A stretch of DNA of 63,443 nucleotides, filler included, from Craspedostauros australis (taxonomy: Eukaryota), in assembly GCA_030167865.1 (NCBI GenBank). It is 12 parts of 12 records of this genome, joined end to end, with 100 filler letters (N's around TTAATTAATTAA, not from the genome) between each part and the next. Parts side by side here need not be neighbours in the genome. Positions count along the whole stretch, not along the records: positions 18,759 to 33,209 come from JALAGF010006223.1; 11 more parts are not named here. One strand, given 5' to 3'. A program made the translations under genes and the position numbers. Positions 1 through 63,443 of the stretch are shown here, piece by piece (within the stretch, counting starts at the first letter, position 1; each line of letters begins with the position of its first letter). The notes beneath the pieces were generated by a model, which worked only from the letters and a program-made list of their open reading frames with translations, was not told the origin of the DNA and did not search any database.

Positions 1-3000
1 ATAACAACACTCATCCTCACCCCAACAACGATCTGATCACTCTACGTTTCGGTGCGGAATCCCATCCTTGATTTCGTTCTAACACATCATACTTGTACCA
101 GGCCGGGTCCATGCTTTTCACAGCATCCCATGTGGGCTTGCACGATACACGAATAGATGGCGTTGTCCATCCCTCCATCCATCCAACCATCCAACCATCA
201 GCAGGCAAGCAGGTGGCCACAAGAGACAACATGGCCATCATGATGACTGCATCCAAAGCCTCCAGCCACCAACATCCTTGGAACATGCACAGACATCAGA
301 ACAGTGGAGGTTACTGGAGAAGAACCAAGAGGATTGATTAGCAGCAGTAGCAGCATCATCTCATCTACTCCTGTTGTGAAGAGCATGCCAAGACATCAAT
401 CATGCGCCCTTTTGTGCAGTCTGTACAAAACTGGAGAGAGTTGCTGGCTATTGTGCCATTGGTGTCAACAGAANNNNNNNNNNNNNNNNNNNNNNNNNNN
501 NNNNNNNNNNNNNNNNNNNNNNNNNNNNNNNNNNNNNNNNNNNNNNNNNNNNNNNNNNNNNNNNNNNNNNNNNNNNNNNNNNNNNNNNNNNNNNNCAACT
601 CCAGCAGCAGTGGAACGGGAACAAGAAGAGGAGGCAGGAGGCATTGTGCAAGGTTCCTTGCAGCCACACCTCCTCATTCTGCCACCATTATTACAGCAGT
701 GGCCAGTGGCCATGCACAATGTACGCTCAGGACACCAGATGTCAAAACAAGGTATAATACTCCTGCAACTGGTGATATCATCGTGATTCCAACAACCACA
801 AGGAANNNNNNNNNNNNNNNNNNNNNNNNNNNNNNNNNNNNNNNNNNNNNNNNNNAAGACATCAATCATGCGCCCTTTTGTGCAGTCTGTACAAAACTGG
901 AGAGAGTTGCTGGCTATTGTGCCATTGGTGTCAACAGAATACAGGTTCCAGCATAAACTGTGTGCCTTTAGTGGTACAAATCCTGATATCTTCGGCTGCA
1001 CCAGGATCCTCGATTACATCAGGATCAGCAGTACCAATTCGATCCGCAACAGAGGGCGTGCCAACTCCAGCAGCAGTGGAACGGGAACAAGAAGAGGAGG
1101 CAGGAGGCATTGTGCAAGGTTCCTTGCAGCCACACCTCCTCATTCTGCCACCATTATTACAGCAGTGGCCAGTGGCCATGCACAATGTACGCTCAGGACA
1201 CCAGATGTCAAAACAAGGTATAATACTCCTGCAACTGGTGATATCATCGTGATTCCAACAACCACAAGGAAGGAGTGCCAATCGAAACGGCTTTGAACTG
1301 GCTTGCAACACCAAGTTGGCTGGATTTGAGCGAACTGGGTCCCAGCCTCCACAGCCAACATGGTTGTGACCTTGTGACCATGGCAAGAGCTCACTGCCAA
1401 TTGGATTCTCCCCCATGTACAACCTTTGAAATTGGTCCATGGGCAATCAGAACATTGGCACTGTCCGCGATGCTCATTGGCATATGTCGGTAGAATTTTC
1501 CACAAGGTTGTGGCAGGGAACGAATGCAGACGCCTATCATTGCCAAAGAGGCGATTTCCTTGAACAGCGACTTGTGCAATGACTTTCCGTCCCAGGTGCA
1601 CAATGATAAACTATCAGGGACAGTGTTATTCCATTCCACACAGACCCCTGGTGATGCCATCTTCCATGTGAACTGCCAGGATGCATCAGCTCACATCTTC
1701 CCTGCTGATCCCAACCTCAATGGTAGCAGCATGGAAGATGAATTCGAATCCTCCCTCCTTTGACCCTTGTTCAGCACCATCTTCAAAGCACCAAGCCTAA
1801 CAAGCCTATCCTCTTTGAACTTATTCTCCTTCCAGATGAAGCAGCCTCGGCTCAGCAACAACAATCAACACAGAGAGAATTCCCAAAATGTTACATACCA
1901 TCTCGAAGGATCCGGACGGGTCATCTGTGGTTGTGTTCATGAGTCCAGCAAGACCATCCACACACATGTGCGAGAGCATCCGAACACCTCTGTCCACCTC
2001 TAAGAGTCAGAACAGCCTGTGGAGGAGCTGTGTTGTCTTGTTATTGTACACAGCGAAATCACACGAATCCGTCAAGAGAGATCAAGTCTTTCAGGAAGGT
2101 GGTGATGAGCTGGTGTAGCAAAGGTACTGATTGGGTAGAGTGACTTCTGAATCTATGTTATCTTCATTGAGCTAGTTGTATCTCATGTTGCTGCATTCAA
2201 GGACAGCTCTTGGTCATGCATCTTTGCCATCTTGTTCTGATGTGGAGATGACCCATGATGTGGCAATGACGTCTCCTGTATCGACGTCACTCATCACCAT
2301 TCCATGGCTCTGTTGATTCCACATTCCATGATGAATCTTGAGGTCGTTGAAGGTGGTGTCACTTCAGGTTTAGTTGGGAAGTAGATCATGGTAAACTTGG
2401 CGTCACATGATTGCTGGGTGGTGGCCAGACCGAATCTCTGATGTTCTCTAGTGTGTTCCCTATGCCAATAATCATGTGTCTGGAGGAAAAGACGTTTCAG
2501 CACATACCAGGACGGACTAATCAGAAAATGTATCAGGTGAATAAAGCAGTGTGCTAATAAGCTGAAAGCAAAGATCATGAAGAACGTGGAAGAGGAAGTG
2601 GGGACAAGAAAAGCACAGGCAGTAGCCCACGAAGAAAGCACAGGCAATGCCCCCAAGGATGCGGATGAACACATGGGGCCAAGGTAGTTGGTGTAAGCGC
2701 ACCGAACGGAAATGAAGGCTCTCATGATTGACTGGCCATCCTCCAAGCGAATACGGCGAGATTTGCAACTGCTGTTCGAGTCTATCCTTGCATCAGTCAT
2801 TGTGAATCCCTCCATCTCTATTAAACTCTGACCCCACCTCATCAGGAGAACAAAGCTCAAGCACCAGCTGTGGTGTCCATTGCACGAGGAGTTCGCCACA
2901 GTGATAGACAGCTGAAAGAAGATGCAGTACAACCGACACGAGAGTTGAGGAAAACACATCACAACCGAGCTCATTCGCATATGTGTGGTGGCCAGATTGC

Positions 3001-4558
3001 TGATGCGAATCTGCGCGTCAGGCTTCATGCCCAACCTGCATCATTTGAGAATGGAACACGTCGAATGCGCCATGACGAGGGCAATGGCAACAGTGAAATG
3101 GTATGTCATGAGCACGGTCGTGGTTCATTGCTGATGGCCTCTGCACCATCAGAATCGATTCTTTTGGCTCACGATTGTCATCAGTCAATCCGTTCAAATA
3201 CTTGGCAGAAACTTGGCGACGGTCACATGCAACGAGCAACAATCATACCACGAGAGCGCTTTGGCTGCCCAGGGTATCCGTGTTGGCAGCATTGAACGAC
3301 TAGAATAGGTGAGATGTGTTGCAATGCAGGCTACGAGCATGAGGAGGAGGCAACAATGCATGGGACTAGCGATGCGCTGCATCTATATGTCTGCATGGAA
3401 TGTGCCCAGGTTGCGAGAGCTTGGCTGTTGGCGACTGGGCAAAGATTCTGCCTCTAAACACGTGCCAATGGCAGTGTTTTAGTGCATCCAGCGATCAGCA
3501 TTCGGTACAGTCGTGGAAACAGTCCTGTCAGGCTCTGCATACACCAGAATATGCAGCAGCGACATACACAAGTCGGTTGCCACGTAGTTGGAGCTTGGGC
3601 CTTGGCCATATTATGCCTTCCTACTCTGGCCATGCGCACATATCCCAGATGGTATATACTAGGCTTGAGATGTATGCCAGCTTCGTGTCAGGGTGCGCCT
3701 GACAATGGAAAGAAGTGAGGAGAAGATATTGGAAGAGGAGAGATGACTGCTCACATACCCTGTCATGTGGGGTCAATTGATGTTGGAATACGCCGATCGC
3801 GAGATCGGTTGCCTTGTGCAGACATTGCTTCTACAGGTCAGTCGTCCACATGCGCAAGGCGACACCGGAAGAGGGTCGAGGGGACGATTGCGAAAAGCAT
3901 GCAGAAGATGGGGNGCCCTGCACCAGGTAAGTGCATCAGTGATGGCATTGTGCGTGTATGGGAACATTGCATTTGTGGCTCAGACTCTGACATCACATGG
4001 TGCGTATTGCGTTGGAGTTGTTCTTCATCTCTGTTGCATGGCATGCATCATGCTATACTGCTGTGTGCGAACCCTCAACACTTGGACCATCCAGCAACTT
4101 TCATGTCATTAAATACTACTATCACCATCATCATTGTCCGCTGCAATCGAGTCGAGCATTAAGCTCGTACCTTCGCCGTCGGTCACAAAGCATGGAAAGA
4201 ATGAAAATCAAATGGATACTCATGCTAGGCCAGATGCCAGGGGCAACACCGATCTGATNNNNNNNNNNNNNNNNNNNNNNNNNNNNNNNNNNNNNNNNNN
4301 NNTTAATTAATTAANNNNNNNNNNNNNNNNNNNNNNNNNNNNNNNNNNNNNNNNNNNNGATACAATCGCAATACAAACCGATGCACGCATGTGTTACTTC
4401 CTACGTCGCTTTAGACCAGTGTGATGGCATGCTCGTTTCGTCTGTTCTGCATTTGTCTTTGCAGCGTCAGTGAAGGTGTCTCCCTGTTCGAAGAGTAGTC
4501 GCATTGTGTTTCTCTGTGCATTGCTCACAAATCTTGCCGTCCACAAGAAGCCATCGCC

Positions 4559-5173
4559 ATGAGATTCCCCCCGCCCCACGCTTCCTCCTTCCAACAAAGC
4601 AAGGCTGCTGGCACAAGCAGCAGCAATGCCATTCCAATGGCTCCATCTCCCTCCTCCTCTTCCATTCTGCCTTGCAACAACTTCCTCGGCCACACCCCAG
4701 CAACCGCAACTGTCAGCCATCGCGCATCGCTCACCCCCACCCAGCACAACAGCAACCTCAACTTTGGCAATCGTCCGGCTCCTATCAACACGCATGCCAA
4801 GTTCAACAACGCGATGAAGGCGATTAGCCCTGCTTTCTTTGGTCTCCCTCATGGCCACTTTTTCGACCTGAAAAGGGGACACTTCAAGAGCGAAGAGGAC
4901 AACAACGCCGAGCTCTCATTTCGCGCTGCTATTGCAGCGATTGACAAGCTGGTCAACATGAAATCGCTCATTGTGTTCTATCTTGATGGCTGCCTCTCAG
5001 GCATCTGTTTCATGTGCAGCCACATCTCATGGTTGTTGGCATACACTGCATTCCTGTTGTTCGTGCACCTCATCGTCGTCGCAAAAACTCTCGTGTTCGC
5101 AGTGTCCTCGGTGTGGGGGATGGCCAACACAGCGAAACTCACAACAACGAACAACCACAACGCGAGCAATTGA
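4559..5173 (+). CDS. Hypothetical protein, low-complexity N-terminus and hydrophobic C-terminal segment
   Basis: 204-aa ORF convergent with 5298-5825; no recognisable motif. Confidence 0.25.
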   Translation: MRFPPPHASSFQQSKAAGTSSSNAIPMAPSPSSSSILPCNNFLGHTPATATVSHRASLTPTQHNSNLNFGNRPAPINTHAKFNNAMKAISPAFFGLPHGHFFDLKRGHFKSEEDNNAELSFRAAIAAIDKLVNMKSLIVFYLDGCLSGICFMCSHISWLLAYTAFLLFVHLIVVAKTLVFAVSSVWGMANTAKLTTTNNHNASN

Positions 5174-5297
5174 CGCAACCACCACAACAACGAGCGGAAA
5201 TTCCAGTCGTGGATACATCGAAGAATCACACAAGTCTAATAACACTAGGAAGAGTCTAATTATTGAAGAACTACTATTGCCTACTAGTCAGTGTTTA

Positions 5298-5825
5298 TCA
5301 TTTGTTGGTCATCGATTGTGCTTGCTTGCGCTTGATTGCGAGATGATTCTTGAACTTATGCAGCTTGACTTGCTGGTAGATGTGCTGCTTGAACTGTTTT
5401 GCACCGAAATTAGCATACTCTGGCCGACTTGCCTGGAATTCAGATGGTGTCATGTGGAGGTGCTTGTTCATTTTGACATCAAAGGAAAGGAGATCTTTTG
5501 CAGGGGACAAGTGCATCACTGGTCTGCCTTGGTTGTTGCGCCGTTTCTCAGGGTGAATGTGGCGATCGTGGTCCAATGCGCGCTCTTCGCGCGCAGAGCG
5601 TTCTCGCTGTTTGTCGAGTCGTGCGCGGAACGTTTTGAAGTATTTCTCGAAGACGGCCTGCGTCATCCCGTCCACTTTGAATTGCGGAAACATGCTGTAG
5701 TACTCCCATGCTGTAGCAGGTGCCAAATCCTCGGCATGGAATACACCTCCAACGTCAAAGTCATCTTTCATCATTGCGCTGGCTGCGCTGTTGCGCCACT
5801 TGAACTTTGGTGCATTTGCCGCCAT
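5298..5825 (-). CDS. Conserved hypothetical protein with an internally duplicated helical motif (resembles a diatom multi-copy family)
   Basis: 175 aa; two similar halves (KWRNSAASAMMKDD...P...YYSMFPQF and HLSPAKDLLSFD...TPSEFQASRPEYANF...FKQHIYQ) joined by ALDHDRHIHP. Confidence 0.6.
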   Translation of the reverse strand: MAANAPKFKWRNSAASAMMKDDFDVGGVFHAEDLAPATAWEYYSMFPQFKVDGMTQAVFEKYFKTFRARLDKQRERSAREERALDHDRHIHPEKRRNNQGRPVMHLSPAKDLLSFDVKMNKHLHMTPSEFQASRPEYANFGAKQFKQHIYQQVKLHKFKNHLAIKRKQAQSMTNK

Positions 5826-6486
5826 TGTTTCAATTGTGTGCCAACGATGATGATGGCAGCTTCTCTACTACTCAGCGTACACATCAAGAACGGCACGAGA
5901 AATGAACACACTCATACACCCCGCCTTATATCTACTAGTACTGTCATTGCTTTCGCACGCTGGGCTGGTTGCTGCAGTTGTTGTTCGTTGAAATAGTTCC
6001 CACAGGCCTCTTCTGCTACACAAATCAGCATAGAACGGCCGGCTGGCGATGTTGTGACCGTTTTTACCGAGTCGTGTTTGAATTTCGTGCCGGACAGGCT
6101 ACAAACTAGAGGCTCACATGGTGCAACGTAGTGCGCACAACGTTCGAAAATGCAAGAGCTCTTCGCAAGCATCGGCACAGAATCAACCGCAATGTGTGCA
6201 ACAAAGCAAGGCATCTATCTACATACTATGCATCTGATTGTAGCATCATTGCTCTCTCCAGACTTTGCGGCTGCAGACAATTTGTATGTTGGCGCGCATC
6301 CATGCTTGAGACCGCGCTGATCATTCGTACGCCGCCAAACATCTGAAAGAGAAACAGACCGAGCTGCTCAATGGAGTAAGACAATGNNNNNNNNNNNNNN
6401 NNNNNNNNNNNNNNNNNNNNNNNNNNNNNNTTAATTAATTAANNNNNNNNNNNNNNNNNNNNNNNNNNNNNNNNNNNNNNNNNNNN

Positions 6487-9400
6487 GGTTTCGTGACTGG
6501 CGTGCAGATGCATGCAGTCAAGCCACGCACAGACATCACGGCTGCGGCCGTCACATCGGATCCACCGAAGAGCATCAACGCATCCACACTCCATCGCATG
6601 TTGGGACACGCCCCACTGGAAGCAATGCAACGGACCGCATCGCATCACGGATGGAACATCATCGGCACCATGCCGCCATGCAAGCACTGTGCCATCGCCA
6701 ACGCACGAGTGAAGAACGTCCCGAAGGCGACCATCGCAAGAGCATCGCGACGATGTGAGCGATTCTTCATCGACATCAGCTACACAAAGCACACGAGCTT
6801 CGGAAACAAGCGGTACTGGGTGTTGATCGTAGACGACCACACAGATTACTGCTGGAGCATCTTCCTCACCAACAAGGGTGACCAACCAGCCTTCCTGAAG
6901 CGATTCCTTCAGAAGATCCGTATACACACGGACGGCAAGCCAATCATCTTCCGTGGCGACAACAGCGGAGAGAACAAGGCATCCGAGGTCCATCTGCTCG
7001 AAGCCGGATTCGACGTCTCATTCGAATATACGGCATCCAACACACCACAGCAGAACGGCAGAGTGGAGCGCAAGTTCGCATACTTGTACACGAAGATGCG
7101 ATCCATGCTGAACGGCGCCCAGCTCAACGAGGAGCACAGACATGGACTATGGGCTGCAGCAGCCAACGTCGCGACCGCGGTCGCCAACATCACTGTGGCG
7201 AAGGGACAGACCAAATCGCCACACAACCTGTTCTTCGGAGAGGATCCGAAGTATGCAAGCGGACTCCGTACCTTCGGCGAAGTCGGAGTCGTCAAGACGG
7301 CCTATGGAGGCATGACAGCGAAACTCCAGAACAGAGGCGAGGCGATGTTGTTCGTCGGATATGCTCCACAGCATGGATCCGGCGTCTATAACATGTACCG
7401 TCCATCCACCAAGTCCATCGTCTGCACCAGAGACGTGAAGTGGCTCAACAGATCATACGGGCACTTCAAGGGTTGGACCTACGGCTCGGACGATGGGAAG
7501 CCGGAAGGGAGTCAGATCGTCGCAACCGATGCCGAGCACCCAACGGAGACTGACGATGACGGATTCATCCTGGTCGGAAGGGAAGGGATAGCGCCGTCCC
7601 ACACAGCTCGAACCAAGCCAAAGCGACGCTCTGTGTCATTCGCCGACGCGAATTCCTACCACGTCCTCTCAGATGACGACGATGAGGACGATGACGACAC
7701 CAACAACAACACGAGTGCGAAGGAGGACTCACCAGGTCTCGCGAGCGAGACGNNNNNNNNNNNNNNNNNNNNNNNNNNNNNNNNNNNNNNNNNNNNNNNN
7801 NNNNNNNNNNNNNNNNNNNACACAGTGACCGACATTGAAGATGTCGCCCCACCGAGTGTCCCGCCAAGCATCCTCCGCACTCCGCCAACATCACGCAAGC
7901 GTTCGCACGAAGCGAACGACGATTCGAAAACTAGTCGCAAAACGACAGCTGATCCCCCACGACGACCAAGCAAGCGCGATATCACTCGCAGCGAGCGACA
8001 ACAGCGATACATCGAGCGAAGCAAGCATCAAGCAAAAACGAATGCGAAGTCGCGTGCGTCGCTGCCATCCAACGTGAAAGGAAAGAGCGAATTGCGCAAC
8101 CTTGCAAACTACAACAAGCCGGGGAAGAAAGAGAAGCGCGAAGGCAAGCGGTTCACTACCAACCTATCCGTCTTCAATAGGGGAAGCGACACCGACGACG
8201 ACAAGAGCAATACAGACAACGATCAGGACAACAGCGAGGAGACCAACGACGATGACGAAACCAATAACGACACCACCGACGAGAACGAGGAGAACGACGA
8301 AGCTACAGACGACGAAGACAGCGACTCTCCTCCATCGGACATCACCAACACAGTCACAGATGCTCTATTCGGTAACAACGCAATCAGCACCGACGACTTC
8401 AAGACAGAGATCTGCGCAACCACCCAAGATGAGACAGGAGAAACATCGACGCACATCGAGCCATCAACCTTCGACCAAGCATTCCACCATCCGAATGCAA
8501 CACACCGTAAGGGCTACAGAGCTGCCATTGCAAAGGAGTTCAGTTCGATGGATGCTCGATCCGTCTACAGCAAGATCAAGCGCTCATCCATTCCGAGAGA
8601 CCGCAGATGCTGCAAGTGCAAATGGGTGTTTAAATTAAAGCGCAATGGAACCTATCGAGCGCGTCTGGTGGCGTGTGGCTACTCACAGATCGCAGGAGTG
8701 GACTACCAAGAGCACCACTCGCCGGTCATCCATGACGTCACGTACCGTGTGATGATGGTGATCATGATGCTGCAGAAGATGGACTGCGCACTCGTGGACG
8801 TCGTCACGGCATTCTTGTACGGCGANCTCGAAGAAGAGGTGTACATGAATTGTCCAAGCGGAATGGACAGCACACCTGATGAGGCGCTGCTGCTACACAA
8901 GCCAATCTACGGGCTGGTCCAGAGCGCACGCCAGTGGTACAAGATGCTAGTGTCAACACTGAAGGGAATGCGATTCGACCAGAGCGCAGCGGATCCGTGT
9001 CTCTTCCATCGCAAGACGAAGAACGAAACAGTCATCGTGGCGATCTACGTTGACGACTGCTTCTGCTGCGGANNNNNNNNNNNNNNNNNNNNNNNNNNNN
9101 NNNNNNNNNNNNNNNNNNNNNNCAGCACACCGGATGAAGCGCTGCTGCTACACAAGCCAATCTACGGGCTGGTCCAGAGCGCACGCCAGTGGTACAAGAT
9201 GCTGGTATCAACGCTGAAGGGAATGCGATTCGACCAGAGCGCGGCGGATCCGTGTCTCTTCCATCGCAAGACAAAGAACGAAACAGTCATCGTGGCGATC
9301 TACGTTGACGACTGCTTCTGCTGCGGACATCAGAAGGCACTCGAGCAGTTCATGATCGACATCCAGAAGAGCAAGTTCAAGGTCACCATCGAGAAGGGTT

Positions 9401-9930
9401 TGGGTGACTACCTCAGCTGCAACATCCAGCTCAACGCAGACAAGACGAGAGCTGTCCTACGCCAGCCACATCTGATCCGAAACCTAATCACCGAGTTTGG
9501 TGCAGAGGTGGAGAAGATACAGCGCTACGCGACGCCAGGGACGCCAAGCCAGAGCATCGTTCGCCCATCTGAAGAGAACGGATTGCAGAAGGTAGATGCA
9601 GCAGAGCATGCTGACTATCGCAAGGGAGTGGGAATGCTTCTNTTCNTNATNAAGCATTCGCGTCCCGACATCGCCAATCCTGTCAGAGAGCTGACGAAGG
9701 TACTCGANGGACCNANCAAGGCTGCAACNAAGGAGATGCGGCGTATCATCAAATACGTCATCGACACGAAGCACTACGGTCTGAAGATCCATCCCGTCAT
9801 GACAGACAGCAGCGCATGGAACATGGAGATGTTCTGCGACAGCGAGTACGCCGGAGACAAGGACACTCGCATCAGTGTCGGCGGATTCATTCTCTACCTC
9901 TGTCAAGTCCCTATCCTCTGGCGATCCAAG
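6487..9930 (+). mobile_element. Ty1/copia (CoDi-like) family A pol fragment: integrase, long spacer, RT, start of RNase H
   Basis: HRMLGH...CKHC zinc finger; FFIDIS, RGDNSGEN, TPQQNGRVERKF integrase core; KCKWVFKLK, RARLVACGYSQ, IYVDDC RT motifs; FCDSEYAGD RNase H start; copia domain order. Confidence 0.97.
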
Positions 9931-10030
9931 NNNNNNNNNNNNNNNNNNNNNNNNNNNNNNNNNNNNNNNNNNNNTTAATTAATTAANNNNNNNNNNNNNN
10001 NNNNNNNNNNNNNNNNNNNNNNNNNNNNNN

Positions 10031-10514
10031 CTGGGACATGGAGCTCTTCTGCGATAGCGAATATGCAGGAGACAAGAACACGAGAATCAGCGTAGGAGGG
10101 TTCATCCTATATCTATGCAAGGTACCAATCCTTTGGCGATCCAAAGCACAGAAGGCCATCACACTCAGCTCATCCGAAGCAGAATACGTTGTGCTTTCCA
10201 AAGCGGCAAAGGAAATCTTTTTCGTCGTGCAGCTACTCGAAAGTGTGGACGTCCCAGTGAAGACACCGATCAAGGTCCGCGTGGACAACATCGGGGCGAT
10301 CTTCATCGCCAAGAACCCATCGACATCCCAACAATCGCGACACATCGACGTGCGCCATCACTACGTGAGGAACATGGTAATCAACAAAACCATCGAAATC
10401 ATTTTCGTCAAATCCGAGCANAACACAAGCNACGGNTTCACCAAGAACATCAAGGCCGACTTACAACGCGAACATGAGAAGTCGTACCTTGACACATCGA
10501 GAACATTCGAATGA
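10031..10514 (+). mobile_element. Copia family A RNase H C-terminus
   Basis: FCDSEYAGD, ITLSSSEAEYV, VDNIGAIF, SRHIDVRHHYVR motifs; stop at 10514. Confidence 0.95.
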
Positions 10515-10534
10515 CCGAATGCACACAGGAAGGG

Positions 10535-11396
10535 TGTCGAGTTGTACATGTGAGTATACGTCAAGATGTACGTGTATATGTGCATCGTTCACCCGTTATT
10601 CTCTCATACACACTTGGACGGTATAANNNNNNNNNNNNNNNNNNNNNNNNNNNNNNNNNNNNNNNNNNNNNNNNNNNNNNNNNNNNNNNNNNNNNNNNNN
10701 NNNNNNNNNNNNNNNNNNNNNNNNNNNNNNNNNNNNNNNNNNNNNNNNNNNNNNNNNNNNNNNNNNNNNNNNNNNNNNNNNNNNNNNNNNNNNNNNNNNN
10801 NNNNNNNNNNNNNNNNNNNNNNNNNNNNNNNNNNNNNNNNNNNNNNNNNNNNNNNNNNNNNNNNNNNNNNNNNNNNNNNNNNNNNNNNNNNNNNNNNGAC
10901 CACTGCATCACCAATGGAACGTGACATCTGGAGAGCAGAAGGACACCTACTGACGTCGACAGGATGTCAACATGTCACCACATCGACAGCTGTCTCCAAG
11001 TCAGAGCAGGAGGCGAAGATACGATGACCCATGANNNNNNNNNNNNNNNNNNNNNNNNNNNNNNNNNNNNNNNNNNNNNNNNNNNNNNNNNNNNNNNNNN
11101 NNNNNNNNNNNNGAATGCGGAGCACGCATCGAACACGGAGTATCGTGTAGCACGAGCACACGATGGTGAGAGAGAGAGAGAGAGAATACAGAGAGGAGCG
11201 AGAGAGCATCTCGCGTACCGACTCATAGTCGAAGATTGAATCTACGAAACAGATTGAAGCGCCGAGAGCATCGGGCAAGAGAACAGGCGTACACCGAGAG
11301 CATCTGAGTAGCCAACTAATGAAATAGCAAACGAACGACTATCAACCACCACCATCTTCCACGATCGTAGGTTACCGTGAGCGGAACTTGCCAACA
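10535..11396 (+). repeat. Family A 3' LTR preceded by polypurine tract AGGAAGGG (10527-10534)
   Basis: Begins TGTCGAG directly after the PPT, ends GCCAACA; homologous to 28875-29659, 39165-39934 and 49546-50928(-). Confidence 0.92.
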
Positions 11397-14300
11397 CTAC
11401 GGCGTCTCCAGCCGATACTACGAGAAAGACGCGGAGTGCGATATGCACGGAATCGGCCAGGGCAACGGCGCAGGCCCAGCGATCTGGGCCGTCATCAGCT
11501 CGGTGATGTTCAAGGCCATGACCCGACTGGGGCACACGTCGTCGCTGGTCACTCCGTCAGGAGAGTATATACCCATCCTGGGGTCGGCCTTTGTCGACGA
11601 CACGGACTTAATCAGAATCCAACGACCGCAGCGAAATGACGCCGATGTCTCCAGCTTCCGAAGGACGGTTCAAGACTGGAGCCGCCTCCTCCAAGTCACA
11701 GGAGGAGCTCTGGTGCCGGAAAAATCAGCCTGGTGGGCCACGCAGCCAGAGTTCGTCAAGGACAAATGGGTGTGGAGCGATAGCGAGACTTCGGTAACCA
11801 TCAGCATTGACGATGGCCGAGGAGGAAGCGCCGTGATCCCGAGCAGGACAATGTCACAACCAGTGTTCACACTGGGGGTGTTTATCTCGTTCGATGGGAA
11901 CAACGAGGAACAAATTCAGGTCTTGCGGAAGAAAGCAGAAGACTTCGGCGGAAGGATGCGTATGGCGCAGATCTCCACGGACGACGCGCGGTCGGCTCTC
12001 ACCCTGCGGTTCATGAAATCCATCGAGTACGTCATGCCAGTTGTCCAGCTCACTCCACTTCAGTGGCGATACATCATGGCCCCAGCCCTGCTGGCAGCCC
12101 TGCCAAAAATGGGATGCTCGTGGACTCTGCCCCGGGACTTAGTGTATGGCACGAAATCGCTCGGCGGTTTGGGCATAGTACACCCCGTGAACTTCCAGCT
12201 GATGGCGCAAATCCAGCTGGCTTTCGACGAGGTACACCGAGGTACTCAGACGGGCAAGATGATTATCTGCTCTATACAAGCACTCAAGGAAGAGCTGGGG
12301 ATAGGAGGATCCCTGTTCCAACACTCGTACTCCCGAATGGGGCATTGTGCAACCAGGTGCTGGGTGTCCGGTCTGTGGAACCAGCTTCAGGGAACTGGCA
12401 TCGAAGTGTGCGAATTCACTTCGTCTTGGAAACCCCAACGGCGAGGCGATGCTTTCCTCATGGATCTATGGGTCCAACAGCATGTGAAGGGAGCACAGTT
12501 CTATCACCTGAACATGGTCCGCCACAAGATGGGGGTGATGCGGATGTCGGATATCGTTTCCGCGGATGGCACCAGAATAATGCCTGAAGCGCACGATGGC
12601 ACTCTGACTTCTGAAATGCCACAGCGATGGGCACGACAACCCGAACGGCTCCCCAGTGGCTGGTGGAAGGAATGGCAACAATGGTGCAAGTCGATGTGCT
12701 TTCGAGGCCTGCTTTTGAACAAGCCCCTTGGAAGGTGGCAGAGAGAGGACGGGACATGGCGTTGGTGGAAGGCACCATACCAGGACGACATTTTCGATCT
12801 GGACGCTGATCCAGTCCTTCGCTACCGACCTCTCCCACGACGGCGCACCCGTTGCCAGCAGTACTCTCTGGCCACGCCTGCTACCGACGTCCCAGCCGGC
12901 CTCAAACGAGTCTCTGTTGTTTACACTGAACAGGGCATCGAATGGGACGGTCATATCGGACTGACATGCCCTCCTGAGGAGCCAGCTCCTGCATACGAGC
13001 CCATCGAAAACATGCGAGGGACCATCCCCTTACAGGAGGTGGCACTGGCCGCGAACAGGGGCAATTTGGTGCTGGTGAGCGACGGTTCGTTCAAGGACCA
13101 GCGGGGCACGTCGGCATCGATCGCATACGATGTCCAGACCAGGGAGTATGTCTACTGCCAGACGTTCGTCCCAGGGCCGCCAGAGGTCCAGAGCGCCTAC
13201 AGAAGCGAGCTCGCCGGAATCTGGGCGTCCCTTGCAATGGTGGCAGAGCTCCCCGGACTACAGGACGACTGTACCATCACCATAGCTCTTGACGGTAAGC
13301 AGGCGCTCCTGCAAGCTCAAGAGGACTACCTGCGGCCACACCAGCGGCACTGGGACATCCTCACAGAGATCCAACAGCTCCGACGTGGCATCAAAGCCAC
13401 CCTGAAGTGGGAATGGGTGAAAGGCCATCAGGACGACACAGGCAAGAAACTAACGCTGTTGGAACGGCTCAACGTGGAGGCGGACGCAAAAGCAAAACAG
13501 TTCTGGTCCGACACGGGCTCCAGACCACACGTGAAAACCTGGGTGACCGCCACAGGTCGATGGAGGCTCCGCCTACGTGACGCCGACCATTCTCACGTGG
13601 ATCCCGAGGCAATGAACGAGCTCCTTCAGACGGCATCAGCAATGAAGTACTGGTCCACCAAATTTCAGTGGAATCAGAACCAGGTTCGCCAGATCGATTG
13701 GCGAGTGTACAAGATGGCCCAGCAGTCCAAGCTGAACCGTGGGACTGCTCGTTTCATCTCCAAGTGGGCTTCCGGCTTTGTGGTGGTCAACCACAAACTC
13801 CATCAGACAGGTCAACTACAGACGCCGAAGTGCAAGTTCTGCAACAGCGACGAGACCACTCAACATGTTCTACGGTGCCCGGAGCATCATGAAGCATGGA
13901 CCGAGGCTACTTCCGGCCTCATTGATCGCATGGTGACGATTGGAACAGCCCCACGGCTGGTCCAACGCATGCGAGTTGGCCTCGTGAAATGGAGACGGAA
14001 CACTCGGTCCACCGATGTGCAAAGTGAAATTGGGTGGTACCCTCTCATGCTAGGGTTTCTCCATGAGGACTGGGCTCTCCATCAGGCCCGCTGGATGACA
14101 ACGCATGAGTGCCGGTACCCAGACGCCAACTCTTGGGCTAGGGAGGTCGTGCGGTGGATCTGGAAAATCCCCTGGGAAATATGGTTGGCATGGAATGCGA
14201 AAGTGCACGACGAAGAACAGCATCCTACGGTGCAGGACTTGCGGCGCAAGGTTCGCCGAATGATGCAGGGTGCAAGTCAGGATATGAACGAAGCAGAGAT

Positions 14301-14574
14301 GCGGCTGTTCTGGGAAGGGCGCCATGTCGAACATGGCACCGAGGTTCAAATGCAGCAGTGGGTGAACTCTATGATAGCCGTTCACGCAGCGGTGAGAGCG
14401 CGGCGTCGATCGTGGTCAATGCACGCCGAGAGGCGGGCGTTGGCGGCTTGGTTGGGTCTGTCATAGTCGAACAACACACGACAGCTCGCTCAAAGCACGG
14501 TCCTACGGGGCCTGCGGCGGCGAGGGTAAAGCCTTATGGCACATTTCTAATGTAATCATTGAGTTATTTATTTA
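11397..14574 (+). mobile_element. Non-LTR retrotransposon (Ambal-like) ORF2 3' part: RT, RNase H, CCHC finger, 3' UTR and TTA-rich tail; 5' part cut off by the Copia A LTR
   Basis: GIGQGNGAGPAIW and AFVDDTDL RT motifs; LVSDGSFK, SAYRSELAGI, WVKGHQD, NVEADAKAK RNase H; CKFC...ETTQHVLRC; ORF open to 14466. Confidence 0.92.
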
Positions 14575-16252
14575 GGAGCAACGTAAGAACCTACTGGAAG
14601 CGCTTCAGACTCTCGCATTCATCATTGGCTCTTTCAACCAGCGAAACACACAGAATAGAACAAGCTGCCTCGTACATGACGACATGAGCTGCCAAGTTCC
14701 TCTTTGATTCAGCGTTGGCTTCACTCGTGGCTTCCATTTGCCTTCCGTGGGAGCACAGTCGGATTGGGTGAGCGTGGTGACATTTGGGGGGCAAATTCAA
14801 CTTCATGTGGATGAGTCCGCCAACTCTCAATGATTTCCTCATGTCTCGATAGTTCTGCATTTCCACTCCGACAACAACAAAAAAAATAGGAACCGACGGA
14901 AGCGTTTTTCGCGGGGCAAGTACCGTGAATTCTCCGACAAAAGCGTGTCTCAATTCCCACGCATGAGCCAGTATCAATTCACGTAGAAATCAAATTTAGG
15001 TTCAGTCGGAGTTACGACTGCTCCGGATCTCATTCCGACGGTTTCTAATGCGTTATTTTTGATAGATATCCTAGTCTTGTCGGAGAAAAACTGCGAAAAA
15101 CATAGTTCGCGTCGGACACATGAAGCCTACTTGTCGGATGTGTTTTTGGGGCATGCGTGCAAAATGGGTTCTCGTCATACTATCACGATCGCGTGATCCC
15201 GGAATCAATCATGCCAATGGCACGTTGATCTCGTGATGAGACAATCGGGNNNNNNNNNNNNNNNNNNNNNNNNNNNNNNNNNNNNNNNNNNNNTTAATTA
15301 ATTAANNNNNNNNNNNNNNNNNNNNNNNNNNNNNNNNNNNNNNNNNNNNGTGGTTGCCATGATCACACAGCTGTCCATTGATGAAGGCTTCTTCCAGCCT
15401 TTCCAAGTCAGTTACTAGAGAGACAGACTAAGCAAGTAGAGCAGAGCAGAGTAATTGGTTGTANNNNNNNNNNNNNNNNNNNNNNNNNNNNNNNNNNNNN
15501 NNNNNNNNNNNNNNNNNNNNNNTGTTTGTGTGGTTGCCAATTCGAATGAATCCCGTTGGGTCTTTGTTTTTAGACCTGAGGGAAATTATCTATATTACCA
15601 TGGCTCCCAGAAAGATGACCACAAAGACCAACAATGGATCAGAAAGAGTGAAGGAAGTTGTCCTTCATTCTCCGATCTCTCAATGTCCATCATCGGTGGT
15701 GCAGATAGCGAGGATGCTGAATCACCGTATAGTAGTCTGCACAGTGTAAGAATTTGCGGTTGCCCTTGCTCACGGAGAGCAACACATCAGGAGGCGTTGC
15801 AATAGTACGACCAAGAAGCCAATGTGGAAGCGTGGAGAGTGTGCATGGGGGGGGAAGGGAAAACGTCGTTTTTTTCAAATTGCGACGAAGGAAAACGAAG
15901 GTCAAAAAGGGATGCGGGCCACCAAATGGCGAAACATTCTTGCGTATTTTCAAAAACAACTTGGGGTTTTTCTTGTGATTCTCATGTTGTGTACGGACTG
16001 CATCTTGTTGTTTTTTGGCTTTTTTCATTCTGGTCCACAGATCCTTCGCCTCTTCATGCCATCGTACACATTCGACAGCTACAGAGCCAGCATGTTCCCC
16101 TCTCTTCCAAGGGGGGTTGCGGACGTTGTTGCGACTCTCTTGCCAGTTCACTTGTTGCATTCCATCAGCAGGATTCGTCTAGTTACAACAAGCAAACATT
16201 GTACATTCTGACCCCACTATTTATGGTATTCTTCTTTGCCTTGCTGAGGCGG

Positions 16253-18651
16253 TTAAGTTGCATCACCACGGCTCTGTCGTGCAGCCCTCCCACGGGTCGT
16301 CATCCCAGTAGTAGTCGGCTTTCTTCGTGCTTTCTCTTTGTCATTATGCTGGTGCTCTGATTGTTGGTCTCCTATTGCTTGTTCTGCCATTGTGGGATTA
16401 TTCGTGGTTGCTTCCGCCGTTGTTGTTGGTACTGTTGCAACCTGCGGCGGCTGTTGGATACTTCCTTCTGTTGTCTCTCCTCTTGCATCATCTTTTGGGA
16501 CTGATTCAGTTGATGCCAAAGTTGCACTTGGCGATGGCATCTGGACTCCACCTGTTTCGGCTCCTCTTGTTGACACCGGTGATGGCAAGATCACCACCTC
16601 CGTTTGGGCATCTGTTCGTGTTGTATGCTGCACACCGCCTGCCTGGGATGGCAGGATCCGTTGGGGTGATCCTGCTGTTGCCATCTCGTCTGGCCATGCC
16701 CTTATTCTTCCAATTTCTGAGACTTTGGAACGTCTGGCTGCTGGTGATTGTGGTGGTGGCATTGTCTGTGTCTCCGTTTGGGCATCTGTTCGTGTTGTTT
16801 GCAGCTCACCGCCTGCCTGGGCTGGTAGGATCCGTTGGGGCGATCCCACTACAGCAATCACCTCTTCTGATGCCCGTTCTCCTCCACTGTCCAAGACTTC
16901 TGAACGTCTGGCTGCTGGTGATTGTGGTGGTGTCATTGTCTGCATCTCCGTTCGGGCATCTGTTCGTGTTGTTTGCTGTGCACCGCCTGCCTGGGCTGGT
17001 AGGATCCGTCGAGGTGATCCTGCTGTTGCCATCTCGTCTGGCCATGCCCGTCCTCCTCCACTGTCCAAGACTTCCGAACGTCTGGCTGCTGGTGATTGTG
17101 GTGGTGGCATTGTCTGTGTCTCTGTTCGGGCATCTGTTCGTGTTGTATGCTGCACACCGCCTGCCTGGGATGGCAGGATCCGTTGGGGCGATCCTGCTGT
17201 TGCCATCTCGTCTGGCCATGCCCGTCCTCCTCCACTGTCCAAGACTTCCGAACGTCTGGCTGCTGGTGATTGTGGTGGTGACATTGTCTGTGTCTCTGTT
17301 CGGGCATCTGTTCGTGTTGTATGCTGCACACCGCCTGCCTGGGATGGCAGGATCCGTTGGGGCGANNNNNNNNNNNNNNNNNNNNNNNNNNNNNNNNNNN
17401 NNNNNNNNNNNNNNNTGGCCATGCCCGTCCTCCTCCACTGTCCAAGACTTCCGAACGTCTGGCTGCTGGTGATTGTGGTGGTGGCATTGTCTGTGTCTCT
17501 GTTCGGGCATCTGTTCGTGTTGTATGCTGCACACCGCCTGCCTGGGATGGCAGGATCCGTTGGGGCGATCCTGCTGTTGCCATCTCGTCTGGCCATGCCC
17601 GTCCTCCTCCACTGTCCAAGACTTCTGAACGTCTGGCTGCTGGTGATTGTGGTGGTGGCATTGTCTGTGTCTCCGTTCGGGCATCTGTTCGCGTTGTTTG
17701 CTGTGCACCGCCTGCCTGGGCTGGTAGGATCCGTTCGAGCGATGGGTGAATGCGACTGCTCTGGCTTCTTTCGTCCATAGCAGNGCGACNGTNTGTGTNC
17801 TGGTCTGCNCTGNCTCTCNCANNTGCTGCTNCTGGATCTTNACCACCTGATCTGCTTGCCAAGTGGCCAGCAGCATCAACCAATGCCGCATCGAGGGAGA
17901 TATCCTCATGCTCCCACCATCTGTTGGCATTTTGAGAGACGTTCACATTGATGTTGGGGCCACCTGCTGGGGCCACTTCGATGGCAAGGCGGGGCTTCTT
18001 TCTTGGTCCACTTGCTTCATTGTTGTCTGCCAACAGCCTGGGTCTCTGTTGCAAGGCGTCCTCCCGTGCCCGGATTATGCGCTTTTCCTCCACCTTGAGA
18101 GCCAGCTCAGCCTCCATCATCTCAAGTGCTACCCGCTTGATCTCAATACGGTCTCGTATTATGTCGGTACTGTCCGTAAATACCGACATGGTGTCGTCAG
18201 TGGCAGTCCGGGTTGCTGGCTGATGACTGATTGCAGAAACCCTGGGCGTGGCTTGTTGGCTGTGCAGCCTTGGCGGCGTTGCTGATGGTAGTGGTCCGGT
18301 CTTGTTGCTTGCAAGGCTTTGTGCTGCTGGGATGTGGCTGTGGCCTCCTGGCTTGGTGGTGGGCGTGGGTATTGCAGGTGTTGTGCTGTAGCCAGCAGCA
18401 TTTCCTGTGGTGTCCACTGTCTTGCTCACCGTGCTTGTCAATGTGTTGTTGATATTGTGGGTGGTGATGTCAGTGGTGCAACTTTGTGTGTTAGTGACTT
18501 CACCACGGACACCCGGATGGCTTCCATCACCATCTGCAAAGCCGAGACCATGGCATACAGAAAAGTGCCGGGTCACACCCACGTTGGTTGCTTCCTTCAA
18601 ACGTACCGTTATTGTGAGGATGTTGTGAGTGGCGCCATCATTGTCCTTCAC
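16253..18651 (-). CDS. Long low-complexity protein with a coiled coil and 58-aa tandem repeats (partial; frame changes only across an N gap)
   Basis: ORFs 16933-18651 and 16253-17596 read the same repeat on either side of the gap; coiled coil IRDRIEIKRVALEMMEAELALKVEEKR; NLS-like PRKKPRL. Confidence 0.55.
16599..17735. repeat. 174-bp tandem repeat, at least 6 units
   Basis: Unit anchor TCCGTT(T/C)GGGCATCTGTTCGTG recurs at 16599, 16773, 16947, 17121, 17295 and twice after the gap. Confidence 0.95.
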
Positions 18652-18758
18652 AGCATGANNNNNNNNNNNNNNNNNNNNNNNNNNNNNNNNNNNNNNNNNN
18701 NNTTAATTAATTAANNNNNNNNNNNNNNNNNNNNNNNNNNNNNNNNNNNNNNNNNNNN

Positions 18759-19250
18759 ATACTGTACAGTGCGATGCGAACTGCACACTCCCGGCCCGCG
18801 TAGTGCTGGGGAATATCAGCATCTGCACATATCGATCATTTCCGTACAGATCTAGGACCCCAAACTCCAGGATCGTACTCTTTGGAATGTGCTTGGAGTG
18901 GAAAAAGCGTTGGATTGGTATGTGATCGAAATTTTCTGCGTACATGTGCTCAGAACATCGTATAGCTGGATGTGCAACGATCAGTGCTGCATGATATTTA
19001 CATTTGCAGATTTCGATCCCTTCCTGGCGGATCCATGACTTCAAACTCCATGTTCGGATTCTATGTGGCACGCTTGGAGTGGTGTGGTTGGTCGGATCTC
19101 TCAAAACAGCCTGTGGAATGCATAGATACTTGGAGTAGAGTACAGCATCATGTGTGCCGCACAGTATCACAAGATCCATAGATTTGGATACCAGCACTTC
19201 TTCAAGAAGGATCCAGATCCTCCCAAGCCACCCCCGTGCCCATTGAAGCG
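18759..19250. repeat. Degenerate ~180-195 bp tandem repeat (same family as 33310-33885)
   Basis: GCTTGGAGT anchors at 18891 and 19072; shared blocks ATATCAGCATC, CGTACTCTT, GGATCTCT.AAAAC.GCCTGTG.AATGCA. Confidence 0.6.
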
Positions 19251-20138
19251 CCGTCGCAATGATGGGATTGGTAGAATTTTAAATGTTGGGTCTTTCATAT
19301 GAAGGTTTGGGTAAAGCTCTGCACACCGCACACAGTCACTGTGCGGTATCACATGATGTGATCGCGTATAATCTGCAACACCTTCTAGCTGGATCCAGTC
19401 ACTTGCANNNNNNNNNNNNNNNNNNNGGAATGCCCTCGATGCGCCGATCTTGTTAGAATGTAGTATTTTATCCTTTTCAATGAAGGTTTGGTCAGAATAC
19501 GATCCACAACGCAACGAGGTGGAGCAAACAGGTGGATTATGCACATACCAACAAACTAAAGTAGTAATTATCCCTTAATTAGATGTTATATATTCGTATG
19601 GACTNNNNNNNNNNNNNNNNNNNNNNNNNNNNNNNNNNNNNNNNNNNNNNNNNNCACCGCACACAGTCACTGTGCGGTATCACATGATGTGATCGCGTAT
19701 AATCTGCAACACCTTCTAGCTGGATCCAGTCACTTGCACGCTGGATTTATACCCATGGGAATGCCCTCGATGCGCCGATCTTGTTAGAATGTAGTATTTT
19801 ATCCTTTTCAATGAAGGTTTGGTCAGAATACGATCCACAACGCAANNNNNNNNNNNNNNNNNNNNNNNNNNNNNNNNNNNNNNNNNNNNNNNNNNNNNNN
19901 NNNNNNNNNNNNNNNNNNNNNNNNNNNNNNNNNNNNNNNNNNNNNNNNNNNNNNNNNNNNNNNNNNNNNNNNNNNNNNNNNNNNGTACTTTTCCTGTGTG
20001 GTGTAGTTAGTCTATATTTATATACTAACCTTCCAAGTCGATGGGAAACCTCTGTGTCCATGAGATGTCGTATGGACATCTGGACATTTTGAGCCACTAA
20101 ATAGTGTCAAAACAGGCTGGTTGGTGGAAATCGGCACT

Positions 20139-20753
20139 TCAAAAGGGCTGGTTCGTGAATTTCCTCCTATTTTTGGTAGAGAGCTGAGTCATGGTGACAT
20201 GCGCCTTGTCTCTACCTACGTGATGCAACCGGATCAGGTCCATGTCGCTCTTGACCACAGTGTAATTGCTTTCCTCCTGTAGACGGGCACGCATTGCATT
20301 AGTGCACTGGCCCCACACAACGGAGTATATCTTCTGCATGCCATCTTCAAGCTTCTCCTTTCTGTCCTCATACTTGCTGTATTGTTTCTTCCATTTTTCC
20401 TTTTGGGTGGTGGTGGCAGTTGCCGCATAGTCAGCTGGCTCTGCGATGATTGGTGCTTTGAGAGTTTCGACAGCGTGTGCCACTCTGGGTCCGTACATGG
20501 TGCCAGCAAAGACTTGGATGGCATCGATGGTCTGTTTGAAGTCTTCCACTTGTTTGGTTTGGGAGGTCACACAGTCAAAGATCATCCCTTTGAGCTTGGG
20601 GCATGCGCCCTCGAACTTGGGGGCCTTGGCGAATGGGGAGCGCCCCTTGTTGTTGTTGTAGTTGTAGTTGTAGTTGTAGTTGTAGTTGTAGTTGTTGTTG
20701 CCGCCTTCACCTTTTGGCTTGATCGGCTTGGTCTTGATGTTGTCGCTCATCAT
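20139..20753 (-). pseudogene. Copia family B (CoDi-like) gag N-terminus, truncated near 20230
   Basis: KFEGACPKLKGMIFDC...YSVVWGQCTNAMRARL, typical of diatom copia Gag; starts 30 bp after the LTR; contains a (GTTGTA)n microsatellite encoding NY repeats. Confidence 0.85.
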
Positions 20754-20783
20754 TACAATGAAGCAGCAATCCAGTTTAAAATA

Positions 20784-21071
20784 TGTTGAGACAATGACTC
20801 CTACACCGGCCTCTACCTGGCGATGCACCAATGGGCAAACCAGATGAGGAGCGATGAGATTGTTGTTGTGGTGTAATCAGATATTTTAAACTGGATTTAT
20901 GGCTGCTTGTTGTTGATGTCCAGTTTGTTGTTGTTTTTCTTGTGTTTGCTTGCTTGGTGCTGGTGGTGGCTGCCAGCCATTGAGTTGCAACGATGAATGA
21001 TGTCATTGGCATTTCCTGGTTTCTTTGGTTTCGTGCCATCTGTCGTCACAATTTGGGCATCTGCTCCAACA
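20784..21071 (-). repeat. Family B 5' LTR (288 bp)
   Basis: TGTTG...CAACA termini; about 97% identical to 28466-28754; followed on the minus strand by gag. Confidence 0.95.
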
Positions 21072-22025
21072 GGGGCACTGACTCAAGCATGCGAACAAAG
21101 GTCTGGCATCCATGACATCTTCGAAAATGGGAGCTCACAGGTGTTCGCACTTTTCAATCACACGCAGATGGGCGCGACCAAAAGAGAGTTCCGTCTCATG
21201 GCTCCTGCTTCGATGGTGTAAAAATCTGCGTCGCAGAGTACCGATGGTGGCGAAGGAGGTCGCACTCTCATTGGGAATTGCTTCTCCGTCTTGGTGTCAA
21301 CGATTGCCAGAGATTGTCACTTCCGATGTGGCACCGAAGCATCGAACAGAATCGAACACCATCAGTCAGATTCCAAGATAACCACGGAGAGTACTTCAAC
21401 CCATGCAAGCGCAACGTGCCAAGTTCACGACGACGGAACTTCATCGGGTGCTTCTGGAAGCTGCAAGCCATCATTTGTTCTGCAACAACTCAACACAGCA
21501 TTACGAGGACACGCTCGAGCTGGATGACATCTGCTGCGATCTTCTGCGTGTCCAAACTCCAGGGTGCGACCACGTCTCGAAAGTACCATGCAACGTGATG
21601 CGAAGGTGACTCTTTCGGAGAGCTTTACTTCTGATCCATCGTCGGGAAGCTGTCGAAGAGCAGTGGAGCAGTTGTCAGAAGTCTTTGGGCGACCCGCCCA
21701 GTGATGAGACTAGTACTTCATCGAACGCTTCTGGAAACCTCGCTGCACCCCAAGATTCTGCATCAACGCAGCACTGTGTTGCAAACTCGGAGCATGTGCG
21801 ATCTGATGCGATCTTGTGCGTGTTTGAATTGGCGTGCGACCATGTCTTGAAGGTGTACTGGAATGCAACAGGAGTGCAGCAACGTGCTCCACACATTCTC
21901 CAACCATGCTCTCACAAATCCCAAACTCAAACAAGTTGTGGAGCTGGGAAAGCCACAAGCTCACATCCTCAAGCAAACATAATTCTCATTCAGCTCTTGA
22001 CAAACAATTCGAAAACGTAAGTACG

Positions 22026-23987
22026 ATGCCGCCAAAAAAGAATGAACAGTTCATGAGTCTCAGCGGTGGTGGAGTCGTTCTCGAGGAGATCGAAGAGGAG
22101 GAAGAGGATGCAAGTGATGATGAGGAGGATATCCGACAACAGATCAGCGACGAGAAGAAGAAGGGGGCCAAAGCAAGAGTGGACCTCGATGAAAGCATCA
22201 AGGCAGCCCAAAAGCTGATGGAGGAATGTAAGTCAGACACAACCAACAATCTACCTACTGAACTACTTTCTCAATGCAACACTGAGATCAGCAATTGCAG
22301 TGAACAACTCGACAATGCCACCAAATCCCGCGAGGAACTTGCCGCAAAGTTGCGTCGATGCCGACTGAAGCGTCGCATGAGAGAATCTAGTATCAAGGAC
22401 GTGCTGGGCAAACTCGATGCTGTGGAGAACGAAATTGATCTCGTGTTCATCATGGACGCTACTGGTTCAATGGGGCCATACATCGACGGTGCCAAGCAGA
22501 CCATCCGCAAGATTGTCGAGAAGATCAAGGCTGATGGAAAGGGGAAGGATCTACGGTTGGGGTTCGTGGCCTACCGAGAGATTTACAATGGATCTGATCG
22601 ATATCAAGTACTTGATTTCGTGGATGAAGTCAGTGTCTTCGAACGCTTCCTGGAGGGAGTCAAGCCCATTGGCAACTACGACATTGCAGAAGACATGGCA
22701 GTTGGCATCCAAAAGGCCAATGGGCTCTCCTGGATGCACCCCACCAGAGTCGCCTTCATTGTTGGCGATTGTGCATGTCATGGAACCGAATTCCACGATT
22801 ACAGTAAGTCTGACGACAACTACCCGACCGGCACTCCAGGCATCAACATCGTCTCGGAGCTATCCAAACTCAGGACCAATCCATCGGGTGGAACCATGAC
22901 CGTCTTCTTTGGTCGCATCACCAGCCTAACGGACAAGATGATTGAGCGGTTTGCGTCCGTCCACAACATTGATCTCGAGGTTGTGGACTTCTCTTCTCCC
23001 GAAATGGTTGAGAAAGTCGTGGTCAAGAGCGTCCGCCACTCTGTCTTCAACTCGGTGTCGTTGATCGACTCTCAGAGCAAGTCAGTGGAGTACGAAGCAG
23101 ACAGAGGGAAGATGAAGAAGGCCAAGATGAAACCATACACAATCTCCAAAGAATTTCCAACGCACCTTGGATGGAAAGCAACAGTGCCTGTCAACGTGTA
23201 CTGCAACACCCGCAGCATCTCCGTCCAGTCTTTGCAAACGCCTCTCTCGGTCAACAAGTTGGCCGAAACCTACACTTCTCGGTCCGCTTTCGTGAAACGC
23301 GCCAACCTCGAGCTCCAGCTCCAACTGGCGAAATCCCCGTTTGCTGAGGGGTCATGCCGCATTGCATTCCATGCAAGGCTGGCGCGTTGCGTTGCCGAAC
23401 TCAACCTCAACAAGAACGCCATGGTGCTCAAGACCAACAAGCACCATGGGCCAGGAATCAACGATAGACAACGATACTTCCAGCAGATGGAGGTATCATC
23501 CATCGCGTGCTTCCTTGCCAACGAATACAACAAGTCAGCCCTCCGTCCTTCGCATTGTGCCAAGATCAAGGTTCTGCAAGCGTGCGTGGTGGAGGAGGTC
23601 AGCGACGAAAATGAAGCAGACGGAAACCGTTTCTACTGCGGTGAAGACGTGCTGCCAACCACCGGAACGCCATTCACCAAGTACTGCAGCAACACGGGAG
23701 CCTGGAATCCCGATCACATCGATGAGTCGCTCCTTCGCTTCGTGGAGTTCTCGTACGTCTTCTCCAAGAAGTACTTGATCGTGGCGGATCTTCAAGGTGT
23801 CAAGGCCAATGGCAAGTACTACTTGACCGACCCTGCGATCTTGTGCACGGACATGAGACGCTTCGGCTGCACCAATCTGTGCACACCAGGAATCAAGCGT
23901 CACTTGGCATCAGTTCGAGACAAGCTCAAGATGTTCAAGAAGAAAGCTGGAAGCTCGGTCTCATGTGGCTGTTGGAGGCAAGGGTAA
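22026..23987 (+). CDS. Coiled-coil + vWA + alpha-kinase (eEF2K/MHCK family, VwkA-like architecture)
   Basis: vWA: IDLVFIMDATGSM, LRLGFVAYR, AFIVGDCACHG; alpha-kinase: PFAEGSCRIAF, FTKYCSNTG, IVADLQGV, YLTDPAI, FGCTNL. First ATG taken at 22026. Confidence 0.92.
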   Translation: MPPKKNEQFMSLSGGGVVLEEIEEEEEDASDDEEDIRQQISDEKKKGAKARVDLDESIKAAQKLMEECKSDTTNNLPTELLSQCNTEISNCSEQLDNATKSREELAAKLRRCRLKRRMRESSIKDVLGKLDAVENEIDLVFIMDATGSMGPYIDGAKQTIRKIVEKIKADGKGKDLRLGFVAYREIYNGSDRYQVLDFVDEVSVFERFLEGVKPIGNYDIAEDMAVGIQKANGLSWMHPTRVAFIVGDCACHGTEFHDYSKSDDNYPTGTPGINIVSELSKLRTNPSGGTMTVFFGRITSLTDKMIERFASVHNIDLEVVDFSSPEMVEKVVVKSVRHSVFNSVSLIDSQSKSVEYEADRGKMKKAKMKPYTISKEFPTHLGWKATVPVNVYCNTRSISVQSLQTPLSVNKLAETYTSRSAFVKRANLELQLQLAKSPFAEGSCRIAFHARLARCVAELNLNKNAMVLKTNKHHGPGINDRQRYFQQMEVSSIACFLANEYNKSALRPSHCAKIKVLQACVVEEVSDENEADGNRFYCGEDVLPTTGTPFTKYCSNTGAWNPDHIDESLLRFVEFSYVFSKKYLIVADLQGVKANGKYYLTDPAILCTDMRRFGCTNLCTPGIKRHLASVRDKLKMFKKKAGSSVSCGCWRQG

Positions 23988-24524
23988 AGCCTACAGGGCA
24001 CATCTCTGATGCAATCCTTGAGTCGTTGTCAAGATTTTCAATTCGAAAGAGTGAGGCACTTCTGTCTGTTCCAAGTGCAGAAGAGAAGGGCAGGCGCATG
24101 GTGCTCATCATACTTGTACAGCATCTAACGGCATCCGACGAAGCTGCTATCTCCATTCACAACACAAGAGAACACGTTGGTGGCACACCCCTTATGACAT
24201 CCAACACTTCACCACATACATTACATGACTATTATACATGACGACATGATGTCAATACACATGATGGAAAAGGCGATGTCTCTTAGTTCGCCTTCCATGC
24301 CCACCATAACGATTATACACACCGTACACATACTTAGTACACCGATAATCAACCAGCCAATCAACGAAATAGCTTCTATTCAACAGAGTACATGGAGAGC
24401 AACTACGATTGAGTCAAACGAACCAGCCTTGCTTGCACAAATGCGCATGTAGGTGTGGTCATCCATCCACTCTACTATAGTGACACGCGCAACGTCGCGA
24501 TCCACCGTCGTCCAACACCCTGCC

Positions 24525-25382
24525 TCACAGCTCGTCGTAGTCCATGGATTTCATGAACAGCGTCACCCTCTCTTGCAGCGCATGCATGGACGGGCTCGTT
24601 AATCGCTCCACGAACATCCCATCTGCACTGAGCAGATACATCGTCACCCGATCCAGATTGAGGTTCGATTGCACATGCTGCATTGTTCCATCCGCCCGCG
24701 TTAGAACGGATGCCGTTCCCGATGTTGGATTGACGTCGAGCAGGTACCGAATCATGGCGTTTCTCGTGGCATCGTTGATCTCTTGCAGCACGTGCACATG
24801 TGGTGGATCGTGCAGCACGAGGTGGATACCGCCCTCCACTCCGACGTCGACGGGCAGAAGGACGATCTCGAGGCTCGGTCGAAAGCTGGAATGCAGATGC
24901 TCCAACAGCTCGTAGTAGTATGCCGCCATGCCGGGGATGAGGGGAACGATCGCGACAATGACGACGTATCCTTCCAGATCCTCCATCTGCATGAGTTTTG
25001 AGTTTGTGGGACGTTGCAGTCGGACCGACGGCAGGTCGTAGAAGGCGGATGCATCGGAGGCCTTGCCATTCATGCGCGGCTGTTCCAATTGTTGCGTGCA
25101 TGTCGCTGCGCATTCCACGAAGATGTTGGCGAAGATGTCCGACCAGCACACATCGATGATGTCCGCACAATCGTCACGTGTGTCCTTGTCGAATGTGCCG
25201 AACGGCGAAGAGCGGATGGAGTCCACGAACTTCTGCAGTTCGGACTTGGGCTTTGTTGGTAATGTTGGTGGTGCCTCGTTGGATGCGCCCTTCGCTTCAT
25301 CCGTTGTCGGAGCGCAGGATACCAACGACACCAGGTGCATCAGTGCGCAGAAAAGGATGATGGTATGCAGCGAAGAGCACAT
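24525..25382 (-). CDS. Secretory protein: signal peptide, partial ShK-like Cys motif, glutathione-peroxidase-like thioredoxin fold without catalytic Cys, C-terminal YDEL
   Basis: MCSSLHTIILFCALMHLVSLVSC signal; DDC...C...CAATC; SAFYDL...LEGYVVIVAIV...YYELLEHL...LEIVLLP and YLLSADG..VER follow the GPx pattern. Confidence 0.75.
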   Translation of the reverse strand: MCSSLHTIILFCALMHLVSLVSCAPTTDEAKGASNEAPPTLPTKPKSELQKFVDSIRSSPFGTFDKDTRDDCADIIDVCWSDIFANIFVECAATCTQQLEQPRMNGKASDASAFYDLPSVRLQRPTNSKLMQMEDLEGYVVIVAIVPLIPGMAAYYYELLEHLHSSFRPSLEIVLLPVDVGVEGGIHLVLHDPPHVHVLQEINDATRNAMIRYLLDVNPTSGTASVLTRADGTMQHVQSNLNLDRVTMYLLSADGMFVERLTSPSMHALQERVTLFMKSMDYDEL

Positions 25383-26264
25383 CGCGTCAAAGTGGAGTAC
25401 TGGTACTATACTGCGATGTTTGTGTATGGCACGAGTGTTGGGGAGAGAATTGATGTTGGCGTGTTGGTGTGGACAACTCCAGAGAGTTGGTTGGTTGTGC
25501 GCCTTTGGAGGTCTCGCTGTGTTTCGCACTGTCACTCCTGCTTCCGTCCATGACTGCTGCCGAGGCCCATGCCCATGATGGCTACGGGCTATTCCGATTG
25601 CTTCCTCCGTGAATGGTCGCTGTTGTGAATGGTCGCCATTGAAGATCGCTGTTGATGTCATCCTCCCTTCCTTGTTTGTGACAATCCGAAAGTCACCAAA
25701 ACAGAGAGGACAACAGGTCGAAATGACTCTGTGCAACACGTTCAGCATCTCTTTGTTCTTCACGGTTGTGTTGCCGTTGGTTGTCATGGTTGGCAGGCTC
25801 GTTTCTCGCGTCACGTTCCTTCTTCAGACACGATTGACCATCGAAATGAATTGCCAAATAAATACAATTAGCGTCGGAGAGTTCGGGGTTTGAAATTTGA
25901 ATTTGCTTTTTGGGACAAGATCGTTACAACACATCTCTGGCAACAGGAAAACAGACATCATCTCAATTCTCTCGCACATCCACCACCACCATTGCCATCG
26001 CCGCCACTGCCACCACCACCGCTCGACAACAACAAGAACAATGAAAACAACGCCAAGAACAACACGAGCAGCCCTGTGTGGAGCATCACTCTCACCACCT
26101 TCGCCGCCGCAACCATACCTCATAGTCAACGAATCTGGAGCACCAGCTGTACCCATACCCAATCACTTCGCAAGGCTGCATCATCTTTCCGCGACACCAA
26201 AGCACTCCGTTCCCCGACTCTTCTCTGCGCTAACCATCTCTCCGTCACTTTCCACTCTCCGTCA

Positions 26265-27784
26265 ATGGTAACCATGGTCCAACGAATTGCCAAGCGCCAA
26301 TCCAACTTGGACTCCATCTCGGAGACCAAGCAACTCATCACGAACGATGATGCGATGAAGAATGTCATGACATCAGATGCCGTCCCGAAGATCTCACCAA
26401 CGGCGACCGATACCGCAGGCAACGGAGGCTTCATCATCACGCCATCCAGTTCTACATCCAGCCCCAACTCGAGCGACAGCGACGACGACACGGGTGGCCA
26501 TGATGCAACGGTGACACGAGCGCGCAGATCACTGTTCGTCCCCGTTCGAAAGGCCGTCCCAAGCTCGGCGAAGGAGGACGAAGCAGCTGCATCCAGGAAG
26601 CCCCGCCAACACCAAAGGGAGCCAAGACCGAAGCCCAGACTCCAGGTTCCTCCGTCATCACACCAGACCGCAGAAGTAAGCGCAAGCTGTGGCTCGATCC
26701 GGACGACGATGATGCCAGCGCAGACGCCACGCAGCCCGCACCGAAGCGCCGTCTGCTGTTCGGATGCATGGCCAAGTCGACCTACTGCCAACCAAATGTC
26801 AAGAGCGTCTACTCCATCGTCAAGAAGCTGACGGGTGCCATCGGTGGCAACGGATACTCTGGGCCCATCTACGGTGAGCTCACCATGGCATCCATGCAAA
26901 AAATGATCAATCACATGATGGAGTACGCCGAGCTCGACTCCTCCAGCCGTTTCCTCGACGTCGGCAGCGGCATCGGCAAGCCCAACCTGCACGTCGCGCA
27001 GTATCCCGGAGTCGAATTCAGCTGCGGTGCGGAACTGGAACACGTGCGCTGGAATTTGGGCATGGTCTGCCTCAAGGCTATCCTGAATCGCGCCATGGAT
27101 CAGCGTGACGATCCGGATTTCGACCGATTGACCGACGAAGAGATCGTCAAGGGCAACACCACATTCCTACATCGCAACATCATGGAGGCCAATTCCTTCG
27201 ATCTCTTCACGCACGTGTACATGTTCAGCATTGGAAAGTCGACGTGTGCGCAGCTTTTGTGGGTTGATTATGTGTGTGATCTGCATGTGGCATGGTAGTG
27301 TCACACTCACTCACCCACTCACTCACTCGACGCATCATCCATAACAACAAAACAAACAACAATACAAATAGGCTTCCCACCGGACCTATGGGATCACCTT
27401 TCGAACATGTGGAACACGAGCTCCGCCAAGTACCTCGTCTGCTACTTGAATCCACGCGATCTCATCGAAACCTACGACTTCGACGTCGAGATGGTGTCCC
27501 GCATGCCAACTTCCATGCATGGCTCGAAGGAGGGGCATCTGGGATACGTCTACAAGGGCGTCCATGCGAGGGAAGCAGGCAACAAATCCCACGGCCGTCG
27601 ACGTGCCAACGCAAACAGCAACAGTGGCAACCGACGAGTCAAGTGCGACCCCATCTTCCAAGAGGCCTACGACCTGGTCTGCGATGGTTTGGAGCCTTTG
27701 CACAAGGCAGTGGCACTGCAAACCAACTCGACCATGAACTCGGGCCGCAGGACTCGTTTGCGCGGAATGAAGCTGACGCGATGA
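26265..27784 (+). CDS. DOT1: DOT1-like histone H3K79 methyltransferase, two exons (intron 27234-27371), with an apparent frameshift near 26601 and a GA splice donor; possibly a pseudogene
   Basis: IYGELT, FLDVGSGIGKP (SAM motif I), GAELEHVR, THVYMFSIG|FPP; exon 2 continues in frame after AG at 27371. Confidence 0.8.
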
Positions 27785-28465
27785 ACGCGATTGATCCGGG
27801 CGCTCATTTGGGAGAGATGAGAGAGAGGAGAAATGCACCCATTGCAGTGTAGGTGCACGAGCATGTCACCAGGCCGCGCCGTGCGTAAGTGTTGGACGAT
27901 GTCGCGATGACAGTGGGTGTGACGACGGCAGCAATCATGGCTGTGATCTGTGAAGGATAGTGCAATAGAACCGCAAAAGGGAATCATATGTACATCAGTG
28001 CAAGGTGCACCATAACACACACAGCAACACAGCAGGCTGCAGCATGACGACACATGGGACGTAGCAAGCGGCATCGGCCACAATGCGGAGACTGCTACGC
28101 TGCAAACCTAACTCGCTTTCTGCTCTCGCACTGTAAGATGGCATGTTGTTTGTATGAGTAGTAGTATGCAATCAATTCGAGCGACACTGGATTGAAGAGA
28201 GAGAGAGAGAGAACTTCGACTTGATTCTCTTGTCTTCCCTTCCGAACGTGTTGGCTCTCCCGGGTGAGTATGGCCGCCTGTGCCGTTCCATTTTTCGCGC
28301 ATCACACGCATTCGGACGATCCAGCCATACCCAACCACAAAATACCTCCTCGCACGACGTCCACCAACCGCCGGCCCTGGATTGAGACGACCTCTCTGAG
28401 GTCTCCTCGTATCTCCGCTTGTGCAAACACCAATGCCTGGAGTGGGATTCAGGGTTGATTGGGGC

Positions 28466-28874
28466 TGTTGAGACCATGACTCCTACACCGTCCTCTACCC
28501 GGCAATGAACCGATGGGCAAACCAGATGAGGAGCGATGAGATTGTTGTTGTGGTGTAATCAGATATTTTAAACTGGATTTATGGCTGCTTGTTGTTGATG
28601 TCCAGTTTGTTGTTGTTTTTCTTGTGTTTGCTTGCTTGGTGCTGGTGGTGGCTGCCAGCCGTTGAGTTGCAACGATGAATGATGTCATTGGCATTTCCTG
28701 GTTTCTTTGGTTTCGTGCCATCTGTCGTCACAAATTTGGGCATCTGCTCCAACACACTCCTTCGGTCCAAGCAGAGCTTGCTTGTATGTCTATGTCTTAC
28801 CTTTGCTGGGACCGCTGATTTTTCGGTTGAGGATGATGTCGTGGAACTTGCGGAACCTTGTCCCCTGCAGTGGC
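28466..28874 (-). mobile_element. Family B 3' end: 3' LTR (28466-28754), PPT GAAGGAGTG and 120 bp of internal sequence, interrupted by Copia A
   Basis: LTR matches 20784-21071; purine tract abuts TGTTGG on the minus strand. Confidence 0.9.
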
Positions 28875-31800
28875 TGCCGAGATGTACATGTGAGTATATG
28901 TCAAGATGTACGTGTATATGTGCATCGTTCACCCGCTATTCTCTCATACGTACTTGGACGGTATAACTACACTCGTGTAGATAGTATGTTGTGATTCGTC
29001 AGAATTACAGTGGAAATGGAACACACGAAAAGGAGCAAGATTTCTGGAGGAAATTTGCAATCGACGATTTCTGAGAGAATTGGAAGATCGTCCGTNNNNN
29101 NNNNNNNNNNNNNNNNNNNNNNNNNNNNNNNNNNNNNNNNNNNNNNNNNNNNNNNNNNNNNNNNNNNNNNNNNNNNNNNNNNNNNNNNNNNNNNNNNNNN
29201 NNNNNNNNNNNNNNNNNNNNNNNNNNNNNNNNNNNNNNNNNNNNNNNNNNNNNNNNNNNNNNGTCAGAGCAGGAGGCGAAGATCCGATGACCGAAGGGCA
29301 TCAGCATCATGGATACAGAAGGTGAACTTCAAATGGCGAGTACTCACGGAGTAGGAACCAGTACTGAATGAACGGAGTGTCGAATACGGAGTACGTATCG
29401 AACACGGAGTATCGTGTGCGACGAGCACACGATGTTGAGAGATAGAGAATACGAAGAGTGGCGAGAGAGGATCTCGCGTACCGACTCATAGTCGGAGACT
29501 GAATCTACGAAACAGACAAACGTGCCAAGAGCATCGGGCAAGAGAACGGGCGTACACTGAGAGGATCGGAGTAGCCAAGAAATGAAATAGCAAACAGACG
29601 ACTATCAACCAACACCATCTTCCACGATCGTAGGTTACCGTGAGCGGAATTTGCCAACACGTTTATAAACGATAGATCAGGGCGAGCCCATGGATCGGAT
29701 TGTGCGAGGAAGACGAACATCATTCAAGAGCAGCAGGCTGAATGAGCGAGGAAGAGGAATTGAAAGACATCCCTCTGTCCAACCTGACTATCAAGAGACA
29801 AGAAGGTGCAAGTGAGACTCCACCATGACAAGAGAAGGAAGTAGCAGCGGCTACTGTTCTATCAAGCGCAGACGCAAGCGCAATCGACGAGACCGAAGAG
29901 GAATGGTTTGCGAGACTACATCGCGAGGAGAAGAGCATTCTCAAGGCGAGCAAGCAAGAGGAGACTGGTGTGACGGAGAGCATTCGCACAGCCAAACAGG
30001 GTGAGAAAAGTGAGACACCATCAGGAGGAGAAATTGTGAGGAAAACAATCTCCGCTAAACAACTAGCGAAAATCGAAGAAACAACAACACAGAAACAAAC
30101 GGAAATCAAGGGCGCGAGCGCACCAACAACGAAACAACAAGTCAACATGGCGACATCAGCCAACACGAACAAGCAACACATCAAGGCGCCGATGTTCAGC
30201 AGTGAACATGAAGACTACAGCGCATGGGAGTCCCAAGCGAAGGCATACGCTCATGCACAGAAGACGAGAGACGTGATGTTGGGCAAGACGAAGATCCCAA
30301 CAATGAGCGAGATCGCAGCAGCCACCCAAGAAGACAAGGAGGCACTGGAGGAGACCCACAAGCTGGCATGCGACTGCTTCAGCGATCTGATCCTCATGAT
30401 GGATGCAGAGAAAGGAAAGGGCAAGTAGGCCATCCAATACATCAATCGGTGCATCTCCGACGATTATCCCGAAGGAGATCCACATGCAGCGTGGAACGTT
30501 CTCGCGGAGAAGTTCCGCCCATCTGACGCGGTGACGAAGATCAAACTCAAGTGTCAATTCAACAACAAAAATATGAAGAGAGACACAGACCCTGACATCT
30601 ACATCACGCGACTCGAGGGTCTACGATCGCGTCTCCACGACGTCAAGTACGAGATCACAGACGAGGAAATGATCATGCAAATCCTCAGCACGGTGAGTAG
30701 CGAATACAAAACGCACATCGTGAACTTCCAACATCAACTCACGTTCAATCCGGAACTGGTCACCATCAATGTGATCAGAGGAGTACTCTGCACAGCACAC
30801 GCCACCCATCAAGGAGGAAAGGCGTACATCGACGATTTCCAAGACAGCAACACGAAAAGCAACGACACCGGCCTCACGAGCACTGGTAACTTCAAGGGGA
30901 CCTGCCACAACTGTGGTGTGTATGGTCATAGATCCGCCGATTGCCCAGAACGCGAGAAACCGAACAACAAGAAAAACAACAACAACAATAACAACAACAA
31001 ACTGAACGGAAAGCGCAACAAGGGAAGCAGCTTCAACGGAAAGTGCAACTACTGTGGCATCTTCAGACACCGTGAGGCAGAGTGCCGAAAGAAGAAGTTC
31101 AACGAGAAGAAGAAGGCCGACGAACAGGCCAACACAGCAACACAAGGACACGACAAGAGCGGGCACGAGATGGTACTCTCGGCAAAGGACATGCCGCTCT
31201 GCATATTGGTGTCCGACGACTACATCGAAGACTCCTTCTTCGATAACTTCGAGTGCGTCGGGAGTGACGACGAAGTACAGAACGATGAGATCGTCCTGGA
31301 GTGGCTCAGCGAGGAGCCAATCATCCACGAGGTGGATCCAAGACGCGAAGTGAGCTACGAATGCTGCTTCAACGCAAACAACCTGATCGGTTCATACGGC
31401 GACGGAGCCGAGATGGGCAACGAGGCCATCGATAGCGACATCGAAGAGGCCATGAGTGAAGAGGCCGACGATGAGATCAACGAGAATGACAGAGACCGAG
31501 ACGAGACGAACGGCGGCGCGGCACCGCCTCCTCCAGCGGCGGGGAACAACAGATCGGGCATCTTCGATGAAGATGACAGCGACGAAACCGAAGACCATCC
31601 AGACGGCAGCTTCAACCCAAACAAGCGTGTCGTCTACCCAGGGAATATCGACTTCCCACCGATTGAGAATCCCAACGACTCAAACTACCTCCATCATCAT
31701 GATACCATTCCATACGCAACGGAAACAGCATTGATAATCCAGAAGCAGCTCATCTTCGATGCCGTGATGGAAGCAGGAACGAACCTCTTCCCAGGACACG

Positions 31801-33209
31801 TACAAGGAGTGCTCAGACCGATATGGGTGAACATGATGGGATCCATCCTATCCGAGAACTTCAGATCAATCGAAGAGATTCTCGCCAATTCGGTCGTCAT
31901 CAACCGCATATTGGAAGCGGACAATACGGAGACGATCCCAGAGACGGATCTGCACTACATCCTTGGAGGATGCATGCGTGTGCTCTTACGCGAGCGATCA
32001 CGCGTCCACCCATACGATCCAGCCACAGGATCACATCGAAGCAACACGATTCCATCGGACTACGCGCAACTACCCGACAACATGGATGACGAGGAACGTC
32101 ACAATCCATACAACGAAGATGGAGTTCACGAAGATGAAGAGGAAGACGGCAGCTTCAACGACGAGATAGCTGCGGCAGCTGTGGAGCAACTCCACGAGCT
32201 GAGCACCAGACACAAGGACAAGGTCAACAAGGACACTTGGCTCGCCGACAGTGGAGCTTCGTGTCACATCGTCAATTCAGACGCCGCTCTCTTCAACGTG
32301 CGGCACATCAAGTCATTCGTCCAAGTGGGAGACAGNNNNNNNNNNNNNNNNNNNNNNNNNNNNNNNNNNNNNNNNNNNNNNNNNNNNNNNNNNNNNNNNN
32401 NNNNNNTCATCCGGCTCGATGACGTGAAGTACACACCGAAAATGGCGGTGAACCTTTTCTCCACGAACAAGGCTCTGTACAACGGTTACCAGCTTGGTAG
32501 CAACAGCATTCTGATGGACATCATCAACGGATCCGGAACGAAGATCGTGTTCGATCGAGTCTTCCCCACATCCAACGGATTCATCACGGGAGTGCAGATG
32601 CATCCCATCATGCCAACAGACGACGACAAGGCTTGCACAGCCATCGTCAAGAACCCATCCAAGGAGATCAGCGTGGTGAGCTTGCATCGAATGCTCGGCC
32701 ACGCGCCACTCGAAGCCATGAAGCGAACAGCCGCTCAATACGGATGGAAGATCACTGGCGAGATGCCGGTATGTCGCGACTGCGCGGTCGCGAACGCAAG
32801 AGTAAAGAACATCTCGAAGGCAACGATTCCAAGAGCGACTCGCCGCGGCGAACGCCTCTTCATTGACATTCGTTACACTAAACACATAAGCTTCGGAGAT
32901 AAACGCTACTGGACCCTGATCGTGGACGACTGCACGGATCACTGCTGGAGTTTCTTNNNNNNNNNNNNNNNNNNNNNNNNNNNNNNNNNNNNNNNNNNNN
33001 NNNNNNNNNNNNNNNNNNNNNNNNNNNNNNNNNNNNNNNNNNNNNNNNNNGACAACAGCGGAGAGAACAAATCCACGCAGGATATTCTCATCGATGCAGG
33101 ACTGAACGTGAAATTCGAATTCACAGCATCGAACACGCCGCAACAGAACGGCAGAGTAGAACGCAAGTTCGCGTACCTCTACACCAAGATCCGCTCCATG
33201 CTCAACGGA
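28875..33209 (+). mobile_element. Copia family A 5' half: 5' LTR (28875-29659) and gag-protease-integrase from 29742, with premature stops at 29826 and 30426
   Basis: Two CCHC knuckles (CHNCGVYGHRSADC, CNYCGIFRHREAEC); protease WLADSGASCH; HRMLGH...CRDC; DNSGEN; one reading frame throughout. Confidence 0.95.
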
Positions 33210-33309
33210 NNNNNNNNNNNNNNNNNNNNNNNNNNNNNNNNNNNNNNNNNNNNTTAATTAATTAANNNNNNNNNNNNNNNNNNNNNNNNNNNNNNNNNNN
33301 NNNNNNNNN

Positions 33310-33885
33310 GAGGTCTTGGATCCTTCTGGAAGGTACTCATACCGATGGATCTGGATATCATGGCGTCTTGTGTGTGGCAGTACTGTGAGCTACGCATCAA
33401 ACGACATCTTGATCTGTAGATTTAAGTCCTTCCCACATGGATCTATCACTTTGAACTCAATATTCGTACACTTTGGAGGAGATTNNNNNNNNNNNNNNNN
33501 NNNNNNNNNNNNNNNNNNNNNNNNNNNNNNNNNNNNNNNNNNNNNNNNNNNNNNNNNNNNNNNNNNNNNNNNNNNNNNNNNNNNNNNNNNNNNNNNNNNN
33601 NNNNNNNNNNCTTCTAAACTGATCTAGGAATTCAAACTGGGTGACCGCACTTTTTGGAGTGTGCTTGGAGTTGTCCAGTTGATTGGATCTCTGAAAACGG
33701 CCTGTGCAATGCAGTGGTATGCATAATGCTGTACAAGGTGATGCGTACCGTGCAGTCTCGTCCAACGAAGTACTGCGTGATATCAGCATCCAAATATTTC
33801 GATAACTTCCAGACGGATCTAACACTGCAGGCTCCATGGCCGTACTCTTGGGAGTGTGCTTGGAGTGGTGCAGTTGGTATCAATC
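33310..33885. repeat. Degenerate ~180-195 bp tandem repeat (same family as 18759-19250)
   Basis: GCTTGGAGT anchors at 33663 and 33858; blocks shared with the array at 18759. Confidence 0.6.
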
Positions 33886-36800
33886 TACATTGGTTGAAGC
33901 TCAAAGACTTCAANAACANCATCAAGAAGCTGAACAACCACGTTCGCAACCAAGTCTTCACTCTCCAGTCCAAAGGCGAAACAGTTGGCAGCAAAGTCAC
34001 CTTTGCACTCATCACTGCATACAACACATCATACAATGAGGAGTTTGTCAGCCACATCCAGCGCTGCAGTGACTGCGGTACTCCAGACTACATCAGTCTC
34101 ACGAATACTGCTGAGACCAAGTACCAGAGCGTGGTCAATGCCAGCACATGGAACCGCCTTTCTTGCGACAAGCAGCTCCTTGCTCTCTGAGCCAAGACGA
34201 AGCAGCTCAAAGCGTCAATCACCAAATCATCCAGCAAGCAAGCAAACAACAAGAAGGACAACAAAGGGACAGCTTGCCACAAGGTGGCAACCACCCTCTT
34301 GCCAATCAAGATCCGCCAAAGGGCAACAACCCCAGGCACTTTGTCCACCAGGGAACCACCTTCCACTGGTGTGACAACCACAAGGCATGGGACAAGCACA
34401 AGACATCCAACTGTCACGCCCGATCCAGCAAGCATGCTGACTCCTCTGGGAAGAAGTGCTTGTATGACAAGAAATCGTCCTCATCCAAATCCGCCAAGAT
34501 ACACACCAAGTCAGCTCCTCACGTCCACTTCGACGACGGCAACGGAAACTTCAACAGTAGTCAGCATTCCACTCCCAGCAATGGAAACATCAGCAAGAAC
34601 TGACATGTCAGCACGCCCATCCAGTCAACGTTATCAGTCACAGACCTGCAAGGCACCTCTGCAATGCAGATGGCATTGCACCGGATGGGTGATGTGCCAA
34701 TCGGAATCGACACTTGCATGTTGGCCACAGTCTCTGGACAATGCGGCAACTTCAACAACGATCTTCAACCTATCCATGGTATGACCATAGAATGAGTTGG
34801 AGGGTCCATCCCCATCCAATCCAAGGGCACACTGTCATGGACAATACTTGACAATGATGGCAGGCCCACTGCGGATTAAGATATCCAACGCTTTCTATGC
34901 GCCACAGCTTCGCATCCATCTGTTCTGTCCGCAGCAATGGTCTGACCAAGGTCCCCACGATCATCACGGCAGGCACCTGCGTACCTGCGCGACAAACGGC
35001 AACTACACTGTCCTGCGCTCCTCACGTTGCAAGGTCACAGTGTATCATCATCCAGGCACCAACCTGCCGTTGATGTCTGTCGCCAACACCAAGCGACATG
35101 CGCCAGCATTCCTTGCTACTTCCAGTCCTCCAAGCAACTCAGAACTTCTCAACATCAACAATGTCCCCAATGACACGATGGAGGTTCACGAAGATCCCAA
35201 GCTTGCCAAGTTGAGGCCCGATCCTCTCCAAGACAACAACACACTGGTCCGTGATCAGTTGGCAATACATCCTGTTGGTGCCTCTGACGCACAAGGACAG
35301 CTACTCCGGTGGCGTCATCACTTGGGACACCTACCCTTCCGTGTCTTGCGCAACATGGCGTCACACAGCATCATACCACGACACTTGGCCAAGGCCGANN
35401 NNNNNNNNNNNNNNNNNNNNNNNNNNNNNNNNNNNNNNNNNNNNNNNNCAACGCGACTGCAATGCACACATAGATCACTCCATAAAACTTAAAATGAAAC
35501 CAAGTAGAAGCTGAAAGGGTCCACCATATGTAAATAGACTACGAGGATTATGTATATGTAATTAGTTTTAAAATCCCAGAAAAACGACTAGACTCTTCAT
35601 TTCAAACAGTTGGTCGACTCGCTCGAGGGGCTCATACACATGCGTGACAGTGTTTGTTGATCAGTACCTTGGTATTGACTACGTTCACTTGCAGCTCACC
35701 CAGTCTGGTGCCAACACACTGCAAGCCAATCAGGCTTTCGAGCGCTATACTCACTCATTCGGTGTCTGCATACACCACTACCACCCTGACAAAGACAGAT
35801 TCGCTGAGCAACTGTTCCGCACAGCTGTCGCAGCAGCCAATCAAACCATCACATTCTGTGGAGTCAATGCTCACCATCAGAATGGCGTCGCCGAGCGACG
35901 CATCCGCAACCTCCAAGAGTCCACTTGCTCGATGCTCTTGCATTCGCAGCACTATTGGCCTGATGTCATTCATCCGTCTCTATGGCTGTATGCTCTGTGT
36001 TACGCCTCTGAGATCCGAAGGAACGCTGCTCGAGAGGGAGACATATCGCCACTCCAGCGATTCGCGCAGATCGAGGTCCAACCCTTGATGCAACACTTTC
36101 ACACATTTGGATGCCCTGTATACATCCTCAAGGCCGCACTGCAACAGGGATCCCAGGTTCCCAAGTGGAGCAGCCGAGCCAACATTGCCATATTCCTTGA
36201 CATGTCAGCTGAACGTGCGAGCAGCGTACCTATCGTTCTCAAGATCGACACAGGGTACATATCGCCACAGTTCCATCTGAACTTCGATGACAGGTTCCAA
36301 ACGGTCAAGACCAATCCACTCCTGCATCCTGGCGCATCGCAGTGGCAGCGTCTCACACACATCGACGAACCAGCCGAGCCCTTGCAACAGATTCGCTCCG
36401 AACGCATCACACGTGCTGTTCAGCACCAGCTTTCCGCAAGCACGCGTCCTCCAGGGACCACACACACTGCACCTGACGCCAAGCCATTCCAGCTTGACAT
36501 GCAGCACAAGTTGCATGACCTTCCGAGGTCCAGCCTTCCAAGGCACACTGTTCCAAGACAACCAGCAAGCTCACCGTCAGAGGGAGCTATGCCATCGCCA
36601 CACAGAACGCATCACGATCCTCTCCATCCGCAACAGAATGTGCAGAGACCAACCAGCCTACACTCCAACTCCAATCCTACCACACATACACTGCTCAATC
36701 CTTCCACNCATCTGACGTCCTCAACATGAACTCGGGCGATCTGCACCCCATGTCATTCGCAGCAACACTTGCAGACGATGACACTATGTACTGGGGGCAA

Positions 36801-38712
36801 ATGCAGAAGCAGCCTGGCCGCGACAAAATCATTGGGGCAATGCACAAGGAAATCGAAGACCACCAATCCAGACAACATTGGGAGGTCGTCCAACGCAATC
36901 ATGTGCCAAAAGGGCACAAGATCCTGAAAGCCGCCTGGTCATTCAAATGCAAACGCAGACTTGCAACCGGCGAAATCTACAAGTGGAAAGCACGGCTATG
37001 CGTGCATGGAGGAGAGCANNNNNNNNNNNNNNNNNNNNNNNNNNNNNNNNNNNNNNNNNNNNNNNNNNACATGAACTCGGGCGATCTGCACCCCATGTCA
37101 TTCGCAGCAACACTTGCAGACGATGACACTATGTACTGGGGGCAAATGCAGAAGCAGCCTGGCCGCGACAAAATCATTGGGGCAATGCACAAGGAAATCG
37201 AAGACCACCAATCCAGACAACATTGGGAGGTCGTCCAACGCAATCATGTGCCAAAAGGGCACAAGATCCTGAAAGCCGNNNNNNNNNNNNNNNNNNNNNN
37301 NNNNNNNGCAACCGGCGAAATCTACAAGTGGAAAGCACGGCTATGCGTGCATGGAGGAGAGCAACAACATGGTGTCAACTACTGGGAAACATTCGCACCT
37401 GTTGTGCAATGGTCCACCATCCAGACATTCCTCACCATGGCCGTCCAACGGCACTGGCACACTTGCCAAATCGACTTTGTTCTGGCGTCCCCACAAGCGG
37501 ATGTGGAATGCAACATCTTCATGCAAGTACCTCAGGAGTGCAACGTGGACGGAGACAGCAGGTCTCACATTGTCAAGCTCAAGAATACTCTGTACAGCAC
37601 CAAGCAAGCAGCATTGGTATGGCATCGGCATGTGGTTGACAGCCTGATGCAGCATGGGTTCCAGCAAAGCCAAGTCGACGAATGCCTTCTCTGCGAGGGC
37701 AACACATCCATTCTGCTGTACGTTGATGACACCATCATCATTGGCCCACGCAAACACGAGATCGATGACATCATCGAGCGCCTCAAGGCACGGTTCACAC
37801 TAACCGACGAAGGCAACATGACTGAGTATCTAGGCGTTCACATCCAACGTACTGATGACACCATCACACTCACACAACCGCAACTCATAGATCGAATCAT
37901 ACGAGCAGCCAAGATCGATCCTGACTCACCAGGACGAACCTATTCGACGCCAGCCATCAAACCACTCCTATACAAGGACACTGGTGGCCCCGCTGCCACT
38001 TGGCGATTCGAATATCGGTCAGTTGTGGGGATGCTCAACTTCCTCACATGATCAATGAGACCTGACATCTGCTTCGCAGTCCATCAATGCGCACGCTTCA
38101 TGGCTCATCCGATGAAGTCACACAAAGATGCCATCGAATGGATTGTACGATACCTTGCTCACACATGGGATATGGGACTCCGCATCTCACCTACCCAATG
38201 ACTCCATTCACTGCTATGCTGATGCAGACTTCGCAGGAGGCTTCACACAAGCCAACAACGACCCCAACACGGCAAACAGTCGTACCGGATACGTCGTCCT
38301 GTATGCAGGATTCCCCATCATATGGAACTCCAAACTGCAAACAGAAGTCGCACTCAGCACCACAGAAGCCAAGTACGTGGCTCTCAGCCAAGCTCTATGA
38401 GAGGTTATACCCATCATACACCTCATCAACGAAATGAAGCAGCACATATCGTCATTCGACACTTCTCTGCCAACAGTTCACTGCGCAGCATTTGAGGACA
38501 ACTCCGGTGCCCTCGAACCCGCAAACGCACCCAGAATGCGTCCTCATACCAAACACATCAATGTCACATACCATCACTTCCGTGAAGCTGTCAGCAAAGG
38601 GCTCATCACTATCGAAAAGGTCGACACGTTGGACCAGATGGCCAATGTATTCACCAAGCCCTTGGCACATCCACTATTCGAATCTCTGCGATTGCGACTA
38701 TTGGAATGGTAA
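33885..38712 (+). pseudogene. Copia family C gag-pol, decayed by stops and frameshifts
   Basis: WCDNHKAWDKHKTSNC Gag knuckle; HHLGHLPF; AHHQNGVAERRIR; KWKARLCVHG, LLYVDDT; YADADFAG, VALSTTEAKY, TKHINVTYHHFRE. Confidence 0.93.
35449..35599 (+). mobile_element. AT-rich insertion within family C integrase, possibly the 3' end of another LTR
   Basis: Non-coding AT-rich block ending GACTCTTCA, after which integrase sequence (QTVGRLAR...VTVFVD) resumes. Confidence 0.4.
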
Positions 38713-38745
38713 GCGCGGTCCGCTCGTGCCACCGACAAGAGGGAG

Positions 38746-39041
38746 TGTGCAGATTAAGTGCCAATTCATGAATCTGGCCAGCGAGAATAGAGGGCAAATG
38801 AAGTCCGGTTGTGTCCGGCTTTGCCTTCCAGTGTCGGACTTTGGCAGGTCAAAAGGGGAAGTGAAACTGCCAACGTCAGCNCGGTTAAACGTAGTGTGAC
38901 CACGAACGTAGATGAGACGATTGAGAATGTGTTTTGAGTTGATTTGGTGGTTGTAAAGCTTGAGTTTTGTAAGATTGTTATTTTTATGAGATTGTTTTGG
39001 TTGAAGGTTGGAGAGGAAAACGAGATGGGCTGGTCATCACA
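38746..39041 (+). repeat. Probable family C 3' LTR
   Basis: PPT AAGAGGGAG followed by TGTG; candidate end CACA at 39041; no second copy to confirm the end. Confidence 0.5.
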
Positions 39042-39164
39042 CTGCTCTGCTGTTGGTTGTCGCTNNNNNNNNNNNNNNNNNNNNNNNNNNNNNNNNNNNN
39101 NNNNNNNNTTAATTAATTAANNNNNNNNNNNNNNNNNNNNNNNNNNNNNNNNNNNNNNNNNNNN

Positions 39165-42100
39165 CTGACGTCGACAGGATGTCATCATGTCACCACGTCG
39201 ACATCTGTCTCCAAGTCAGAGCAGGAGGCGAAGATCCGATGACCCATGGATACTGAAGGTGAACTTCAAATGGTAAGTACTCATGGAGTAGGAACCAGTA
39301 CTGAACGAACGGAGTGTCGAATGCGGAGTACGCATCGAACACGGAGTATCGTGTGGCACGAGCACACGATGTTGAGAGAGAGAGAGAGAGAATACAGAGA
39401 GGAGCGAGAGAGCATCTCGCGCACCGACTCATAGTCGGAGACTGAATCTATGAAACAGATTGAAGCGCCGAGAGCATCGGGCAAGAGAACGGGCGTACAC
39501 CAAGAGGATCGGAGTAGCCAACTAATGAAATAGCAAACGAACGACTATCAACCAACACCATCTTCCACGATCGTAGGTTNNNNNNNNNNNNNNNNNNNNN
39601 NNNNNNNNNNNNNNNNNNNNNNNNNNNNNATGGAGTAGGAACCAGTACTGAATGAACAGAGTGTCGAATGCGGAGTACGCATCGAACATGTAGTATCGCG
39701 TAGCACGAAGCACACGATGCTGAGACAGAGAGGAGCAAGAGAGCATCTCGCGTACCGACTCATAGTCGAACGACCGAATCTACGAAACAGATTGAACCGC
39801 CAAGAGCATCGGGCAAGAGAACAGGTGTACACCGAGAGGGTTGGAGTAACCAAGTAATGAAATAGCAAACGAACGACTATCAACCAACACCACCCTCCAC
39901 AATTGTAGGTTACCAATCACAGAACTTGCCAACACGTTTATAAACGATAGATCAGGGCGAGCCCGCGGATCGGATCGTGCGAGGAAGACGAACATCATTC
40001 AAGAGCAGCAGGCTGAATGAGCGAGGAAGAGGAATTGAAAGACATCCCTCTGTCCCAACCAGCTATCAAGCAAGAAGAAGGTGCAAGTGAGACTCGACTT
40101 CAAGAGCAGAAGGAAGCAGCCGCGGATACTGTCCTATCAGGCGCAGAGGCAAGCGCAATCGACAAGACTGAAGAGGAACGGTCTGCAAGACTACATCGCG
40201 AGGAGGAGAGGATTCTCAAGGTGGTAAAGCAAGAGGAGACTGGTGTGACAGAGAGCATTCGCACAGCCAAACAGGGTGAGAAAAGTGAGACACCATCAGG
40301 AGGAGAATTTGTGAGGAAAGCAATCTCCGCGCAACAACGAGCGAAAATCGAAGAAGTGACAACACAAAAACAAACGGAAATCAAGGGCGCGAGCGCACCA
40401 ACGACGAAATGACAAGACAAGATGGCGACACCAGCCAACATGAACAAGTGACGCATCAAAGCGCCGATTTTCAGCGGTGAACAAGAGGATTATAGCGCAT
40501 GGGAGTCCCAAGCAAAGGCATACGCTCGTACACAGAAGACGAGAGACGTGATGTTGGGCAAGACGAAGATCCCAACAGTGAGTGAGATCGCGGCAGCCAG
40601 CAGAGAAGACAAGGATGCATTAGAGGAAACCTACAAACTGGCAGGTGACTGCTTCAGCGATTTGATCCTCATGATGGATGCAGAGAAAGGTAAGGGCAAG
40701 CAGGCCATCCAATACATCAATCAGTGCATCTCCAATGATTACCCTGAGGGGAATCCACACATGGCATGGAACTTTCTCGCGGAGAAGTTCCGGCCATCCG
40801 ACGCAGCAACGAAAATCAAACTCAAGCGTCAATTCAACAACGAAAGGATGAAGAGAGCCTCAGACCCCGACGTATACATCACGCGACTCGAGATACTACG
40901 CTCACGTCTCCACGATGTTGGATACACAATCACTGATGAGGAAATGATCATGCAAATCCTCAGTACGGTGAGTGTGGAATACAGAACACACGTCGTGAGT
41001 TTCAACCACCAACTCACGTTCAATCCGACAGTGGTCACCATCAACGAGATCAGAGGAGTACTTCGTGAAGCACACGCCACGCATCAAGGCGGAAAGGCAT
41101 ACGTCGACGATTTCCAAGACAGTAACACGAAGAGCAACGACACCGGCTTCACNAGCACCNGTAACTTCAAGGGGACCTGCCACAACTGTGGTGTGTATGG
41201 TCACAGATCCACCGATTGCCCAGAACGCAAGAAATCGAACAACAAGAAAAACAACAACAACAACAAGATGAACGGAAAGCGCAACAACAATCGCAACAAG
41301 GGAAGCGGCTTCAAGGGCAAGTGCAACTACTGTGGCATCTTCGGACACCGCGAGGCGGAGTGCCGAAAGAAGAAGTTCAACGAGAACAAGAAGAACAACG
41401 AACAGGCCAACGCGGCAACGGAAGGACACGACAAGAGCGGACACGAGATGGTACTCTCAGCAAAGGACATGCCGCTCTGCATGTTGGTGTCCGACGACTA
41501 CNNNNNNNNNNNNNNNNNNNNNNNNNNNNNNNNNNNNNNNNNNNNNNNNNNGCCACGCATCAAGGCGGAAAGGCATACGTCGACGATTTCCAAGACAGTA
41601 ACACGAAGAGCAACGACACCGGCTTCACGAGCACCAGTAACTTCAAGGGGACCTGCCACAACTGTGGTGTGTATGGTCACAGATCCACCGATTGCCCAGA
41701 ACGCAAGAAATCGAACAACAAGAAAAACAACAACAACAACAAGATGAACGGAAAGCGCAACAACAATCGCAACAAGGGAAGCGGCTTCAAGGGCAAGTGC
41801 AACTACTGTGGCATCTTCGGACACCGCGAGGCGGAGTGCCGAAAGAAGAAGTTCAACGANNNNNNNNNNNNNNNNNNNNNNNNNNNNNNNNNNNNNNNNN
41901 NNNNNNNNNNNNNNNNNNNNNNNNNNNNNNNNNNNNNNNNNNNNNTGCCGCTCTGCATGTTGGTGTCCGACGACTACATCGAAGACTCCTTCTTCGATAA
42001 CTTCGAATGCGTCGGAAGTGACGACGAAGTGCAGGACGATGAGATCGTCCCGGAGTGGCTCAGCGAGGAGCCCATCATCCACGAGGTGGATCCAAGACAC

Positions 42101-42661
42101 GAAGTGAGCTACGAGTGCTGCTTCAACGCGCACGACCTGATCGGTCCATACGGCGACGGAGCTGAGATGGGAACGGAGGACATCGATATCGAGATCGAAG
42201 CGGCCATGAATGCAGATGATGCCGAGGCCAACGAGAACGGCGTGGATCAAGGCAACAGCGACGTCTCCGGAGACGATACAAATGGCGGCGAGGCGCCGCC
42301 TCCTCCAGCAGCGGGGAACAACAGAATGGGCATCTTCGACGAAGATAGCGACGACGAGCCAGAAGATCATCCAGATGACAGCTTCAATCCAAATGAACGA
42401 GTCATCTACCCAATCAGAATCCAATTCCCACCAGAGCCGAATCCCAGAAGAGTCGACGACATCTACTGACGCAACATGTTCCCATACCCAACAGTCACTG
42501 CAGAGAGAATGCAATGGCAACTCATCCATGACGCAGTGTTGACTGCTGGATTGCCAATGTTCCCAGGGATCGTGAACGGACCATTGCTGCATGTATGGGT
42601 GAACATGGTGAGCACCATCCTATGCGAGAACTTCAGATCGACTGAAGAGATCCTTGCCAAC
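39165..42661 (+). mobile_element. Copia family A second 5' half: two partial LTR segments ending at 39934, gag from 40017 with premature stops
   Basis: Collinear with 29263-31890; same knuckles and same post-LTR palindrome. Confidence 0.93.
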
Positions 42662-42761
42662 NNNNNNNNNNNNNNNNNNNNNNNNNNNNNNNNNNNNNNN
42701 NNNNNTTAATTAATTAANNNNNNNNNNNNNNNNNNNNNNNNNNNNNNNNNNNNNNNNNNNN

Positions 42762-43430
42762 GGCGTCCTGCAGCTTCTCATCGATGGCGGCGCTGAAGTG
42801 GAGGCTCGCGATGTGGACGGATGCACGGCATTGTATCACGCCGTTAAGCATGGATGTCATGACATTGTGGAAATTCTGCTGCAGCACAATGCCGACATCA
42901 ACGACAGCCGGCGTGATGGACTGACAGCAGTCCAACTAGCATGTGACAACGGCGACGTTCGCATAGTCAGGCTCCTGCTGGAGAATGGCGGCGATTGCAG
43001 CGGCACCAGCTGGAGTGCTAGCAGCGCCATGCACATTGCCTGCGAGCACAACAACGTGCCCATGATCGAAGAATTGATCTCCTTGGGGCAAAGCGTACAT
43101 GGGCCGCGGGCGGACTTGAACACGCCGCTTGATGTGGCGTGTAAAACAAGCAACTTCGAGGCTGCGCGGACGCTGCTGCATCATGGAGCTAATCCGAGCG
43201 AAGGCGCCCACAATGGCAACTACTTACTCTGTGCGACGATGTGGAACAAGGATTCCGGTATGGTCGAGCTGTTGCTTCGCCACGGCGTCAGCATCCATGA
43301 GCATCCCAATCAGCTCCGCACAATCGGCACTGACAACGCCCTAGAGCAAGCAGAACGTCATGGAGAGGAATATTATGAAGGGATGCTGCGGTACCTGACC
43401 AAAAGTACTCGTAATTCAGACAAGTTTTAA
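42762..43430 (+). CDS. Ankyrin-repeat protein, C-terminal part
   Basis: GCTALYHAVKHG, GLTAVQLACDNG, SAMHIACEHN, NTPLDVACKTS repeats. Confidence 0.88.
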   Translation, partial: GVLQLLIDGGAEVEARDVDGCTALYHAVKHGCHDIVEILLQHNADINDSRRDGLTAVQLACDNGDVRIVRLLLENGGDCSGTSWSASSAMHIACEHNNVPMIEELISLGQSVHGPRADLNTPLDVACKTSNFEAARTLLHHGANPSEGAHNGNYLLCATMWNKDSGMVELLLRHGVSIHEHPNQLRTIGTDNALEQAERHGEEYYEGMLRYLTKSTRNSDKF

Positions 43431-44535
43431 AGCGATGCTCGTGATGTGGTATACTATTATATGATTCTTCAGAGAGGTCATCGATGCCTCAGTGATGTTC
43501 TACGCTCACAGAGTAGGGGTAATTGACCGCCTGCTGGATTCGTCCATGAAGTTGGGTCAGTGCTCAAATTCATTTTACCACCACCGCTCCGAAGCCTTCA
43601 GAATGGACTGGTCACAATCCGTTCTCTTCCCCTTGGTCTCGCGCTTTGTTTCATCTCATGTCGTCTTGTGTCGGCTCACAAGGGCTCAATGGAAAAGCTG
43701 TGCCCGCTCCGCCCGACGGTCTCCGTGGTGCTACTCGTCGCAGTGGACCAAATGAGATCTTCAGAGAGAGAGAGAGAGAGAGAGAGACAGCTGCCCACCG
43801 ACGAGAAAGAAAGAAGGGCACTGTTTGATCAGTGTGTGGATCTATTGTTGGAAGACAAGCCCTCACGTACTCGTGCTCCAGTGGTTGCAAGGATCGTGGA
43901 CATGATCGAAGTCGACACTGCACGCTGTTACTTTCTTCTCCTCTCTTCTCTTCCCCGCTTGGGTTTGACCCTGACTTTTGGGTTGAGATCATGATGGCAG
44001 TGGGATCGCTGGAGGGTGCATCTGCAGAGGGAGCGGAAGGGTGAGGGTTGGCGCTCCCAAGCTCGCAGTATCCGCCGACATCAGATGGCTTGCCCACCCT
44101 GCAAGCGATTCGCCAGCATGTACTATACGAGCTACTCATCGAGTAGCACGAAGAGGTCGCATCCATCCATGACCTCCCTTCAAGCCATCCCATCATCTAT
44201 CATATCTCGTTGCATCCGTCGACCGCTGCGGTACGGCATGTACTATATGTGCAATCTACCACAGAGCACGAGGACCAGGATCCTTAGATCATCTGCCGAA
44301 AATGGCATCATCGCAAATCTGTGCGTTGTTCGACAGGCTCGCCTGGACCGTCCGGTACTTGGATTAGTCATGGATAAAACCGACGGACAGACCGCCAATC
44401 GAACTTCAAGACGTTTCGAACTGAGTCCCGCGTAACCCTGTTCTGTCTTCAAGCAATAATTTGAATATTTACGGACGTTATATTGACGTTACGCATGTCG
44501 GTCTTATTCCATGTTAGATAGCACGGCTGGCGTGT

Positions 44536-44650
44536 TTCAGAATGATTCAGAATCAGACTCCGATTCAGAACGGATTCAGACTTTCAGAACCGATTCAGAA
44601 CGGAGTCAGAACTTCAGAACTTCTGACTTTTTCCATTCTGATTCTGAATC
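44536..44650. repeat. TTCAGA(A) motif cluster 1 with inverted TTCTGA copies
   Basis: About 10 direct copies followed by 3 inverted copies. Confidence 0.85.
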
Positions 44651-45065
44651 GAGAGTGTCTCCCCCAGTGATCGTCGCGGGGGCTTCGCTGCGACATCAAC
44701 AACATGACCACGAGCCGAAGCATCTTCGCACCAAAAAAGATGTCGTAGCCGATGTGATCACGAAGGCTAACATGTTACTCTACTCAGTATTCTGTTCTTT
44801 GGTGGAATGTTATCTTGTCAGCCATCGAAAATCGAAGCATATGTACTTGCAACCTGATGAGTGAAGAGTTGCAAGCATGCAGCAACAGAAACAGAGACAA
44901 TGGAGTAGCTATCGATTATTTGCGTGTGGGTGCTTGGAAGCAAACAACGAAGAAGCAGCTGTTGTGTTACCAAGTTGTCATGTTAGGAAGGCGTTAGTAG
45001 ACGTTTTGCGCCATGTTTCAAATGACGGCAATCTTGTGCAGAACTTGACTTGCATCCGCGACAGC

Positions 45066-45183
45066 ATTCAGACTTTCAGAATGGATTCAGAACGGAGTCA
45101 GAACGGATTCAGAACTTCAGAAGTTCTGATTCAGAACTTCAGAAGTTCTGATTCTGAATTCAGAATGAGCAGTCTGATTCAGA
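45066..45183. repeat. TTCAGA(A) motif cluster 2
   Basis: Shares the block ATTCAGACTTTCAGAA..GATTCAGAACGGAGTCAGAAC with cluster 1. Confidence 0.85.
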
Positions 45184-46222
45184 ACGGTGACAGGAAGACA
45201 CTCAAGTGTTCCGTGTTGGCTGGCCTGTCCTGCTCTCCAACCGTTACGCAATTGGCCAAACCGTTATATTCAGTCTCCAAGCATGTTTCGGAAGGATTGA
45301 AACGCGAACCCACGAAACTGATGTAGTAGTAGTCTAATGAGTCGAATGAAACCGTCTTATTTATCCACGACTAATCCAAGTACCGGACGGTCCTGGCTCT
45401 TGGCGCGCTTCACTTTCTGTGTTTGTGGACAGCGACAAAACACGATCGAGGCTCGCAATTTGTGAGATCGAAGTTTCTGCTTCTTTTTGTTACTTTGTCC
45501 GGTCATTTGGGTGTTTCGAACACGAGGTATACCTCCTTCTTGTTTGCGAGACAGACGAAATCAGACTTCTGAAGTTCTTTCTCATCCAGTCTTTTGATTG
45601 GTTGTGACAATCAACTCCGTGCTTTCGATTGGTCCATCCTTCCATTCAAGGCGTTCGCAAAATGTCACGCGAACTCGTCATAAATACGACCTCTTGAGTT
45701 GCATCTCCAACCACCAAACCTTGGTGGTTGTGTGACGTGCCAACACACCCACACGTCCACACCGCTTTTGCTCACTTTTTGCCGCTGTGGTCCATCACAA
45801 TACGATCGAGGCAGAACAAAGCGCAGCACATCTCCACATCGTTGTCGGCGTTCTTCTCGTGTTGTCTGCGATGGCACCATGAGTGATGACGGTACAACAA
45901 CAGGCACCGCCGGAAACCTGAGCCAGAGGTTGCTCGTTGCACCGTGCGTGCACGAGCACGAGCACGAGCACCAGTGCTGCGTGGCCTGTTGAACCATAAA
46001 CACAGCAAGAAGCAAAACTCAAGAGCGCAATCGCATGCAAGCATCACACGCAGACATACTCGCACACATACGCGTACATACACTCACACACAAAAGAACA
46101 GAAAGCACAGACATCGATAAAGACATCAACCACCAGTTTAGGAAAGCACGCCCATCATTGCACCCACACCGATCAAGCCAACAAGCCAACAATCTAACAA
46201 ATCCACAAGCTCCAAAAGTCGA

Positions 46223-47652
46223 ATGACCATGCGAGGGGATGAAGTCATTTGTCTGAATGTAGGCGGAACGCCGTTCTATTGCAGCCTCTGCACGCTCACG
46301 ACAGCCAAGGGATCGTATTTTGATGCCCGTTTCTCATCCGGCTTTCACCCTGGAGGGCAGCTTGGCGAGACCGGTCTCTGCGGTGCAAGCGGCAGCAACG
46401 AAGCCGAATGCCAAACATGCCAGAAGCCCAACGCGATCCCGACCTTCTTCATCGATCGCAATCCTCGCTACTTCCCTTTCATCCTGCAGTTCCTGCGAGA
46501 TCAGCAAACCGAGCTTCCGAGGGAGCTGCTGCCTTTCACGCCTGGCAAAGCGGAGCTCTGGGATTGCTTGGAGAAGGAGGCCGACTTTTACTGTCTCGCG
46601 CACCTTCAGTACATGCTTCGCACCACAAGGCTCATTTGCAGCACCACCGAATTCCCCTTCCGCTCCGACGGCAAAGGGATCTTGCATCATGTCGGCACCA
46701 ACTTTGGCAAGGAGGAAGCTTACAACAACCCTTTCCACCGCGGATTGGTGCGCGTCTACCGATCCACGGATCCGGGACAATCCGAGTCACGACATTGGTC
46801 GGAGCAGGACCTGATTTCTGGGACGGACAAAGCACGCGCCAACTTCGTTGCATACCGCCCGATGTTCTGCCAGCTCAAGGCCAAGACGAGACGCAAGAGA
46901 ACGCGAATGCATCCACCATCATCCTCTACTCGTGTATCATCCCAACGAAGACAGAGACGGCGTCGCAACCGTCGGCGTTCCCGCGCCAATTCGTCGAATC
47001 GAAGGAATGATGCCATCGGTCACATCTTTGCCATTCACGACGACGATGTCAATGATCATGATCATGATGCAGAGGGAGATGACGGCGCTGTAATTATTGA
47101 TGATATCGATGAAAGCGAGGTGGAAGAGGATGGCAATCATGATGATGATGATGACAATGGCGAACATCAAAACCACCATGCTGATAACATCGACCGCGAT
47201 GCCGACAGCAGCAGTGATGAGAATCACGACAACGACGGCAATGGCTTGATTGAGATTGAGCAAGATCGAATCGCGCAAGAACCGGAGAGCGAGGGGTACG
47301 AAATCAGCGTTCCGTACACGGCAGACGTCTTCAGCTGCTGCCTTTACGACGGCCGCATCACCGATCAGGGGATGAGCCAATTCTACGTCACGCTGGAGCT
47401 GCCTGCGGGCATCAAGGTGAGGCCATCGCATTACTCCTTGCGTCACAGCGGCATCAACTGCCCATGTGGCATGGAGTCGTGGGACTTCCTCGCAAGCAAG
47501 GATGGGATCGCATGGACCCTGCTTCACGAATCCCGCCGATCCTCTCCCATCAACATGGACATCGTGAAGGAATCCATCGAGGGCTCGTCGTCTGGATTGG
47601 CAGAGCTGCTGGATTCGACGATCGTCAAGGAGGAAGACATGGTGCTGTTCGC
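46223..47652 (+). CDS. KCTD-type BTB/POZ protein with a C-terminal discoidin-like domain (3' truncated)
   Basis: LNVGG...TLT...SYFDARFS...FFIDRNPRYFPFILQFLRD...EADFY; DGKGILHHVGT...YNNP; VRPSHYSLRH...WDFLASKDGIAWTLLHE. Confidence 0.88.
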
Positions 47653-47752
47653 NNNNNNNNNNNNNNNNNNNNNNNNNNNNNNNNNNNNNNNNNNNNTTAA
47701 TTAATTAANNNNNNNNNNNNNNNNNNNNNNNNNNNNNNNNNNNNNNNNNNNN

Positions 47753-48965
47753 GGACACGTTGGACATGTTTGGGTTGATGGTTGGGAAGAGGGATGAGCC
47801 TGCGGGTGAGGGCAGTGGCAGAATCAGTGCCGTCATTAGTGCCGTCATCGACATGCTGATGTTGGATTCCCGAGTTGATCAATGTCTGAATGGACGGAAC
47901 AGTGACCATGAGGACTCCGGAGTTTGCTTTGATTGGCTGTTGTTCGTCGCCTTGTCCGCACAGGAAGGTGATGTCTGCCTTGGCCTCAGAACGAACAGCG
48001 CTGCGACGATCTTGGTCGATGCTGATGTTGGTTGTTGTGTGGATTTTAGGATTGTCGTGCTTGGTTGGTGTTGTGATGGTGTTTGTGTGGCTTTGCTTGT
48101 GCACCTGCGTCTCTGTTTGCAGCTGCGTCTGCAGTTGCAAGTTGCGTTGACTGAGATGACCGAGACGCTTCATGATTGATCTCATCATCTTGACCTGCTT
48201 GTTCGCAATGAATACATCGATGGGTGTTTTGATTTTGTTGTTTTGGATGTCGATATTGACCTTGGTTGATTCGATGAGGTATTTGACGCATTTAGAATTG
48301 CCACCGGCGCATGCATAGTGAAGTGGAGTGTTGCCATCGATGTTCTTGCAGTTGACATCGGCGTTGGTTGATCTGATGAGGTACTTGACACATTCAGAAC
48401 GGCCGTTGGCGCATGCCTCATGAAGGGGAGTGTTGCCATAGTTGTTCTTGCAGTTGACATCGGCGTTGGTTGATTCGATGAGGTACTTGACACATTCCAG
48501 GCTGCCGTTAGCGCATGCTCGATGAAGTGGAGTGTCGCCATCGTTGGCTTTGCAGTTGACATCGGCGTTGCATGTTTCGATGAGGTACTTGGCACACTCC
48601 AGGCTGCCTCTGACGCATGCCCCATGAAGTGGAGTGTAGCCATTGTTGGCTTTGCAGTTGACATCGGCGTTGCATGTTTCGATGAGGTACTTCACACACT
48701 CCAGGCTGCCTCTGACGCATGCCCCATGAAGTGGAGTGTAGCCATCGTTGTTCTTGCAGTTGACATCGGCGTTGGCTGATTCGATGAGGTACTTCACACA
48801 TTCCAGGCGGCCGTTGGCGCATGCCCAATGAAGGGGAGTCCAACCATAGCCGTCTTTGACCGTGTTGACATCACGTCCTTCGTTCTGCTCCTTCCATTCC
48901 TTCAACACCGACAGATCACCTGTCTTGGCAGCGTCAAGGAGTTGTTCGTCTGAGACATTCGGCAT
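47753..48965 (-). CDS. Ankyrin-repeat protein (6 near-identical 34-aa repeats) with a short coiled coil and the start of a BTB domain (3' truncated)
   Basis: GxTPLHxACxxGxLECVKYLIE x6 as 102-bp units; ADITFLCG...IKANSGVL...IPLPN resembles a BTB N-terminus. Confidence 0.9.
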
Positions 48966-49545
48966 GTTGGTCGTTGGTTGTTGAGCTGTTGGTAGACAAA
49001 CAATTGCTGGATGATTGCTCAATGTGTTCACGGTCTTATGATGAAGATGCTGACTGATGGTATGAGACCAGACTGCTGCAAGGAATAGCAAGGTTGTCGT
49101 TGTCTTGTTCGCACGTTCTGTTTCTCTGTTCCATGATCGCACTCATCACGAATCATCAATCAAGCAGGCTTTTGCATCAGAGTGTTTGACCCGATCGACT
49201 CAACAGGCTGGATGCACGACCCACGTATGGTACTCAAACAGGCCAATCAACGAACAGATGGCACACTGCCCTTTCCTGACACTAGGCCTAATAGGGACAG
49301 GCCAACTAGAACTATCAACAACAACAACAACCATGCAAGGCCAACATCAGAAAGTCACAACACAAGCACATAAGATCACAGGAATTCATCAGTCACTGTC
49401 GTCGCATGATCACGGCGCACAGTACTGCATGAAACTTCACTGCTGATCTCCTCTCTTCCTTTTTGGTTGTCCTCGTCATGTCCGGCCTCCAGGACCTCTC
49501 TCGCCGCTTCGCCGACTCCCTCTTCGAGAACGATGGTGGTGGGGG

Positions 49546-50928
49546 TGTTGGCAAGTTCCGCTCACGGTAACCTACGATCGTGGAAGATGGTGTTGGTTGA
49601 TAGTCATCTGTTTGCTATTTCATTACTTGGCTACTCCGATGCTCTCGGTGTACGCCCATTCTCTTGCCCGATGCTCTCGGCGCTTCAATCTGTTTCGTAG
49701 ATTCAGTCTCCGATTATGAGTCGGTACGCGAGATGCTCTCTCGCTCTTCTCTGTATTCTCTCTCTCTCTCTCTCTCAACATCGTGTGCTCGTGCTACACG
49801 ATACTCCGTGTTCGATGCGTACTCCGCATTCAACACTCCGTTCATTCAGTACTGGCTCCTACTCCATGAGTACTTACCATTTGAAGTTCACCTTCTGTAT
49901 CCATGNNNNNNNNNNNNNNNNNNNNNNNNNNNNNNNNNNNNNNNNNNNNNNNNNNTCTCCGTACGTGCAATCATCGCGGTGTCGATGTTGCCATTTCCAA
50001 GAGGAGACATCAATTTCGTGACGGTCGGAGAGAGAGTTTTGTTGTTCACTCTCTTCCGATCAATTTGGGGGAACAAGGTTCATCCAACGGTTTGACCCGA
50101 TTGTCCGTTCAGGACAGGTCATGTCANNNNNNNNNNNNNNNNNNNNNNNNNNNNNNNNNNNNNNNNNNNNNNNNNNNNNNNNNNNNNNNNNNNNNNNNNN
50201 NNNNNNNNNNNNNNNNNNNNNNNNNNNNNNNNNNNNNNGAGTCACGCTTCAATCCCGCTCAAACTCTGAGCAGTCGGTCATTTGACTAACTAGACTAAAT
50301 CTTAACACGACTAATAGGAATACTAGTTTGAGCTAATAGTATTCTCTCTCTCTCTCTCAACATCGTGTGCTCGTGCTACACGATACTCCGTGTTCGATGC
50401 GTGCTCCGCATTCAACACTCCGTTCATTCAGTACTGGCTCCTACTCCATGAGTACTTACCATTTGAAGTTCACCTTCTGTATCCATGATCCTGATGCCCT
50501 TCGGTCATCGGATCTTCGCCTCCTGCTCTGACTTGGAGACAGATGTCGACGTGGTGACACGATGACATCCTGTCGACGTCAGTAGGCGTCCTTCTGTTCT
50601 CCAGATGTCATGTTCCATTGGTGATGCATGAGTCTGTCAGATGATATCGTCATCTGAGGCTTAGTTGGGAAGTACCTCGAGATTCTCTTGGTACCTTTGA
50701 TGGATGGACGGACGATCTTCCAATTCTCTCAGAAATCGTTATTTGCAAATTTCCTCCAGAAATCTTGCTTCTTTTCGTGTGTTCCATTTCCGCTGTAATT
50801 CTGACGAATCACAGTATACTATCGACACGAATGTAGTTATACCGTCCAAGTGCGTATGAGAGAATAACGGGTGAACGATGCACATATACACGTACATCTC
50901 GACATATACTCACATGTACATCTCGACA
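49546..50928 (-). repeat. Family A LTR sequence in two overlapping pieces (49546-49905 and 50339-50928) separated by gaps and unrelated sequence
   Basis: Reverse complement starts TGTCGAG at 50928 and ends GCCAACA at 49546. Confidence 0.9.
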
Positions 50929-52339
50929 CGCTCAAACTCATCATCATTGAGGCCAGAGAATCCAATCGATTCCTTTGTCCTGATGTTCTCATGAATCTGT
51001 TGTGCCCATTGCACATCACCAGGGATGTGCGACGATCCAGTTGGCTTGGTGCGAAGCGCAAGCAGCTGGAACTTGCGCTTGCATCCTGTGGCGTTGCGTC
51101 GCCAAGTTGGTTCAATCCCAACACACTCTGCAACAACTGCATCCCACATGTCGCGTCCCACAGGGAGGATGCGACCCACCGTCGCGAGCAAGAGGTGGAT
51201 TTCTTTGTCGGTCCACTTGGTGGATCCGATCTTTCGACCTTTGGGTCTGGAGAGATCTGCGCTAGCCACAGGCGCTGTGATGACAATGGGCACATCCGTA
51301 TTACCAGATTCACTGGGCGCGGAGCACCAAGAAGATTCAGATGTGATGGATCCTGTTTGGTTGGCCCCTCGCCAGAGTTGGGCTGCAAGGATCAATGGTA
51401 GTGGAGAGCATCCAGGCCAGAGCTTCTTCTGTGGTGTCATGCAAAGGGAGGCGAGGATGTTGCTGCCACGTTCGTCTTCCACGCCTTCGCAGTGATTGAT
51501 ACCAGCGATGACTCGCTCAAGTGGTGGTACCTCCTTCGGTGGAGCGATGCCAGTGACGAAGACTCGGTAAAACCAAGCGACATCGTCATGGTAGGATCGA
51601 CCTTCGGAGGAAGGACGGAAGAGATCTTCACAGGAGTATGGTGTCGGTGTCATGGTGATGACAATGAGACGGCAGGTGGATGGATTGTAAGAATGGGTGG
51701 ATGGATGGATCAATCGAGGGTGAACGCGAAGTATGTGTCAATTTTCCGGATGTATGGACCGATCGATGCATTGCTGTGCTCCGTGGATGGTGGAGCAGAT
51801 ACAGGGAAAGCAAATTGGAGGATGAAGGAAAGCAGACATGCAACGACGATGCGAATTAACCACCACATGAAGGGGACGGCGATGGACAGAGGAAGAAAGG
51901 ACCAGACTGATTCCACGAAAAGCATGGATGTGGACTTCATGGAGGCAACACAGGACGGTTGTCGACAATTGGGTCAACAGTACCGCATTTCAAATCCAAC
52001 GCATCCGCGCTAAGTATATTCAGAATTAAGACCAACAATACATGAAAGATGCAATACATAGACGATCGAAAGACACCCTGGCGCGTATGGAACGCCAGCA
52101 AGTTGGAAGCACATGAAGAACATCTGAAGTAGTTAGGGAAACACCTCAGCAATCGGAGGCAAGAAAGCCATGAAGAGCACCATGGCGCCAACCAGTAAAT
52201 CCAGATCGAAACGTGGATATTATACACGACTCAAAACGATATATCGAGTCGATGTCCTTAACGGGACTAAGATCGTGACTCGGGATAGGGGCGCGCCAGC
52301 CTTGCCAGTTTTGAAATTAGGAGCCACGCAAAAACCTCC
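50929..52339 (-). mobile_element. PHIS/Harbinger-type element end with a Myb/SANT-like (DUF6818-like) ORF (51653 to 50929), interrupted by the Copia A LTR
   Basis: KWTDKEIHLLL...ILPVGRDMWDAV...CKRKFQLL...KPTG; terminus 52309-52339 matches the TIR of 54277-57787 at 23 of 31 nt and is followed by ACT. Confidence 0.7.
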
Positions 52340-52706
52340 ACTAAGGGGGCGCTCTATAGAGCCTGTTTCCGCGTAACTTGCCAGTCGTGACGAACAGAAA
52401 AACGATGTTTGGGAGAAAGTGATACTGCGATGATCGGGAGACGATACAGGTATCGTCGTCCTGTTGTGCTCTGATTAAGTCAAATAATCGTCATTTTCCA
52501 CACCACCTTGGCATAATGTTTGACTCTGACACAATACGTCATTGGAAATACCTTTATGTCTGCCACACAATAACTGTCTCAAAGTGTACTATACGATCTA
52601 CGGAGGCACTGTAACATGGACGATGCTAAACTCTCGCCCCGGTACATGCATGCCACACTAGAGTACGGACCCACTGCAATCGACCTTTATTCGTCGCTCG
52701 TACTGC

Positions 52707-53996
52707 CTACTCTTCGATCTTCATCATTTGACGGATCTTGCGCTTCATAGATCCATCTCCCACGCCGTCGCAAGCGGAGAAGTATTGGTTCACGATGCGT
52801 TCGGGATCAAGGAAGAGCGGGGCGTTGTTGTACTCATTGTACAGCGACTCATTGGCCTCCATGCGCCGGATCAGATCGAGCGCTTCGTCTGGTCTGGTGA
52901 CGTCGTAGTAGACGAACGACTTTGGATTGAAGATGTCGTGAACGACGCGGGAACCTGTGTAGATCGGCAGGCATCCGCCGCGGAAGCCGGTCATCAACTT
53001 CTCGGTGATGTATCCCGAATGACCAACCACATTCTCCATGACCAAGCAGTATTTGTATTGACCCATCGTCTGGAAGTTGTTGCCGAGGCTCCCCCTGCTT
53101 CCCATCACGGTGTCGGGAAATAGGCTGTTGTTGCGCATCGGCACACTGGGCTTGCACTGGCCGTGATAGACATCGAGGAATTCCGACAACCGTCGTGCGG
53201 CCTCGTCGCGAAAGGCGACGCAGTTGGTGTTCTTGTACAACACGCCATTGATTTGACGCGTGGAGTTTCGGCGCACGCCAATCTCCGGATGCAAGATCGG
53301 ATCCAAGTCGGGCGAGGGTTTGCCCAGCGCCGCTTTCGTCATGTAATACATCTGGTACGAGTTGTCTCGCTGCAGATGCGAGATGGGACCGATTTGATAG
53401 AAGCGGTCGCCGATGTCCTGCGGCGAGAACTTTTCCCAAATATCGCCGTGCGACTCGGCGTTGTAGAACAGGATCTTGCCGGGACGCTGGCTGTCAGGCT
53501 TCTGCTTGGCTTTCTTGCCCCACAGCATTTTGCCACCTCCAGGCACTGGGCTGTGCATATCGCTCACCACAATGTCGTTGGGAGTCAGCGGCGTCTCCTC
53601 CTTCCAATCGCCGCTGAAATTAAAGTCGGGGAACAGGCACAACGTGATGGGCTTGCTCCAGGCCCCGGTCACGTAGACCCGACCCGGTTCCATCAGCATC
53701 CTGGGTGTGTGCTCGGATGATTCGACGGCTTCCGCATGATCGGCCGTCGAGTTCATGGCACACGCTGGACCAACGTACTTCTGCATGGTCGCGGTGGAGA
53801 AGATCATCCTGGTGCGCGCGTTCCCAAGCACCAAGTTGATGATGATGATGACGATGACGATGACGATGAGCATGGCAAAGGATGATCTTCTCCACCGCGA
53901 GTTGCTCTTCGTCTTTCGGGATGCTCGCCGTGTCCTTCGGGATGCTCGCCGTGTCCTTCCTTCATCTGCGTCTGTTGGGTTTGTTTTTCCCATCAT
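52707..53996 (-). CDS. Alpha-1,3/4-fucosyltransferase-like (GT10), type II membrane protein
   Basis: YKYCLVMEN...GYITEKL...GCLPIYTG GT10 motif; basic N-terminal tail then LIVIVIVIIIINLVL transmembrane helix. Confidence 0.9.
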   Translation of the reverse strand: MMGKTNPTDADEGRTRRASRRTRRASRKTKSNSRWRRSSFAMLIVIVIVIIIINLVLGNARTRMIFSTATMQKYVGPACAMNSTADHAEAVESSEHTPRMLMEPGRVYVTGAWSKPITLCLFPDFNFSGDWKEETPLTPNDIVVSDMHSPVPGGGKMLWGKKAKQKPDSQRPGKILFYNAESHGDIWEKFSPQDIGDRFYQIGPISHLQRDNSYQMYYMTKAALGKPSPDLDPILHPEIGVRRNSTRQINGVLYKNTNCVAFRDEAARRLSEFLDVYHGQCKPSVPMRNNSLFPDTVMGSRGSLGNNFQTMGQYKYCLVMENVVGHSGYITEKLMTGFRGGCLPIYTGSRVVHDIFNPKSFVYYDVTRPDEALDLIRRMEANESLYNEYNNAPLFLDPERIVNQYFSACDGVGDGSMKRKIRQMMKIEE

Positions 53997-54276
53997 GCCA
54001 TGTCGCAAACCAGCAGGATCTCTGTATGGAGACGATTCGGCGAATGTAAGTATGGAAGTGTGTGTGGGAACAAGAGGAAGAGGAAGGGCAGAAGGAGGAG
54101 TATTGCAACGTAGGTATGTATAGTGAGTGGTACGTAACTTGATGTAATTGATCGGTTGTGTCAAAGTGCACAAGTAACTACAGTAGACGTATTTGTGCAG
54201 GTTTTTCACGTGACCGGAGGTGTTGGGGGGTGAAACCTGTCTGTTCTGAAAATTATGACTGTGCGGATCGGTCATT

Positions 54277-57200
54277 GGAGGTGGTTGTAAGGGTCATAAT
54301 TTCATAACCCGTCAGCCTCGTTCACCCCGATTTCAAGTCACGACCATCAGTCCCGTATCCAAATCTGCCCCCAAGACTAAATCAGTGCTCGTCAATCCAT
54401 TGATTCCTTCCATGCATCAGCATTTCTCTCCATGACCACTTTCCTTGTGTGACCCCATTCAGGGTTATCTTGTCATCACTTGCGGATTGCTAAGATAAGC
54501 ATCAAGTTCATCCTATTATGTTGTGGGGAGTATAGGATATTTTTATACCATAGGATGAGTCACTGTGCTCCATTGTATTATATAATATTATGCTCCGAAG
54601 TATTTGCAGTGTTGCTGTTGCCGTGAATAATAATAACTCAAGGATTACATTAGAAATGTGCCATAAGGCTTTACCCTCGCTGCCGCAAGCCCCGTAGGGC
54701 CGTGCTTTGAGCGAGCTGTCGTGTGTCGTCTGCTATGAAAGCCCCAACCAAGCCGCCAACGCCCGCCTCTCGGCGTGCATCGACCGCGATCGTCGCCGCG
54801 CTCTCACCGCCGCGTGAACGGCGATCATAGAGTTCACCCACTGTTGCATTTGAACCTTGGTGCCATGTTCGATATGTCGGCCCTCACGGAACAAACGCAT
54901 CTCCGCTTCGGTCATATCCTGACTCGCACCCTGGATCATTCAGCGGACCTTGCGTCGCTGGTCCTGGACCGAGGGGTGCATCTCTTCGTCATGCACTTTG
55001 GCATTCCGCGCCAGCCATACTTCCCACGGGATTCTCCAAATCCATCGTACAATATCTCAGGCCCAAGCATTGGCGTCTGGGTAATGACACTCATGCATCA
55101 TCATCCAGTGGGCCTGATGGAGAGCCCAGTCCTCGTGGATAAACCCCATTCTGAGGGGGTACCACCCGATGTTGCTTTGCGCGTCGTTGGATCGTGCATT
55201 CCTTCTCCATCTCACAAGACCGACCCGCATGCGCTGGACCAGCCTTGGGGCGGTCCCAATCTGAACCATGCGATCGATTAGGCCAGAAGTGGCCCCATCC
55301 CATGCTTCCTGATGCTCCGGGCAACGGAGAACGTGTTGAGTGGTCTCATCGCTGGCACAGAACTTGCATTTCGGCGACTGCAGCTGGCCTGTCTGATGAA
55401 GTTTGTGGTTGACGCCCACAAAGCCCGAGGCCCACTTGGAGATGAAACACGTGGACCCACGGTTCATCTTGGATTGTCGCGCCGTCTTGTATGTACGCCA
55501 GTCGATCTGGCGAAGCTGCTGCTGCTGTTGCCGTGAATGTAGACGTGAACATGTAGGGATGCCAAAAATAACCCTGTGCTACTTGACACAACACGCACAA
55601 GGGAGGAAACGCACAACAGAGCCCAATCGTCCACAACATGAGGAATCAACACGNNNNNNNNNNNNNNNNNNNNNNNNNNNNNNNNNNNNNNNNNNNNNNN
55701 NNNAACCATGCGATCGATTAGGCCAGAAGTGGCCCCATCCCATGCTTCCTGATGCTCCGGGCAACGGAGAACGTGTTGAGTGGTCTCATCGCTGGCACAG
55801 AACTTGCATTTCGGCGACTGCAGCTGGCCTGTCTGATGAAGTTTGTGGTTGACGCCCACAAAGCCCGAGGCCCACTTGGAGATGAAACACGTGGACCCAC
55901 GGTTCATCTTGGATTGTCGCGCCGTCTTGTATGTACGCCAGTCGATCTGGCGAAGCTGCTGCTGCTGTTGCCGTGAATGTAGACGTGAACNNNNNNNNNN
56001 NNNNNNNNNAACCCTGTGCTACTTGACACAACACGCACAAGGGAGGAAACGCACAACAGAGCCCAATCGTCCACAACATGAGGAATCAACACGACACTGA
56101 AGCTGTCACAGCATCCCTACCCACTCTGTTGGATACCATCGCAGTCTCATATCGACCAACAATGACAGCATCATTCTCGTCCACAGTGAGGACAAGCCAT
56201 GTATTAGTGTTGTAAGAGCTATCTAAATATATCTAACCCTAGTGGACAACATGCTACATAGCTTGCTAAAATGTCATGTTGTCCAATTCAACATTGACAG
56301 GATTATGCTCGACCTCGCTGAATGGGGTCGTATGTTGACACATTCACAGCTTCAGTGTCGCANATCTCTTGCTGCTTCACACAANNCACAAATACATGTG
56401 TCTTGCCTAAGTGCAGTTTTCAACTGCCATAAACCAGATGAATGTGTTTGTATGTACATATGTGTCGCTCCGTGCCATCCGCAGTTCATCTCCATACTAC
56501 TCTCCAAGCGTCGTCGCTTTCCTGCTTCTCTCTGTCTTCCTTTCTCCATTGGCTGTGCTGCTGGTGTCCACTCCTTCATTCATTGAACACTCAACTTACC
56601 TATCCCAACCATCGCAGCATTCAGTGCAATCATTTGCTCACCAATCGTCTCATTGTTAATGCTTTGATGATACAAATGGCCATTGTAGCTTCCCACTCGC
56701 ACCTTCTTTGCTTCTGGGTATCATTGATGCATTCCACATCTTCCTTTGCTTTCTTCTCAAGAGCCATTGCTTCGTATGTCAGGTTACAATTGTCATCCAC
56801 AGTCCCTGTTTCGCGAGAGTGCTCTTCCGTTGCCTCAACTTCAGCCTTCACCATGTCCATTGCTCCCTTCGTCCTCCAAGATCTCTTTCGACCTTCCAAC
56901 GAAGGCAGATCCTACCAGAAATGGTTCTTCAATTCTGACTTGGAAGTCAGATACTTCATTGCAATGGCAGTGACATCGATGTAGTCGAATTTACAACAGC
57001 GAATATATGATGGTCGTGGTGGTGCCATGTCTCACAGATCGACGGGCAACGCTTCAATGCTGGTCTATAGCAGTTATGCCAATCGATCGAACAATGACCT
57101 GGTAAGCCCGATGAAGTCGTAGAACTCCATGGAGTCACTATACTCTGAAATCAAAGACCTGGAAGATAATGCTTGATGATGGAAGATGCTTGAGCTGAGG

Positions 57201-57787
57201 TACCGACCCCTTCGCACACTTGTTGGCATGGTGTTGAGGATGCAGTGTGCCGCAGCACACATGAGGAGGCGCTGCTGTGCAGCAAGATGCTTGAGAATGA
57301 CAAGGATGACAGAAATCAAGGCAGCATGGTGCCGGCGATGATACTGGGGGGTGGAAGTCATGATGGAGGGGGAAGATATGATCCGCTGGGGTTCACCAGA
57401 TGATAAATACAGAGTTACACTAGGTGCATGTAAAGAAGGAGTTGAACTGCAACAGAGAGTTGCGATGCAATGGGTGGGCACGAATAATCAATTTGCAGTA
57501 GAGCACATCGGATCAATCTGGTGTGAGCACAAAGTTTTGCTCTGATGCAGCCGTTGAGAACGAATTTTGGACTACCACGACTCATCAGAGAGATTATGAA
57601 ATTATGAACGGTCTCCGAGGAGCGTTCATATTCGCGGACAATGAGTTCATAATTATCTCGATTGACGTTATGTCGACGTTGACCCCCAATTCAACGAGGA
57701 GCCGAAAGGTATCTTGTGCCCTAAATGGAGCGAGATGATTGGTCGAGAGGCCCAGATTATGAAATTATGACCCTTACAACCACCTCC
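54277..57787. mobile_element. Internally deleted PHIS/Harbinger-superfamily DNA transposon with perfect 31-bp TIRs and ATT TSD
   Basis: GGAGGTGGTTGTAAGGGTCATAATTTCATAA at 54277-54307 and its exact reverse complement at 57757-57787; ATT on both outer sides; transposase-like N-terminal remnant 57361-56920(-) (EFYDFIGLTRSLFDRL...KFDYIDVTAIAMKYLTS); ORF2 stub at 56853(+). Confidence 0.88.
54629..55522 (-). mobile_element. 5'-truncated copy of the Ambal-like LINE with (TTA)n tail and 16-bp TSD
   Basis: Homologous to about 13685-14570; TGCTGTTGCCGTGAAT at 54613-54628 and 55523-55538. Confidence 0.95.
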
Positions 57788-58382
57788 ATTTGCTCAACAA
57801 GGATCCTACTCGTTGTTTGTGCCGTATCGTCTGTCCATCGACACTCTTCGTTCTGATTCGGCCAGATTCGGGAATTGGCACTAAATCTGCACAGTATTGA
57901 TCCGTTGTTGCGTGCCCTGGTCGGAGCTCTTGTTCTTTATGACCCCACTTAGTGAGTCGACCTGCACTTTGTTACGAGACTCCAGAACTTTTGTCTCAGA
58001 TATCCAAACAACGTACATATTCGTATTCTCCTACCTCTCTTTATACATAATTAACCATTACATTTTTGAGATAGATCCTATTTTAAGTTTTATGGACCCG
58101 TCAATGTGCGCATTTTTAGACTGCTTTAGGGACTCGGCCGTCTCCTACCGACTACATCGATCCAATTTAACCCTTTGCTGTTCTTCGTTTCAGCAAGGTT
58201 GTTCCGATTTTGAATTGTTTAGTCTCTTTTTCAGGTGTTCGGATGAGACCATCCAACAGTCCATCCACGATAGCACTAGTTGNNNNNNNNNNNNNNNNNN
58301 NNNNNNNNNNNNNNNNNNNNNNNNNNTTAATTAATTAANNNNNNNNNNNNNNNNNNNNNNNNNNNNNNNNNNNNNNNNNNNN

Positions 58383-60887
58383 CGATTCGACTCAGTGGAG
58401 GACGCCGTGAGGGTCTCTCTCTCCAACGTCTTGGAAGCCGTGCAGGTGCGAATCAATGGCGCCATCTTGTGCTACGACGTGAGGAGGGAATCCATTCGGG
58501 AGAGAGCCTACTGCTTGGGAACCCGAGAGCTCTACTACATGCTCACCCAAATTGGGTTTGATGGAGCATACGACATATCGCTCAAGATCGTGGTCATCAA
58601 CGAGCTGCTCGAAGAGAAAGGACTACCACTACTCCCCAAGCACCTCATNTTGAGNATGAGCCGCTTNTGTACCCAACGCGTCTCATGGATGAGAGGCTGG
58701 GACGACACCGAAGTAAGAGACGGCTTGGAGTGCCCGGAACTCCCAAANGTCAGACCNATGGCAGGAAGCCCGGAATACAAATTCGAGCTGATGGAACACT
58801 TCGAACAAGCAAGGTTCGGACACGAAATGGCCATGGTGATCGAAGATCACGATTCGAGTGAGAGCAACCGCGAGCTGGTTGCATCAGACCAACATGAAGC
58901 TAACACATGGTTGGGGGATACCGGCGCGTCTTGCCACTTGACTAACAACGATGAGGGCATGACTAATGNNNNNNNNNNNNNNNNNNNNNNNNNNNNNNNN
59001 NNNNNNNNNNNNNNNNNNAGCGGAAAATTCCTCCGCGCCACCAAGGTCGGTGATCTACGCATGCGAGTGATGCAGAAGGACGGCAAGAGCGCCATCATCA
59101 TCTTGAAGGGAGTGCGTTACGTGCCTAAGCTCTGGGTCAACCTGTTGAGCATTGGCAAGGCACTCCATACTGGATTTAACATCAGTAACAAGGGCGTGAT
59201 CATTGCACTGGATAAGAATGGGCAGCGCATCCGATTCGATCGGATCATGGCAACTCACAGCGGATTCGTGCTCGGTGTGAACATGGTACCTGCCCCCAAG
59301 AGCGAAGAGATGGCGAACATCGGGCTTGACACAAAGAAGCCCATGGATGTGAATAAGCTCCATAAAATGCTAGGCCACGTTGACTCTTACACGATCTCCA
59401 GGACGGCGAGACAATNNNNNNNNNNNNNNNNNNNNNNNNNNNNNNNNNNNNNNNNNNNNNNNNNNNNNAAGGCGAAGCAAAAACGCCTGACCAAAACTCT
59501 CCAACTACGAGCGAAGAAGGTCGGAGAACGACTCTTCATGGATACTTCAAGTGTCCAAGCAACGAGCTTTGGACATGGAAAGTACTGGCTGCTGGTCATC
59601 GACAACTACAGTGACTACTGCTGGAGCTACTTCGTTAAAGAAAAGAGCAAAGTTGGTCCCAAACTACTATCCTTGTTGAAGTGGCTATCAGGCAATCAAC
59701 AAGTGACAGTGAAGAATGTCAGATGTGACAATGCCGGAGAGAACTACAGCGCAGAGGCNNNNNNNNNNNNNNNNNNNNNNNNNNNNNNNNNNNNNNNNNN
59801 NNNNNNNNNNNNNNNNNNNNNNNNNNNNNNNNNNNNNNNNNNNNNNNNNNNNNNNNNNNNNAAGGTCAGGTCAATGCTGAACCAGGCGCACCTACCGAGA
59901 CAACTGCGCGGCAAACTATGGGCAGAGGCAGCAAGGAACGCAACGCAAATCGAGAACATCATCGAGACTAAGTCGAGAGATCCTGCGTGCCTGCTACTCA
60001 ATGGAAAGACCCCAACCTACGCGAAAGGATTGCGTATCTTCGGGGAGATCGGAATGGTCTACATCGGCAGTCGCGCAATCAAAGCGAAACTGGATGACAG
60101 ATCCAAGCCAGCCATGTTCGTCGGATACGGACAGTCTCATGCAAATGGTGTATACCGCATGATGAATCTGGCAACCACGAGAATCCTAATCACCAGAGAC
60201 GTGACATGGATGAACCAGTCGTACGGGCAATTCAAAGGNGTTGAGAATGCCAACAGAACACAAATGGTGGATCTGGAAGACGACGACTTCGATGCCGGAG
60301 CAGCACTCCGCAATACGAAGGTTGCTTGGGAGCATGACACGAGTATCGCAAGAGAAGCGAAGGCCGTATCATCTGATCGAAGCAGAGATCCCGGAACCGA
60401 CTACGAAGAAACCGCAGGCTATGCATCGAAGCAAGATGAACTGCTACCTTCCCAAGGGGACCAACCATCGGACGATGAAGACGACGATGAATCCGGAAGG
60501 GACGACACACGAGTGACTCGAAGACAAGCCGCCGAAGGCAGAGAGATCGAGCAACCCCCAGCAAGACCTGTGGCAAAGATGTCAAGGATGCTACGGGGTT
60601 TGGTCCCGNNCAACAATCCACCAGGATATGAATCCGACTCAGAATCAAGCAGTGGAGAGGATGAACCAGCTGAGACAGCTGAGACNANCCATGCAACCAC
60701 GGGCGAACGAGACTTCCATTCGAACATATCCATGTTCAATCGAGACGTGGCGAGTCTAATGATCGACACCACAGAAGGGAGAATGAGACTGGATGAATTC
60801 ATCGCAGCGAACCAACGAGTCGAGAGAGGGGATTGGAACGAGACATCCGAGCACGCATACACGGCTATGATGCTGGACCCAACCACC
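58383..60887 (+). mobile_element. Copia family D polyprotein fragment (protease, integrase), related to but divergent from family A
   Basis: WLGDTGASCHL; LHKMLGH; LFMDTS; RCDNAGEN; LRIFGEIG...KLDDRS...MFVGY. Confidence 0.93.
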
Positions 60888-61879
60888 NNNNNNNNNNNNN
60901 NNNNNNNNNNNNNNNNNNNNNNNNNNNNNNNTTAATTAATTAANNNNNNNNNNNNNNNNNNNNNNNNNNNNNNNNNNNNNNNNNNNNTGGGTTGGCTCAA
61001 TATATTGCATGGGGGAGGAATAACCGCTCATGCACGAGTGGTGGTCCAGTCCATGCCCTACTCAAAGAGCACGGCGATGATGGAGAGTGGCGTTGGCATT
61101 ATCACCCCAGTGGATCACCGTGTTGGACTGTCGGGAATGTCCTTGTTCACATTTGTTCGATCCCAGTGGTTCAATCCAACCCTTGTCGAAGAAACTGTCT
61201 CCAGTCTCTGAAGTGGATCATTTTTTAAGCATACAATGAGATGCAGTCTGCTGGATTGAAGTGNGTGTGCTGGGGAAGAAGCAATCGCGGAGCCCATCCG
61301 GTCGTCATCAATCCAAAGCGAGAGTCATCATTTCGAATATCGGCTCGCGCAACTCCCAAAACGTCCTTCTTCATGTATGGCAAAATTGTACGTAATTTGT
61401 ACTACTAATTGATATGAACGTTTCAATTTCAAATTTCAAATTTCCAGATTGTTCTCATCTTTTATCATTGACATTCGTCATACGTCATTCTCAAATTGCG
61501 TTGTCCAATCATTTCGTCTCATCATCATGACGTATGCACAAGTACATACGGACAGACAGTGGTTTGTTCTCACAAAGCTTCAAAACCAAACAAATCCAAC
61601 ACATCGTTTGGCGAGAGGTGTTGAGTGCACCAACACATTCGCCCCAATAACACCGTTAGCAACAGAAATAAGAAAAACAAACGCAATTACGTCCACCACA
61701 GCAAGTCAACCAGGGGCGCAGGTCAACATTGTCACCAACAACGACGCCATTGTGGCCATCGACCATATGCTCAATGTGCGTTGAGTAGAGGAACACTGCG
61801 CAGTTTGGTATCAACAGCGTTGTCAACGACCATGAGACACTGTCATGGTATGAACGCACCAATGAAGCCATCCACCAAA

Positions 61880-62750
61880 CTACTCCACTAACGCATGCCA
61901 CAGCATCATCAGCGGGCTTCTCTTCTCAAGTGGCCTATCGCCGCAATACATGCAATGCTGTATGGCATTCCATGTATTTGAAGAAGCAACTATGGCACTC
62001 GCCAGTTGCCACACGCCACATGAGGCCTACCATGGTAGAGTCCTGATCTTGTACACCTACGGGCTCTTGGCTCCAGGATGTTTGCGCGCAAACCTGGACA
62101 GCCAAGGGCAAAGCTGCATCGGCACTCCCGTGATGGCGTTTTCCTGGGATACACTGCTACAGCGTCCAACATTGAGTAGAACGACGTATCCACGGGCCAA
62201 GTAAAAACAACGGCCCATTTCACCATTGACAAGGCTCACTACAACGCTCAGGAGCGATTGCCAGGGCCGCAGCTCCTGTACAACCTTNNNNNNNNNNNNN
62301 NNNNNNNNNNNNNNNNNNNNNNNNNNNNNNNNNNNNNTTGCCAGGGCCGCAGCTCCTGTACAACCTTGTCCTTCAGGAACATCAACCCGATGCAGTTTCC
62401 ATCCCAGCTGTGCTTCCTATCCTGCAACGCGAGCTCCGTCCCGTGACTGCGTCAAGATTGCAGCGCGCATGCCTTTGCCACTTGGAGAGCTTGCGAACAT
62501 CCCCACGCATGCGTGAGCAGCCATCCTGCGTACGACTGTCCCTTCTGATCCAGATTCAGTCCTGGGGTCCATTTCATCGGTGATCCGTTCGGCGCGAGTT
62601 TCCGATGGACCGTGTCCCTTTCCGGGAGCAATGGCACCCTTGGGCTTGACCTCAAGATGGACAACATTGTTGGAATGTGTGTACTCGGATGTGTATGCAT
62701 CAGTCACACTTGCGTGCCATCAAGAATATTTGGTGGTGGAATCACGACCC
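61880..62750 (+). pseudogene. Decayed Copia family E integrase C-terminal region
   Basis: Manual translation through stops gives PDLVHLRALGSRMFARKPGQPRAKLHRHSRDGVFLGYTAT...GQVKTTAHFTIDKAHY...QLLYNL, then GDPFGASF...GTLGLDL. Confidence 0.75.
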
Positions 62751-63443
62751 AAAACTAATGACATCACAATGATACCACCATGATACCACAAGGATACTAC
62801 AATACTACAATGCCAGGATACCACGATACCAGCAGATACCACAGTATCCACCACATGTGACGTCACCTCAAGGCCTTACCTACCAGGTCTACAGGAATGA
62901 AATATGTTTTAAATATTCCATCAGATTCCATCAATCATCAGATTCAACAAAACCTGAGAATGGAACAACGACGAGACAACGAGAGAGAAACAACAACACA
63001 ACAATCAAGTCAACATCAACGAGCAACAAGGAGAGCAATGTGCATGGAGGTGCAAGAGTANNNNNNNNNNNNNNNNNNNNNNNNNNNNNNNNNNNNNNNN
63101 NNNNNNNNNNNNNNNNNNNNNNNNNNGCTCGCTCATCAACAATCGATAACAGTAACAGTAACAAGTAACGGAAACACTTACAGCCAAAGAGTGTGACTAC
63201 TACCAATTCTCCATGCGCGGAGCCTTCCAACACTCTCTCTCTCTCTCCGTGTTATCACTGCGCGATACTCTGTATTCGATACGTACTCAATTGTCCTGTC
63301 TCATATTAGCACAACGCTTTATTCACCTGATTCGTTTTCTGATTAGTCTGTCCCGGTAGGTGCTGAAACGATGCTTTACTCCGACACATGATTTTCGGCA
63401 TAAGAGGGACACACTAGAGAGAACATCAGAGATTCGGTCTGGC

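Follow-up and report, generated by a model that had tools for sequence, protein, structure and literature searches.

In the Schizosaccharomyces pombe retrotransposon Tf1, the mRNA's initial 11 bases are described as pairing with the primer binding site (PBS), and RNase H is reported to cut between bases 11 and 12 (PMC7175516). Self-priming has also been predicted by Neumann et al. for the plant TAR lineage of Ty1/copia, in an account that cites the proposal for Houba and Osr-1 as earlier and that uses as its criterion that the 5′ LTR should match, over 10 bp or more, the complement of a region starting 0–5 bp past the LTR (PMC6317226). The fungal GalEa Copia elements are described as having no tRNA PBS and as carrying a “conserved hairpin site” that includes the last A of the 5′ LTR (PMC5445492). 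In diatoms, the published description of the CoDi Copia groups gives elements of 5.2–8 kb with short TG...CA LTRs, found in ocean metagenomes as well (PMC2806351, Maumus et al. 2009).

The stretch of DNA analysed here (the window; 63,443 nucleotides, filler included, from the Craspedostauros australis assembly GCA_030167865.1) contains a locus that we consider, with good confidence, to be the 5′ end of a diatom-type Ty1/copia retrotransposon that, like Tf1, uses its own RNA to prime minus-strand synthesis. Rather than a single molecule, the window is a series of contigs linked by 44 N + TTAATTAATTAA + 44 N at 11 joints (e.g., 18659–18758), with many further scaffold gaps; distances across the joints carry no meaning. 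The piece with the element spans 18759–33209, and the part of it that holds both LTRs is free of gaps from 19985 to 29095. The features of the element, which we call family B, are collected in Table 1.

Table 1. Features of the family B element in the window, with positions counted along the whole stretch.
Feature	Position	Strand	Remarks
gag ORF P0001	20142..20753	−	204 codons; ATG at 20753
Predicted primer binding site	20768..20784	−	AUAUUUUAAACUGGAUU (sense); begins on the LTR-terminal A
5′ LTR	20784..21071	−	288 nt, TGTTGG...CTCAACA; ends set by aligning the second copy
R/U5 loop	20785..20880	−	96 nt between primer and PBS; internal stem-loop in the MFE fold
Predicted self-primer	20881..20897	−	LTR-internal 17-mer AAUCCAGUUUAAAAUAU (sense); exact complement of 20768–20784
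Bulge and extension	20898..20908	−	4-nt CAUA and 7-nt AAGCAGC; can pair with 20761–20767
GCCCC flank	21072..21076	−	5′ (sense) of the 5′ LTR; same pentamer at 28461–28465, 3′ of the second LTR
Second LTR	28466..28754	−	Read as the 3′ LTR; primer segment at 28563–28579
Polypurine-tract-like GAAGGAGUG	28755..28763	−	Immediately 5′ (sense) of the second LTR

Sense is on the minus strand, and the gag of the element accordingly lies downstream of the 5′ LTR at lower coordinates. The two LTR copies are 97.2% identical over 289 columns (blastn), and the second is read as the 3′ LTR because it is preceded, in the sense direction, by GAAGGAGTG, which resembles the polypurine tract (PPT) of relatives, and by a weak remnant of the pol C-terminus (28755–29095, E about 1.5e-4). 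The initial annotation had pointed to a 17-nt complement between the sequence at the LTR end and a segment within the LTR, and its coordinates proved exact to the base: the plus strand reads AATCCAGTTTAAAATAT at 20768–20784, and the exact reverse complement stands at 20881–20897, with the primer segment unchanged in the second LTR, as had also been claimed. Past the LTR end the sense strand reads TATTTTAAACTGGATT, which, in agreement with that annotation, does not begin with TGG. The further seven pairs that it had described are likewise present, 20761–20767 (AAGCAGC) pairing with 20902–20908 (GCTGCTT) beyond a 4-nt bulge at 20898–20901. This extension would require a transcript start upstream of 20908 and is private to the window copy; pairing past position 15–16 is unconserved in the 48 elements compared below. 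The window copy is off the family norm in two further respects, with a duplex of 17 nt against 15 and with CCATA at the place where relatives have CTCA.

Controls on the window sequence leave no role for chance in the complement at the junction. When the LTR and the sequence downstream of it were shuffled 5000 times, no junction-anchored complement exceeded 11 nt, a length reached in 2 shuffles, and among 12,486 mock junctions on both strands of the whole window, only 7 gave at least 13 nt, the real junction being one of these 7. The corresponding RNA (20915 to 20740) folds at −58.4 kcal/mol, compared with a mean of −36.6 in 200 shuffles (z = −5.6), none of which did as well. A search of 20600–21200 against Rfam returned only two CrcZ matches (13 and 11.5 bits) far below the gathering score of 95, which we take as noise, and ARAGORN found no tRNAs within the window.

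The gag ORF was used to collect relatives, and a search of 1.84 billion representative proteins at E ≤ 0.001 gave 1008 of them, the best being 35–39% identical; gag homology overall is in the range of 26–40% identity. An alignment of 31 of these gag sequences was run against metagenome contigs and gave 146 matching stretches, of which 121 could be confirmed; 79 loci were retained. In the long gag relatives, a zinc knuckle follows, with a protease-like motif and then a DDE-like region, and full-length loci encode single polyproteins of about 1600–1770 residues. One polyprotein has 214 relatives, and those with a named source belong to two diatoms, Fragilaria crotonensis and Fistulifera solaris, and to one MMETSP transcript. 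One further relative is labelled as a bacterial Marinobacter MAG, a row that we take as a mis-binned eukaryotic contig.

The Copia label given initially cannot be read on the window contig, where gag matches no Pfam family and pol is absent, but it is recovered through the relatives. RVT_2 (PF07727) was matched above the cut-off by all six polyproteins scanned (E 7e-11 to 2e-18), with about 240 residues following it. The 331 residues between protease and RT found no match in Pfam (E up to 1), NCBIfam or PDB sequences, and an AlphaFold model of this stretch (AF2 pLDDT 74) resembles retroviral integrases (Foldseek E about 1e-8, probability 1.00). With the integrase thus identified by fold alone, the domain order, gag, zinc knuckle, protease, integrase, RT and RNase H, is that of Ty1/copia; it is the RVT_2 RT with an integrase fold ahead of it in the relatives that leads to this assignment. 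A 5-bp target-site duplication, as in Ty1/copia, is present at one locus with both LTRs (L052), which has ATTAC on both sides. Membership of the clade in Copia is well supported by these data, and that of the window copy follows from gag homology. A Pfam scan of 12 gag relatives found zinc knuckles in 6, nothing in 5, and in 1 a weak match to Retrotrans_gag (E 3.7e-5), a mostly gypsy-type gag family; the gypsy reading that this single match might invite is ruled out by RVT_2 and the domain order.

If the LTR segment and the PBS belong together, relatives should differ in sequence at both while keeping them complementary, and the check for such covariation that had been proposed at the outset came out positive. 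Of the 79 loci, 12 were left out because the sequence available ahead of the conserved gag motif was shorter than 330 nt. The primer–PBS architecture is kept in 60 of the 67 loci that remained: 47 hold an exact inverted repeat of at least 12 nt (range 12–19, and exactly 15 nt in 30), 8 have the same layout with one or two mismatches, one of the mismatches being G:U, and in 5 loci of a long-leader subclade the site is found about 660–720 nt before the ATG. The loop between the arms of the 47 exact loci measures 88–134 nt, mostly 95–99, apart from one of 71 and one of 205, and the 3′ arm starts at the terminal A of ...TTCAACA, or one base later in 8 loci. The seven loci without the site include two that are cut by the contig end and one with the 5′ arm only, the others being apparently decayed, chimeric or very distant. 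As controls, 35 coding stretches taken from these loci all stayed below 10 nt, and among 66 shuffled upstream regions a single one attained 12 nt.

Pairs were counted in the 47 exact loci plus the window copy (n = 48), with positions anchored at the LTR end; a full MAFFT alignment of R/U5 from the 48 sequences misaligned several 5′ arms and was not used for the counts. Positions 2–15 are Watson–Crick pairs in 47–48 of 48 elements, with two to four pair types per position and no G:U, although the absence of G:U is partly circular in that the 47 loci were selected by exact Watson–Crick matching. The LTR-terminal A (position 1) pairs in 40 of 48, and position 16 in 12 of 48, which is about chance. 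There are 37 distinct PBS 15-mers among the 48 elements, and whereas the complement in an element's own LTR is 14–15 nt long in 46 of 48, matches across elements are mostly of 5–8 nt. RNAalifold, applied to a subset of 24 elements that have loops of 95–99 nt and were picked for their sound MAFFT alignment, independently predicts the 15-bp helix, in which 14 of the 15 pairs have undergone double changes and one-sided changes are absent, and in addition a U5 hairpin and a small GGUUU/AAACC helix. In the alignment of these 24 elements the share of paired cells is 97.7%; it is 70.3% in shuffles, none of 500 coming as high, and 38–47% when the partner is slid by one to three columns. The local U5 hairpin (alignment columns 77–97) shows double changes at 6 of 6 pairs in silico, and in these 24 elements both local helices have G:U intermediates, unlike the long-range helix.

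The anatomy of the relatives places this helix where a primer would be expected. Their LTR termini are TGTTG(G/A)...CAACA. In L052, two LTRs (TGTTGG...ACAACA) are flanked by the ATTAC duplication, and the A that closes the 5′ LTR is also the first base of the PBS; because the LTR pair and the duplication fix the LTR end, this start at the terminal A is proven. The start of the LTR was located in 41 of 48 elements, 28 of which have ...GGAGTG directly before TGTTG, the others having unrelated flanks. LTR length varies from 211 to 507 nt; the portion upstream of the 15-mer spans 90–382 nt, as against a steady 112 nt or so between the 15-mer and the LTR end. The base 5′ of the 15-mer is A in 42 of 48 and forms part of a CTCA consensus seen in 35–42 of 48, a motif that we take to resemble a pol II initiator (Inr-like). 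The 15-mer is therefore read as the likely start of R, since CTCA just upstream and a variable U3 against a constant R/U5 are both expected if it is. The gag ATG follows the PBS start by 16–48 nt in most loci, and in many it lies 1–5 nt past the 15-mer; with the ATG so close, there is no room for a second PBS before gag. Nor is there a conserved TGG motif after the PBS in the relatives.

Two variants of this layout deserve mention. Ten contigs of about 5.1–6.1 kb (L005, L016, L017, L023, L025, L027, L037, L041, L043 and L046) have their first 100–320 nt repeated at the end and read in the order pol end, PPT, one LTR, PBS and gag, and are thus circularly permuted, which is what collapsed LTR pairs, tandem arrays or one-LTR circles would be expected to give. 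In the long-leader subclade (L032, L049, L050, L051 and L053, and also L033 and L047), a leader of about 700 nt with tandem repeats and a conserved block separates the PBS from gag, and the CTCA–15-mer/PBS architecture is kept.

A self-priming reading in the manner of Tf1, as first put forward for this locus, draws its support from the position at the LTR end, the covariation in relatives and the lack of space for any other PBS. Under such a mechanism, transcription would start within the LTR at or just before the AU-rich segment, at about 20897–20900 in the window and after CTCA in the relatives, so that the 5′ end of the transcript is predicted at or beside 20881–20897. The first 15–17 nt of the RNA would then fold back in cis over the R/U5 loop, itself able to form a hairpin, and pair with the PBS from 20784. 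RNase H of the element would cut at the inner end of the duplex, beside 20881, leaving a 3′-OH that points into U5, although the exact cut site is ambiguous by one base because the LTR-terminal A is unpaired in 8 of 48 elements. Reverse transcriptase could extend this 3′-OH to give minus-strand strong-stop DNA, and plus-strand strong-stop synthesis, in copying the primer, would rewrite the PBS at each round, which would keep the arms Watson–Crick and their length equal to that of the primer. Such renewal by copying is suggested by the complementarity itself, which is perfect, free of G:U and sharply bounded.

What else might the helix be? The alternative that survives best, although we regard it as unlikely, is that it is a structure of the leader RNA, with a part in packaging, dimerisation, translation control or masking of the PBS, and that the primer is some other RNA derived from the element and acting in trans, such as this segment in the 3′ R of a second genomic RNA, or a short LTR transcript, in place of the folded-back 5′ end. 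Helices between U5 and the leader are common in retroelements, the loop holds further conserved helices, and the location within the LTR puts the segment near the 3′ end of every transcript too, with cis and trans pairing looking the same in the sequence data at hand. Against this, the helix starts exactly at the LTR end, where a minus-strand primer must sit, and gag follows too soon for another PBS. The pairing also stops sharply after 15 nt, beside the initiator-like motif, and is free of G:U, unlike the local helices, all of which fits a copied primer better than a structure that is merely selected. An RNA of the element acting in trans would, moreover, still amount to self-priming.

A host tRNA, tRNA half or other small RNA as the primer, with the LTR complement being incidental or regulatory, is much less credible and seems to us highly improbable. 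It has general precedent on its side, as most Ty1/copia elements are reported to prime with tRNA-Met or half-tRNAs (PMC6317226). Yet the PBS does not begin with TGG, and each of the 37 15-mers found among the 48 related elements matches its own LTR; with PBSs so specific to the element, a common host tRNA could hardly serve as primer. The PBS sequences are, besides, extremely AT-rich, presumably unlike a tRNA, which counts against such a primer as well. The notion that the inverted repeat is due to chance or to the assembly of a fragmented, gap-rich scaffold has a negligible claim, for although the window has many N gaps and there are duplicated stretches at nearby ones (19324–19845), the region of the LTR pair is uninterrupted, the shuffles and mock junctions contradict chance, and the same architecture recurs in 60 independent metagenome contigs.

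Compared with the systems described so far, the presumably self-primed element of the window is close in mechanism to Tf1 and Tf2 of Schizosaccharomyces pombe and the wider Tf1/sushi group, in which, as published, a PBS at the 5′ LTR complements LTR sequence located where the transcript begins (a start that is predicted here), with a U5 stem-loop between the two. The stem-loop inside the primer–PBS loop is seen here in silico, in the double changes at 6 of 6 pairs and in the window fold. Tf1 is a Ty3/gypsy chromovirus with the order protease, RT, RNase H and integrase, unlike the clade described here, which has an RVT_2 RT with the integrase before it; membership in the Tf1/sushi family was therefore rejected, the likeness being one of mechanism. 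The duplex is also longer, as the initial annotation had it, with 15 nt as the typical length and 17 in the window copy against 11 in Tf1, a comparison that sets sequence against published biochemistry and in which the private 7-bp extension has no part.

With TAR, Houba and Osr-1, as described, the element shares a Ty1/copia nature, a probable lack of a tRNA PBS and agreement with the in-silico criterion (PMC6317226): where that asks for at least 10 bp beginning 0–5 bp after the LTR, the window copy has 17 nt of exact complement from the last base of the LTR. The hosts differ, being diatoms or their relatives here and plants for TAR, and the comparison is with the published description; the lack of a Pfam rve match in the integrase suggests that the clade is distant from TAR. 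Like GalEa, as reported, this is a Copia element probably without a tRNA PBS and with a self-complementary site that involves the last A of the LTR, but the GalEa site is described as a local palindrome without a partner in the LTR, whereas here the partner is found 96 nt upstream inside the LTR (PMC5445492). With CoDi it has in common a diatom Ty1/copia nature, short TG...CA LTRs and occurrence in metagenomes, the comparison with CoDi1–7 being made by description alone. A self-priming suggestion for a CoDi element, which the initial annotation mentioned, could not be traced, the main text of the CoDi paper (PMC2806351) making no mention of tRNA or priming. Priming is not discussed in two further diatom genome papers either (one of them PMC7466962), and searches of open-access full texts found no report of self-priming in diatom retrotransposons. 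As a novelty, then, self-priming in Ty1/copia has to yield to the predictions already published for TAR, Houba and Osr-1, while the diatom case appears to be without precedent in the open-access literature. Taken together, the sequence comparisons support a new and well-documented addition to the self-primed LTR retrotransposons, a class already known, placed in a diatom Copia clade and probably using a 15-nt primer.

The value of the locus lies in a case, made at the level of sequence, for tRNA-independent priming in a whole Copia clade, with many independent contigs and unusually clean covariation. It yields predictions of where the transcript starts, where RNase H cuts and how R/U5 is structured, all of them directly testable in culturable diatoms. 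A more far-reaching reading, which we put forward tentatively and hold to be possible rather than probable, is that diatoms, and maybe other protists, harbour an old and extensive Copia clade that dropped tRNA primers entirely, that the first 15 nt of the capped transcript prime, and that each lineage has a private primer–PBS “code” which, with the PBS rewritten from the primer at each cycle, can drift freely. If this were true, such a code could insulate co-resident families from each other and from the supply of host tRNA, and it could facilitate horizontal transfer; alongside plant TAR and Tf1/sushi, the clade would mean that self-priming has arisen repeatedly, or is ancestral, in both LTR superfamilies. 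There are practical consequences too. LTRdigest seeks tRNA-type PBSs. A diatom genome annotation is described as having kept only LTR candidates with both a PPT and a PBS found by LTRdigest (PMC7466962), a filter that elements like the window copy would probably fail, such that the clade may be under-annotated. A possible detector for it would combine the PPT ...GGAGTG, an LTR of the form TGTTG...CAACA, and CTCA followed by 15 nt whose complement is at the LTR end. The clade also adds a data point to the debate, raised in PMC3601003, on whether self-priming came before tRNA priming.

The window copy itself is a dead fragment, with gag truncated or disrupted and pol absent. Likeness of P0001 to the relatives stops near residue 176–183, at about 20226, and a Pfam search with it found no family. 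No pol follows it in the contig and no second copy of it exists in the window; in tblastn with the relatives' polyproteins against the window, gag was the only family B match, and the remaining matches, at 20–30% identity, were to the Copia pol of a second family, A. A scaffold gap at 19846–19984 lies past gag, and just downstream of the truncated gag, within 19324–19845, stretches of 84 and 88 nt recur as exact copies, 331 nt apart, to either side of N gaps and seem to be duplications made in assembly at the gap margins.

The two LTRs are separated by 7.4 kb of host-like genes, among them those for an alpha-kinase/vWA protein and a DOT1-like methyltransferase, and the GCCCC copies sit on the inner sides of the LTR pair. 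The pair resembles the ends of one insertion turned inside out around this host segment. The assembler may have collapsed a tandem repeat of element plus host segment; a circular form, or mere coincidence (1 in 1024 for the pentamer), could also account for it.

Family A, a Copia family with a Retrotran_gag_2 gag, is also without a TGG-type PBS in the window. In both of its 5′ copies a perfect 12-nt palindrome, CGTTTATAAACG, stands directly after the LTR end (...TTGCCAACA), at 29660–29671 and at 39935–39946. As a second case of self-priming it was rejected, the longest LTR complement at the junction being 7 nt, and its palindrome is nearer to the published “conserved hairpin site” of GalEa than to Tf1. 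At 16517–17715 and 48135–48944, long open frames enclose tandem repeats of 174-nt and 102-nt period, which are unrelated to the family B element. On the plus strand, directly after a family A LTR, an open frame of 1031 codons (11371–14466) shows motifs like those of RT, along with weak similarity to RNase H that stays under the Pfam cut-off, and this frame is probably a different kind of retroelement.

Follow-up and report, generated by a model that had tools for sequence, protein, structure and literature searches.

The closest described system to the locus reported here is the SVA-flanked lcr16a/NPIPB9 duplication in hominines, in which circularisation was followed by re-entry into the genome via retroelement recombination (PMC9132208). 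The excerpted text of that report cites cattle KIT and tilapia vasa as further circular-intermediate cases; by its account, base-level resolution has been reached for few circle-mediated duplications, and a retroelement target site that marks their history is present in even fewer. Human segmental duplications formed via circular DNA intermediates are large, with both donor and acceptor mapped, according to the excerpts of PMC7450558. Among diatoms, LTR-mediated recombination is described for PtC25/PtC75 in Phaeodactylum tricornutum (PMC2806351, in part). Our literature search, with supplements outside its scope, found no diatom report of an LTR-flanked permuted cassette, and none was found on reintegration of eccDNA in diatoms. 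The growth of diatom gene families in repeat-rich DNA is poorly explained.

Here we analyse a 63,443-nucleotide window from the diatom Craspedostauros australis, composed of scaffolds joined end to end by 11 artificial linkers. Physical linkage holds only within positions 18759–33209, and neighbours outside this range were set aside because the linkers separate the scaffolds. Like lcr16a, the locus is a gene cassette between two copies of a retroelement (excerpts of PMC9132208).

The cassette, its LTRs and its empty site

Two family-B LTRs in the same orientation bound a 7.4-kb interval (Table 1). Our count confirmed the seven substitutions and one indel of the original prediction, as well as the identical inner flanks GGGGC and the N-free interval, which holds no ambiguous base at 21072–28465 and lies within a stretch with zero N (19985–29095). 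The right copy was correctly read as a 3' LTR with its polypurine tract outside, the purine tract before it being that which precedes the other 3' LTRs of the family. The two LTRs differ by 2.4% and have in common five private bases, spread along the LTR length and missing from 10 other close copies. Of the seven substitutions, six are clustered in 38 nt (p about 0.001), a pattern that simple ageing does not account for and that counts against the best explanation below. Among the LTR matches retrieved (30 of 33), each of the six family-B 3' LTRs with the purine tract is matched by a 5' LTR bearing the same 5-mer, which leaves none free to act as an outer LTR, and no spare or orphan 3' LTR of the family was among these matches. 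To judge from these sequences, both LTRs derive from one Copia insertion.

Table 1 Features of the cassette and its flanking elements (positions in the window)
Feature	Position	Strand	Remark
One arm of element D, non-coding, long inverted repeat (Mutator-like), inside left half of the Copia element	18759–20166	-	
Short segment immediately upstream of RT, joined to gag through an internal deletion	20167–20232	-	88–89% to C213, C214, C5444
Family-B gag, 5' part, truncated	20233–20750	-	ATG at 20750
16-nt sequence at primer-site position	20768–20783	-	Full complementarity to LTR-internal 20882–20897
5' LTR of family-B Copia element	20784–21071 (288 nt)	-	
Target-site duplication GGGGC, left copy	21072–21076	+	Single copy at empty site in C6429, C4535, C5636
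Block B	21077–25727	+	Ancestrally downstream of insertion site
vWA and alpha-kinase gene, open frame of 653 aa	22026–23987	+	PF02816, E 4.6e-31
Secreted-type ShK/glutathione-peroxidase-like gene, 285 aa	24525–25382	-	
New junction, end of B to start of A via TCTGTG	25728–25733	+	3–6 bp microhomology
Block A	25734–28460	+	Ancestrally upstream of insertion site
DOT1-like pseudogene	26274–27784	+	PF08123, E 3.5e-8
Target-site duplication GGGGC, right copy	28461–28465	+	
3' LTR of same family-B insertion	28466–28754 (289 nt)	-	5 bases common to left LTR
Polypurine tract (28755–28768) and last pol piece of family-B element	28755–28874	-	88–90% to C2352, C213, C214, C3570
Family-A Copia element: 5' LTR (28875–29659), then gag-pol to scaffold end	28875–33209	+	Inserted in family-B pol

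The insertion site is empty and continuous in all seven paralogous contigs that span it. A single GGGGC is present in three of them, and the predicted empty-site 24-mer, sought as the original prediction had proposed, matches exactly in two. Because the empty site exists in paralogous copies, the GGGGC match is beyond chance, as had been suspected. Overlapping paralogues tile the segment in the order A then B, whereas the window has B then A: C951 spans unit positions 4657–7197, C5840 spans 6153–7388 then 5–3598, and C6429 spans 7228–7394 then 1–4662. This order rests on overlapping copies that are 84–96% identical, no single paralogue holding A and B complete. The kinase/GPx/DOT1 segment occurs in about ten diverged copies with differing flanks; on C951 and C5903 the kinase does not follow the DOT1-like gene. 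The possibility that the multicopy segment is a transposon with defined termini was rejected: several apparent ends are later LTR insertions, and no defined ends were found.

The comparison of gene order also located the internal junction predicted for a permutation, at 25728–25733. On its left side, C6429 and C4934 match and then continue differently; on its right side, C5903 and C951 match, arriving from other sequence. The junction is present only on the window scaffold among the candidates scored (40 of 43). A small deletion in an old array was rejected as its origin, no common sequence being found past about 50 bp after B (C6429, C4934) or about 120 bp before A (C5903, C951). The 7.4-kb interval is, as read from these alignments, a circular permutation (B then A) of a multicopy A-B gene segment. 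The empty site and the internal junction support the earlier proposal that both LTR junctions come from one insertion and that the interval is permuted; whatever the route, a single Copia insertion in a permuted segment is almost certain.

The three genes expected in the interval were all located, although the DOT1-like copy does not stand as a gene: a frameshift near 26594 and a splice donor lost at 27235 mark it as a pseudogene, and its paralogues on C951 and C5903 give spliced models of 457 aa. The vWA part of the kinase gene gives two hits, both under the Pfam cut-off, and its final residues are encoded by a small insert missing from the paralogues, with 10 other contigs covering position 23671. 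The GPx/ShK-like protein returned zero Pfam hits, and its top Atlas match is GSHPx/ShK (cosine 0.95). One contig run, which we guess to be RNA, gives depth in 15 of 30 bins of 20930–28610 (from bin 21958–22214 to bin 25556–25812), peaking over the kinase. The contigs of this run show many differences from the window and may represent paralogues or another strain; none was seen to bridge the junction or the empty site, and the part without coverage carries no weight as evidence.

Decay and predicted self-priming of the family-B element

Family B is a Ty1/Copia family, with TG..CA LTRs, a 5-bp target duplication, the purine tract and RVT_2 in the relatives C3668 and C5444; no integrase Pfam hit was returned, and the domain order is thus without profile confirmation. 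Within the left half of the element, 20167–20175 is the 9-bp duplication of element D, which has 99 matches in the genome. Contig C1842 carries the other arm of D with the same 9-bp duplication, and this duplication together with a second 4/5 match identifies it as the continuation of the left half. The scaffold start is a family-A insertion site inside element D, with ATACT/ATATT at the nested site (4/5 match). C1842 ends in a family-A LTR that is 91.5% identical to the LTR at 28875, and the halves of the family-B element end in two unrelated family-A LTRs. The family-A element at 28875 has a flank, GTGGC, without a partner, and the other family-A flank lacks one as well. In searches for partners of the family-A flanks, one gave two matches, both unrelated, and the other gave 15, none exact, of which the two inspected were unrelated. 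No copy of the roughly 1 kb of pol between the two family-A junctions was found in the genome's contigs. These features show how the family-B element decayed: it suffered an internal deletion, a Mutator-like element inserted into it, and family-A elements did so three times (in RT, at the pol end and inside the Mutator-like element). The retroelement is dead.

The left copy had been described as a 5' LTR followed by a primer binding site and an outward gag. The gag start is present, with its minus-strand ATG, whereas a tRNA-type primer site is not: such sites begin with TGG, and the sequence following the LTR does not but pairs with the LTR itself. The same pairing, over 14–16 of 16 positions, is found after eight of the nine family-B 5' LTRs, with changes on both sides, and the ninth pairs over 13 nt after a 1-nt shift; all ten controls pair over 4–7 nt. 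The family is therefore predicted to be self-priming, as are Tf1/sushi, Tcn1 and the plant Copia TAR lineage, in which, as excerpted in PMC6317226, at least 10 nt directly after the 5' LTR likewise pair with an LTR-internal stretch; for family B the assignment is a sequence-based prediction. Our literature search on primer binding sites of diatom CoDi elements, which covered main texts, gave fungal work only; primer sites or similar loci may be listed in Additional file 1 of PMC2806351.

The route to the permuted order

The sequence comparisons indicate that a single family-B element inserted at GGGGC in one copy of the segment, between the DOT1-like part (A) and the kinase and GPx-like part (B), and that 3–6 bp of microhomology linked the terminal part of B to the beginning of A, this being the junction itself. 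Such a link would turn A-element-B into a ring, with an estimated size of roughly 20 kb. The break that later linearised the ring would have fallen within the element, its likeliest cause being homologous recombination of a nested high-copy repeat (family A or element D) with a copy of that repeat on a chromosome. Opened at this place, the ring has its 5' LTR at the left end and its 3' LTR at the right, and the two target-site copies come to lie between them. As for the 1 kb of pol that is absent between the two family-A junctions, recombination between those insertions may have removed it. We consider it probable that segment and element formed a ring in this way and re-entered the genome by recombination in the nested repeat. 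Against this count the several steps, whose relative order is not readable from the sequence, and the re-entry point and outer target-site pair, which are not in the assembled sequence. The outer chromosomal flanks are absent from the assembly as well, both cassette ends running into repeats and scaffold ends, as is the direct donor copy, which would have A, element and B in their original order; nor did the genome's contigs yield the deletion junction of the donor. The assembly is gapped (6,734 contigs), absence from it is weak evidence, and the genome searches score best candidates only. A ring reopened in a nested repeat would give single-copy depth and yet stem from one insertion, so that the original prediction was partly wrong to take such depth as refuting.

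The main rival, a head-to-tail duplication (A-E-B/A-E-B) by microhomology, with no free ring and with outer halves collapsed, unassembled or removed via family-A recombination, is possible though unlikely. It would yield inner target-site copies and a junction identical to those observed, it directly explains halves ending in different family-A insertions at different places, and family-A LTRs with unmatched flanks do cut family-B elements elsewhere, for example on C5365. However, it calls for outer junctions, for a third occurrence of the downstream flank and for the 1 kb of pol to be present twice, none of which was found in the gapped assembly: the genome's contigs yielded no near-identical outer junctions and only two copies of the downstream flank. 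Nor did the best candidates include a second copy of A or B at 97–100% identity, and the interval is free of ambiguous bases. For want of the outer junctions, third flank and missing 1-kb copy, the intact head-to-tail duplication first proposed is not favoured.

That the whole ring persists, either episomally or in a collapsed array of identical ring units in tandem, is improbable. All unique sequence found does form a closed cycle whose only possible opening points are high-copy repeats, but the long decay with nested insertions would imply stable inheritance, and no maintenance function was recognised in the unit. The other route first proposed, insertion into a free 7.4-kb circle, followed by recombination with another chromosomal family-B element exactly as for lcr16a, is very improbable, because the element had time for four nested insertions, its LTRs are 2.4% apart and no spare 3' LTR was retrieved (30 of 33 matches). 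The same inner anatomy would be expected, and an orphan family-B 5' half (93% identical) lies on C5365; yet at the end of this orphan lies a family-A LTR whose flank is not family B, and the private states common to both LTRs run along their length. An artefact at 25728–25733, whether a chimera from the library or amplification or an assembly error, has slighter prospects still: the one contig run aligned leaves the junction uncovered, but the sequence around the junction is free of N, only 3–6 bp are in common and neither side has a near-identical copy to mis-join, and a mis-join at the LTRs alone could not produce it. Two independent insertions whose 5-mers match by chance, as some among the genome's many LTRs are expected to do, are refuted by the empty site, the flanks being contiguous in 7/7 spanning paralogues; the five private bases also speak against them.

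Under the favoured ring re-entry, the locus represents passive relocation of genes by host repair and recombination and not an active composite transposon. The earlier suggestion of composite transposon-like excision or amplification was overstated: the target-site copies face inward, and, with intact pol lacking from the element at this locus, the cassette could move only through recombination by the host between direct repeats.

Comparison with known systems

The finding concerns one locus and no new molecular machine. It supplies an empty site, a closing junction and nested insertions together in a non-animal genome, and it hints at circles and LTR recombination as a means by which host genes are moved in diatoms. 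Inward-facing target sites can also flag ring-type events in fragmented assemblies. A wider reading, which we regard as doubtful, is that the kinase/GPx/DOT1 segment spreads by repeated ring formation and re-entry via the abundant family-A LTR elements, this scaffold being one round and possibly a still amplified or extrachromosomal ring; if true, diatom gene families would have in such re-entry via family A a recurring, LTR-guided way to grow.

The locus resembles PtC25/PtC75 in being a diatom Copia case with target-site copies parted by recombination beside a duplicated gene family. By comparison, the PtC25/PtC75 target site is split over two chromosomes, and no permuted cassette with inward-facing target sites is described in the excerpts of PMC2806351. 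As in circular-intermediate duplications, the order A-B is turned to B-A with microhomology only at the new junction; these differ, as excerpted in PMC7450558, in having no homology at the integration point and a mapped donor, whereas the direct donor is absent here. The likeness to lcr16a extends to the copies of one insertion's target site at the inner boundaries and to a block shifted to the other cassette end. The lcr16a element is a non-LTR SVA, whereas that of the window is a Copia LTR element; both flanking lcr16a copies are complete reciprocal chimeras with a known outer target site (excerpts of PMC9132208), whereas the outer flanks in the window are unassembled. Moreover, here the inner LTRs have common private states, and re-entry would have occurred in a nested repeat. 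In our analysis, the anatomy is thus one already published for SVA-flanked lcr16a in apes, and what appears new is its occurrence with a diatom Copia element.

Anatomy of the cassette and its genes

The cassette lies on scaffold G000:C6223 (window positions 18759–33209) of a 65.9-Mb assembly of 6,734 contigs; the 11 spacers that separate the scaffolds in the window each consist of a 12-base linker flanked on either side by 44 N. The two LTRs of the Copia family B differ by 7 substitutions and 1 indel, carry GGGGC copies on their inner sides and enclose an N-free interval, all in agreement with the original observation, as are the primer-site position and gag next to the left LTR and the family's purine tract directly preceding the right LTR. 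Three genes had been proposed in the interval: the kinase frame is open, the GPx-like gene encodes 285 aa, and the DOT1-like gene proved not to be intact. Its paralogues on contigs C951 and C5903 yield 457-aa models. Rough pN/pS values against paralogues are 0.48–0.67 for the kinase (7 comparisons), 0.27–0.71 for the GPx-like gene (3 comparisons) and 0.16–0.24 for the DOT1 exon piece (2 comparisons), values that hint at a degree of past constraint on the gene family. In addition, a small multicopy insert, not present in C6429, C4934 and C5636, gives the kinase a new C-terminus and stop codon. The GPx-like protein seemingly lacks the catalytic cysteine of the family motif; its Atlas neighbours indicate a diatom as the probable host.

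Features of the cassette and of other sites in the window
Feature	Position	Remark
Element D	18759–20166	Mutator-like
Family-B primer-site position / LTR complement	20768–20783 / 20882–20897	LTR loci L003, L004, L007, L009, L016, L019, L024, L030
Family-B LTRs	20784–21071; 28466–28754	same orientation
Clustered LTR substitutions	20793–20830 vs 28475–28512	mostly private to one LTR
Block B	21077–25727	kinase and GPx-like
vWA/alpha-kinase gene	in interval	open, 653 aa
Insert at kinase 3' end	~23944–24045	multicopy
ShK/GPx-like gene	24525–25382	285 aa
B/A joint	25728–25733	microhomology, 3–6 bases
Block A	25734–28460	DOT1-like
DOT1-like gene	in interval	frameshift, lost splice donor
Family-A 5' LTR ending the right half	28875	
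Palindrome after family-A 5' LTRs	29660–29671; 39935–39946	CGTTTATAAACG
102-bp tandem repeat	48135–48944	also on C5365, C6710

A single insertion and a permuted interval

The interval is multicopy, with 62 matches in the genome and 84–94% identity in the long ones; among the contigs examined, 10 cover the kinase at window position 23671 and 7 the DOT1-like 3' part, some possibly as alleles. The insertion site is spanned by seven contigs, in all of which the interval end runs continuously into the interval start, with a single GGGGC in three and the predicted empty-site 24-mer matched exactly in two (C6429 and C4535). Furthermore, five bases common to both cassette LTRs are missing from 10 other close copies, and each of the six family-B 3' LTRs with a purine tract has a 5' partner with an identical 5-mer on some contig (30 of 33 family matches examined). 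Because of the empty sites, the private LTR bases and the partnered 3' LTRs, GGGGC is a true target-site duplication, and the derivation of both junctions from one insertion, as originally proposed, is borne out; a chance 5-mer match, the least credible of the alternatives, has next to no probability given the continuity of all seven contigs and the shared private bases.

The proposed permutation is likewise upheld by paralogue order and by a new internal joint. Overlapping paralogues give the ancestral order as block A, insertion site, block B, opposite to the order B then A in the window. C6429 and C4934 match the window as far as the B/A joint and then run into different sequence, while C5903 and C951 match from the joint onward and are preceded by different sequence; no other contig spans it among those scored (40 of 43 candidates). 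None of the paralogues contains both blocks in full, and on C951 and C5903 the kinase is missing behind DOT1.

Insertions are also seen within the paralogues: five (C5636, C1766, C1765, C5073 and C5840) have one LTR-like insertion in common in the GPx-like gene (unit position 3598), and C4535 carries a nested family-B solo LTR at 4061–4067. These insertions could date the growth of the kinase-segment family.

Routes to the present arrangement

Family-B relatives carry a Copia-type RT. The left half of the element at the cassette retains ~170 gag codons, followed by an internal deletion up to just before RT and then by element D, whose far arm lies on C1842, along with the identical duplication of 9 bp and an RT stretch of 600 bp that stops at a family-A LTR. 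Scaffold C6223 starts within element D at one side of another family-A insertion, the other side being on C1842, and the two flanks agree at 4 of 5 bases. The right half consists of the purine tract and the pol end, interrupted by a family-A 5' LTR. The family-A LTRs terminating the two halves have the same direction and 91.5% identity over 399 bp, and their flanks differ; searches of the assembly with these flanks found a partner for neither, nor was the ~1 kb of pol between them found at this copy's identity level. The contents of the two halves and of C1842 therefore arrange the unique sequence found into a cycle with no possible opening outside high-copy repeats. Element D is non-coding and present in high copy number (also on C5505, C5314, C5779 and C6646); it is ~2.1–2.2 kb long, carries long inverted repeats and is flanked by target duplications of 9 bp.

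The observation is real and well marked, and its simplest history is, in our judgement, the probable one: a family-B element would have inserted into the chromosome and decayed, the microhomology would have joined the ends of A–element–B to form a ring, and the ring would have reopened through recombination within a nested copy of family A or of D. The sequences show the insertion, the decay and the junction; the ring and its re-entry are what we infer. Two findings count against so clean a history: searches of the assembly did not recover the deletion junction of the donor, and six of the seven cassette-LTR changes crowd into 38 nt of U5 (p ~0.001). Three other LTR pairs, by contrast, differ at 0/306, 1/281 and 1/281 sites.

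The head-to-tail duplication originally put forward would, if intact, have outer junctions, a third copy of the flank that follows B and the 1-kb pol segment in duplicate, none of which was found in the assembly; with its outer parts lost or unassembled, it is a possible but clearly less likely account, absences in this gapped assembly being weak evidence. A persisting ring or array is improbable. Had the ring re-entered through another family-B element, a spare 3' LTR would be expected, and none appeared among the 30 of 33 family matches examined, so that we regard this route as very unlikely; an artefact is slightly more so.

Other family-B copies lack matching target sites (G000:C5365:9942–11711, L006, L008 and L009), among them a 5' half truncated by a family-A LTR whose flanks do not match, as well as LTRs with one upstream flank in common. 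Such copies point to frequent ectopic recombination. The 102-bp tandem repeat also occurs on C5365 and C6710, and a related frame on C6710 reads, by eye, like ankyrin repeats.

Primer sites and comparison with known systems

In eight of nine family-B 5' LTRs, 14–16 of the 16 post-LTR bases pair with an LTR stretch 114–116 nt from the LTR end, and in the ninth 13 nt pair after a one-base shift; by comparison, only 4–7 nt pair in the flanks of 10 other LTRs, either 3' or solo. Base changes occur on both sides of the pairing across copies, and self-priming is thus predicted for family B. Self-priming has likewise been predicted for the TAR lineage of plant Copia elements (PMC6317226), and fungal GalEa elements were found to have no such pairing (PMC5445492). 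Instead of a primer site of the TGG type, a perfect palindrome follows the family-A 5' LTRs. The LTR contains an N gap, and its assembled portion has no long complement to the palindrome. This palindrome recalls the palindromic site of the GalEa elements (PMC5445492).

Our literature search, which covered the main texts of few subscription journals, found no report of eccDNA reintegration in diatoms. The cassette anatomy belongs to an already known kind. LTR recombination splits target sites in a diatom (PMC2806351), and an Arabidopsis circle fuses an LTR element with a flanking gene (PMC10462705). In PMC9132208, two SVA elements flank a gene cassette that shares with the present one a permuted block and, at its inner edges, the target sites of one insertion; the explanation given there is a circle that re-entered via element recombination. 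The duplications of PMC7450558, in which reversed order with microhomology is taken as a sign of circular intermediates, share the reversed block order and microhomology joint of the present cassette.

Follow-up and report, generated by a model that had tools for sequence, protein, structure and literature searches.

Evidence for a self-complementary, element-encoded substitute for the tRNA primer site in diatom-type Ty1/copia retrotransposons

Two copies of a Ty1/copia retrotransposon family from Craspedostauros australis carry a perfect 12-nt palindrome, CGTTTATAAACG (PAL1), whose first base directly follows the end of the LTR, i.e., at the primer-site position. Both copies lie in a stretch of 63,443 nucleotides, filler included, that was analysed as a whole (assembly GCA_030167865.1; hereafter the window). 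Related elements recovered from metagenomes retain self-complementarity at this position while the sequence itself changes, and the comparison supports the view that the tRNA primer site has given way to a self-complementary one encoded by the element. That PAL1 is the start site of minus-strand DNA, replacing the tRNA primer site across a large diatom-type clade of Ty1/copia, is a possibility to which we lend slightly less than even credence.

In the standard model of LTR replication, the LTR border is where minus-strand synthesis starts, and a primer must therefore pair with the first bases after the terminal ACA. The border was fixed in the window by four LTR copies (A to D), all of which end in ...GCCAACA. 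Copy A ends at 11397 on the plus strand, followed by unrelated CTACG..., and copy D at 49545 on the minus strand, followed by unrelated CCCCC...; because these two copies share ...GCCAACA and then diverge into unrelated DNA, we place the end of the LTR at ACA. The LTR begins with TG[C/T]CGAGATG and spans approximately 794 nt when assembly gaps are allowed for; its boundaries, TG[C/T]CGAG...CCAACA, are of the TG...CA type expected of Ty1/copia elements. Copies B and C continue into PAL1, which is preceded in both by ...TTGCCAACA, and direct reading confirmed a claim made from the sequence alone before this analysis, namely that CGTTTATAAACG stands immediately 3' of the terminus GCCAACA in both 5' ends. 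In this family (family A), PAL1 is flanked by an A on either side and the final A of the LTR lies outside the palindrome.

These two sites were the only matches to CGTTTATAAACG in the whole window with at most one mismatch; 0.06 matches were expected by chance, two were reached in none of 100 shuffles, and no third copy of the palindrome was found. The same sequence-only reading held that the palindrome had remained intact despite CpG decay nearby, which the comparison of copies B and C bears out: there were no differences inside PAL1, against 20 in the last 120 positions of the adjoining LTR, nine of them of the CpG-transition type. The leader differed at three of 82 positions, again with none within the palindrome.

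Table 1. Features of family A in the window (positions along the whole stretch).
Feature	Position	Strand	Remarks
LTR copy A	10898..11397	+	Assembly gap inside; border control
5' LTR copy B	28874..29659	+	TGCCGAGATG...TTGCCAACA; gap 29096-29262; self-BLAST against the other LTR copies, ends read directly
PAL1 copy B	29660..29671	+	CGTTTATAAACG; palindrome at the same position in 54/54 relatives with a junction
Predicted imperfect hairpin, copy B	29669..29703	+	-9.3 kcal/mol; z-score -1.1, weak alone
Gag-protease-integrase (N-terminal part) frame, copy B	29742..33209	+	ATG at 29742; Pfam matches; reaches contig end
5' LTR copy C, 3' part	39630..39934	+	50-N gap before, preceded by LTR fragment 39165-39579
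PAL1 copy C	39935..39946	+	Identical to PAL1 of copy B
Same predicted hairpin, copy C	39944..39978	+	-11.4 kcal/mol; z-score -1.0
Gag and downstream frame, copy C	40017..42661	+	ATG at 40017; includes assembly duplication
LTR copy D	49545..50925	-	Gaps and duplicated stretch; second border control

On the evidence of its domains and LTR ends, family A is a Ty1/copia LTR retrotransposon. A single frame of copy B matches, in Pfam, a copia-type gag, a CCHC zinc knuckle and Pol_BBD, followed by an integrase N-terminus, and its integrase part is 58% identical to that encoded at 6487-7116. An RVT_2 domain is present on the contig after copy B, possibly from another family; the window consists of small contigs strung together, and 'element B' may not be one contiguous element. 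Copies B and C are both dead, their gag frames being interrupted near the start by two stops each (29826 and 30426 in copy B; 40410 and 40449 in copy C). The assembly duplication in copy C involves 41076-41383 and 41552-41859. Named homologues were diatom proteins only.

At the PAL1 position there is no tRNA 3'-end primer-binding site: the LTR is followed by CG, not TGG. The words TGGTAGCAGAG and GGTTATGGGCCC did not occur in the window, and neither did the half-tRNA-iMet word given by the sequence-only reading or its one-base variant. Complementarity between the LTR of family A and the 24 nt after it extended to 6 nt at most, a length matched equally by shuffled queries, and these results uphold the earlier statement that TGG, a half-tRNA-Met word and an LTR complement are all lacking here. 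A Tf1-type LTR complement, sought in family A and in three relatives (L045, L060 and L061), reached 5-7 nt, i.e., the shuffled expectation. Downstream partners anchored at the border averaged 4.75 nt across 52 junctions compared to 4.54 nt after shuffling. No Rfam matches were found across the whole window, and a scan for tRNA genes came up empty in the window and in the 40 of 85 loci that it covered. Besides PAL1, the search for a separate primer site yielded no conserved candidate and no tRNA-type word.

We fetched 79 related Copia loci from metagenomes, with 28-45% identity in the integrase region. In 54 of the 79, i.e., in every locus whose contig includes an intact junction, a palindrome of 8-14 nt begins right after ACA. 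Among these junction palindromes, 53 were perfect (50 of the form CG...CG and three TA...TA) and one, in L060, contained a single G·T. The remaining 25 contigs, which have no intact copy of this region, comprise 23 that begin inside the reading frame, one that begins 68 nt before the ATG (L027) and one that is broken at the site (L038). TGG was present at the LTR border in none of the 54 relatives with a junction, nor in the window. Viral contigs gave no relative by a single protein or alignment search, and contigs of bacterial and archaeal genomes gave only six short stray contigs that lack junctions.

Comparison of the 5' and 3' LTRs confirmed the LTR end in six relatives. Nine repeat pairs were examined, of which five were used (L015, L060, L061, L062 and L075) and four (L006, L067, L068 and L079) were left out as not being LTR termini; L070 was added separately. 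The LTRs of relatives have the ends TGTT...AACA, a polypurine tract precedes the 3' LTR (aggaaggg directly before TGTT), and L060 is bounded by the target-site duplication GACTCA. In the 23 loci with the longest frames (1352 to 1829 aa), the palindrome was found in 22, the protease motif D[ST]GA in 19 and the reverse transcriptase motif YVDD in 16, the two motifs always in that order and in single frames.

The association between palindrome and ACA exceeds chance. A 12-nt palindrome after ACA occurred at 45 of 8890 sites on the element strand and at four of 6833 on the other strand; in 20 shuffles the mean count was 2.1 and the highest 5. The sequence-only reading had proposed to ask whether self-complementarity persists in relatives while the sequence changes, and it does so, with 18 different palindromes and changes on both sides of the pairs. 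In an alignment of 40 rows (30 distinct), all six pairs changed on both sides, in 43 cells, a result equalled in none of 500 shuffles; the rows were picked for a 12-nt palindrome and are '100% paired' by construction, so that the weight of the comparison lies in the two-sided changes and in the position. On the integrase tree the palindrome needs at least 26 changes, which may be an over-count, with 25 of 74 inner branches open. This covariation argues against any fixed tRNA as the primer.

We also compared the predicted stability of the two structures that a self-complementary site could adopt. Across 26 distinct sequences, the mean predicted energy was -2.0 kcal/mol for the hairpin and -16.4 kcal/mol for the homodimer, and the hairpin energy was zero for two palindrome variants. 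The centre of the palindrome was self-complementary in each of the 54 junction loci; pairing reached the last A of the LTR in 14 of the 30 distinct rows. The sequence-only reading had suggested that an RNA ending at the palindrome could either snap back or pair with the second packaged genome and so prime at the U5 boundary. This reading is partly supported: the comparison favours an element-encoded, self-complementary site, and of the two modes, pairing with the second genome fits better and snap-back less well, because the central bases can pair in every junction and the predicted stability of the duplex greatly exceeds that of the hairpin.

A second perfect palindrome of at least 8 nt (PAL2) started between -3 and +4 nt from the end of PAL1 in 23 of 52 distinct junctions, compared to 3.1% for such palindromes at random positions. 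Not every junction has PAL2, and no perfect PAL2 occurs in family A. Some PAL2 variants contain a G·T pair or a 3-nt insertion in the loop, which suggests that the pairing takes place in RNA. At the place that PAL2 takes in many relatives, the window has the predicted imperfect hairpin, the base of which takes the last three nt (ACG) of PAL1; the difference between copies B and C at 29701 changes a G·U pair to G-C in this prediction. Hairpins after PAL1 were no more stable than random windows (mean z-score -0.37), and the leader fold had a z-score of -0.3. Hairpin stability was dropped as a line of evidence, since the folds were no better than those of random windows. PAL1 itself has no flanking stem and lies at the position of the primer site.

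According to the model that we propose, PAL1 of one genomic RNA would pair in the particle with PAL1 of a second copy, and the resulting duplex, perfect over 8-18 bp, would lie directly against U5. If one strand were then cut where PAL1 ends on its 3' side, the 3'-OH so exposed would be base-paired with the partner's first nucleotide beyond U5, and reverse transcriptase could extend this end through U5 and R. The process would amount to Tf1-like self-priming in trans, in which the primer site is itself the primer, and the PAL2 palindrome or hairpin may help to stabilise the dimer or show where to cut. We infer dimer pairing in vivo, cleavage and priming; the nuclease and the position of cleavage are assumptions modelled on Tf1, in which the equivalent cut is the work of the element's own RNase H. 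More tentatively still, the primer site of one packaged genome would prime on the other, such that dimerisation and priming would be one interaction for which no host RNA is needed, a third mode of starting reverse transcription in LTR elements.

An unlikely but serious alternative is that PAL1, together with PAL2, is a dimer-linkage or packaging signal that merely abuts U5, while something else primes. Perfect palindromes with strong predicted homodimers do resemble dimerisation sites, a second palindrome often adjoins PAL1, and palindromes have been proposed to mediate RNA dimers of Ty1 (PMC4974528). However, the LTR border demands a primer whose 3' end is paired with the first bases of PAL1, where the conserved positions, only CG plus about two more, are too few for a cellular primer, and searches turned up neither a further conserved candidate nor a tRNA-type word. 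Moreover, the retroviral dimer site is additional to the primer site, whereas none besides PAL1 was found here. Snap-back in cis, by which the RNA would be cut after PAL1, fold into a hairpin and prime its own U5 and R from its own 3'-OH, needs self-complementarity at the LTR border just as pairing in trans does, but its loop would free the central four nt to vary, and these are complementary throughout the 54 junctions; considering also how weak the predicted hairpins are, we regard it as rather improbable.

The palindromes might instead act as double-stranded DNA, either as a symmetric target of a host or element protein that binds as a dimer (in transcription, silencing or integration) or as a structure-forming site of the DNA intermediate. 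The near absence of G·U (G·T) pairs, which fill only one of 180 cells, is unusual in an RNA helix and would agree with DNA recognition too, as would the CG clamps at both ends of the palindrome in 27 of the 30 distinct rows. Nevertheless, 18 variants of 8 to 14 nt are ill-suited to the recognition site of one protein, the register is tied to a landmark of reverse transcription, i.e., the LTR border, and the variants of PAL2 tolerate G·T and loop insertion, all of which render a role as DNA improbable. A conserved cellular RNA was ruled out as the primer by the persistence of self-complementarity through sequence change, given that such a primer cannot follow variation of this kind. Priming by any cellular RNA complementary to CGTTTATAAACG... 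(a tRNA half, snRNA or rRNA fragment), after the half-tRNA-iMet mode of copia and Ty5, is very improbable. Internal tRNA priming is known in copia-type elements, such as FunCo1 (PMC5445492), but here the site changes between lineages and stays self-complementary, tRNA-iMet-type words are absent and there are no Rfam or tRNA matches in the window; in addition, an even-centred perfect palindrome would be expected to mismatch a stem with a 7-nt loop.

The closest precedent for PAL1 comes from fungal GalEa copia elements, whose 'Conserved Hairpin Site' is palindromic, not tRNA-complementary and placed where a primer site would be (Donnart 2017, PMC5445492), and such a site is not wholly new. As described in that paper, the fungal elements are likewise copia elements that have no tRNA-complementary site and bear a short conserved palindrome right after the 5' LTR (TGT...CA); the final A of the LTR lies inside the palindrome, as in the 14 diatom-type rows above but not in family A; and the two main forms, CTGATCAGT and CTAATTAGT, differ at mirror positions, a compensatory change of the type observed in diatom-type elements (PMC5445492). 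The authors report that no Tf1-like complement and no fitting priming model was found, place GalEa and diatom CoDi-like elements together in Branch 1 of copia, and state that fungal GalEa is distinguished by this feature from every other copia element (PMC5445492). The motifs nevertheless differ: that of fungal GalEa is 10 nt long with a GATC or AATT core, whereas the diatom-type motif is ACA followed by CG-N(4-10)-CG. Fungal GalEa also needs CHSeq2, an inverse complement with a conserved A/A mismatch located 2-41 nt downstream (PMC5445492), whereas in diatom-type elements a CHSeq2-like partner was not enriched above chance and an independent second palindrome often adjoins the first instead. 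Checks of the GalEa motifs given in PMC5445492 had mixed outcomes on the relatives, and the likeness to GalEa drawn here is one of border motif. The nine nt after PAL1 of family A (ATAGATCAG) fit the consensus letters of fungal CHSeq2 (PMC5445492) and do not pair with PAL1. Primer sites of CoDi elements go unmentioned in the main text of Maumus 2009 and in the available parts of Llorens 2009 and Benachenhou 2013 (PMC3601003). On palindromic non-tRNA sites, the literature searched yielded the report on fungal GalEa and a second paper that cites this report in connection with bivalve TRIMs, with none on diatom elements.

Other priming systems resemble the diatom-type arrangement in part. With tRNA-iMet-primed copia elements it shares a site directly after the CA of the LTR and, in relatives, a normal polypurine tract before the 3' LTR, but it lacks TGG or a tRNA-iMet-type word, and its site varies self-complementarily between lineages. 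Drosophila copia and Ty5 are primed internally, by half-tRNA-iMet. Metazoan GalEa elements have a site for priming by the tRNA-iMet 3' end, TGGTAGCAGAGC (PMC5445492). Compared to Tf1, the diatom-type elements are copia rather than gypsy, have no LTR complement and carry a site that is its own complement. Lin and Levin reportedly described self-priming of the Tf1/Tf2 type in fungal Ty3/gypsy elements in 1997. The primer of Tf1 and Tf2 is tRNA-free and derives from the element's own RNA, a likeness to the diatom-type elements, and the PAL1 model borrows from Tf1 the endonucleolytic cut beside an RNA:RNA duplex; in Tf1, however, the first ~11 nt of the transcript, within the LTR, pair in cis with a non-palindromic primer site (PMC5445492, PMC6934838). 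Retroviral DIS and Ty1 PAL sequences are, like PAL1, short perfect palindromes of the 5' leader able to pair two genomes, and for Ty1 and Ty3 a 12-nt palindrome at the 5' end of tRNA-iMet has been proposed to bridge RNA dimers and thereby couple priming to dimerisation (PMC4974528). Yet DIS-bearing retroviruses, Ty1 and Ty3 keep a separate tRNA primer site whereas PAL1 occupies the primer-site position itself, and the retroviral DIS palindrome is held in a hairpin loop, whereas PAL1 is not flanked by a stem.

How reverse transcription starts in copia elements that lack a tRNA primer site has been a standing question since the report on fungal GalEa in 2017. The present findings extend the palindromic border site from one fungal clade to a broad marine clade of diatom-type copia elements, and many of the relatives with the palindrome have intact long reading frames. 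From the 18 compensated variants we infer a narrower set of options, in which the primer is probably encoded by the element, has no partner in the LTR or leader, and favours a duplex over a hairpin. Pipelines whose annotation depends on a tRNA-complementary site will call too few of these elements, or place their borders wrongly, in diatom and plankton genomes. Taken together, the sequence comparisons suggest that diatom-type copia elements start reverse transcription from their own RNA. If this is true, it would bear on the suggested late origin of tRNA priming (Benachenhou 2013, PMC3601003), and, if the trait was inherited by both the diatom-type clade and fungal GalEa, palindromic self-priming would be old within Branch 1 of copia.

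Small contigs make up the window, strung together through 11 N44-TTAATTAATTAA-N44 linkers and interrupted by many further gaps. Near-identical duplications, apparently artefacts of the assembly, lie on both sides of many N gaps. The family A LTR (~794 nt, TG[C/T]CGAGATG...TTGCCAACA) is present in several copies, four of which have a visible 3' end. Since copies A and D leave the LTR into other sequence and copies B and C into CGTTTATAAACGATAGATCAGGG, the LTR ends with ACA and the palindrome starts from the next base. This 12-mer has only two matches in the window (≤1 mismatch), against a chance expectation of 0.06, and none of 100 shuffles reached two. It is followed by an 82-nt leader and a copia-type gag beginning MSEEEELKD..., then a CCHC knuckle, protease and integrase N-terminus. 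Copies B and C each contain two early in-frame stops and are therefore both dead. They differ at 20 of 120 terminal LTR positions (9 of the 20 CpG-type) and 3 of 82 leader positions; the palindrome has no differences, upholding the claim of the sequence-only reading that it is intact despite CpG decay nearby.

The nearest relative of family A identified anywhere lies at 6487-9930, with 58% identity in the integrase part (6487-7116). The reverse transcriptases of this fragment and of contig 33310-39064 are only 24-30% identical; given these two values, the latter contig probably does not continue copy B, and its reverse transcriptase may belong to another family than A. A 289-nt direct repeat brackets an alpha-kinase gene (21828-23987), its second copy ending ~120 nt upstream of the copy B LTR. 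Another repeat family is represented by the long frame that starts at the LTR copy A end, ~890 nt of which recur inverted at 54629-55518 (-) with 84% identity.

Features of the window and border palindromes of related Copia loci from metagenome contigs (L handles)
Feature	Position	Strand	Remark
LTR copy A, 3' end	11397	+	then CTACG...
LTR copy B, 3' end	29659		then CGTTTATAAACGATAGATCAGGG...
LTR copy C, 3' end	39934		then CGTTTATAAACGATAGATCAGGG...
LTR copy D, 3' end	49545	-	then CCCCC...
gag ATG	29742; 40017		copy B; copy C
Imperfect predicted hairpin, family A	29669-29703		shares last 3 nt of first palindrome
Copia fragments	6487-9930; 58383-60887		on own contigs, without LTRs or junctions
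Contig	33310-39064		three frames without Pfam match (33645-35492), then integrase C-terminus and RVT_2
Long frame, weak RNase H match	11371-14466	+	begins right at end of LTR copy A
Direct repeat, 289 nt	20784-21071; 28466-28754		97% identical, starts 7.7 kb apart
Tandem repeats, 102 nt	48135-48944	-	inside ankyrin-repeat gene
Tandem repeats, 174 nt	16517-17715		region with long open frames, both strands
Duplicated stretches at gaps (examples)	596-805 = 1062-1271; 36724-36933 = 37069-37278; 41076-41383 ~ 41552-41859
L015 palindrome after ACA			CGCTAATTAGCG
L060 palindrome after ACA			CGATAATTATTG
L061 palindrome after ACA			CGCTAGCG
L062 palindrome after ACA			CGTTTTAAAACG
L075 palindrome after ACA			CGTTTATAAACG, the window 12-mer

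Protein searches returned distant homologues only, with identities of no more than 51% for the reverse transcriptase contig and 40% for gag-protease-integrase; the named ones are all from diatoms (Attheya, Fragilaria, Nitzschia, Skeletonema). We scanned metagenome contigs with an alignment of the family A gag-protease-integrase, 16 protein matches and two other copia pieces of the window. Among 596 pattern matches there were 364 relatives, the best 80 of which gave 79 loci. Short copia integrase fragments (L080-L085) also occurred in bins carrying bacterial MAG labels (Cytophagales, Desulfobacteraceae) and are most likely stray eukaryotic contigs.

The border was examined in 9 repeat pairs. 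Five are true LTR pairs, in which the 3' copy passes into flanking DNA and the 5' copy runs from ...ACA directly into a palindrome; the remaining four are not LTR termini. L070 is a sixth locus with a proven LTR border. A target-site duplication is present in L060, and a normal polypurine tract precedes TGTT in L045, L060 and L062. Across the 79 loci from the best 80 of 364 relatives, 54 have ACA directly followed by a palindrome of 8-14 nt: 50 perfect CG...CG, three perfect TA...TA, and L060 with one G·T. The region is not present as an intact copy in the other 25 contigs, 23 of which begin within the reading frame, while L027 begins 68 nt before the ATG and in L038 the site itself is broken; no junction-containing locus without a palindrome was found among the 79. 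The longest-frame loci (1352-1829 aa) have the palindrome in 22 of 23 cases. At L038:430-470, the copy is broken at or inside the palindrome and unrelated upstream sequence reads into the leader; L040, a close relative, is intact. The palindrome has decayed in older or degenerate copies at L067:6935-6965 and L060:5615-5626, one being without the leading CG and the other having a G·T pair through a C-to-T change, unlike long-frame relatives, where it stays perfect.

This arrangement exceeds chance and varies in a paired manner. ACA is followed by a 12-nt palindrome at 45 of 8890 sites on the element strand compared to 4 of 6833 on the opposite strand (20 shuffles: mean 2.1, maximum 5), and ACA precedes 45 of the 144 12-nt palindromes in the loci. 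An alignment of 38 loci and both window copies (40 rows, 30 distinct), whose rows were picked for having a 12-nt site, showed two-sided change at all 6 pairs in 43 cells, which 0 of 500 shuffles reached; the signal was lost when the partner column was slid. Self-complementarity is thus kept while the sequence varies, the outcome of a check that the sequence-only reading had named. The 18 palindrome variants need at least 26 changes on the integrase tree (82 rows), possibly an over-count given its poor resolution. In 14 of the 30 distinct rows pairing reaches the LTR's final A, and in a few it reaches ACA...TGT.

In 23 of 52 distinct junctions, a second perfect palindrome (≥8 nt) begins -3 to +4 nt from the end of the first; by distinct combinations the proportion is 17 of 33, compared to 3.1% of random positions. 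Its cores are GATC, AGCT, GTAC, TCGA or GGCC. In one clade this second palindrome contains a tolerated G·T pair, and in L077 a 3-nt insertion forms a loop; both features point to RNA-level pairing. A perfect second palindrome is lacking in family A. The predicted hairpin of this family is weak alone (z-score about -1), and hairpins at this place as a class fold no better than random windows, so they carry no weight in the argument. Within it, CCATGG in copy B (29690-29695) corresponds to CCGCGG in copy C (39965-39970); each is a 6-nt palindrome and the adjacent double change is compensatory in form, but two CpG decays would yield the same.

In the literature searched, including the main text of Maumus 2009, no description of a palindromic border site in diatom elements was found. 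Donnart et al. (2017; PMC5445492) describe fungal GalEa copia elements without a primer site, with A|CTGATCAGT or A|CTAATTAGT at the LTR border (the Conserved Hairpin Site, CHS) plus a downstream partner, CHSeq2, whose consensus in supplementary file 3 is A(C/T)AGAT(T/C)AG; no model was found there to fit, and the feature is stated to separate these elements from every other copia element. The present clade shares the lack of a tRNA site, a border palindrome often taking in the LTR's final A, and compensatory variation. In contrast, its consensus is ACA|CG...CG and it lacks a CHSeq2 partner, often having an abutting second palindrome instead. The 9 nt after the family A palindrome (29672-29680 and 39947-39955), ATAGATCAG, match the CHSeq2 consensus but, unlike fungal CHSeq2, do not pair with the palindrome; the likeness could reflect shared ancestry or coincidence.

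In the standard model of LTR replication, minus-strand synthesis begins at the LTR border, and the first post-ACA bases are therefore those to which the primer has to anneal by its 3' end. These bases differ by lineage and are always complementary to the other half of their own site. A conserved cellular RNA could not track such variation, which makes a cellular primer extremely improbable; on this reasoning, the primer would have to be element-encoded. The reported absence of TGG and of a half-tRNA word was borne out, as was that of an LTR complement: the longest match in family A was not beyond chance, nor did L045, L060 or L061 exceed shuffles, which argues against a Tf1 arrangement. A border-anchored partner downstream was not enriched (4.75 vs 4.54 nt in shuffles, 52 junctions), so there is no counterpart of the fungal CHS hairpin partner either. 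At the level of sequence, the site's sole consistent complement is the site itself.

How the site pairs with itself bears on the remaining explanations. The sequence-only reading had proposed priming by snap-back or by pairing with the second genome. A hairpin would have an unpaired, freely varying centre, whereas complementarity always extends through the centre, and energies predicted for 26 distinct sequences average -2.0 kcal/mol for the hairpin compared to -16.4 kcal/mol for the homodimer. This favours the pairing of two RNA copies, and snap-back priming in cis appears quite improbable. Recognition of the site as DNA, for which the near absence of G·U pairs in the covariation rows (1 of 180 cells) is the best argument, is very doubtful. 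That the palindrome is a dimer or packaging signal only, with some other molecule as primer, we consider unlikely. Our best reading, held tentatively, is self-priming in trans. Its basis is the position of the site, its covariation, the lack of another partner and the duplex energetics, from which we infer dimerisation in vivo, cutting and priming. Two packaged genomes would be joined by palindrome pairing, and one strand would be cut at the 3' edge of the palindrome; the new 3'-OH, opposite the partner's first post-LTR base, would then be extended through U5 and then R.
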